A DNA stretch of 64,000 bases from Acinetobacter phage vB_AbaM_ME3. Position 1 is the first letter of the stretch; the number at the start of each line of letters is the position of its first letter. The notes beneath the pieces are model-generated. The model had not been told where the DNA came from. It did not search any database and worked only from the letters and a program-made list of their open reading frames with translations. This document shows, piece by piece, positions 1-64,000 of this stretch. The stretch lies in the sequence record KU935715.1; one strand, 5' to 3'. Made by a program: the position numbers and the translations under genes.

Positions 1-2
1 TA

Positions 3-302
3 GATAGTAATAAAGCTATAAAACCTTTAAACTTATCTTATCTTGAAACTCTTATAGGAGAAGAAAACATATACATTAGAAAACTAACTAAAGAGTTATT
101 CACTGATTCTATTACTGGAACTAAGTACATCAGTTTAACAGTACCTGAGTTTCAAGATAGTTTTTTAAAAGAAGGTTTAGTGTTTTTCCCAGGAGTTAAA
201 CCTAAAAAACAAATAAACACTTTAAAAATAAAAGCAGAACTAAAATCTTTAGATAAAAAGACAGTTCCTTTTATTTCTAGGATATTAGTAAGAGGTATTT
301 AA
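3..302 (+). CDS. hypothetical protein, 3' fragment (ends ...ISRILVRGI*)
   Basis: Open frame from the window edge to TAA at 300-302, directly abutting the next + strand ATG at 304. Confidence 0.35.
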   Translation, partial: DSNKAIKPLNLSYLETLIGEENIYIRKLTKELFTDSITGTKYISLTVPEFQDSFLKEGLVFFPGVKPKKQINTLKIKAELKSLDKKTVPFISRILVRGI

Positions 303-303
303 T

Positions 304-753
304 ATGGCAATTAAAGAAGATTATTTTGATGGAGATGGTGTTAACACAGTATTCAAAACATCTCTTAACTATGCTATAAATACAGTGACAGCGTTTTTAG
401 TAGGTGATACTAGTATTACACCAGTTACTGTTCAAACACTTGGAGAAGGATATATTGTACTAGATGTACCTCCTATGATAGGAGAACGATTAAAAATACA
501 ATATACAATAGAAGGTACTCTTCCTACAGATAATAAAGAAGAGTATGACATTAAGAAGAGGATAGTTGAATTAGAAAAGGCTGTTAAAGCTCTACATGAA
601 ACTAATATCGCTTTAACTCAAGCTTTAAATAATCGAATTAATATTTCAGCATTTCAAGCTTGGACAAGGTTAATTGAAAAGAAATTAGGAATAACGTTAG
701 TAGATAAAAACTTAGGTTACATCAGCCAAGAGTTATATACATCAGATAAATAA
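304..753 (+). CDS. hypothetical protein (149 aa)
   Basis: ORF track. It is one of only two plus-strand CDSs (with 3..302) and converges on and overlaps the 3' end of minus-strand ORF 717..1412. Confidence 0.45.
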   Translation: MAIKEDYFDGDGVNTVFKTSLNYAINTVTAFLVGDTSITPVTVQTLGEGYIVLDVPPMIGERLKIQYTIEGTLPTDNKEEYDIKKRIVELEKAVKALHETNIALTQALNNRINISAFQAWTRLIEKKLGITLVDKNLGYISQELYTSDK

Positions 754-1412
754 GTAATAGATTCATTTTGTTCATCTATTTGATTTAATCGTACCATCTC
801 TTTTTCCTTATTTAGTGTACTTGGATCATTACCATTTAAAAGAGTCTCAGATTCTAACATCGCATAATAAAGACAATGAGGAAAATGAGTATCAAAAAAT
901 GTGACATAAGACAAATTACTCCCTGAATCATATTTATTATGAATTTTAGGATAAAAATTTCTTACAGCTATAGCAAAAGCATCCTGATAATTTCTTAATA
1001 AGAATAACCAATGCTCTTTAGTTGTAAATATTCCAGCTTTTAAAGCAAATCTAATAAACATAGAATCATGATAACCATCATATAATCTCTGTAGGCATGT
1101 ATCTAAATCATGGTACAAACTACATAAATGGAGGAAAGCTAATTCCAGTCCAGTTTGATCTGTTCTGTATAGCTTTCCTCCTTTTTCTTTTAATAAGAAC
1201 TTAGGTTTAAAAATCCAACTATGAGGCTGGATGTCTTTATTATGAAAATCACTAAATTGAAACTTACTGTTATAATACGCCACATTAGCGTCTGTTACAC
1301 AATTAAGAGAATCAGTAATTAAATCAAAATTTACATTGGAATTATCAACTTTTCCTAAATTTTTATTACTAGAGACTTCTCTTCTAGGTAATTTATTAAT
1401 ATTCTGATTCAT
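717..1412 (-). CDS. hypothetical protein
   Basis: ORF track; no recognisable motif. Confidence 0.45.
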   Translation of the reverse strand: MNQNINKLPRREVSSNKNLGKVDNSNVNFDLITDSLNCVTDANVAYYNSKFQFSDFHNKDIQPHSWIFKPKFLLKEKGGKLYRTDQTGLELAFLHLCSLYHDLDTCLQRLYDGYHDSMFIRFALKAGIFTTKEHWLFLLRNYQDAFAIAVRNFYPKIHNKYDSGSNLSYVTFFDTHFPHCLYYAMLESETLLNGNDPSTLNKEKEMVRLNQIDEQNESITYLSDVYNSWLM

Positions 1413-1662
1413 CAGTTACTTCTCCATTATATAAAGTAATGAATTGATTTTTCACAATAGGATAATCATCTACAAATAAAATATTAACTCCACCAGAAGA
1501 AGATAAACTTAATGTAATCTCAACATATTCTTTATCTGAACTTATGTAGAGTCTTTGTAGAATATCCATCAATTCATTATGAGAAAGACTATTCAATTCT
1601 TGTATAGAATCTCTATCTAAGTAATATCTAACTTTAAAAGTATAGACTTCTGAATCGTTCAT
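1396..1662 (-). CDS. hypothetical protein
   Basis: ORF track. Confidence 0.4.
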   Translation of the reverse strand: MNDSEVYTFKVRYYLDRDSIQELNSLSHNELMDILQRLYISSDKEYVEITLSLSSSGGVNILFVDDYPIVKNQFITLYNGEVTDESEY

Positions 1663-1664
1663 AT

Positions 1665-3542
1665 TTATCCTAAATTAATAATATTACAGTTTTCTAAATT
1701 TGAAGTGTCTTTATGAGTAATTAAAATCATTTGATATCCACTTTGTGACATAGTGTCTAAAGCTTCAGTTATATCATTAGCTACTTCTACTGGAGAAGAT
1801 GCATCAATCTCATCGCCAATAAATAAAGGCAACATACCTAAAATAATACTTTGACCTAAAGACAATCTAAATGCTAAAGAAGATAAGTCTTTTTGAGCAC
1901 CACTTTTTAAGTTAATAGCAGATCCATCTACAATTAAATCATAAGTATCAGTAATCTCAATCTTAGTCATTACACCTTTAGTCATTGTATTTAAATAATT
2001 AGAAGAATGATGATTAATTAAAGGAATAGTTTCTTTTTTAATCTTATCCGTAATTTCATTAATTTCTTTAATCATTTTAACAACAATATCATGTTCTTCA
2101 GATAATACTAGATTCTTAGATTGAGCTTCTTCATACAAAGCTAATTGAGCTAGATAAATATCTTTTTCAGTCTTTAAAGCAATATACTCACTTCTAAGAG
2201 TTGCATTAGCTTGTTGTTCTACTAATAAACTATTAATTTTAGTTTGTATTTCTTTAATCTGATCTTCTACTGCTAAATTAAATTGAATAACTTGTTCATA
2301 AGAATCTTCAGCTTCTTTCCATCTCAGATATAAGTCAGAGGCTCTCTTAATGTTTGTTGTAAGCATCTTAGGAGTCCAGTCGTATAACTCATCTGATAAT
2401 AAACAATCTTCTTGTAGTAGCTTATTATGATCTTCTATAGCTTGTGCTAAAGTACTTTCAATATTTTTTATCTGCGTTTGAGTATCATCACTAAGATATT
2501 CCAAGTATAAACTTAAATCTTTAACAGAAAAACTATGTAACAAATGCGAAGAAGTTTTAATCTCAGATGTATCAAAAGTATGTTCGCACTTTGGACATGT
2601 TAATATTAAATCATCTAGAGAATTTACCATAACTTGATTTAAGGCAGCATTAACTTCTTTTACATCTAAAATTTTAGAAGTTAATAAGTCTTTATTAACA
2701 CCTTTTAACAAAGATCGTTTTTGATCTCTAAGACTATCAATAGTATCTAACAACTGAAAGTGAGTGTTAAGTTTTACAATTAAGGCTTCTTCTTGTTCTT
2801 TAGTAATTTGTGAAAGTTTTAAATCAACCTCTGACAAAGGACTAAGACGAGTAACTGAAGGCTTTTTAGTAGAACGAATTTGGTCTAATTCTGAATAAAG
2901 ATCTTTAAGAGCTGTATAGTCTTCTTTTAAATTATTAAGTAGTTCATCATAATCAATATCTAAATTCACTTTAGAAGAGATTTTTGGTTTTACAAGCATA
3001 TCCCTCAAAGTATCCATACCAACTTTTAATTCTTTTCTCTTAACATTTAGCCAATCTGTTAATTCCTTAGCATCCTCAATACCAGATACTTTATCAATAA
3101 ATTGAAGTCTTTTAGCTGGAGTTAATTCAGAGAAATATTGTAGTTTACCTTGTTGACAATAGTTACTTAATAGGTAGATATTATAATCATAGCCTAATAT
3201 TGAGATAATCTTATTATTAACAGTTGTAGTAGAATTAGCAATCTCTTTAAATACACCATTCTCTAATCTATTTAAAGAGGCATCGTTAGTTTTCCTCTTA
3301 ATCAAAAACGTATCATTTAAATAATTAAACTGTAACTCAACATATAAGCCTTTATAGGTAGTAGCCTTTCCTCGTAATGAACATGTCCCAAAGAAAGCAA
3401 AACCAATCATTTCAATTAATTCAGATTTTCCACTTCCATAGTTACCAATAATATAGTTACGACCAGGTTTAAAATCTACTCTAGTATCTTTATGAGCAAA
3501 AGAATTCTTAATGATAATATAATCTATTACTTGACTAGTCAT
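1665..3542 (-). CDS. SbcC/Rad50-like recombination ATPase (T4 gp46-like)
   Basis: N-terminal Walker A GNYGSGKSE, long central coiled coil with a CPKC zinc hook, C-terminal D-loop/Walker B LFIGDEID. Sits adjacent to the Mre11-like gene. Confidence 0.85.
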   Translation of the reverse strand: MTSQVIDYIIIKNSFAHKDTRVDFKPGRNYIIGNYGSGKSELIEMIGFAFFGTCSLRGKATTYKGLYVELQFNYLNDTFLIKRKTNDASLNRLENGVFKEIANSTTTVNNKIISILGYDYNIYLLSNYCQQGKLQYFSELTPAKRLQFIDKVSGIEDAKELTDWLNVKRKELKVGMDTLRDMLVKPKISSKVNLDIDYDELLNNLKEDYTALKDLYSELDQIRSTKKPSVTRLSPLSEVDLKLSQITKEQEEALIVKLNTHFQLLDTIDSLRDQKRSLLKGVNKDLLTSKILDVKEVNAALNQVMVNSLDDLILTCPKCEHTFDTSEIKTSSHLLHSFSVKDLSLYLEYLSDDTQTQIKNIESTLAQAIEDHNKLLQEDCLLSDELYDWTPKMLTTNIKRASDLYLRWKEAEDSYEQVIQFNLAVEDQIKEIQTKINSLLVEQQANATLRSEYIALKTEKDIYLAQLALYEEAQSKNLVLSEEHDIVVKMIKEINEITDKIKKETIPLINHHSSNYLNTMTKGVMTKIEITDTYDLIVDGSAINLKSGAQKDLSSLAFRLSLGQSIILGMLPLFIGDEIDASSPVEVANDITEALDTMSQSGYQMILITHKDTSNLENCNIINLG

Positions 3543-4648
3543 ACAGAATCCTTATAAGTTTTATCTAAAAATGTACTTAATATGTTATCTAAAAAATCAC
3601 TATGATTTGTGTTAGCTTCTTTAAAATTCTCTACCAATTCAATAAAAGAATGTTGAAACGTCTTAGTCTCATCTTCATTGATCTGTACAGTCTTATCTTC
3701 ACTTTGTTTTACAACAACCTTTCCTATGTTCTTATAAGTCAAACTAAGGCATTCAAAAGGTTCAGGAATTGTATCATCAGTATCTAATAAAATTCTAACA
3801 TTAGTATTTTTGAGACTGTCTTTATCTTTCTTTAATTTCTTTTCTAATTCACCAACTGTAGTAGTAAGGTATAAATCTCTTTCAGTATGCATTTCTTCAC
3901 TAAAAGCATAAGGCTGCATACTGCCAGTAACATAAATAGGAACACTATCTATAGAAGTTAAAGTAGGTTTATGTTCATGCCCAGTAACAACTAAATCAAA
4001 ATTCATTAGAATGCTTTTAGGAATATGGCGATCAATGAAGTGGTCACCACCAAAATTAGAGACTTCCCAATGACCAAAAGCTACTTTATACATCATATCT
4101 TTATACTTATAAAAGTTAGGCCTTTCTTCATCTAATGCCATAAATGGATTATAATGTGAGAAATATAATAAAAGATTTTTAGTAGCCTTAATAGGCTCCA
4201 TATAAGAAGAAACAATACTAATATTTTTAAATTTACTAGAATTTGTTAAAAAATATTTTTCTAATAACTGGAAACTACTAACTCGTGATGTATCTTTAGA
4301 CATATCATGATTTCCACTAAGAACTATATACTTAGTATTAGGATTCTCTTTACTAGCTTGCTCAATTGAGTCTATACAATAATTTAAGCAACTATTAGAT
4401 ACCCTTACTTTATCAAAGAGATCTCCAACAATGACACAGTAGTCTGCTTTTCTTTTAAGTAGATCTTGAAACTGATTCTGAATCATTTGCTCTCTTTCAC
4501 CTAATCGATGCTTGGGAACTCCAGTTCTAAATACTCTTCCTAAGTGAACATCACCTATTACACTTAAAGTAATCCCATCAATAACAAACAAAGGATTTCT
4601 CTTATCATTTGTTCTAATGTACCCTTTAATATAATTTTTTAATAACAT
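3539..4648 (-). CDS. SbcD/Mre11-like nuclease (T4 gp47-like)
   Basis: Calcineurin-fold phosphoesterase motifs GDVHLG, VIVGDLFD, SGNHD and VTGHEH. Confidence 0.9.
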   Translation of the reverse strand: MLLKNYIKGYIRTNDKRNPLFVIDGITLSVIGDVHLGRVFRTGVPKHRLGEREQMIQNQFQDLLKRKADYCVIVGDLFDKVRVSNSCLNYCIDSIEQASKENPNTKYIVLSGNHDMSKDTSRVSSFQLLEKYFLTNSSKFKNISIVSSYMEPIKATKNLLLYFSHYNPFMALDEERPNFYKYKDMMYKVAFGHWEVSNFGGDHFIDRHIPKSILMNFDLVVTGHEHKPTLTSIDSVPIYVTGSMQPYAFSEEMHTERDLYLTTTVGELEKKLKKDKDSLKNTNVRILLDTDDTIPEPFECLSLTYKNIGKVVVKQSEDKTVQINEDETKTFQHSFIELVENFKEANTNHSDFLDNILSTFLDKTYKDSV

Positions 4649-4757
4649 ATTATTTAATTTTTACCAATATAATTATGTTGAGTGAAATAACATAAAGTCA
4701 CTCCACTCAACATATACTTAATCTGTTAACTATTTAATGTAAATAATTTACAGCAGA

Positions 4758-5327
4758 TTAGAATGGTAAATCATCATCTGCTTGAGAATTAGCTGATGCA
4801 GTGTCTTCTCCAGCTTGAGCCCACTCATCCCCTCGACGTTCTACAGGAACTAAAGATTTAACAAGAATCGAATGAAGATAAGTATTCACTTGACCATTAG
4901 CTTTAGATTCACGAGTAGAAAAACGAAGATCACCAAAAGAACCGTTACCTACTAAAGTAGATGTACGATCTACTGGACGACCATCTTCAAGAAGATAAGT
5001 TTTAGGCCATGTCCAATCTGGAGTTTCTCTCCCATCGGGATAAGTAGCTTTTTGAGAGAAGCCGATAACATAATATTCATCATCTTCATTAGCAAACTCT
5101 TCTGGAGGATCGATTTTATACTTAGTACGGAACTCTTCTCCAGAGATCTCTTTGACTGTTTTATTAAGCTTTAACTTTTTAAATTCTTTAGCATCTGCTT
5201 TACTTAAACAGATAGTAACAGAGAATTTCTTAGTTAACCCAGTTGTATCAAATGGATCTTTTTGAGCTTCAGCGATTTTGGTATATAAAAAATAAACATT
5301 TTCTAATTTAACTAAATTTTGTGACAT
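4758..5327 (-). CDS. ssDNA-binding protein with acidic C-terminal tail
   Basis: C-terminus ...QADDDLPF resembles the SSB/gp2.5 acidic tail that recruits replisome partners. Sits beside the polymerase gene and has an AAGGAA RBS. Confidence 0.6.
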   Translation of the reverse strand: MSQNLVKLENVYFLYTKIAEAQKDPFDTTGLTKKFSVTICLSKADAKEFKKLKLNKTVKEISGEEFRTKYKIDPPEEFANEDDEYYVIGFSQKATYPDGRETPDWTWPKTYLLEDGRPVDRTSTLVGNGSFGDLRFSTRESKANGQVNTYLHSILVKSLVPVERRGDEWAQAGEDTASANSQADDDLPF

Positions 5328-5446
5328 AATAATCTTTTCCTTAACTATGTGTGGCGTAATAGCCTATATTTTGAGTTAATTGTAATCTAAGCAAGATATG
5401 TTTTAAGAGACTCTTGCATCTCTTCATACGGGTAAGAATATGCATA

Positions 5447-5707
5447 TTAATGACACTCTGCCCAATTTGTTCCGACGATATATTCCATACCTAAAGGAAC
5501 TCGTAAATTTAAATCTAAACAAACTCTAAAGATCTCTTGATTAATAAATTGATCCATAGTATTTGATTCACAGAAATAGTATCCTTCCTCATTGTGGCCT
5601 ACAGAGCTACTATCTTTATATTCTTTAGAGGCTGCCTTAGCTTCCTTTTCATCATCATACATATGAATTTTGAAGAAATCTTCAGGACAGTCAAATTGTG
5701 CTTCATC
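5447..5707 (-). CDS. DNA polymerase (family A, T7 gp5-like), exon 2
   Basis: Begins with the DE of motif C (VYH|DEAQF...) and ends ...GTNWAECH, like the T7 gp5 C-terminus ...NWAICH. Preceded by an omega-G. Confidence 0.8.
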   Translation of the reverse strand, partial: DEAQFDCPEDFFKIHMYDDEKEAKAASKEYKDSSSVGHNEEGYYFCESNTMDQFINQEIFRVCLDLNLRVPLGMEYIVGTNWAECH

Positions 5708-6021
5708 CAATTTTGTTATGGGTACGTCACACCCTTCTCATAGTTTCCTATGAGTTCAGACTATATCATAATCCTGATAATACAATATATCACAGGACTC
5801 CTATCGTTTTGGAGTTGAACGATTTATCTCCTACTCTACTCACTTCTACATTACTGTATGTTTTCGATAGTCGTTAGGCATTTAGAGCATATGCTCATTT
5901 AGCACGGGATTGGCATATGCATTAAATACACTTAGCTTTCCCCGTTTAGATAGGTTTTACAATACGAATTACTTCGTAAAGCCACTCTTATTAGACTAAT
6001 AATCTAATCGGATATTTCCGA
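5708..6021 (-). mobile_element. group I intron (no ORF) in the DNA polymerase gene
   Basis: Exon 1 ends in U (..TACCAU|). A GAGUGG guide sequence pairs with CCAU + UC to form P1. The R-like element aacGACUAucg and S-like element GAUAUAGUC form P7. P9 is a hairpin CUCAUAG-GAAA-CUAUGAG. The terminal G immediately precedes exon 2. Splicing restores the HDE motif. Confidence 0.8.
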
Positions 6022-8820
6022 ATGGTACACAATCATTAAATAAACTTTTTTCTTTTCATCTTCTTCAGTATCAACTAAAGGATCACCTAGTATACCAAGT
6101 TCCTCAAGTCTTCTACAAACTCCAACAATAGTATATTTAACACAAATAGCTCCAGCAGATTGAAACAATAAGTTAATTAAACTATGTTGGCTTCTTACAA
6201 ATAATTTTCTACCATCAATACCAATAATGTATTGTTTACCAGTAGACTTCCAAAATGCTTCTACTTTATCTCTTAATTCTTTAAGGGCAGGTACAGCATC
6301 CCAATAAGCTAAGAACAATCGTTCTGACTCAGCTTTATTAATTCTTAACATCTTAGCTAATTTTGCGGCTTGCGCTCCGTACATACAAGCATAAGAGAAA
6401 GATTTGGCGTTATCTCTTGTAATATCTAACTTATTCGCATTGATACTATTACCTGTAACAGATACACAACTATGTCTACGAATAATAATATAACTAGAAG
6501 GTACAGTTACACACCATACATCTTCTTTTTCTACTTTCTCTTCAGTAATATCATTAACTGTAATTTTAAACCCATCTACATTTAAAGGAGGTTGATCCTT
6601 TAATAAAGATATAGATGTTTGATATAAGTTACTACCATTTAAATCTTTAACTATAAGAAAAGGAGAAGAGCCAGAAAGTCTTTCCATTAAAATTAAAGTA
6701 TTAATAAAATCATAATCTAACGATTGAACAATAAAACAAGATTCTTTTTTACTAAGACTAATAACTTTATCAATATTATCCTTAACAACTTGATAAGAGC
6801 TTTTCTCTAATGTTCTTTCATCATGCTCTAAGATACCATTAGCAGGAATAAAACAATTTAAATTAGTACTTAAATAATTCTTCAAATCTCTAGCTAATAT
6901 AGTGATATGGTTTTCAAGATCACGATTATATAAAACAACTCTATGATTTGCAGTAACACGTTGGCTAAGCCTATCAGTCACAATATTAATCATGACATCT
7001 TTATTAACACCTTTTATAATATCAGAAGGAGTTGTGTATGTAATAGTTTTAGTTTCACTGTTCCAATTAGCAACTAGTGATGTAGGAGTTATACTAGAGT
7101 GATCTACCCAACCATCTTTAGTCAGTATTTCTGTATCTAAAGATAAACAATGAATATCATTCGGCTTCTCCGCGATTAATGCCTCTGCTAAAGCTGCACC
7201 ATCTGAATACGGGAGAACATAATGACCCTGAATCCTTGCCTCTAATGAAGAGAAGTCAAAACCGAATTGTTTTCGGCCTGGACCACAAGAGAATAAGCTA
7301 CGCATACGGTCTCCCCCAGGAGAAGACACACGAGGAATATTACAAACAACTTTATGACGGTATCTACCGCCATTAGCACCTAATGTGTCAGCAGGCGTTC
7401 CTATTCGACCATTTTCCCTAACTTGACTAAGAAATCCTGTTAATGGATCCCCATCATCATTCTCTTTACTACCAGCAATAGAATTACGTCGATGTTTAAA
7501 TGTAAGATACTTTAATACATCTTCTACAAACTCAGCTTCTTTTCCTAAAGCTTTTAAGTTATCACAAATCTTTTTCTCAGTACCAATTCTTAACATAGGA
7601 CTAACAGGTACTTTAATACTGAATCCACCTTTTTGGGAAAGTAGGAAAGAAGCTAAAGCTCTTTCATCTTTTAATCCAAGAATATCTAATCGATGCTGCT
7701 TATAAGGTCCATTAAGAGTATTGTCAACATAACGAAGAATAGCTTCTTCCATTTTAGTTTCACTAAGTTTATGTTTTTTAGTATCTTTAGTTAGATCTCT
7801 TTCTTTCCACTCCATAGGATCCCATCCTAAGTCAAGTAAGAAAGCTTTAAGATAGTCTAAATTATCAATAGATCCAGGAATTAATTCCTTTAAACAAACT
7901 TCAGGATCAATAGGAAGAGGATATTCTCTACCCTCAAAAGTAACTATAGTTTTATCTTCATTTACTTCAGCTCCAATTCTTGTAATGAAGTTAAGCATAT
8001 GAGAAGACAAGTCTCCATTCTTCTTGATTTGAGTTTTAGGAGGTTGATACTCTTTAGCTTCCCCTTTATTAAGAGGACGAGGAGGTAAGATAGCATCTAC
8101 TTCAAGTTTAATCCTATCTAGAATCCCTTGAAAGTATTCCACAGCTTCTACAGCTTTTTCACTCTCAAAATGGAATCCTCTAAGCTCTTGAGACACAGTA
8201 AGAGACATGAGCTTAACTTCCATTCGATAAGCTTTTTCATATATCTCCCAGCCTTTATCACCCATTTCTTCTAATAAGGCAACATATATATTTGCTTGTG
8301 TAAGAGTATCTCCCTCACAATATATTACCATTTCTTCTGAATAGTTTTCAAAGTCATGGAAATCAATCTTAGGTACTCCTAGAGTTTTACCCCATGCTTC
8401 AACACTATGACCACCAAATCTATCTTGTTTTAAAAGTTTTGATAAAAGTAACGTATCAATAAATTTAATAGGTCGACCAAAGAGAGTATCTGTCTCTCCT
8501 TCATAACCTACACGATAATCAACAACGTTAAATAATTGAAGCATAACCATATCGTATGCAATACCATTATGAAAGATCAACTCTTCACAATCTTTTAAAA
8601 GTTCTTTAAGATTATCAGAAGTGCATTCATCTAATTTTAACGATATAACATCATCTTGATTATCAAAGTCCCTAATAGCAATACACCACAATCTTGCATG
8701 TGGCTTTAGTACCATAGGTTTTAAAGTGTAATCTAATAAGTGTTCTATGAAACCATTTGTTTCAATATCCAGAACAGCTCTTCGAAAACGTTTAGTCATA
8801 ATTTTCCTAAAATTGCACAA
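6022..8820 (-). CDS. DNA polymerase (family A, T7 gp5-like), exon 1 including the intein
   Basis: 3'-5' exonuclease motifs VLDIETNG, HNGIAYD and YCEGD. Polymerase motif A FDFSSLEARI and motif B RDNAKSFSYACMYG (T7: RDNAKTFIYGFLYG), then RSQHSLINLLFQSAGA. The ORF reads through into the intron (..YHSEISD*). Confidence 0.9.
6448..7149 (-). mobile_element. mini-intein (234 aa) in the DNA polymerase, after DIH
   Basis: N-terminal block A is CLSLDTEIL, starting at the Cys after DIH. Block B is VTANHRVV. Block F-like is DVWCVTVPSSYIII. It ends ...VTGN, followed by the +1 Ser. Removing it restores T7-like spacing of 10 aa between DIH and RDNAK. No LAGLIDADG motif was seen. Confidence 0.7.
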
Positions 8821-8858
8821 TCAGTCAGCGAAAGAATGTACATGATTTATATTTATTA

Positions 8859-10649
8859 TTAATATGTAGCTTTAGATGGATCTTCAACATCTTCTTCAGA
8901 GAAAACATGAGGATTAAGTTTTTTATAATCGTCCAATCTAAATAACAGATGAGCTGCATTATCATAATACAGATCTGCTGATGGTCCAGTTAAACCAGTT
9001 TGTCGATTTTTAGAAATCATTACCTTAATAACATTAGTATTAGGATTACTTTTATCTAAATACTTATTACGATTAAGTAGCATTGTGAAGAACGAAGATT
9101 TAATAATAGTAGAGGAACCCATAATTTCAGATTCCATATACATTTTATTTTGGTCCACACGACCATCTTGTTTACGAATATGATTAATACATACAAAAAT
9201 AATTTCATAGCGTTTAATCATAATCTTTAACCACGCTAAAAACTCTTCTTGATCTTCATTACTTAAACCAGCAAATAAATCTTGAAGTGGGTCAATAACA
9301 ATAACTTTACAATCACAAGCAATAATTAATTGCTCAATAAGTTCTTTAATACGATTAATATTTCCATCAAGTTCTTCCATGAAGTAGAAACGGACATCTC
9401 CTTCTTCAGTAAAGAATAGATCTCTATTGTGTTCTACAGTTTCTTCAAGGAGAGCTTGTCGGCCTAAGGAATCTAAAAGAGCTAGCTTACGATTAAGATG
9501 ACGAGAAGCTAAAAGTTTAGAAAATTCCTTACGGGTTGATTCTAATGCAAGAATACCTACTTTATAAGGTTCTTTCATAATCCAATGATAAATCATTTCA
9601 TTAAGAATAGTTGATTTACCAATACCTGATGGAGCGACAATATTAAAGATACTTGGAAAATCTAATCCACCCATTAATAAATCATCTTGAACATGACTTA
9701 AGAATGGAGGGAAAGTTAATCTTGGTTTTTCTTCAAAATCATAAAGATCATTAAATAAAGCGTCTGAACCTACAATACCAGAAGGACTATAAATCTGAGA
9801 TCTAAAATAAGCATTAACAAGTTCTTTTTCTTTTTTATCTTGAAGCATTACATTAGGATCTTTGAATCCATTAGGTAATGTCATGATATGAACTTTTCCT
9901 TTAGGTAAGTATTTTACTAATTGATGTAAATGCTTTAAACCAGCCTCATCCTGATCAGGGCAAACAGTAATACGATCAAATGTGTCAAACCAAGCATATT
10001 GCTTTTGAATCTGTTTATAACCACCTTCACCAATAGTAGTACATACTACTGGTATTTCACCATACCCTTTTCGTTCTGATTCTTTAGATACCACTTGATA
10101 CAAAGTCATTGTATCAATTTCACCACAAGCAATAATACATCTTCTAGCTTTAGTATTATAAAATGCAACTTGACCAAACAAATCACATTCCATACCAACT
10201 TCACCTTTCTTGTAGAAGTTCTTTTCTAAATCTCTCCAACGTACACCAGATAACTCATTATTTTTAGTTACAGGATAATATTGAAATTTAGGTTTACCTG
10301 TGCTTGGATCGATTTCATGCATCACTCCATATTTTTCACAAGTTTCCTTATGTAGTCCTCGATAACCTCTAGGATCTGTAGTTGTATTGTCAGTTAGGTT
10401 AGACCAGTACTCAGGACTGAATTCTAGACCCATATCTATATCCTCTATGTAATACTCTTTATTTATTTTCTTTTTATAAGTCTCAGATAGAGTTAAAATG
10501 CCATGTCCTGACCAACAGTAAACACCACCATCTTCATAATGAATAGCATTATTCTTAGACCTGTCTCTACCTTCAGCAGCACATTTAGGACATTGACCTT
10601 TTTTAATAACTCTAGATGATTTTAATTCTTCTTCTAATTTTTTAGACAT
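8859..10649 (-). CDS. primase-helicase (T7 gp4-like)
   Basis: N-terminal Cys4 zinc ribbon (CPKC...CW.GH). TOPRIM motif DQDEAG. DnaB-type Walker A APSGIGKSTI and Walker B IVIDPL. Confidence 0.9.
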   Translation of the reverse strand: MSKKLEEELKSSRVIKKGQCPKCAAEGRDRSKNNAIHYEDGGVYCWSGHGILTLSETYKKKINKEYYIEDIDMGLEFSPEYWSNLTDNTTTDPRGYRGLHKETCEKYGVMHEIDPSTGKPKFQYYPVTKNNELSGVRWRDLEKNFYKKGEVGMECDLFGQVAFYNTKARRCIIACGEIDTMTLYQVVSKESERKGYGEIPVVCTTIGEGGYKQIQKQYAWFDTFDRITVCPDQDEAGLKHLHQLVKYLPKGKVHIMTLPNGFKDPNVMLQDKKEKELVNAYFRSQIYSPSGIVGSDALFNDLYDFEEKPRLTFPPFLSHVQDDLLMGGLDFPSIFNIVAPSGIGKSTILNEMIYHWIMKEPYKVGILALESTRKEFSKLLASRHLNRKLALLDSLGRQALLEETVEHNRDLFFTEEGDVRFYFMEELDGNINRIKELIEQLIIACDCKVIVIDPLQDLFAGLSNEDQEEFLAWLKIMIKRYEIIFVCINHIRKQDGRVDQNKMYMESEIMGSSTIIKSSFFTMLLNRNKYLDKSNPNTNVIKVMISKNRQTGLTGPSADLYYDNAAHLLFRLDDYKKLNPHVFSEEDVEDPSKATY

Positions 10650-11160
10650 TATTCATTTCTTTTATTAATATCTTAATAGCTTCTTCTCTAATAGCTAAAG
10701 CTTTCTTTGGCATTACAAGATTGCGAGATGTATAAAACTCTTCTATTCTTTTCTCTTTAATTAATTTAATTACATACTTAGTACATAAAGCATCTTCAAA
10801 AGACATACCAAATCTTTTTGCATAGGTTGCTGCATAGTTGCAGTTCTTACAAATAAGCTGAAGATCATCTGCTGTAACAAATACAACTCTTTTAAAGAAT
10901 GATTCAATATCTGCTACAGTTTTTAAACTATAATCTCCACCATGTTTATGATCGACTTGCATATCACCAATGACATAATCTTGATGACATAGAGCACAAG
11001 TAGCACCCCATACAGTTTTCTTGCCTTTCTTTTTAGGATTAGGTATTTGACGTCTTTTACTTGCAATTAATTTTAACTTAACAGGGTGACGCATCCATAC
11101 AGCACCTCTAATCCCGACCACGTATCCATGAAAAGAATTCTGCTTCAGTTTTCCATACAT
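10642..11160 (-). CDS. HNH endonuclease (free-standing, homing type)
   Basis: CHQDY...VDHKHGGD...N...CKNCN, an HNH motif with flanking Cys pairs. Confidence 0.7.
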   Translation of the reverse strand: MYGKLKQNSFHGYVVGIRGAVWMRHPVKLKLIASKRRQIPNPKKKGKKTVWGATCALCHQDYVIGDMQVDHKHGGDYSLKTVADIESFFKRVVFVTADDLQLICKNCNYAATYAKRFGMSFEDALCTKYVIKLIKEKRIEEFYTSRNLVMPKKALAIREEAIKILIKEMNNV

Positions 11161-11210
11161 CTCTATTTTGATCTAAGATTTCAAGAAGCTTTGCTTCATA
11201 ATCTACATCA

Positions 11211-11900
11211 TCAGACATTAGTACATCCTATTACTACCTTATTAATTCTTCTAGTAACCATCATTCCAGAAGGGACAGATAAAGTATAAATCTTATCTTC
11301 ATATGTAGATTTTATAATATCATTAGAATCAAATGGAGCTGTATTAGTTTCTAAATAATAAGCACTAGTCTCATTGTCATTAATGATAACTGAATATCCT
11401 TTTAATACACCTTCAGCTTGGATAGCATCTAATTCATCTTTAGTATAAGTTCTATCAAAATATAGTTCAGGGATATTTTGGATATCCCTTTTCCCTGTGG
11501 TGTATAAATAATTATTATGATCAAGATTAATATTATGAATATAATCTACTTTATGAGTAGAGCCTTCATCAGTATATTCAAGATAAGGTATTTGAGAATC
11601 AGGTGTAACTGTAAGTAAAGATAGCCCTAAAGAACTAGTAATAGTAATTAAGATACCTGAATAATCAACACAACTATAGTTAGAACCTTTTTCAAAACTA
11701 ATACTAAAGTCAGAATTAAATTGAGCTATAAGATCATTATCAAGATTTACATCTTTTAAACGTTTCCACCCATTATTTGTAAGAACTGAAGTGTATTTAT
11801 CAAAATAATTTTTATAATTCAAAATCCAATACTCCAGAAGGAACATCATCAATCGCTCTAATTTTTTGATAATTAGTATTATCACCTTCCTGATTAGCAT
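11211..11900 (-). CDS. hypothetical protein (start probably internal; the ORF overlaps nrdB by 89 nt)
   Basis: ORF track. Confidence 0.35.
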   Translation of the reverse strand: MLIRKVIILIIKKLERLMMFLLEYWILNYKNYFDKYTSVLTNNGWKRLKDVNLDNDLIAQFNSDFSISFEKGSNYSCVDYSGILITITSSLGLSLLTVTPDSQIPYLEYTDEGSTHKVDYIHNINLDHNNYLYTTGKRDIQNIPELYFDRTYTKDELDAIQAEGVLKGYSVIINDNETSAYYLETNTAPFDSNDIIKSTYEDKIYTLSVPSGMMVTRRINKVVIGCTNV

Positions 11901-12918
11901 TTTGGAAAGAATCTATATCCAACCAGTCTTTCATATAAGGAAGAGGATTTACAGGAACATTATTTTCATTAGTAATCCCTACAGGCAATCCTGCAAAGTA
12001 AGCATTATAGTATGTCCAATCATCAAGTAATTCTCTTGTTAAACCTACAGCTTTTCTTCCTTCAGAAAAGATATATTTATTCCAAGCTAACTCGGAAGCT
12101 GTTACATCTTTATGGAGATCAACTAGATCATTCCAACACTCTCTAACAGCAATTTTTCCTCGTGGATCTTTTTCAATAATATTCTTAAGAACATAAGCAA
12201 GCACTGCCGCATGACAAGTAAGTTCATCAGTCGCAATTTTTTGAATTAATTTACAAATTCCTACAAAATACCCTTGTTCAGCTGTAACAAAAGTAGTAGC
12301 AAAAGAAGACATAAATTGTAAACGTTCTGCTAAGAACATTGCATAGATTGCTTTAAAGACTCTATTAAAGAGATTTTGATCGTTAGAAATACGGCCTGAA
12401 ATATAATCAGCCCCAGCTATTTGAAGATCTTCTAAAACTTGAGAAACCTTAACAAATCTATTAGAAATATGTTCATTTTTACTAATATTTTCAATAATTA
12501 AATGAGTCTCTTTAGGAAGACAAAGTCTAATAATTTCTGAATACGTTAAAGCATGAAGACCTTCAATTTCTTGATTTTTAGCTTGCGCTAACCAGAATTC
12601 ACTATTCGTAATAAAAGGTGCTAACAAAGTTGCAAAAGACCTAGAAGCAATACTATCAAATTCCCATTGATAACTAAGATTTTTAATCATTAAGTCTTTA
12701 ATATATTTTGGAGCATTAACTTCCATGTCAATTTTACTTTCAATTAGGCTTACTTCGTTTTCTTCCCAATCAATTTCTTTTTGTCTTTTATATAAATCAA
12801 ATAATGTGGGATGAGCCACATTAATACTATCATGTAATCCTAAACGTTCGCCTAAGATTAAAGGATAGTGACCATTTTCCCATCCTGAATTATTTAAATT
12901 AATTAATGTTTCAGACAT
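11812..12918 (-). CDS. nrdB: ribonucleotide reductase small subunit (class I R2)
   Basis: Iron-ligand helices (ERLQFMSSF...TDELTCH) and an R1-binding C-terminal tail DDVPSGVLDFEL. Confidence 0.85.
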   Translation of the reverse strand: MSETLINLNNSGWENGHYPLILGERLGLHDSINVAHPTLFDLYKRQKEIDWEENEVSLIESKIDMEVNAPKYIKDLMIKNLSYQWEFDSIASRSFATLLAPFITNSEFWLAQAKNQEIEGLHALTYSEIIRLCLPKETHLIIENISKNEHISNRFVKVSQVLEDLQIAGADYISGRISNDQNLFNRVFKAIYAMFLAERLQFMSSFATTFVTAEQGYFVGICKLIQKIATDELTCHAAVLAYVLKNIIEKDPRGKIAVRECWNDLVDLHKDVTASELAWNKYIFSEGRKAVGLTRELLDDWTYYNAYFAGLPVGITNENNVPVNPLPYMKDWLDIDSFQNANQEGDNTNYQKIRAIDDVPSGVLDFEL

Positions 12919-12936
12919 TATTTATTATTCTCATTC

Positions 12937-15313
12937 TTATAGAGAGCATCCACCACTACCACACGAAGCAGCTTTAGATCCTTCATCTTCACTATTTGTT
13001 TTACTGTTTGTATAATATTGAGTTTTTAAACCCATTTTAATTTTATATAAAAAATCTGAATATAATTTTTTCTTAGTTAATTCACTATTAGATCTTGTAA
13101 AATCATGATAGAAATCTGCTGAAATAGACTGATCATTAAATTTTTGAAAAATTGCATAATGGTCTACTAAATGTTTAGTTTCAACTTCCCATGCAATTTC
13201 ATAATTCCATTGTAGTTCTTCAAAATGAGGAGCAATAGATACATTAACATTAGCGCCATCAGTTTTAACAATCTTACCTCTACGAATAGGATATAGTCCA
13301 TTAACACTGTTTAATACTTGGGAACTTGATTCACAAGGCATGTGAGCTACTAAAGAAGAATGAGCTAAGCCACCATTTTCAATAATTTCTTGACTTAAAG
13401 CTTTATAATCATATCTATATTCAAAATCAGCAATACCATCGACAGCATGACAATAAGTATCTAAAGGAGTCCAACCTTCAGGTAATTTAGATTTAAACAT
13501 CCAAGGAGCTACACCACGTTCTTTAGAAATCTTTAAAGAAGCTTTGGCTAGCATATACCAATGACGCTCAGCTATAAAATGAGCATGTTGTTTACCAGCT
13601 TTAGAACTATAATATAAGCCCTTACGTGCTAACTCATATGCAAAGTTAGTTAAACCTACACCAGCATTCATCCTTTGAGCAGCAGTATATTTAACATTAG
13701 GAAATTCATAAGAAGAATTTAAAATAACGTAATCAATAACACGTAATAGATAATAACAAATATCTAAATATTCTTCATCTGTAAAATCACGATGTAAATT
13801 AACACCAGCAATATTACATAAAGCAATCTCATTTTTCGATTCAATCTTCTTAACTACTTTACCATTGACAGTATCACCTGCTTTAACATTAGCTAAAGAC
13901 CAACGAGCAGATTCAATATCAACTATCACTTCTTCAGATTTATCTTCATAAGTGATATAAGCCCATTCAGAAGAAAATTCTTCATAGAGTTCTCTAACAG
14001 AATGGAATGGTTTAGTAGGAAGAGTTATTTCAAGACACAAATTACTTGAATAGATTGGATCTTTATGTGGAGTATGATAATTAATCTGATAACTATCCCC
14101 ACTATATAATCTACCTGTTTCATACTGTTCAGAGAGACAGACATCAGCTAAATCACGAGCTCTAATAAAGGTCTTTTTAACACTATCATCTAGTTCATAC
14201 TTTTCATACAACTCTACATAGTCTTCATAACGATTAGAGTAGAATGCTTCATATAGATCAGGAGCATCTTTAAGACTGATTAACATCCATTGTTCGTCAT
14301 TGATTACTTTAATACCAAAGTAACGATTGTACATAAATGCATAATCGATTTCATCAACTTTTAATTCAGCAACAGTAGAAGGATTACGTGCTTTTACAAT
14401 TACTTCAATTTCTGGATCATTAATAGGCACATAAGTAGTTAAAGCACCACCTCGACTACCTTGCTTATTAGATTTAGTAATACCTTGAGCAGCTTTATGA
14501 TACCCTTGCTTACCTTGGTGGATAATAGTTCCACCTTTAACAGAATCTCCTATAGATCTAATAATATAATTATTACCTAAACCAGCAGCTGCAATAGTCA
14601 TCATTTCAGTAATATGATTAGCTGCTGCAATAGATCTAGAAGTATCTTCAATAGAATATAAGCAACAACTTGCACCTGTACGTCTAACTGTTCCAATGTA
14701 AGACCAGTTAGGACTAGGTAAATTCATATCCAGATTATCTAAATATTTTAAAAAATTATTAATATGGTACATTCTGTTTTCATCTTTCTCGAAGACTGCT
14801 AATGCAATACGAGCAAACATGAATCGAGGAGTTTCATAAGTTTGTTTTGAAACTCGATCTCTAACAAAATATTTAGATTCCATCTGATTGATTTGAGTAT
14901 AAGACAAATCAAAATCTTTATGATGTGTTAACCATCCATCTATAATATCTAATTCTTCCTCAGTGTAATCAAATTTAAGGTAATACCCTTTCTCATACAT
15001 ATAACGAAGATGATCTTTTAATGGTGGAGGTACATCTAACCCTGTATAAGCAAAAACACGCTTATATAAATCAGCAGTATAAAGTTTACCAGCTACTTGT
15101 AAATGAGCAGTTGTAGCTTGATCAAGACAAGCACTAATAAGAGCATTGATAATATCTTGTACAGTACAACCATCATGTAACTTTTTTAAGCCGTTAAGCG
15201 CAATCTCACTCCATGATACACCATGAACTGCTCCGCCAATTGGCTAATTTGTTTAATTTATCTGCTTGGAACTTAACTCTTCGTCCATTACGTTTAATTA
15301 CAGTATTAATCAA
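12937..15313 (-). CDS. nrdA: ribonucleotide reductase large subunit (class I R1), requiring a +1 shift at CGG 15233..15235
   Basis: The track ORF starts at an internal Met. Upstream, a TTG start with an AAGAG RBS encodes the ATP cone: INTVIKRNGRRVKFQADKLNKLANW (E. coli VTKRDGSTERINLDKIHRVLDW). After AAT TGG CGG, the frame continues at +1 as GAVHGVSWSEIALNG.... The C-terminus carries the CxxC tail ...CGSGGCSL. Confidence 0.85.
15233..15235 (-). other. +1 frameshift site (in-frame CGG; TGG CGG A -> GGA) in nrdA
   Basis: Homology to NrdA is continuous only if the C of the CGG is skipped. Confidence 0.7.
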
Positions 15314-15315
15314 AA

Positions 15316-15798
15316 TTAACTCTTATTTTTACTTTCTTTAATCTTTTTATATATGTTACGTCTATACTCTCTATCTTTATCTAATTTTTCTTGTTTTTTT
15401 AAGTTCTTAGATTCTAGACCAGTATATTCAAATGGTGGGTAATCAACAGAATCAATTAATTCTTTTAACTCTTCTGGAGACTTAACCATTTTATTATGTT
15501 TAATCCTAACTAATTTAATACCATGCTTAGTTAAATACTCTAATTTCTGTTGATCGTAATCTCTCCCTTTTTTATAGTCTTCAAACTCTTTATGGAAGAA
15601 AGGAACAAATTGATCATGTTGAATTCCATCGTACTCAACCGCAATACCTAGACTAGGGATAAATAAATCAAGTCTTTGATTAAGATCATGGAGAGGGAAC
15701 TCATAAATAATTTCTAGCTTAGGATAAATCTCTCTAAGCATATCAAAGATAGTTCTTTGATCTTTACTTCCTCTACCATCTACTTCATTTGAAGCCAT
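15316..15798 (-). CDS. PD-(D/E)xK (Vsr/DUF559-like) endonuclease, free-standing
   Basis: RLDLFIPSLGIAVEYDGIQH..., the Vsr-like nuclease core. It shares this core with the C-terminus of the recA intron endonuclease. Confidence 0.6.
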   Translation of the reverse strand: MASNEVDGRGSKDQRTIFDMLREIYPKLEIIYEFPLHDLNQRLDLFIPSLGIAVEYDGIQHDQFVPFFHKEFEDYKKGRDYDQQKLEYLTKHGIKLVRIKHNKMVKSPEELKELIDSVDYPPFEYTGLESKNLKKQEKLDKDREYRRNIYKKIKESKNKS

Positions 15799-15800
15799 AT

Positions 15801-16139
15801 TTAAAAACCTCTAGTATCAACAACTGCTCCGCCTAAATCATGGCCAGTAATTTTCTCTGAGATATGTTCTCCAGAATAATTATAATTTCTAGAAATCCAA
15901 TCAATATAATAATAAAATTCAATATCTGATTCGACTTTTTTGAAATTATCTAAATGGAAACCAAGTTTAGAAGATCTATCTATAATTTCATTTAAATGAA
16001 CAGTACGATAGTAGTCATCACAATAATAAACAAATGTACGGGAGTCATCTTTAAATATAATTAAAACTCTTTGTACACCATTACTACCACTGACATAAAT
16101 AGGGTCTGTACCTTCTAAATAAGTATATTCTACTTTCAT
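15801..16139 (-). CDS. hypothetical protein
   Basis: ORF track. Confidence 0.4.
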   Translation of the reverse strand: MKVEYTYLEGTDPIYVSGSNGVQRVLIIFKDDSRTFVYYCDDYYRTVHLNEIIDRSSKLGFHLDNFKKVESDIEFYYYIDWISRNYNYSGEHISEKITGHDLGGAVVDTRGF

Positions 16140-17029
16140 TTAATATTTACCAATTCAATATATTTATTCTTTTTAGTATTTTTAACATTTGGAACTACAA
16201 CTCCAAACATTTGATGTATAGTGCATGGAGATATAGGGCAACTAGGACAGTTTGTTAAATTAGCATGAGAGAAATCAATATAGAATGACTCTATAAAATC
16301 TGTAGCATATCTTCTTACAGAAGTACTCAGATTTATACTATTTAAAATAATAGAAGGTTTTTCTAAAGATATTTGAATAACGGAGAGGGAAGATGCGTTA
16401 GGATAAGCTGCAATAGTATTTAATACATTAAGATTAGAATAAATACTTTGATGTGAGGTGATTGGAATGATAAGAATATTATGGAGGGAGAAATCAGTTT
16501 TAACAATTTGAACAGGAATTTCCCAATAATAATTATTATTAACAGGAGTTATATTTATAAACTTTGTCTTACCAACACCTCGTAAAAGTGTTTTAACTTC
16601 TAAGACTTCTTCACTTCTAACAATACTTAATAAGGATTCATATACTTTCACAAGTGAAGTCCAATAGTGAGCAATTTGAATAGAAGTGATAGCTTGAGCT
16701 TTTTTCCTAGAAAACCCAGTAATAACATTATAAAAATAATTCTCATAAGATAAAATATTTTTATTCAATTCTAAAGAATTTAACAAAATGCTATTACATA
16801 TATAAGCAGCAAAGCTATTTATATTTTTATCATAAATATTAGAAATACGATGGAAAGAATGAAGAGATGTCTTAAATTTTACATATCTCTCATTCGTAGG
16901 TATCTTATTAGTATTAGGGCAATAATTTGATAACACAATATCATCTATATGATACATGTTAGAATATTTAATCATATGAATTACAAGCACCATTGTTAAA
17001 AGCACAATAGCGACATTGGTAATCTCCAA
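16136..17029 (-). CDS. hypothetical protein
   Basis: ORF track. Confidence 0.4.
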   Translation of the reverse strand: MEITNVAIVLLTMVLVIHMIKYSNMYHIDDIVLSNYCPNTNKIPTNERYVKFKTSLHSFHRISNIYDKNINSFAAYICNSILLNSLELNKNILSYENYFYNVITGFSRKKAQAITSIQIAHYWTSLVKVYESLLSIVRSEEVLEVKTLLRGVGKTKFINITPVNNNYYWEIPVQIVKTDFSLHNILIIPITSHQSIYSNLNVLNTIAAYPNASSLSVIQISLEKPSIILNSINLSTSVRRYATDFIESFYIDFSHANLTNCPSCPISPCTIHQMFGVVVPNVKNTKKNKYIELVNIK

Positions 17030-17873
17030 TAGGATTATTTACAGGGTCCTTAACCCACTTATCATAAGCATATTTAGGAATCTCACCTAATCGATACTTT
17101 GCTTCAATTTCTTCTACTGTGTATTCTTGAATGTATTCTTTCATAGGAATTGTGTTAGACATTAAAGCATCAATTAACTTTAACTCCGCTTTATCAATTC
17201 CATCAGAAGACACACTCATTTCAGTATAAGAATGATATTCTCCATTCCAATTAGTTTCAATCAACGGATATAAATTGCCATTAACTTCTGTAAATGTAAT
17301 GCGAAACTGCTTATACTTATACCAATCACCACAAGATCTATCTATATAACATAAATTAATAGCTTTCACTTCATCTTTATATACCATTAAGTATCTGAAC
17401 GCTTGAAGCAAATGAGAGATCTTTGGAGATGGTCTTTTTGTACGATTACCTAGTATAGCTTGAGCAGTAGTATAATTACTTCCATCATAGGTTTTTACTT
17501 CAATTAATTCTAATTCTCCAGTAGAGGGATTAGTAATACTAACATCTACTAATCCCTTCATATACCTAGAAGGATCAGAAGCAATGAATTGACTATCTTC
17601 ATAAATACCTACTTGCTGTAATTGATTGATAAACCAATCTTCCCACCAATTACCACTAAAGGCTGCCATTCTAGCTTTTAAACTTATTGTAGAAGATTTG
17701 GGATGATTAGTTTTATCTAACCATACTTGTCTTAAGCAAGAACCTACTTGTTTATCTGTTGAAAGATCATAACAAACTTGTCCAGATGGATTAATAGCTA
17801 ATAAGTTAGGACGCTTAAGCTTGGATGGTTTTTCTAGATTTTCTCTAATTTTTCCAAAAATATCTAAATACAT
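16968..17873 (-). CDS. PD-(D/E)xK nuclease with Cys cluster (Cas4/RecB-like exonuclease)
   Basis: D...ELELIEVK core plus an N-terminal Cys and a C-terminal C-x2-C-x5-C (YQCRYCAFNNGAC), as in Fe-S Cas4/AddB nucleases. Confidence 0.45.
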   Translation of the reverse strand: MYLDIFGKIRENLEKPSKLKRPNLLAINPSGQVCYDLSTDKQVGSCLRQVWLDKTNHPKSSTISLKARMAAFSGNWWEDWFINQLQQVGIYEDSQFIASDPSRYMKGLVDVSITNPSTGELELIEVKTYDGSNYTTAQAILGNRTKRPSPKISHLLQAFRYLMVYKDEVKAINLCYIDRSCGDWYKYKQFRITFTEVNGNLYPLIETNWNGEYHSYTEMSVSSDGIDKAELKLIDALMSNTIPMKEYIQEYTVEEIEAKYRLGEIPKYAYDKWVKDPVNNPIGDYQCRYCAFNNGACNSYD

Positions 17874-17885
17874 TTATTCTTCTTT

Positions 17886-18356
17886 TTAAATCATTACTAA
17901 ATAATATTGAGAATCAGCTTTATGATTTTTATTCCAATCCCCAATATAAAACATATTTTCTTTGTAATCCTTAAAAGCTTCAGGTAATTCAGGAAGGTCA
18001 TTAGGGCTTTTAACTTTAATAATAATCAAACTATCTTCATCTATAGAATAATCAAGATAAGTAGAAAGATTATATTGAGTAGTTAAGTCTACATACAGAA
18101 CATCAACAGGATGATTAAGACAACCATCTTCAAAGTTCTGTTTTAAACCAAAGCCCATATTTGTTACTGAATAACCAGCAGTATAAGGAATACTATCATA
18201 GTCGCTACCAATAAGTAGCACATTACAAACTCGATATTTATTATTAAAGTTATGGAAAAATTTATCATCCTTATCATTAATAATTAACATTCTATTTGTT
18301 TTTCTTAGATAATTAAACGCTACTTCACGAGTAGCATCTAAATGTACATCAGACAT
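17886..18356 (-). CDS. hypothetical protein
   Basis: ORF track. Confidence 0.4.
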   Translation of the reverse strand: MSDVHLDATREVAFNYLRKTNRMLIINDKDDKFFHNFNNKYRVCNVLLIGSDYDSIPYTAGYSVTNMGFGLKQNFEDGCLNHPVDVLYVDLTTQYNLSTYLDYSIDEDSLIIIKVKSPNDLPELPEAFKDYKENMFYIGDWNKNHKADSQYYLVMI

Positions 18357-18358
18357 TA

Positions 18359-18820
18359 TTATATTTTCGCTAAAATAATATTTTTTAAAGTTATTTTAGA
18401 CATATCAACAGACAACAACTTCTCAGATGTAGTTACATAATTATTATTTTCTATTTCAATATCTGAAATAATCTGTTGTAATTTAAATGTGTGTGCATAA
18501 GAAACATCTTGAAATATAACTTTATTACATTCAAGTCCACTTACAATACTCTGACTAAAACTTATAGAACTATCTATTAAAGATAAAATAGATAATCTAC
18601 ATACATTAGGATACTGATATACTTTAATGTAAACATTATTTTGGAATATCTTAATACCTACAAAACCAATTATAATATTATTAGTAGTTACAATTCCACA
18701 ATAATCCATAACATCAGGATCAAAACCTTTGAAGATCTTTAACCCTGTAAGAATTGTATCTTTGTATGTTCCAGTAAGAGAGGTGTAGTCAGTGAAGTAA
18801 TCAATATTAATATCTGACAT
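18359..18820 (-). CDS. hypothetical protein
   Basis: ORF track. Confidence 0.4.
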   Translation of the reverse strand: MSDINIDYFTDYTSLTGTYKDTILTGLKIFKGFDPDVMDYCGIVTTNNIIIGFVGIKIFQNNVYIKVYQYPNVCRLSILSLIDSSISFSQSIVSGLECNKVIFQDVSYAHTFKLQQIISDIEIENNNYVTTSEKLLSVDMSKITLKNIILAKI

Positions 18821-18830
18821 AAGAAAACTC

Positions 18831-19649
18831 TTATAAGATACTATCTAACAATTCAGATGTATTTGTAGAACCATCAATGCCTTTACCCCAAGTTCCAACA
18901 TGATGAGTAACAGTATATTCACTACAACGAATTTTACTTCCATTATAATCTACAGGAACTGATACGATATTTCTTACATCAATTTCAACAAGAACAACTT
19001 GATCGCCATAACTAGCAAAACTATTTAAGTATGAAAATGCGCATGCATGTAATCCAGAAGCACAAGTCTTATTAGGATCGTGCGTTACTTTAACACGTGG
19101 CATACTACAAACTTTTCCAGGGGAGTTATCAAATGTTCCTGAGTGCTTATCTTTAAAATCTGGACGAACAACTTTCCAAGCTAATACATTACCATCAGCT
19201 GTGATTGACAGATCGTTAAATTTTAAAAACTCGTACAAACGTTCATAAGTGTCAGTATGAGAAACATCACGTAGACGCTCAATAAACTTACTCCAAGCTT
19301 CTAATGCAATTTGATTGCCTTTCTTAAAGCAATTTAATAGATGGCCTTCAAGTGCAATAGGAATATAATCCTCATCAAACTTCACACGATTGCCAGCTAT
19401 AACTAATCTTCCATTACTCCAATTAACTAAAGCTTTAGTAATAGAATGTAAGTCTTGTAATTCAGCTATTTTAGCAGCTGATAGTTCTTCAGTGTCTAAA
19501 TGTTCTAAAGCAATTCTAACAGCTTTATCAAAATTTACATGGTCTTTATGGAACATGATATTAAGAGAAGCATTAGTAAATAAAACATATTGACTACTCA
19601 AAATAATTTCTACATCTTGAGTGTCTGTGTTTTCGTAATCTGTTGTCAT
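18831..19649 (-). CDS. hypothetical protein
   Basis: ORF track; the ATG overlaps the upstream stop. Confidence 0.4.
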   Translation of the reverse strand: MTTDYENTDTQDVEIILSSQYVLFTNASLNIMFHKDHVNFDKAVRIALEHLDTEELSAAKIAELQDLHSITKALVNWSNGRLVIAGNRVKFDEDYIPIALEGHLLNCFKKGNQIALEAWSKFIERLRDVSHTDTYERLYEFLKFNDLSITADGNVLAWKVVRPDFKDKHSGTFDNSPGKVCSMPRVKVTHDPNKTCASGLHACAFSYLNSFASYGDQVVLVEIDVRNIVSVPVDYNGSKIRCSEYTVTHHVGTWGKGIDGSTNTSELLDSIL

Positions 19650-21988
19650 TATTTTTCCTTAATGGATATATTAATATAATCTTTTAATGCAGGAGGGAGA
19701 CATGTATCTAAGAATGCCTGAACTGTAGTTTCATCTAAAGTAGAGTAAGCGGAGTCAATTAAGGACTGGTCGAGATAAGGTGATAAGTCTTCTAGTCTAA
19801 AAATCATTATTTTCAAATCAGTAGCTTGCATCCATGAAAACATAAAAGACTTATGTATATGTCTAGACGTTTCAACACTGTGCTTTACATTTGAAAGAAG
19901 ATTTTCAAATACTTCTTTTTCTAGATAAGGATGACTATTAAACATATTAGTAGCAAGTAACTTAAATAGAGTTACATTCAAACTACATGAATTCCATACA
20001 TATTGTAACGCTGTTAAGAATTTCATTTCATTAGTAAATAAAGGTTTCAAATCTAATTCTAAAGATTCATTAACTTTATAGACTTTCTTAACAACTTGAC
20101 TAGCCTTTAGTATATTTAAGAATTCTTCTTCCTTACTATCCTCTATTACATAAACATTCTCATATTTATAATGCTGCATATAACATTTAACATGTTGTGG
20201 AGGATAAGGATATTCAGTTTTTAGTCTGTAAAAAACTTCTTCAGTTTCTTCAATATAATCTAAGCCAAAAGGAATAAACTTACCATTACTATCTACTTGT
20301 TTAAAGATCTTCTTCAGTTCAGAATAAGCACTGATAGGGCTGTATTTGTAATAAGAAAAAGCTTGAGTAGTTGTAGAAGAAGCAGTAACAGTTTTATGAT
20401 TTTCAGGTCTAGTAATTTCACTAGCTCTGATTACATCTAAGTTACAAGCACTAGCAACTAAAGATAATAAGTTAAACCCTTCTTCAATTCTGTTCTTCCA
20501 CCCACAAAATAGAAATGAATTAGGTCTTAATACCTTAATAGCTTTATACTGTTCAATGTCTTTAATCCCATACAACCAACTAGAAGGAACTTTAGAATCA
20601 GCATAGATGAATAAAGTTTTCGTATTATTAGCATACCAAGAAGGTTGAAATTGAGATTGACGAGGAATAACTTTATAGTTACTAAGACTAACATCTTGAA
20701 TATGGAATAAAGACTCTACTCTATCTCGTTTAAGTGAATTAGGATCTTTATTAAATACATAACAAAGACTAAAAATATGATAGATAGAAGTATAAGTTGT
20801 TAAAGGCTTAGATAAACTATGACCTTCAAACGATTCAGTAGCAAGAAACCCTAAAGCATCTAAATCAGGAACATCTACATTATTATAAAGTACCTCATGG
20901 ATAGATTTAGGATTATATCCATGAGTCATACAAAATTTATAAAAATTATGAATATTTAAAGCTAGAGGACTAGTTTTAAAATCTTCCTCAAACATCTCTT
21001 GATACTTTTCTTGCATCTTTCCAGAAAGCACATCAAAAGCAATATCAATATAATGTTTAATTACTTCTGTATTTTCTGTAGTCTCTAATACATGTTCTCT
21101 TGTACTTGGTAACTTTAATTTACCAATAGGAATATTAATAATTAAAGTAGAATTATCATTAATAAAATGACTAATCTTTTTATGGTATAAAGCTGCACAA
21201 TCTCGTTCAGTAATTCTATAAATAACTCCACCTATAGAGATAATAGGAGATCTATAGAAGTATCGTTGAGAGTCAGAAAATAATAAAGCATTGGCAGAGC
21301 TATAAATAGTATATTCTTTTTCTTCTTCTAATTTCTTTAATTTATAATCTTCCCAAATATCATATTCAGTAGACACATCATTGATGTCTGAAAGAAACTT
21401 AGGTAATAAGGAAAAATTAAACAATTCAGTTTTGCATGCAGAAGTAATCAAATCTACGTCTTTTTCAGCAAAACTTATTGTATACTTTAATCCATTAGGT
21501 TCAGAAGTTTCTGAAGTAGATTGAATTTTAAGAACAGGAATACCTTCTTCATCTCTGTACCAGAAACATTTATACTCAATACCATCTTTATATGAAGTTA
21601 AGAAGAAAGAAGGAACTAAAGCAAATGGACTCTTTGAACCCAGCCCAAAACCTCCAATTTGATCGTTCGTTTCTCCCTTACTACTCTCATATAAAGTATT
21701 TAAGTATCGATCAATTTCTTCTCCATTCAACCCTGGTCCAAAATCCCTAAGGATAAATGTAGGATCAAATTTAGAAGGTGCTTGAATATAGTATGGATTA
21801 GTATTACCTACAGCTTGATGTGCATCAACAGCATTACAAACTAATTCCCGTACAATAGCCTTATGAGGATTTGTATAAAGATTTTCTAAAATAAATCCAA
21901 AAGATGAACCAGTTACATTAATGGTCATCTTACTCCCTGCCACTTTAGAAGTTGTTTGTAAGGAGTTAACAACAGTATCAATTATCAT
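19649..21988 (-). CDS. GHKL-superfamily (Hsp90/MutL-like Bergerat fold) ATPase domain protein, 779 aa
   Basis: N-box YTNPHKAIVRELVCNAVDA (Hsp90: FYSNKEIFLRELISNASDA), G1 box RDFGPGL, G2 box GGFGLGSKS. It contains the only in-frame CGG in the window that is read as Arg (CGG-G). Confidence 0.55.
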   Translation of the reverse strand: MIIDTVVNSLQTTSKVAGSKMTINVTGSSFGFILENLYTNPHKAIVRELVCNAVDAHQAVGNTNPYYIQAPSKFDPTFILRDFGPGLNGEEIDRYLNTLYESSKGETNDQIGGFGLGSKSPFALVPSFFLTSYKDGIEYKCFWYRDEEGIPVLKIQSTSETSEPNGLKYTISFAEKDVDLITSACKTELFNFSLLPKFLSDINDVSTEYDIWEDYKLKKLEEEKEYTIYSSANALLFSDSQRYFYRSPIISIGGVIYRITERDCAALYHKKISHFINDNSTLIINIPIGKLKLPSTREHVLETTENTEVIKHYIDIAFDVLSGKMQEKYQEMFEEDFKTSPLALNIHNFYKFCMTHGYNPKSIHEVLYNNVDVPDLDALGFLATESFEGHSLSKPLTTYTSIYHIFSLCYVFNKDPNSLKRDRVESLFHIQDVSLSNYKVIPRQSQFQPSWYANNTKTLFIYADSKVPSSWLYGIKDIEQYKAIKVLRPNSFLFCGWKNRIEEGFNLLSLVASACNLDVIRASEITRPENHKTVTASSTTTQAFSYYKYSPISAYSELKKIFKQVDSNGKFIPFGLDYIEETEEVFYRLKTEYPYPPQHVKCYMQHYKYENVYVIEDSKEEEFLNILKASQVVKKVYKVNESLELDLKPLFTNEMKFLTALQYVWNSCSLNVTLFKLLATNMFNSHPYLEKEVFENLLSNVKHSVETSRHIHKSFMFSWMQATDLKIMIFRLEDLSPYLDQSLIDSAYSTLDETTVQAFLDTCLPPALKDYINISIKEK

Positions 21989-32377: not shown

Positions 32378-32718
32378 TATGGCCCTCTAAATCATCTGAA
32401 ATATCTGTAGCTTTAGTAATATCGAAAATTCTACTTGCAATATTAACTCTAGCTTGATGTCTTTTATCAACTTCTCGCTTATCAAACTCTCCGCTTACAA
32501 TAAACACAACTATAAAGAGAGTTATTAAAACTGTAACTATTTAACTTAAAACATTGCTGACATCTAATTGTAGTACTTTTAAGATCTTTTTCAGAATAAG
32601 TTAAATATCTATCAGCAGAATACACTATCTTTTTTGCAGTATGACGAAATACAGTATTAATAAAGATGTCTACAAACTTAGTTTTATAACTAATTTGATT
32701 AAATTTTTTATACTTCAT
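32370..32718 (-). CDS. small zinc-ribbon protein (CQQC...CVYC) with a possible 36-codon C-terminal extension via a +1 shift at CGG 32491..32493
   Basis: The 0-frame reads AAG CGG AGA GTT TGA. The +1 frame stays open for 36 codons and stops at a TAA that overlaps the next gene's ATG. Confidence 0.4.
32491..32493 (-). other. candidate +1 frameshift site (AAG CGG AGA -> GGA GAG)
   Basis: Same CGG-A context as the homology-verified sites. Confidence 0.35.
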
Positions 32719-33423
32719 TTATAAATTATCTCCAATTTTCTTATTTAATGTCATAAGAATATCAAAGTCTCTTAATAAACTAGAAGTTAAGTTATAAAAT
32801 TCTAAAAGTTCTGCATAGCTTACAGAAGGATTACTATCTAATTCTTTACGAATTTCTTTTACAACTGGTTTAGATTCTTCCTTAGGAGCTTCTTCTTGTT
32901 CTTCACAAATTAAATCCAATACTTTAGTAGTATCTTTAATAACTTCTGTATTAAGAGAATCTTTAATAGGAAGAGAAGTAACTTTAGATGTAGGTTCAGA
33001 AGAAGTAAATCCACTAACTGTAGTAGTATAACTAGTCAAAAAGGTTTTAAGCTTAGTCCATGTAGTTCTTTTTAAGGCTTCATTCTTTTCGTCAAACAAT
33101 TCATCTAAGTTATTAAGTAACCCAAGAATATAAATGCGTTTAGTATCGTTTTGATAATAACGAGAGAAAAACTTAAAAGGCTGTTCTCCAATTATTTGAC
33201 CAGTCTGAATAGAAATTTCTGTATATGTCTTGTTTAAACATATAACATAATTCTTAGAGCCTTCTTCTTTTAATAAGGCTAAATATTCTTCTTCTGTTCT
33301 AAATTGAATTTTAGAAATAGGAAATTTGGCTTTATCTAAAACAACAGTCAAAAATTTATTTAATAGTGTACTTGTTTCTATCTCTGAGTTGTAAACAACA
33401 TAAATATTAGAATCACCAACCAT
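32719..33423 (-). CDS. hypothetical protein
   Basis: ORF track. Confidence 0.4.
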   Translation of the reverse strand: MVGDSNIYVVYNSEIETSTLLNKFLTVVLDKAKFPISKIQFRTEEEYLALLKEEGSKNYVICLNKTYTEISIQTGQIIGEQPFKFFSRYYQNDTKRIYILGLLNNLDELFDEKNEALKRTTWTKLKTFLTSYTTTVSGFTSSEPTSKVTSLPIKDSLNTEVIKDTTKVLDLICEEQEEAPKEESKPVVKEIRKELDSNPSVSYAELLEFYNLTSSLLRDFDILMTLNKKIGDNL

Positions 33424-33842
33424 AAACTCTCTCCTTTGCTTTATTTAATAATACTTGTAAACCTTGTACTTCTGCCATAGAAAGAACAAGACTGAGATTT
33501 AAATCTCTTACTCCACTTTCCTCTAGTTTTAAAACTAAAGAATTAAGTTCACTAGTTTCATATTCCATACTAAAAGCTTTATAGCCTGTAGGAGTAGTAA
33601 ATTTAATTAAAGATGAAGTTTGTTTTGTATCATTAAACAATACTAAAAGTTGATCTATAGCATTTGCTGAAATCTTAAAACTAATTTTATTGTTTACCCA
33701 ATCATAGATATTATAAGTATCACGATTGTGAAGAACTGGAGCTGCTTCTACGTAAAGACATCCGTGTAGAACTTCCATCAGCAGGATGAAGAGTAAAACG
33801 GAAAGAGGTATCTTTACTGTAATAAGTTGGTTGAGCTAACAT
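33413..33842 (-). CDS. hypothetical protein, N-terminus possibly via a +1 shift at CGG 33762..33764
   Basis: The upstream ORF MLAQPTYYSKDTSFRFTLHPADGSST reads ACA CGG ATG in frame. The +1 frame is the track ORF (GCLYVEAAPV...). Confidence 0.4.
33762..33764 (-). other. candidate +1 frameshift site (ACA CGG ATG -> GGA TGT)
   Basis: Same pattern; no homolog was available to confirm it. Confidence 0.35.
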
Positions 33843-33891
33843 ATTATTTGAATAACCTTTTTATAAACTTTTTATAATCTATTTTATTTTC

Positions 33892-34443
33892 TTATTTTGA
33901 TAAAGCTGTACGAGACGAGCAATATTCAAACTTACGATTACGAATCGATTTAATGGAATCTTCAGTCCCTTTATAACGTTTTAACATATCACTATAAAGA
34001 GTTACATTATATCCTTTATCTAACAATTCAGTTAGAACAGTTTTATACATACCATGTAAGTCTACACCACAGATATGTATTTCATAGTCTTCTGGACGAA
34101 GAACAAAATCTAAATCTCGACCACTTAATTGTAATTTCGTACCATCTTCTTGAACTACAGATAGTTCATTAGTATGGTCAATAAGATTAGTACTATTTAA
34201 ACGTAAATTAACAATACGTTGATTACGAATACCATTAAATACATTAACATCTTTACGTTGATCTTTAGGACCAAGAACGTCAATATAACCAAAGAATTTA
34301 TCTTTGTTTTGATCAATAAGGGATTTAATACGAGAATCTAATTCATTAGTATGTTGGAGCTGTTTATGAGAATTAGTTGAAAAAAATGTATCAGCTACGC
34401 CAGAAACTAAGAGAATGATATTTTTGTTAGATTGTTGAGTCAT
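33892..34443 (-). CDS. isochorismatase-family hydrolase (nicotinamidase PncA-like)
   Basis: N-terminal IILLVSGVADTFF (isochorismatase D..F) and a catalytic-Cys segment EIHICGVDLHGMYKTVL. Confidence 0.45.
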   Translation of the reverse strand: MTQQSNKNIILLVSGVADTFFSTNSHKQLQHTNELDSRIKSLIDQNKDKFFGYIDVLGPKDQRKDVNVFNGIRNQRIVNLRLNSTNLIDHTNELSVVQEDGTKLQLSGRDLDFVLRPEDYEIHICGVDLHGMYKTVLTELLDKGYNVTLYSDMLKRYKGTEDSIKSIRNRKFEYCSSRTALSK

Positions 34444-34505
34444 TACGAACTCCTTGATAATTGGGTTTAAAGGGAAAAAGATTTTTATTTATTACGAATT
34501 AGAAC

Positions 34506-34676
34506 TTATTGATTGTCTTCTAATTCTTTTACACGAGCACGTAAAGCAGCAAGTTCTGCATTAGTAGCACTTAAGCTATTAATAAGAGAACGAATAAGAG
34601 CTGATTCTTTAGCTACACGTGGATCAAGAGTTGATTGAATATTATCAACTTTCACATTTAATTTACTTGGATTCAT
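34506..34676 (-). CDS. small coiled-coil protein (56 aa), absent from the ORF track
   Basis: ATG with an AAGGAA RBS 8 nt upstream: MNPSKLNVKVDNIQSTLDPRVAKESALIRSLINSLSATNAELAALRARVKELEDNQ*. Confidence 0.5.
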   Translation of the reverse strand: MNPSKLNVKVDNIQSTLDPRVAKESALIRSLINSLSATNAELAALRARVKELEDNQ

Positions 34677-34688
34677 TATAAGTATTCC

Positions 34689-34982
34689 TTAGTTAGATTG
34701 ATTTTGTAGATGAGTATTAACTAATACTTCTAACGCAGTCAATCGATTATTAATATTATTAAAAAGAGAATCAACATAAACTCTCTGAGCTAAACTAAGA
34801 GGTTTATTTTCATCTAAAGTATTTTCTACTAAAGGTATTCCTAAATTAATTTTAAGATCTTTTAGTATATAATTTTTAATTGCTGATACATTTACATAAT
34901 TTTGATTTGAAGTATTATTAATTATTTCAAATTCTTCATTACCTGTAAGAGAATCAGTTTGGTTTAAATTATCTGTTGTCAT
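34689..34982 (-). CDS. small protein with a tail-fibre-type motif (DENKPLSLAQ) and coiled coil
   Basis: ORF track; motif shared with the fibre N-terminal repeats. Confidence 0.4.
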   Translation of the reverse strand: MTTDNLNQTDSLTGNEEFEIINNTSNQNYVNVSAIKNYILKDLKINLGIPLVENTLDENKPLSLAQRVYVDSLFNNINNRLTALEVLVNTHLQNQSN

Positions 34983-35292
34983 CTTGACGTTTTTTCTTTA
35001 ATTCATTTATTTCAAGTATAAGCATTTGAATAGTATTATTTAAAACTTCAACTAATCCTTCTAAACCAGAAAATCTTTCTTCAAGAGGCCTAGGAAAAGA
35101 ATATGAAAATTCAGGAGGAGTTATAGAATTTGTTGTGTAATAATAATTAGGCGATCTTGTTGTTGTGACATAAGATTCTAAATCTCTTATTCTTGCACCT
35201 TGAGGTTCTGTGTCTAATATAGTACTAAATACACCGTCAAAATCAAAATCTCCAATACTTATACCATCAGTATTGTTTGAATTTATTGTCAT
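34969..35292 (-). CDS. hypothetical protein (start placed at the internal Met with an AAGGAAA RBS; the upstream 29 codons are probably 5' UTR)
   Basis: RBS AAGGAAAT 8 nt before ATG(MTINSNN...). Confidence 0.35.
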   Translation of the reverse strand: MTINSNNTDGISIGDFDFDGVFSTILDTEPQGARIRDLESYVTTTRSPNYYYTTNSITPPEFSYSFPRPLEERFSGLEGLVEVLNNTIQMLILEINELKKKRQDDNR

Positions 35293-35384
35293 TGGAATGA
35301 TTTCCTTATAATTAAATTTGGAGAGGATAGAGAGGCACGATCTCTCGAAAGAACTGGTCGGAATCCGTCTTTCCACCATGTACC

Positions 35385-35415
35385 CTCTATATGCTTAAAC
35401 ATCTTGCATATAGAG
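35385..35415. repeat. 10-bp perfect inverted repeat (CTCTATATGC..11 nt..GCATATAGAG) in the leader region
   Basis: Read directly from the sequence. It lies in a GC-richer leader containing a further stem GAGAG..CTCTC. Confidence 0.5.
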
Positions 35416-35547
35416 TGAAATAAATTCTATTTATTAACTAAGTATTGTCAATTAATAAATAGAATTTATTTGTTCGTAAAGAAGTTTTATAGGATTAGTG
35501 ATAAGACATTCTTATATAATCCTATAAACAAAAAATGCTAATAACCC

Positions 35548-35880
35548 CTAAAGATTATTAGCAATAAAAGATTCTAATGCAGCTACTCTATTTTCAAGAG
35601 CAGATACATAAGTAGTAAGAGTAGATAGATGTGAATAAACACCATTGAAATTACTATCAATATAAAGCTTTTGAGCTTTAGATACAGGCTTATCAATATC
35701 ACTAGTGTTATTTAATCTATCTAAATTTAAATTAACTTTAATGTCTTTCAATACCCAAGCTTTTAGTGTATCAGTACGAACGTTTCCAATACCAACATTA
35801 CCTAAAGGGATTGCTTCTATTCCTGTTAAATTAAATATTTCTCTTGTGTTTAAAATATAGTCATTTGTATATGGAAGCAT
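35548..35880 (-). CDS. small protein with a tail-fibre N-terminal-type motif (NNTSDIDKPVSKAQ) and coiled coil
   Basis: Motif also present in the giant fibre and the collar fibre. Confidence 0.45.
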   Translation of the reverse strand: MLPYTNDYILNTREIFNLTGIEAIPLGNVGIGNVRTDTLKAWVLKDIKVNLNLDRLNNTSDIDKPVSKAQKLYIDSNFNGVYSHLSTLTTYVSALENRVAALESFIANNL

Positions 35881-35890
35881 AATTAAACTC

Positions 35891-36442
35891 TTAAAAGAGA
35901 ACTGATTCTACTTCAGAGATAGTATTTGCAGCATTAATTGCATCTCTAGCTAGTCTTCCTCTCCTGTGCAATGCAGTAACATGATTTCCTAAAGCTAAAG
36001 CTAGTTGTTGAATTTCTTCAACACTAAGTTCAACTACAGTATCATCTGCTAATGTCCAAGAGACAGGTTGATTAAAAAGATATGCTGCTAAGATTCTTCC
36101 TTGAGAAATATAGTCTGAGTCAAATGGTTTACCATTTAAGACAAATCCTCCAAATTCTTGCTTATTTCTCTCTAGTTTAATCTCTTCCCATTTGAGAGTT
36201 TTAACTTCACTTAAAGAACGAGAGTCCTTCCAAGTTCGACTAACATAATCAAATTTAAAGTAGTAAGCTGGAGGAGAACCAATAGGCATCCAATCAGTAC
36301 CTGTCCAATAATCAGTTGATCTTGGAGGAGGTAATAAAACTGTTGAATGATTTGGAGGAGTTTGACCTATAATTTCAAATGTAGTTCCAGTTAATGTTTT
36401 TATATACTGACCATATTGATTAATTAAATATTCAGTTTTCAT
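35891..36442 (-). CDS. tail-fibre-assembly/chaperone-like protein (DUF4376-like), paralog A
   Basis: Tandem paralog of 36448..36993. Shared W..K.EE.K..R......F.....FDSD..SQ.RI......G..VSWTL.D.....LSVE....L...L..H. pattern. Confidence 0.4.
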   Translation of the reverse strand: MKTEYLINQYGQYIKTLTGTTFEIIGQTPPNHSTVLLPPPRSTDYWTGTDWMPIGSPPAYYFKFDYVSRTWKDSRSLSEVKTLKWEEIKLERNKQEFGGFVLNGKPFDSDYISQGRILAAYLFNQPVSWTLADDTVVELSVEEIQQLALALGNHVTALHRRGRLARDAINAANTISEVESVLF

Positions 36443-36447
36443 TATTT

Positions 36448-36993
36448 TTACAATTCAATTGAATTTACTTCTTCTATAGTTGTAGCAGAATCTAGTTTTT
36501 CTCTAGCTGTTCTACTTCTATCATGAATACTTGTAATATGAGTAGAAAGTACTATTTTTAAATTATTTAAATCCTCAACAGATAAATCAATAGTAGAATT
36601 ATTCTTCAAAGTCCAAGAGACAGGAATACCTAAGCTAATAGCATTAAGTATTCTTGTTTGAGAATTTAAATCGGAATCAAAAATACAGTCTTTGTATTCA
36701 AAGCCAGCATCTTCTAATTCTTGTCTTTGGTTTTTAAGTTCTTCCCACTTAGATTTTTTGAACATATCTAAAGTTCTAAAGTCTTCCCATTGTTTAGTTT
36801 CATAATTAAATTCAGAAAATTCATTAGGCTTATTTGGGATGGGGATAAAATTTTCCCCATCCCAATAACTATTAATATCAGTACAAAATTGATTAATAAT
36901 AATTTGATTTTCAATAAAACAATAAGAAGGTTGTTTAGGTCCAGAAGAAGTCATATAGACTCTTCCAGAAAGATCAACAATAGTATATGCCAT
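36448..36993 (-). CDS. tail-fibre-assembly/chaperone-like protein, paralog B
   Basis: See paralog A. Confidence 0.4.
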   Translation of the reverse strand: MAYTIVDLSGRVYMTSSGPKQPSYCFIENQIIINQFCTDINSYWDGENFIPIPNKPNEFSEFNYETKQWEDFRTLDMFKKSKWEELKNQRQELEDAGFEYKDCIFDSDLNSQTRILNAISLGIPVSWTLKNNSTIDLSVEDLNNLKIVLSTHITSIHDRSRTAREKLDSATTIEEVNSIEL

Positions 36994-36995
36994 AA

Positions 36996-39900
36996 TTAAG
37001 CCTTAAATAAAATAATATCAGATTTTAAAGAGTTTGAATCTGTAGTTAAAAAGGTAAAAGAGTTTTCACCAAAAACTTTCCAAACATAACTCAAATAAGC
37101 ATCTCCAGATGGTGATATTTGTAATGAAATTTGATTTTGAACTACTCTAAGTAAATCTGAATCACGTAAGAATAGTAAAACATTATTATTTTGAGAGCTT
37201 TTAATAGCATATCCTGAAGGAGGGTCTACTAAATAATTAACACCATCTCTTAATCCTATACTACTCTCAGTTGTTATATATAGAGCTATACTGAGTTTAT
37301 TTGTAGTATTTGTTAAAGAAGAGAATCTTGATTCTGAGTTGGTTCCTAATTTGGCATAAGCTCTATAAAATTCACCATCAATAGTTCTGGTTTCATCGCC
37401 AGCTGTACCATTAATAGCAGGACGTCTAAAAGTAGTTAACACTAAACATTTATTAATTCTGCTAGGTTGCAGACTTCCAAACCAAACATTGCCATTTTGA
37501 GTTATACTGGCATACTGAGTGACAGAACCATTTTTCATTTGTAAAGTATCCACGGCTAAATCTTTAATATTAGCTGTATCAACTTTGATACTACCTAAAT
37601 TAGCACTAATTGCACTTAAATCAGTTACATCAATACTTTCAGCTTTAATACTTTTAGTTACAATGTTACCACCATCGATTCTAGTAATATTACCTTGAGA
37701 GAATTGAAATGGTTTAGTTTGACTAGCAGATACTTTTTCAAGCATAAACCCAGTCCAGTAAGTTGTAATACCAGTATTTACATTTCTAAGATAATAAGAC
37801 AAATATGGATTAGTTCCACCAGCTGTAAACTTAATATACACTTGTTTCCAACCATCGGAAGCAGATAATACTAGATTACCAGTTCCAGTTCCCGTACCAC
37901 CAGATGAAGTAGCTCCTTCTCTGATAACAGCAGCTAAATTAACTGAAGTTGCAGTAGAAGAAGTTGTTCTAACATAAGCACTAAGAATATACTGTTGTCC
38001 AGTATCTAACTTAAGCCATGCATTAGTAGTGTCACTAGATGGATGCAAATAATAATATGAGTTTGCAGAAGTAGAGACATGCTTAAAGCTATTAGGACCA
38101 AATAATGGATAGTCTTGACTCAATGTATTTGTAGCTCTTTCACCATAACCAGAAGGAAGTGTTGAGTAATTCGAGAAATTATCTAAACCTCCATAAATCA
38201 TATTACCAGAACTTAACAGAATTTGATCTGTAGTAACTGTATCTGATGCAATCTTACCACCATCAATACTACCTCCGCTTGCAACCCATGCTGTATCAAT
38301 AGCTTGAGTAATCAGAGTTCTCTTTTCATAGTAAGTAGCAAAATTAGTATTTAAAGTTGCACGTACTACATCAGAAGTAACATTAAGATTAGACAACAAA
38401 GGATTAACTTGATTAAACAAAGTTGTATAAGCTGTGTTATAAGCATCTTTAGTTGCAGTAGCAATTCCATAAGAATCAGCAGTAGCAGAAATTGTAGTTT
38501 TCTCTTTTAAGATATTATCCCAAATAAGTTTTAACTGTTTTTTCTCTACAGGTGTTAATTTACCATCCGCAGCAATATCATCCACAAGGGAGTTTGCATT
38601 AGCTAAGTTCATAACTACTGTAGGGTCAACTTCAACTACTTTAGCATTAGCTACCCAAGTTGTAGTAGATGTTCCACCATTATAGTAATTCAACCATCTA
38701 ACTGCTATATGAGTGGTAGTCGGTAACATTCTAGCATTTAATAGAACATTTTGACCTATACCTTTCATCATAGATGCCCCAGTTCCAGCAGGCATGATAT
38801 AAGCTGTTCTCTTAACCCAATCTAAATGAGCAGCATGACCACCAGACCAGAAATAAAAGTTAGTATTAACAGCTGAATTATCAGCTCCAGTATCATTTGA
38901 AATACCATGACACCCGATAACAACTCCAGCTTCATTATAACAATGAAGACCAAAATAATCAGTACCAGCAGTATTATTACTAGCTTTCATCCATATACTA
39001 ACTTCATATGCTTTAGAAGGGTCTACAACAAATTTATCTGATAATGCCATAACATCACCAGTTGTAGTGATAGTATGAACAGGTACTGTATAACCAAGGA
39101 AAGCTTGATTACTGACAGTACCAGCACTCCATCTATCAACATTACCACTTCTAGTTACGTTATTAACTAAATTACCAGTAGTATTATCAACATACTTGAT
39201 CAAATCTTCAGGAGCAGGAGACCAAGAAGTATTTCTATTACCAACTTCAAATTTAAAATTGGTTATAGTTAATACACCTTGGAATGCATCTAAACGAATT
39301 TGAACTAATGTAGCAGCAGATGAGCTAGTTACTCCAGACATTTTCCCAACATAAAAGCCAGAAGAATTTGAAGCAGATACTGTAACAGATGGAGCTCCAG
39401 CTGCCCAAGGTACATTAGATAACTGAGGAAGAAATCCTCCAGTTATAGTAGACCCAGATACAGACCAATTAAAACTTACAGTAAATTCATCATTACTATA
39501 TTTTTTACTTAGATTTCCAGCAGTATCATTTAAATAATAAGCTGTTAAACTTTGGTTACCTGTATTGTTACCTGTCAATGTAATAGCATTATCAGTATTA
39601 AGGGCTAAGTTAGTACCACCAACAGATACTTTATCAGTATAAGTCTTAGCACTATCTGCAATTGCCTTTAATAGTTCAGATCTTCTTAAATAATAAGTGG
39701 CAAACCAACTTTGGAACGTACCTCTGGTAATATTACTTGTACTACTCATGTTGCTTAATAATGGAGGAATATTTGCATTCAACGTATCATAAGCAGCACG
39801 ATAAGTAGAGATTGAAAGTCCATAATTAGAAGCTTGCGCTTCATAGTTAGCTTTCTCATTAGTAATTGAGTCCCATTCAGTTTTTAACCATTGTTTCTCT

Positions 39901-40556
39901 AATGGTGTTAACTTATTATCTGAAGATATATCAGATAAGACAGAATTAGCAGTATCAGCATCAGATTGAGCTTTTGCAATACTTTGTAAGAAAGTAGTTG
40001 GAACTAATGAAGCATTGTAAGCCATTGGTGAAATAGTTTGACCGCTTACTGTATAAGCTGTAGTTCTTAAAACAGGAGTTAAATTCTTTTGATGAGTAAT
40101 ATCATATTTTGTCCCACCTCTTAAATAAACATATTCAACAGAGCTATTGCTCATTTGATTAATATTCATTACAGGTGATTGACTACTTGTAGTCCAAGCG
40201 TAAACAACAGTTGTAAAAAATCTATTAACTACTTGAGCTCCCCAACCCGATGCACTAGATGACCATTCAACATTTAAAGAGAATGTTCCAGTGTTATGAG
40301 ACGCCCAAGGAGCAGTATACCTACTTAAAGGAACATAAATTTTAAAGTTATATTGACTAATACCTTGAGCAAGTGCAAAGGTAACTGGATAATAAGTGTT
40401 AGAATCTAAGCTGGATAAATCTATAGTAGTAGTTCTATCAGATTTTTGTTCATCTGAAATAGCCTTTAATAATTCAGAACGTCTAGCATAGTAAGTAGCG
40501 AACCAACTTTGGAATGTTGCTCTTACTACATTACTTGTAGTAGACATATTACTCAA
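36996..40556 (-). CDS. tail fibre protein (1186 aa) with three copies of the shared junction module
   Basis: The module (KLTPxEKxxLKxxW...LLSN(M/L)xxTSxxxRxTFQxxFATYY) occurs at residues 1, ~215 and ~690. A fourth, frameshifted copy lies just upstream (40557..40740). Confidence 0.7.
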   Translation of the reverse strand: MSNMSTTSNVVRATFQSWFATYYARRSELLKAISDEQKSDRTTTIDLSSLDSNTYYPVTFALAQGISQYNFKIYVPLSRYTAPWASHNTGTFSLNVEWSSSASGWGAQVVNRFFTTVVYAWTTSSQSPVMNINQMSNSSVEYVYLRGGTKYDITHQKNLTPVLRTTAYTVSGQTISPMAYNASLVPTTFLQSIAKAQSDADTANSVLSDISSDNKLTPLEKQWLKTEWDSITNEKANYEAQASNYGLSISTYRAAYDTLNANIPPLLSNMSSTSNITRGTFQSWFATYYLRRSELLKAIADSAKTYTDKVSVGGTNLALNTDNAITLTGNNTGNQSLTAYYLNDTAGNLSKKYSNDEFTVSFNWSVSGSTITGGFLPQLSNVPWAAGAPSVTVSASNSSGFYVGKMSGVTSSSAATLVQIRLDAFQGVLTITNFKFEVGNRNTSWSPAPEDLIKYVDNTTGNLVNNVTRSGNVDRWSAGTVSNQAFLGYTVPVHTITTTGDVMALSDKFVVDPSKAYEVSIWMKASNNTAGTDYFGLHCYNEAGVVIGCHGISNDTGADNSAVNTNFYFWSGGHAAHLDWVKRTAYIMPAGTGASMMKGIGQNVLLNARMLPTTTHIAVRWLNYYNGGTSTTTWVANAKVVEVDPTVVMNLANANSLVDDIAADGKLTPVEKKQLKLIWDNILKEKTTISATADSYGIATATKDAYNTAYTTLFNQVNPLLSNLNVTSDVVRATLNTNFATYYEKRTLITQAIDTAWVASGGSIDGGKIASDTVTTDQILLSSGNMIYGGLDNFSNYSTLPSGYGERATNTLSQDYPLFGPNSFKHVSTSANSYYYLHPSSDTTNAWLKLDTGQQYILSAYVRTTSSTATSVNLAAVIREGATSSGGTGTGTGNLVLSASDGWKQVYIKFTAGGTNPYLSYYLRNVNTGITTYWTGFMLEKVSASQTKPFQFSQGNITRIDGGNIVTKSIKAESIDVTDLSAISANLGSIKVDTANIKDLAVDTLQMKNGSVTQYASITQNGNVWFGSLQPSRINKCLVLTTFRRPAINGTAGDETRTIDGEFYRAYAKLGTNSESRFSSLTNTTNKLSIALYITTESSIGLRDGVNYLVDPPSGYAIKSSQNNNVLLFLRDSDLLRVVQNQISLQISPSGDAYLSYVWKVFGENSFTFLTTDSNSLKSDIILFKA

Positions 40557-40782
40557 GAGAGTTGGAATGTTACTATTCAGTGTATTATAAGCTGCTGTAT
40601 AATTTGCAGCTGATACATTATAAGTACTTGCTTGTCCTTCATAATTCGCTTTTTCATTAACAATAGAATTCCCATTCTGTTTTCAAGAGTTGTTTTTCTA
40701 AAGGAGTAAGTTTCGAATCACTAGAAATATCTGACAGCATAGCATTTTAGCTTGAATTCAGCTTTTGAAGACTTTTGAGCAG

Positions 40783-43700
40783 TCAGAAATTGCTAGCATC
40801 AATATCTTCTAAAGCTGGTTTCCATTCAGTAGCTTTATTACCTCTTTCGTATTGAACTCTAGAGATATAATAAGTACCTGCTGCTGCTGCATAGAGTACA
40901 ATATTAGGATTAACTGTAGTCTTAGTTAAAGACACAGTATATCTTTTCCAAGTAGTACTTAAAGGAACTACTGAAGTTCCAGTATGACCTTCATTAGATA
41001 CATTCAAAGATATAGCAGCACTAGCCTTAGCCCAAAAGGATACTACTATAGGAATCCCAGTTTCTTTTAATAAATTATTAAGAGTTCTGTAAATACCTTG
41101 TCCAGATCCAGAAGTAACCATTCTCAAACATTTAGTAGCACCATTTGGAATAGTAGTATCTGTAAAGATATCTACAGTTGGTGTACCATTAGTTGTCCAA
41201 TCGTTTCTATTAACTTCAAAAGAAGAGTTAAATAAATAGTTTCTACTTCCAACTTCAATTGAATCAGTATAAGCATTAGCTCTTGCTACATTTGCATCTG
41301 CAATAGCTTTTAATAAAAGAGTTTTTTGATCATAATAATTCGAGAAGTTAGTCTGGAAAGTTGTTCTAACAATATCAGAAGTGGTATTTAAGTTAGTCAG
41401 TATAGGAGTAATGTACCCATTAAGAGTATCATATCTACTATTATATAAACTTGTAGAAACACCTAGAGTATCTGCTTGTTGAACAAGAGTTGGTTTTTCT
41501 TTAACAATTTCATCCCAAATAACTTTAGTATTCTTTTTCTCTACAGGAGTTAATTTATTATCAGCTGCAATGTCAGATAAGGTAGAATTAATTGAAACAA
41601 TTTTATTCTCTGTATCTGCAATAGCAGGAGACCAATCTGTAGCCTTATTACCAATTTCTAATTTAACAGCTTTTGCAAATAGTGCTGCCGCTGTACCACT
41701 AGTTGTAGACCCATTATTATCTATTCGTATATACCCAACTTGACTAGAAGCGTTCGTTTTAAACGTCCAAGTGATATATTGATAAGAAGTTGTTAAGTTT
41801 ATTTTAGTAAATTGGTAAGGTGTACTACCACCTAACCAATAAATATCCATAGTAGAGAAAGCGCCACTACATTTAAACCAACCAGAGACAGTATAAGTTG
41901 TATTAGGATTTAAAGAACCACCATCAATTAGATAGCTAGGTAAGTAAACTTCAGTCGTACCTGTAGTACTTACTGTTCTTTCATCTCCAGAAGATAATAA
42001 TAAATTAGTACCTCCAATAACAAGATCATCAACTTTTTTCTGGGCACCAGCTTGAGTCTCAAATAGATCCATATTCATTACATATGATCTATCTGTATAC
42101 ACAGTCATATCTGATTCCCATGCAATACTCCAACCACCTTGGAAGGAATCTGGAGGATTAGTATGAGTAATAGCAGCTCTGTCAACATATACAGCTGGAT
42201 AACTCCAACTACCTGTTTTTTCTATAATAATAACAACATTCTTATTTGCATCCAAAGCAAAAGAAACGTTAGTAATATTAATACCTTTAGCTGCAACTCT
42301 TTGGTTAGCAGGAAAAGGATTAGTTGTAGTATAAGCATAAAAACCTATATCAATTTGAAATTGAGCATCAGTATTAGCAGTATAATTATACCCAGTAATA
42401 GTTAAATCACACATATAAGCACTAAGCTTAATAGGTGTATGAATTACTAAAATATTAGAAGATCCACCATTTAATCGAGCAGATGCTACTTTAGTAAATA
42501 CTTTACCAATTCCACTATCTAGTCTTTCAATATTATTACTTGGTATTTTAGCTGCATACATTTCATCTACTTGACTACTTAAAGTAGTAGGTGTTGTAAA
42601 GCCACCATTACCAACTCCATTATTAACAATAATATCAATAACATGGGTACCAGCTGTTACACTAAATGAAACAGGACTAGTTGTATAGCTAGTTGCACTA
42701 AATATTAAGTTACCATCTAAATAAATAGCATGAGCATCATCACCAACAAAATTACCTAAATTAATAGTTTTTGTAGTATTTACTGTAAATATAGCTCTAT
42801 GATAGATTACTGAATTTAAATTAGTACTAGTCATCGTGCTTCCATCATTTGCATAATAGGAAGACGTTGTAGGGAACAGATTAATATAAGAATAATCAGG
42901 TACTACATTTATAGATAAATAAGGTTGAGTCTTACCAGCAACAAACACTGCCCATTGATTAGATTTAGAATAATCAAACTGATTTGGTAGCATATTACTA
43001 CCGACAGATTTATTAATATTTAAAATCTGATCATTTAACGTAGCACTAATTTCAGCAGGATTATAACCATTTTGGAAATTAGTACTAGAGCCAACAGTAA
43101 TAGCATCAGCTCTTATTTGAGAAGCTGTAATACTATTTGCAACAATTTGAGAACCATCAATTACAGTTGTAGTAGTGCCATAAAGTAACCATTCATAAAT
43201 GTGATTACCGACATTAACACTATTACCATTACCATAAAGTCTAAAGTATCTAGCTGTAACACCTGGATAGAAAGCATCTTCAGTAGAAACAGTTTGGTAT
43301 TTAACTCCAGCACCATCACCTGTAGAAGGATTGCTTGTACTCCAACCAGTATTAGTAGAATTACCTGCAAAATAATTCCAAGTCACACCATCAATAGAGT
43401 ACTTGATTTTATACCAATAATATCTTGCGTCTTGAGCATACCAATATGCAATACTTTGAGTAACTGCATAAACAGCGCCAAGATCAACTTCAATATAATC
43501 ACGTTCAGTACCACTATTTGAACTGTTTCCAGTACCAAAAGATACATAAACAGAACCAACTTTATAGTTACCATCATTAGGAACAGTTGAAGTAGATGTA
43601 CTACCATTTGAATTAATAGTATAAGTTCTACCAGCTGTTAAATTACCAGCTTTTGATGTACCACCTTCTAATACAATTTTATCTGTAGTTAACGAATTAA

Positions 43701-46700
43701 TCTGAGCAGATTTAATTGTAGCATTAGCAATAAGAACACTATCAATATAAGTACCAGCAGGAACAGGTGTTCCATTAATAGTACCTGGAGAAGTTAAAAC
43801 AATGAATGGTTTTTTATTAGATGTTGGAGAACCAATGTAGAATTGATTTGCCTCAACAGCAAAAGCTGAAGTAGGTGTTCCATTATTAGCATCTGCAATT
43901 AAACCGTAACCAGCAACCAAACCACCCGCATTAACTTTAACAGCATACTTAGCTAAAATTCCATCAGGGCCACTAATAGCTTCATTCACAACTTGAGTTT
44001 GAGCTTGAAGCTCTGTAGCACTCTTAACAAATGCAGTAGCCACTTCACCTTGCTGTAACATAACATCTGTTACAATGAAGTTAGGAGCATACCCAGTAGG
44101 TGAATAAATAATAATATTAATATGCTTTAAATCTGCAATAGTTGTAAAAGTAAAAGTAAGACGACTTGGACTAGTAGTATTAATCGCTAACGAAGTACTT
44201 AATTGACTATTAGAATTTGCAGAGTTAAGTCGATGAATAATAACATTTACATTCTTATTATTTGCATCTAAAGCTTGAGCATAAAACGAAAGAGTATACT
44301 TAGCATTAGATAATAATAATTCGTTACCAGCACTAGTTATAGTCTGAATAAGCCCTTTAAAAGCTGTAGTTGTATCAGTACTATTAACTAAACACCAAGT
44401 CTTGCCATTCGTATCTTTATAAGCTGAAATAGCTGTACCTGAATTATTTCTCCAACCGTATAAACCATTAGTAGTATTACTAAAATTACCATTAGTAATA
44501 ATATTGTCACTACCAATACTTGCAGAAAGAGTTTTAATCTCTTGAGCAATAGCTCCATCAACTCCAGCTTGAGTAAGATACTTAGAATCAATTTGAGCCA
44601 TAGTAGGCTTAGCGGCATCTAGATTCTTAATGTCTGATTTCCAAGGGGACCATCCAGTAGTACCTACCGAGAATCTAGTATGAGTATTTAAACTATCACC
44701 AGCTGTCCAAACTTGAATGATATAACCGCCACTACTGTCATTCCAAGGAATTGTAGTTTCTAATACACCATAACCTGTAATGCCACCAGGAGAACCTATA
44801 GCAGAACCAGTTTTAAATTCTTGTACTTTACGTCTAGGATAATTAGCCCAATACCAACTTGGAGGTTGGTTAACATCTCTAGTATCTGGTAGTTGTAAAG
44901 CTTGCGCAATGTTAGAAGCAGAAATAGTTTGAGCTCCAGCTGCAATAGCTGTATCTGCGTCAGCTTTAGTATAGTAATTATTCATTACAGTACCAAAAGA
45001 ACCTATCAGAACTTCATTTCTATTTGGAGCATACATTTTATCTACTAATGTACTCAATAACTTAGTAAATCTAAAACCACCAACACTGGCATTATTGTTA
45101 ACGAGCACATCAATAATATTCCAACCAGCAGTTAATGTAAATGTAGTATCTACAGTCTCCATTGCTGAACTTATACTTGATTTAATTAAAATTCCATTTA
45201 CATATAAGCCCCAAGCATCATCACCTTGCATTGGTCCAACATTGATAGTTTTTCCAACAGCTACATATACTCTAGTTCTATAAGCACCAATTTTTCCAGT
45301 TGGAAGCGAAAGAGTTCCATTACCTACCGCTGTAGATTCTGTAACGTATAGAGTTGATTCTATAGAATAAGTATTAATAATACTATAAGTAGGAGCAACT
45401 GCTACATAAGCTTCAGGTCTTACAAAGATAACACATAACCATTTATTAGCTTGAGCAAAATCAGGATTAACTGGAAGACGACCATTATAACCATCTACAG
45501 TAAAAGCAGATCTTAACTGTTCGTATCTAAATGCTTGAGCATCATCTTTAGTAGTTAAAGTATCCATCTGACTTTGATAGTCAGCTAGAGTAGACTTAAT
45601 TGCTGGAGGAACATCATCATAGTCTGTTAAATCATATGCCTCAATAGAAGCTAAATAAATTTCTAAAGGACTATCTGTTGTCGGGCTAGGAGTAGAGCCT
45701 GTTGATTTATTGAAATAAACATGACCAGTAGTACTAAACGTACCAGTTGCGCCACATTCAATTCTTCTAATATAAGTCTCATATCTTCCTGTACCTTTAT
45801 TATTCCCAATAAATACATTTCGAGAGTCATTTCCAATAGCATTAGAAGCTGGCAAAACAGTCCACCCTTCAGGAAACTTCATAATATATTTTACTAGAAA
45901 TACAGCATTAGCTCTTGAGTTAATATTTTGATAAAACCCTGCCCAACCTGGAGAACTCAATGTTGAACTTGAAATTTTCATTTCAAAACCAGATGTAGTA
46001 GGATTATCAGAACTCTTTGCTACTCTAGCAGGAACAGTTCCTGAATAACCATTTACACTATTTGTGCCTACTTTAAATGTAGGATCTGCATATAATAATT
46101 TGCCACTATTAAATGACCTAGCTAAATATCCAGCATCTGATACATCTTTAGTTAAAGTGGTTGTAGTTGATTCTAAGTTAGTTATCTTAGTAGCTTGACT
46201 ACCACTCATACCAACAGCAGTATTAATATTATCTATTGCTGTTGCTGTTGAATCTAATTGACTATCAATATCAATTGCAGCTTTAGACCAATCAGAAGGA
46301 ATATTACCTACTTCATATTGAGCTCTACTTACATAGAATGTACTTGCAGCAGAACCATAAATTCTTACTTGAGGTATACCCGCACTAATTACTTTAGTAG
46401 TGAAGAAGTATCTAGTCCATGTAGTACTTAACGTTGCTTCATATGTACTGATATCGTGATCACCAGGAAGTAATCTAACTTTAACTCCAGCTGTATCTGC
46501 TTTTAACCAAACACTAAATGTTATCTCTGTACCAGCAGGTACATTATAAGGTAACGGTCTAAGTATTCCGTGTAAAGTAGCAGTAGTTATAACTTTAAGA
46601 CATTTAGTTGCAGTGGTTGGAATAGTAGCATCATTAACTATTGTTAATGTAGGAGTACCATTTGATAACCAACCAGTTGTATTCACTTCAAAAGAGGAGT

Positions 46701-49700
46701 TAGGTATTAAGTTTGCACTACCTACTTGTAGTGTACTCTTAAAATCAGAAATCTTACCAGCAGTAGCTTGATCAGCTTGAGTCTTAGTATAATACGCATC
46801 AATAACTGTAGCATCTAATTTAGTTTGAACTTGAGCAACAGTAGCTACAGTATTATCTGTGTCATCAGCTGACAATAAGGCTCTTACATGGAAACCTTGA
46901 ACCTCACCTTTATACCCAGAAACTGTATGGTTAATAAAGAAGCCAGGAGAGAATTGAGGATAAATATCTTTTTGAGAAGTTAAATCAAAAATCATCTCAA
47001 CAAATTGCCAATTACCATCAGCAGTAACAACTCTACTTGCACTCGAATACTGAGATGTAGTTCTAATACCATTAGGTTTAATTAATAACCAGTTAAAGCC
47101 ACAACTACCACCACTACCAACTTCTCTTCTCATCCAAACAGAAAATTTATAAGCTCTATTATTAGGAAGAATAGTTCTAGAATAATTCCAACAGTTAGCT
47201 ACTGTAGTAGGTTTACTAAATACATAAGGACCTACTTTACCATCAGTAATAGTAGTAAAATAGTTTGTTAAATCATAGCCATAGTGAGATTGCCATTCAG
47301 AAACTAATTTCAAATTATAATCAGCTGTTAAAGAATCACTATCACGAACAACCTCAAGTTTAGAACTTAATTTAGTATCAATAGCTGCAATAGCTTCATT
47401 AGTACCAGTCTTCGTATAATAATTATTAAGGACAAGAGCATCTACTCTAGGACCTAAATTATCAACTAAAGATTTAGTATTCATTGCTGGATACATGTTA
47501 GTAACTTGACTTCCTAGGGAAGTAGCTACAGATACATTTTCATCTCCAGTACCTTCATTAACAAGTAAGTCAATACAATGCCAACCAGCACTTAAAGCAA
47601 AGGTAACAGCAGTACCACCAGAAGATCTAGGAACACTATCATAGACTTTAGTGTTATCTACATACATAGCAACAGAACAGTTATTAGTCATTGCACCTAA
47701 ATTGATAGTCTTAGCAGATGTAACATTTACAAATGTTCTATATGCAATAAAGACATTATCATGAGTACTTGAAACTAAACTTGTACTACTTCCAACATAA
47801 TTAGAAGTAATAACTGTATTCGCAATTAAATGTTTATATTCAGGAATTACAGTTTCAGCTTCACCACCACGTTTAGTATAAACAACTTTCAACCATTTAT
47901 TAGGTTCTTTATCATCATATTCAGTAGGTAATGTTAATTGAGGATAAACAGAACTTTCTACTGTTGTAATACGTTGATTAATAGCTGTATCTGCATTAGT
48001 TGTAGAAGTTGCTAATGTAGTAATTTTTCCATCTAAACTTCTATCAGCATCTGCAAATTCAGTACGAACATTAGTAAAGCTTTGAGCAGTTGCTAATTTA
48101 TCTGAAGCATAAGTACTTTGGAAAGTAGTTAAATCAGCTGAAGTTTTGTTAAGAACTTTAACTATAGCTGGAGTAGATTTATCAAACGAAGTAGCTCTAT
48201 TACCAAGTTGTAATTGAACTTGTTTAACTTCATACCAATCACCAGCAGCAAATGCTCCAGAAGGAACAGAAATAGCAAATAATTGATTAGTAGATCCAGT
48301 AGCACCTAAATTAGCTACAGTTAATGTTCCAGTGACAAATTGCCAATTAGGAGTAACTGTAAATAATCTATTAGCTATAGTGGCTCCATATGAATATGCA
48401 TACCAACCTAATTGTTTAGTTACATTAGATCTAACCCAGAATGAAACGGTTAATGAATCACCTATAGCAGGTTTAGCATCCGCTACTAAACAACTATGGA
48501 AATAAACTCGTGCTAACCCATTAGTCGCATTTGCACTTACAAACGTTCCTCTATAATATTCTTGATCTCTATCGATCCAAGAAATTGTAGTGTTACCCCA
48601 TTCTTGAGCTGCAACACCATTGCTTTCTAGTGACCAAAGATTTTGACCACCAATCGTCATATTCTCAAACGACGATTTTACAGTATTTAAGGTGTTAGCT
48701 TGAGTATCGAATGCAGTAGTGTTTGCAGATTGATAAGATTCAACTTTTGAATCAATAGCTCTAATTGTATTTACAAAACTAGAATCAAATGGAGTAGGTC
48801 TTGAGCCTTTCTCAATTTTAACATTTCTGATTTCATAAGTACCAACTAATCCAGCAAATCCAAAATGAATACTTGGAGTTGTATAATTAGCTGCAAAATC
48901 ACGAACATGATAAACTCTTCTCCACTTTCCAGCCTCTAGAGTTTCCCCTGTAAGAGGTGTAGTGGCAAGATAACCCATTTGAGTACCCCAGTAGACACTA
49001 GGACTACCAATAGTACCACCAGAAGTAATACGTATATCAAAAGATACACATACTTTATTTCCAGTAGTACATAACTCAAATAATCTAGGTAACTTAGTCA
49101 TATCCATAGTACCACTAACGTAGTTCGCAGCAGCATTAGTAGAGACAACTGTTAAAATAGTTTTATCTGAATTAATAGAAGATGTTAATCCTGCTTCTGC
49201 TGTTCCAGCTGCAAAGAATTTTCCTGGATCATCATAAAGATTATCACCACCTAAAATCATACTATTAAAGGAAGTTGTTAATTGACTTAAACTTTGAGCA
49301 GTTGCACTATTTGCATCTGTTGAAGTTTGTTGAGCTTGTGCAATCTTAGCATCAGTAGCTGTGACATTAGCTGCAAACATTGCATCAATGTCGTAAGGAC
49401 TCTGACTCCAATCTGTAGGCTTAACATTCAATTCTCCATCAAATAATACAGCCCAATGAACGGTAGCTGTAGTTGCAGCATCAGTTCCACTAGGAAATAG
49501 ATAGAAAGAGATATTACTACCAGCACCAGCTGATGTACGAGTAAACGTAATCATTCTGATTTGCTTGGTAGCATTAATTACTTGATTTGCAGCAACAGTC
49601 GATAAACCCTGACTGCCATTAACCCATGCTCCAACATATGAAGTTGTATCAGCACCACCTCTTAAATGAGAAGCACAGAATACTAAAGTATATTTTTCTC

Positions 49701-52700
49701 CAACAGTTAAAGCACCACCACCAATATTATAAGATCCGAAACCATAAGTAGTCCCAGCTCTAACAAGGGCGACATTAGAGGCTATTAATCTATTTTTACC
49801 ATTACTAGTTAGATTACTAAATTGAGTATTAATATTACTGAATTTAGTAGCAGTTGAAGAATCTAAATTAGTAACAACATCAGTTAAATCTTGAATCTTA
49901 CCTAAAGCGACAGTATGGTTATTAGTAGCTAATGTCTTAGCATCAGTAGCTACAGTTAAAGTAGCGGCATTTGCATCACTAGCAGCTTTACTAACAGTAT
50001 TAATCTTAGCATCAGTGGTAATAAACTGTTTACTAATTGATGTATCACTTGCCCAAGGACTTGGATTATTATTATCACCTATTCTAACTTCCAACATCAT
50101 TTGCTCTAAATAAATAATAGCACCTGATAACCCAGTAGGGTTAGAAATTAATAAAGGACAATACGTACCATCAGCCGTAATTTCTACAACTTGACTAAAA
50201 CGTTTTAACGACGTATTAAGAACATGTCTTACACGAGGAGAAGCCACTGTACCATAGATATTAAAATCAATTGGCATACTAGCTAAATTAGATTTAGCAT
50301 AGAAACTAAAGATATAAAAACCTTTAGTTAAGAATAAATTTCTAGTTGTGTAAGCTCCAGCTTCGTTAAAATAGACACCACTACCAACTGAAGTAGTCGG
50401 AGATAAGGTATATCTATTTACTGTTGGATTTTCATAACTAGGTTCAACAACAAAGGTAGTCCCTGAAGTCCAAGGAGGATTAGGAACACCAATAGGAGCA
50501 GATATACTTAAAGGTAATAAATTAACACCACCATTAGGCATAGTAGAAAACTTAGTATCAATAGTTCCAAATTTAGTTGCTGTTGAACTACTTAAATCTG
50601 ATACAGTTGAAGTTAATGTTGCAATAGATGAGTTAGATGCAGCAACATCACCTTTTAATTCAGTTCTGTAACTTTCTAAACGATCTGCTACAGCTTTAGT
50701 TGCATTTGCGGCTACAGTTTTAGCATCATTAATCTGAGCTTGAGAATTGATATAATCTTGCTTTGTATCCTGATAAGCAGGAGTCCAAACAGAACGCTTA
50801 GTTCCCAATTCAATTTGTACGTTACTAATTTTAACAATAGAAGTAAAATTATTACCATTAGCTTTAACAGTAATATTATAAGGACCAACTGTTGAAGAAG
50901 TAGAACAAATAAATGCAAAGTCAGCTACTTTGTTTACAGCATAAGGAAACCCTGCTAAACCATCTTTAACATTATCAACATACATTTCCTCTACTATAAT
51001 TCCATTATTAACTCCAATACTAACATCATTTAAAGTACCAGATTCAACTTTAACTTTAAAAGAGATAACAAATTTAGTATTAATTGGAAGAACAGTATTA
51101 ACAAAAGTATTAATAACTCCTGATGCGTTACTTGAACTCTTAAAGGAGTAAGCATACTCTTCAGGAATAGGAGTAAATAATGAAGGACTTCCAACACCTA
51201 AAGCATCTTTAAAGATCCATAAGTTAGGAGATGACATTAAGTTGTCTCTCTTAAACCCAGCCTTTAAAGTATTAATATCTGTAGATGTTGTTCCAGCTAA
51301 ATTAGTAATAGATTCTTGAAGATCAATAATTGCTCCAGATACCTCTGTATCTAAATCAGATACAGTTGTCTCTAGTGTGTTTAATCTAGAAGCTGATGAA
51401 GCAGCACTAGAAGAAGTAGCATCTAACTGAGATCCAAGACGAGCTTGTGATGCGCTAACAGGTAATAAACTATAAGGAGATAATGATTGACCTTCAGCCC
51501 ACTTAGAAGGGTTAGGATTTGTTCCATACTGTTGTTCTAACATCATACGTTCAATGAACATAGGACGACTAACTGTAGATCCAGCTGCATTTACAACAAA
51601 ACGAACAGTATATTTACCAGCAGTAGTAACATCAAAAACTTTAGAATATCTTGTAAGAGACGTAGCTAAAGTAATGGCTGTATTATCTAAAGCATTTACA
51701 ATATTACTTGCGTCTCTCATTAAATTTACAGAAATGCTTTGATTCGTAATAGACGAATATGCATAAAAACTAAGAATATATTTCCCAGGGTTTAAATCTG
51801 TAAATTCAGCTACAAAAGTGCTAGGAGAAGTGGCTAAAACAACATTAGCTGCTTGGTTAGGATCATACCTAATACCTTTTAGTCCTGTAACGATTGTACT
51901 GTCATATAAAGCAATAGTGTCTGTACTACCTGAAGGATAGAAATTACTTACATCTACAGGATTAGTAACTTTACTACTTAGTAAATTAATTCCAGAGTTA
52001 GGAACTGTAGTGAATTGAGTAGTAAGTCCAGAAATTTGATTAGCACTAGCTGTATCACCATCAGTAATTGCTTTAGTTAAATTAACAACAGTTGCGTCGA
52101 TCTTACTGTTTAATACCTTAGGCATTTCTTTATAGTCAGACCAATCAGTCGGCTTATTACCTAATTCAATCTTCCATCGACTAATGATTAAACCACCATT
52201 AATAGAGTCAGTATGAAACTGAATATTAGGTACAATATCAGTTGTTAAAGGAGTAGTTAAATTAATAACTTTATAGTATTGACACCAACCACCAGAAGAT
52301 AAATTTCCAATAACTCTATCAAAGTCTACATAATTGTAATTAGAAGCTAAGAATAATCTTGGTTTTCCTGTAGGTACTTTAGTAGTATCAACAGCTTTAG
52401 CCCAAAAACTAAATACAATAGAAATACCAGTAGTGTTTCTAAAATTATCAGTAGTAACTTTTAAATCAGTATCAGCACTCCAATAATTAGTTATATACGT
52501 ATAACCTAAAGTAGTAGCTGGATCTTGAATAGTAAGCTTTAAATACCCTTCAGGGGTAATTTCTCTTAATAACCTAGAATTACCTACAGTACCAACACGA
52601 AACTTATCTGTATAAGCTGCTAAATTAGCACTACCAATAGTAAAATTGTCAAATGTACTTTGTAATGTATTTAGTTGACTAACTGCATTACCTACAGCAG

Positions 52701-55700
52701 TTGTTCTATTAGTAGTTTCAGTAGCAATTAATCCTCTAACAGCAACATCATTATTTTCAATCGTTGTAGTAATAGATGTTAATTGAGAACCAAAAGCTTC
52801 ATCAGCATTAGCTCTAGCAGTAGCTTCATTAGTTACAGCAGCATTAACTTGATTAATAGCTTTTGTTGTTATCCAACTAGGTTTAGTATACGCTGAAGTA
52901 ACTGTTCCTTGTTGTAACTGAACATTACGAATTTCAAGTGTTTTACCAACTAAATCAGTAGCAGCTACATTGTTATCAGATGCTACATATCTAATACCTA
53001 ATAAACCATCATAAGAATCTGAAGGAGTTCCAGTATTTGTATTTATAAGATTGTTAAGTCTTACAGTAGTCCATTTATTAACTTCTACAGTTTGTAGAAA
53101 ATTAGCAATCGGATTTGCTTGTCCATAGATGTAAACAAAAACTCTAATCTTAGAGTATGCAGATTTAATTTCAAAAGAAACAGAATGTGGCTGTTCTAAA
53201 TTAATTTTAGACGGAAATTCAGTACTTTTTAAATTTCGCCATAAATTGCTAAAGATTCCACTAGATTGAGCAGTAATCGTTAATTTCTGATGTTGTAAAT
53301 CAGAAGTCATCATTTCTTTAGTAGCAGTACCGTAATCAGAACTACCTGAATTACTAAACCACCATAAATTATCTGTCCCTACTACATTACTTCCAAAAGA
53401 AGCTTGTAAAGAATTAACTTGATCAACTACAGTATCAATAGCTGTAGTTCTAGCTGTTCTCTCGTCTACAATTAAACCTTTTACTGCTACATCATTATCA
53501 TTGACTTTAGTAGTAAGAGCTTGAAATTGACTAGCAAAAGATGCCTCACTTGTTGTAATAGCTTTATTGATTTCAATAATAGAAGCTTCTAAATTACCAT
53601 TACTAGAGACCCAATCAGATGGAGCTGTACCAGTGCCTATTTGTTTTTCCACCATAATCATATCAACTAAGATATAATTATTGTCAGAGACAGCTTGATT
53701 ACCAGTATCACAATAAATTAAAAGATATCCACCTTCAGCTGGTACAGTATTAGGTACTGTAAGAACTGAAGAATATCTTACTTGGGTAGTCGTTAAAGCT
53801 ATTTCAGGACCGTTAATATACAAACCTGAGGATGCTCTAAAAGCAAATTTAAATTTAGTTCCAGCGATTCCTGCTTTAACATAAGCAGATACAATATAAC
53901 TGGTATTAGGTTTTAGTCTTAAATTATCATAAGTAGTTATAGTTTTAGCAAAAGCTAAATAACTGTTAGCTCCAGTCCCAGTCTTTTTAATCTTCCATTG
54001 TTTAGCAACAGAAGGATCTCTTAATGTACTAGGTTCTATTGTAGGAGTAACTGCATTAATTGTAATACTCTTAAGTCCTACAGGATCACTATATTCAGCA
54101 GCTAATAGGTTAACACCACTTCCACTAAAAGAACTCTGTAATAAACTTACAGACTGAGCTAAGGACTGGTCTGCATTGGATCTAGTTGTAGCCTCATTAC
54201 TAACTAAAGAAGACGTAATGCCTTTCTCTGTTTCAAAATCAGATCTTAACACTTCTAATAGTTGAGCATTACTTTCAATATCATTTGATAAAGCTTCTTT
54301 TTCAACTTGAATAATAGATCTAGTTTCAGTATCTAATGTTGTAAATTCAGTTCGAACTTGATCAATCTCTTGAGCTCTAGCCTGAGTCTCATCAGCAATA
54401 GCAGTCTGCAATGAAGAAATATTAGCATTACTGATAACTTCTCTATCTAATACATCGAAAGGAGATTCGATCCAATCAGTTGTCGCTATAGCATCTCCTC
54501 TCACTAACATCGCCCAATGTACAGTAGCTGTACCTGAAGTTGTAGCTTGAGGATAATAATAAAAATTAATTGTTGAAAAATTATTAGTTGTAGGAGTAAA
54601 AGTAGTCTTAAATACCTTCCTTACACTTCCTTTAGTAGTTGTACTAAAAGGAATAGCTACAGATGAACCTTGCCAACCTCTAATCTCAGCAGGAGCTGAA
54701 GGCTCAGAAGAAACATCATGAGTAATACATGCAATTAATGTATATTTCTCATTAATTACTATTGGCTCTCCAATAGTATATCCACCAATTAAATAAGTTC
54801 CAGCAGTACGAACTAGAGCTACATTTGACTTTTTAAGAAGGTTCTTACCAGCTGTATTTAAATTAGTAAAACTTGCATCTAATGTATTTAGTCGAGTAGT
54901 AATTGTTCCAACTTGAGAAGTTCTAATATCTCTTTCTTCAGCAATTAATCCTCTAACTTGAGTATCATTTGATGTAACAGTTGCACTAAGAGCTTCAACA
55001 GTACTAGCTGTAGCAGCACTTTGAGTTGCAGTAGCATCAGCTTTTTCAATAACACTAGCTAAATTAGTTTGCATAGTGCTTGAATCAGTTTCTAATGTAT
55101 CAACACGAGCATCCAGTGCTGTCATTGTAGAAGAATTGGCAATGCCATCTTCAATACGAGTAGTAATTTCTTCTCTTACGTTTGCAAGTGCTGCATCATT
55201 ACTTGTTTTATAATTAGTTATATTTTGAAGTAATTGATCATCACCAGAGATACGAGCAGTTGCTTCGTTAGTAATACCATTTTCTAACTCTGCAATTTTT
55301 CCTAATCTATCAATTTGTTCTAATGTAATGTCTCCAATAAGATCATTAACATTATTCATAACAGTTGTATTATTAGAATTTATTTGACTATTAACATAAT
55401 CAATCATCTCTTGAGTGACAGTTCCAGCATCAATACGGGCATTAAGGTCGTCAATCTTTTGAGATAAGATATTAATATCTTCAATAGCTAAATTATCAAT
55501 TTTAGCATTCAACTGTGTTACAGCAGTTCCTACTTTACTATCAATAGCAGCATTACGATCAATTACTTCCTGATTAAGATCAGCAATTAATTGATCAGTT
55601 TTACTTGTAATAACCCCTTCAATTCTAATAAACTCTGAATTGTAATAAGCTGCCTTAGCATCTACATCAGCTTGAACAGAGTCAATTAAAGTATTAGCAG

Positions 55701-64000: not shown

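Follow-up and report, generated by a model that had tools for sequence, protein, structure and literature searches.

Layout of the interrupted polymerase gene

The minus strand of the window, by which we mean the whole stretch of 64,000 nt of Acinetobacter phage vB_AbaM_ME3 (KU935715.1) analyzed here, carries a gene for a T7-like family A DNA polymerase that is interrupted twice, by an intein and by a group I intron (Table 1). The first-pass annotation had described both interruptions, and all the features that it named are present in the sequence at the coordinates tabulated. The N-extein matches the structures of T7 gp5 and Klenow, the final residue of the C-extein is the first residue of the motif C HDE, and the catalytic Asp and Glu of that motif come from exon 2, as does the C-terminal His. 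At the nucleotide level, exon 1 ends in ...GTG TAC CAT at 6022 and exon 2 begins with GAT GAA at 5707. An open reading frame listed at 6004..8820 runs on to VYHSEISD and a stop codon, a tail that had correctly been taken for read-through into the intron. ATG 8799 is a likelier start codon than TTG 8820 and gives MTKRF..., as in homologues, those of 763-1021 aa starting with M(T/A)(K/N)RF in the alignment.

The corresponding landmarks of T7 gp5 are DIH at 504-506, RDNAK at 518 and HDE at 653-655, and its C-terminus is PNWAICH, to which the NWAECH of exon 2 had rightly been compared. It had also been proposed that removal of the intein restores the T7 spacing to RDNAK; the comparison holds, but 10 aa separate His from RDNAK here, against 11 in T7, the spacing here being instead that of uninterrupted close homologues. 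These homologues read KPND(I/L)HS(I/L/V)NA... and align with the predicted spliced product without a gap or an added residue. Hundreds of homologues of 763-780 aa lack the insert, and the alignment of the 778-aa spliced product with them extends over 99% of its length; polymerases of isolate phages align with it in one piece. A megablast search of the locus against phage genomes returned no match.

Table 1. Coordinates of the polymerase gene, its coding segments and the two interrupting elements
Feature	Position	Strand	Evidence
Polymerase gene	ATG 8799 to stop 5447	minus	Translation
Exon 1, N-extein (3'-5' exonuclease domain and polymerase domain to ...AEKPNDIH)	7150..8799	minus	Translation, homologue alignment
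Intein, 234 aa, CLSLDTEIL...VSVTGN, then Ser (first C-extein residue)	6448..7149	minus	Translation, AF2, Foldseek, alignment
Exon 1 continued, C-extein, SINANKLDITRDNAKSFSYACMYGAQ (O-helix, motif B) to ...KVYLMIVYH	6022..6447	minus	
Group I intron, subgroup IA2, 314 nt, no sense-strand ORF	5708..6021	minus	Rfam RF00028, covariation, intron-less allele
Internal guide sequence GAGUGG (3' strand of P1)	5982..5987	minus	Direct reading
Catalytic core, P7 5' strand to P7 3' strand	5759..5872	minus	Covariation in P3, P7, P7.1, P7.2, P8
P7 5' strand GACUA; P7 3' strand UAGUC	5872..5868; 5763..5759	minus	
P7.1 hairpin	5860..5846	minus	
Linker GAGUAGAGUAG	5841..5831	minus	
P7.2	5831..5811	minus	
P3 3' strand; P8	5805..5800; 5799..5770	minus	
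P9 hairpin and further 3' hairpin	5720..5754	minus	
P9 hairpin, GAAA tetraloop	5754..5737	minus	
3' hairpin GGGUGUGACGUACCC before terminal G 5708	5734..5720	minus	
Exon 2, DEAQFDC...GTNWAECH and stop codon	5447..5707	minus	Translation, homologues

The group I intron within motif C

The first two codons of motif C (HDE), for His and Asp, had been described as parted by a 314-nt intron, and the exact boundaries given for it are borne out. The syntenic relative L001/P0001 (92% amino acid identity) is missing precisely these 314 nt, its reading frame giving VYHDEAQFDC; its sequence ...GTGTACCAT GATGAAGCACAA... is the predicted ligated exon junction, base for base. Exon sequence near the site is 97% identical to this intron-less allele, against 77-93% elsewhere. 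The Rfam Intron_gpI covariance model (RF00028), proposed earlier as a check, found the core when about 1 kb was searched (80.1 bits, the gathering score being 50; E 1.6e-20), with a match at 6002..5737 that covers model positions 1-253 of 253. Scans of the whole window with Rfam, at the gathering threshold and at E <= 0.001, missed the intron and are likewise uninformative on other RNA families in the window; because the 1-kb scan recovers the intron, this miss is an effect of the speed filter and not a weak match. An nhmmer profile of 16 IA2 introns found a single copy in the window, this intron.

Direct reading confirms the U.G pair of P1, the GACUA/UAGUC strands of P7, the GAAA-capped P9 and the terminal G. 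The 5' splice site follows the U of CAU, the next base being U, and the 3' splice site lies between ...AAAAUUG and GAUGAA, with the omega G at 5708; the last intron base is also G in L002, L036, L044 and L045. The guide GAGUGG pairs with exon CCAU and intron UC, the final U of the exon standing opposite G. In same-site relatives CCAUAA pairs with UUGUGG, a compensatory change on the intron side of P1. The P1 loop (6019..5988) contains two additional small hairpins, an unusual insertion of 30 nt that may or may not influence folding. With regard to P10, no convincing complement to GAUGAA was found in the guide region of this intron; L044 has UUCAU, complementary to AUGAA. L002, L036, L044 and L045 have an equivalent of the terminal hairpin in their introns at this site, with another sequence. 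As had been claimed, the intron has no sense-strand ORF, stop codons occurring throughout all three frames.

Subgroup IA2 is marked by P7.1 and P7.2 between P7 and the 3' strand of P3, and by a linker containing G-U-A (PMC3428280); the present intron has P7.1, P7.2 and the linker GAGUAGAGUAG, and both helices covary. RNAalifold on a MAFFT alignment mispaired the P7 5' strand with part of this linker, because P7 crosses P3 as a pseudoknot, and its output was replaced by a hand-drawn IA2 structure (P2-P9 with P7.1 and P7.2) whose pairs were counted on 16 ORF-less introns. In this structure 88.7% of cells pair, compared with 33-41% when the partners are slid, and compensatory changes occur at 36 of 46 pairs, a count that none of 500 shuffles reached; pair counts in P5 and P6, which MAFFT aligns poorly, are noisy. 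Forty-five of the 46 covariation-supported pairs form in the window intron, in which P5 is weak (two pairs and an internal loop), and the z-score of its minimum free energy is -4.0.

IA2 introns lie at the same junction between H and DE in the metagenomic relatives L002, L036 and L044 and in Pseudomonas phage SPA01 (OP875100, a Pakpunavirus, in which the intron is unannotated), flanked by TACCAT on one side and GA(T/C)GAA on the other. They share with the window intron the P1 guide GUGG, the P2 hairpin, the GAGUAGAGUAG linker, P7, P9 and the terminal hairpin. They differ in being 792-1454 nt long and in encoding an HNH endonuclease, the gene lying in the P6 region (ORF of 154-163 aa); the L036 intron additionally encodes a LAGLIDADG-type ORF, and the SPA01 polymerase, unlike the window gene, has no intein. 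PMC3428280 places the introns of the T7-like phages PhiI and W31 at site 881 of E. coli Pol I. By the offsets of our Klenow alignment the window His is His881, and the window intron would occupy the reported PhiI/W31 site, as judged from this secondary citation and the alignment. The PhiI and W31 introns resemble the window intron in interrupting a T7-type family A polymerase gene and in being IA2 with P7.1 and P7.2. They differ from it in carrying an HNH homing endonuclease gene in P6a, where the window intron has a 12-nt hairpin and no ORF, and the 30-nt two-hairpin insertion in the P1 loop sets the window intron apart from them.

The intein in the fingers domain

The exact boundaries claimed for the intein, 234 aa directly after DIH at the His matching T7 His506, hold as well. 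The N-terminal Cys1, the block B TANH (T66, H69) and the ...TGN followed by Ser that had been pointed out are all in the sequence, and the junction residues are conserved. The key residues are Cys1, T66-x-x-H69, Cys213 at block F position 4, V-T232-G233-N234 and Ser+1; in a 17-sequence alignment with identity down to 19%, C1, H69 and C213 are invariant and T66 is nearly so. The family ends in (T/S/A)G(N/Q) before S/T/C; N/Q as the last residue, with S/T/C next to it, is common to all 17 relatives and to 95 distant domains. A penultimate His (block G position 6) is found in most inteins and is not obligatory. The window intein has Gly233 at this position, as do 89 of the 95 related domains.

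The AF2 model of the intein (pLDDT 90.9, pTM 0.83) has the HINT fold, and its top 50 Foldseek matches in the PDB consist entirely of inteins, hedgehog autoprocessing domains and BIL domains. The first of these, 6zgq (E 2.4e-9), is also the best phmmer match in the PDB (E 0.0068). A word-indexed protein search with the intein gave 5 matches, and an exhaustive profile search was needed; the intein family profile matches the polymerase ORF with E 1.1e-92. Pfam, including PF14890 Intein_splicing, has no match to the window intein alone, and Intein_splicing matches 11 of the 17 relatives below E 0.1 (best 7.3e-5). The dN/dS of the intein relative to L001 is 0.22, and the intein is therefore under purifying selection. 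A free-standing, catalytically dead homologue of the polymerase intein lies in the same window.

The term mini-intein, used in the first-pass annotation, is only loosely right, in that a folded insert of about 100 aa sits between the splicing halves. In the AF2 model residues ~86-185 form an inserted alpha/beta domain, which aligns with the LAGLIDADG domain of two 321-aa relatives, both matched by LAGLIDADG_3. The insert has no detected nuclease signature and no Pfam match, and a fold search with a separate model of it gave no significant match (best E 0.04; LAGLIDADG enzymes E 0.26-0.7). It is probably an endonuclease remnant, the basis for this being its alignment with the longer relatives.

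Predicted splicing, alternatives and related loci

It is very probable that the locus is one gene for a T7-like DNA polymerase of family A with 778 aa, made via two successive self-catalyzed excisions. We infer splicing at the RNA and protein levels from the observed sequence, structure, covariation and element boundaries, together with the presence/absence polymorphism of relatives. At the RNA step, the 314-nt IA2 intron would fold into its P1-P9 core and bind guanosine, the transcript would be cut just behind the CAU triplet, whose U the guide GAGUGG holds in P1, and the exon U would be joined to the GAU beyond the terminal G, restoring the His-Asp-Glu codons of motif C; unspliced mRNA would meet a stop five codons into the intron and give a product without the catalytic Asp and Glu. 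The spliced message would encode a 1012-aa precursor bearing the 234-aa intein after the His506 equivalent, and the HINT domain would excise itself by means of Cys1 and/or Cys213, the block B Thr/His, cyclization of Asn234 and Ser+1, joining ...KPNDIH to SINANKL... in an active fingers domain. Both elements are, on this reading, selfish mobile DNA that homing brought into highly conserved targets, and that would persist by precise splicing, which keeps the essential gene working. In this genome neither seems to have kept an active homing endonuclease, since the intron has no ORF and the central domain of the intein has no nuclease motifs, from which a loss of mobility would follow.

We consider it very unlikely that the mature polymerase keeps the 234-aa insert, whether as a lasting accessory domain in the manner of the thioredoxin-binding loop of T7 gp5 or as an intein relic without activity. 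The penultimate Gly in place of His, the silence of Pfam on this copy and the presence in the window of a free-standing dead homologue, which indicates that the family can lose splicing, are in keeping with retention. However, a retained insert would lie between the His506 equivalent and the O-helix and so split the fingers that bind dNTP. The junction nucleophiles and block B residues do not vary among relatives, even at 19% identity, and they are the very residues that the dead free-standing copy has lost, which shows how relaxation looks; the dN/dS is 0.22. It is extremely unlikely that the intron is a decayed relic that does not splice, with the polymerase made as two polypeptides and exon 2 translated from TTG 5710. 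An ORF is formally listed from this TTG, an intron without an endonuclease gene is at a stage towards degeneration, and phage gene fragments assembled at the protein level are known (PMC3045599). Against this stand the intact core helices (45 of 46 pairs formed), a score well over the Rfam threshold, the lack of a Shine-Dalgarno-like sequence before TTG 5710, the position of the break, which would cut a three-residue catalytic motif, and the higher identity of the exons to the intron-less allele near the site (97%, against 77-93% elsewhere).

With its invariant block F Cys, a feature of class 3 inteins, the intein may on its sequence belong to either splicing class. A class 1 mechanism, implied earlier, is possible, but it is not the sole option, the nearest solved relative being a class 3 intein. 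Class 3 inteins are marked by Trp at B:12, Cys at F:4 and Thr at G:5 (WCT); they need no N-terminal nucleophile, usually having Ala1, and pass through an intermediate branched at the block F Cys. The class is defined by mechanism. At these positions the window intein has Val71, Cys213 and Thr232, a match at two of three, and AceL NrdHF, a confirmed class 3 intein, has Met/Cys/Thr. Like the window intein, AceL NrdHF (PDB 6zgq; PMC7891396) has the F:4 Cys, the G:5 Thr and the end ...VTGN; both lack His at G:6 and F:13 and have a residue other than Trp at B:12, and AceL NrdHF is experimentally active without a penultimate His. In contrast, AceL NrdHF is naturally split, has 146 aa and Ala1 and belongs to a ribonucleotide reductase-related gene, whereas the window intein is contiguous, with 234 aa including the central insert and an invariant Cys1, in a polymerase gene. 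A class 3 or hybrid route, in which Cys213 attacks the N-terminal scissile bond directly or by a Cys1 relay, is a possibility that we hold to be doubtful, and to the same degree it is doubtful that a branched thioester forms at block F before transfer to Ser+1. Such a route would agree with AceL NrdHF being the best match in both sequence and structure, with the alignment of its catalytic Cys124 (Ala mutant in 6zgq) to Cys213, with the AceL-like Thr at G:5, absence of His at G:6 and F:13, aliphatic B:12 and VTGN end, and with the F:4 Cys, which is invariant in the 17-member family and present in 91 of 95 full-length domains (distant cluster representatives). However, Cys1 is just as invariant (in 17 of 17 and in 95 of 95), which argues that it is needed, as in class 1; an N-terminal nucleophile is typically missing from class 3 inteins, the signature Trp at B:12 is replaced by Val71, and the family varies at G:5, with T, S, C, Q or I at this position. 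A broader joint reading, which we regard as unlikely, would make these domains a very large uncharacterized subfamily (invariant Cys1, F:4 Cys and Gly-Asn end, with the usual histidines missing) that splices by a two-thiol relay intermediate between class 1 and class 3, and whose inteins would be able to slide along the host gene, since the one intein lineage takes up two registers two codons apart in this polymerase, after ND-IH and before S, and after ND and before CH.

Among relatives of the polymerase gene all four combinations occur, namely intein only (L001), intron only (SPA01), both (the window, L002, L036 and L044) and neither (most homologues), and close relatives have further introns at other sites. 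That two different self-splicing elements lie at conserved sites of one gene, as had been emphasized, is true; the combination is less unusual than was implied, because the intron site is published and an intron plus an intein in one phage gene is documented. CB7 resembles the window in that RNA-level and protein-level interruptions meet in one essential gene for replication or nucleotide metabolism, and in that the elements have a homing endonuclease associated with them or have lost it. In CB7 it is the genes for ribonucleotide reductase that are interrupted doubly, and the polymerase has two introns and no intein. We found no published family A polymerase with both an intron and an intein in a literature search of incomplete coverage. 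Both elements are fresh examples of well-known kinds of selfish element, and current concepts are unchanged by these findings.

The locus is a well-resolved added case of replication genes as refuges for selfish elements, and the lineage is suited to the study of the gain, decay and loss of homing elements, because all four combinations are found in close relatives along with introns at further sites. The intein could interest protein engineers, its nearest characterized relative being a fast class 3 split intein, and the arrangement of Cys1 with a block F Cys may add to that interest. For annotation, the 938-aa product of the gene caller, which ends in HSEISD, is wrong, the predicted enzyme having 778 aa after two splicing steps. 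Deposited genomes of isolates share this problem: the SPA01 polymerase is split into three 'hypothetical proteins', and in Escherichia phage nieznany (MN850598, Phapecoctavirus) the related family A polymerase contains an intein that is unmarked. Like that of the window, the nieznany intein lies in the fingers/O-helix region; it begins with Cys1 and ends in ...TLTGN before Cys+1. It differs in its size of ~320 aa and in its insertion point, which is ~25 residues downstream, within motif B, after KYG and before CTYGAQ.

Two interruptions of one polymerase gene

The gene for a T7-like family A DNA polymerase in Acinetobacter phage vB_AbaM_ME3 (KU935715.1) is interrupted by two different elements, an intein and a group I intron, as the first-pass annotation had proposed; both are present in the sequence, and comparison and modelling support their reading as self-splicing elements. 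Exon 1 (to 6022) and exon 2 (from 5707), when joined and translated, give a precursor of 1012 aa (from ATG 8799) with a block of 234 aa, CLSLDTEIL...VSVTGN, and the RNA segment between the exons is exactly 314 nt long; the coordinates and motifs of the annotation are therefore all correct, save probably for one end of the gene span, 5447-8820. The stop end stood, whereas the start at TTG 8820 is probably 21 nt too far upstream, since every homologue starts where ATG 8799 lies (MTKRF...). The comparisons with T7 also hold, because DIH (504-506), RDNAK (518), HDE (653-655) and the C-terminus PNWAICH are all found in T7 gp5.

Coordinates of the polymerase gene, its insertions and related features
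Feature	Sequence	Coordinates	Strand	Details
Polymerase gene	window	8799..5447	-	ATG to stop
Mechanically listed ORF	window	6004..8820	-	938 aa, C-terminus ...MIVYHSEISD, stop
Second short ORF	window	5447..5710	-	MDEAQFDC... to ...GTNWAECH, stop
Intein	window	7149..6448	-	234 aa
Group I intron	window	6021..5708	-	314 nt
Intron model match (RF00028)	window	6002..5737	-	80.1 bits, E 1.6e-20
High-identity stretch	window	5550..5850		precursor codons 901-950
Free-standing intein homologue	window	11211..11900	-	229-aa ORF just downstream of nrdB
Large ORF	window	40783..57042	-	5419 aa, single ORF
Following ORF	window	36996..40556	-	1186 aa
Other group I introns	L003	7410-7738 and 7880-8216		Rfam 87.1 and 71.1 bits
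Same-site intron	L036	5767-7220		1454 nt; 163-aa HNH and 198-aa ORF with LAGLIDADG-like motif
SPA01 polymerase locus	L045, OP875100	54907-58413		cultured phage
nieznany polymerase	L046, MN850598	95347-98916		1189-aa 'DNA polymerase/exonuclease'

We infer a mechanism in two steps. RNA self-splicing would come first and restore His-Asp-Glu, with GTGTACCAT joined to GATGAAGCA in a product 314 nt shorter; protein splicing would follow and restore the fingers domain, with the ligated extein peptide ...KPNDIHSINANK...; the intein-less target reads ...AAACCAAATGATATTCATAGTATTAAT.... Structure, covariation, conservation and presence/absence polymorphism support this mechanism strongly. Both elements look like derivatives that are no longer mobile, their working homing endonuclease having been lost.

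The genome is AT-rich (31% G+C), and the region 5447-8820 evidently comes from a large tailed-phage genome, the polymerase being surrounded by a replication module with ribonucleotide reductase, T7 gp4-like primase-helicase, gp2.5-like single-strand-binding protein, SbcCD-like nuclease, ligase and rIIA. Every ORF of at least 150 aa in the window lies on the minus strand, including the 5419-aa ORF and the 1186-aa ORF after it, which matches PHROG 5499 'host range and adsorption protein', a profile of 5292 positions.

The group I intron and its relatives

The Rfam Intron_gpI covariance model, proposed earlier as a check, found the intron in a 1-kb scan around the site, where the whole of RF00028 (group I catalytic intron) was covered at a score well over its gathering score of 50. 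Rfam scans of the full 64-kb window gave no match, at the gathering threshold or at E <= 0.001; the intron that they missed scores 30 bits above threshold in the 1-kb scan, and the miss is a filter artefact. Negative whole-window Rfam results are not equivalent to absence, and caution is needed when screening with such scans.

The structural elements that had been named earlier, namely P1 with its U.G pair, a GACUA/UAGUC P7, a GAAA-capped P9 and omega G, can all be read in the intron. In P1, CCAU of the exon and UC of the intron pair with the guide GAGUGG, and the U.G wobble falls at the splice site; the P2 loop is GUAA, the P3 strands are CCUAUC/GAUAGG, those of P4 ACGGGG/UCCCGU, and P6 is short. 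P7.1 and P7.2 are joined by the linker GAGUAGAGUAG, and the 3' part comprises P8, P9, a further hairpin and the terminal G. According to PMC3428280, subgroup IA2 is recognised by two extra helices with a linker that contains G-U-A. The minimum-free-energy fold recovers the nested helices (z = -4.0). For covariation, IA2 introns were gathered from viral contigs by core pattern, 15 ORF-less introns whose nhmmer alignments span most of the intron in the window were chosen and aligned, and covariation was counted on a hand-drawn structure of 46 pairs, of which the window's intron forms 45. Cells were paired in 88.7% of cases, as against 33-41% when the partners were slid by 1-3 columns, and 36 of the 46 pairs had changes on both sides; the covariation score was 0.574 against 0.09-0.14 in the slid controls, and the observed values were reached by 0 of 500 shuffles.

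One comparison is with P0001, a 1012-aa polymerase (92% identical) encoded on the syntenic 69-kb contig L001, which is continuous through ...MIVYHDEAQFDC.... Its DNA, GTGTACCAT GATGAAGCACAATTTGAC, agrees at every base with the predicted ligated junction, and so the intron-less allele matches the splice boundary between CAU and GAU that was predicted from the window. Introns of 792-1454 nt occupy the same junction in contigs L002, L044 and L036 and in Pseudomonas phage SPA01, and they have in common with the window the GUGG guide, the U before the intron, the G at its end and the core motifs; compensatory changes distinguish their P1 on the intron side, which is UC/GA in the window and AA/UU in the same-site relatives. 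These relatives encode an HNH endonuclease of 154-163 aa, with the gene in the P6 region, and no sense ORF was found in the window's intron, so that its likeliest origin is a mobile IA2 intron from which it derives without the endonuclease. In the cultured phage SPA01 the homologous HNH-containing IA2 intron lies at His/Asp-Glu, and the annotation there lists three hypothetical proteins, one each for polymerase exon 1, the HNH gene and exon 2.

The insertion site is not new. In a phmmer comparison with Klenow chains, query residues 794-936 correspond to chain residues 430-568, chain residue 1 being residue 324, and these offsets place the window's His at His881; polymerase introns at site 881 (E. 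coli numbering) are already on record for the T7-like phages PhiI and W31 in PMC3428280. Nucleotide identity to the intron-less L001 allele is highest, at 97%, over the 150 nt that surround the intron site, compared with 71-93% elsewhere in the gene, a pattern that could stem from a co-conversion tract left by recent gain or loss of the intron, or from constraint on the homing or guide sequence.

The intein and its possible mode of splicing

Removal of the 234 aa leaves a 778-aa protein, 99% of which is covered in alignments with hundreds of metagenomic homologues of 763-780 aa (~48% identity), and which aligns in one piece with polymerases of the cultured phages Edwardsiella ET-ABTNL-9, Acinetobacter Phab24 and Cellulophaga phi4:1 (41-43.5% identity). 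Uninterrupted homologues read KPND(I/L)HS(I/L/V)NA(K/R)KLGI..., the exact ligated sequence. A Pfam search of the window's own copy found no intein model; the best PDB match by phmmer was the AceL NrdHF intein (E 0.0068, both termini aligned). The structure was predicted from an alignment with 16 related inserts taken from polymerase homologues (pLDDT 90.9, pTM 0.83), and the top 50 Foldseek matches in the PDB were all inteins, hedgehog autoprocessing domains or bacterial intein-like domains, with 6zgq leading (E 2.4e-9). The family alignment of 17 sequences shows no variation at Cys1, His69 and Cys213 and hardly any at Thr66; the inteins end in (T/S/A)-G-(N/Q) before a Ser, Thr or Cys, 11 of the 17 match Pfam Intein_splicing, and the two 321-aa members match LAGLIDADG_3. 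The HINT-type model, the conserved junction residues and the insert-free colinear homologues thus argue that the insert after DIH is an intein, as first read. Values of dN/dS against the L001 allele (0.22 for the intein; 0.07 and 0.02 for the flanking exteins) indicate that it is constrained, although less so than the polymerase.

The earlier term mini-intein fits only loosely, for in the predicted model the splicing halves are separated by residues ~86-185, which form a helix-strand domain. Its counterpart in the alignment is the LAGLIDADG domain of the 321-aa relatives, whose acidic motif it lacks. Modelled alone (pLDDT 82.6), the helix-strand domain had no significant structural neighbour, LAGLIDADG enzymes appearing only at E 0.26-0.7. 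The likeliest reading is an endonuclease remnant.

We take class 1 initiation as the default mode of splicing. Class 3 or relay splicing is a less likely alternative; AceL NrdHF, the nearest characterised relative, is class 3, and its catalytic Cys124 (Ala in the crystal structure) aligns with Cys213; the two also share Thr at G:5, the lack of His at F:13 and G:6, a non-Trp B:12 and the end VTGN. However, the window's intein begins with Cys, and AceL NrdHF with Ala. Searched with a profile, 1.84 billion cluster representatives yielded 15,023 relatives, and among the 95 full-length domains within the top 146 of these, Cys1 was present in all 95, Cys at F:4 in 91, the penultimate Gly in 89 and the terminal Asn in 91, so that Cys1, a block-F Cys and Gly-Asn together are a family trait. 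The mechanistic oddity of this subfamily merits a specialist's attention.

Distribution, precedents and insertion registers

Four states occur in this polymerase family: intein only (L001), intron only (SPA01), both (the window, L002, L036 and L044) and neither (most homologues). In contig L003, whose polymerase is 87% identical, two different group I introns lie near codons 485 and 516, and L044 and L037 have further insertions, also near codon 485. In Pectobacterium phage CB7, an intron and an intein are found in each of NrdA and NrdB, and two introns in the polymerase; in Escherichia phage nieznany, an unannotated intein lies in motif B of a family A polymerase. The literature that was searched yielded no published family A polymerase with both. 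Given these precedents, the combination adds a new case to a phenomenon that is already known. The nieznany intein is ~320 aa long (KYG–CVPVDNTEVLT...TLTGN–CTYGAQ, dashes marking its boundaries).

One intein lineage occupies two registers, two codons apart. The window, P0001, P0009, P0033, P0058, P0062 and P0103 have KPND(I/L)H–C...GN–(S/T), and P0002-P0006, P0008, P0011 and P0123 have KPND–C...G(N/Q)–CH(S/T); the product is of equal length, the +1 Cys replacing Ile or Leu in the second. Intein sliding or two independent invasions could account for this. The 229-aa ORF near nrdB is homologous to the family along its whole length (profile E 4.4e-14, hhalign probability 96.4%) but no longer has Cys1, the His of block B, the Cys of block F or the terminal Gly-Asn, and a syntenic 211-aa ORF is present in L001. 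It looks like a catalytically dead intein-derived gene, possibly domesticated, and with the register shift it deserves expert study. On a 787-nt contig, P0125 has an intein C-terminus (...FVSGN) followed directly by the N-terminus of a second intein (CLSFDTEILTKDGW...) that is 88% identical to the window's intein, an arrangement that could mean tandem or nested inteins or could come from a chimeric assembly.
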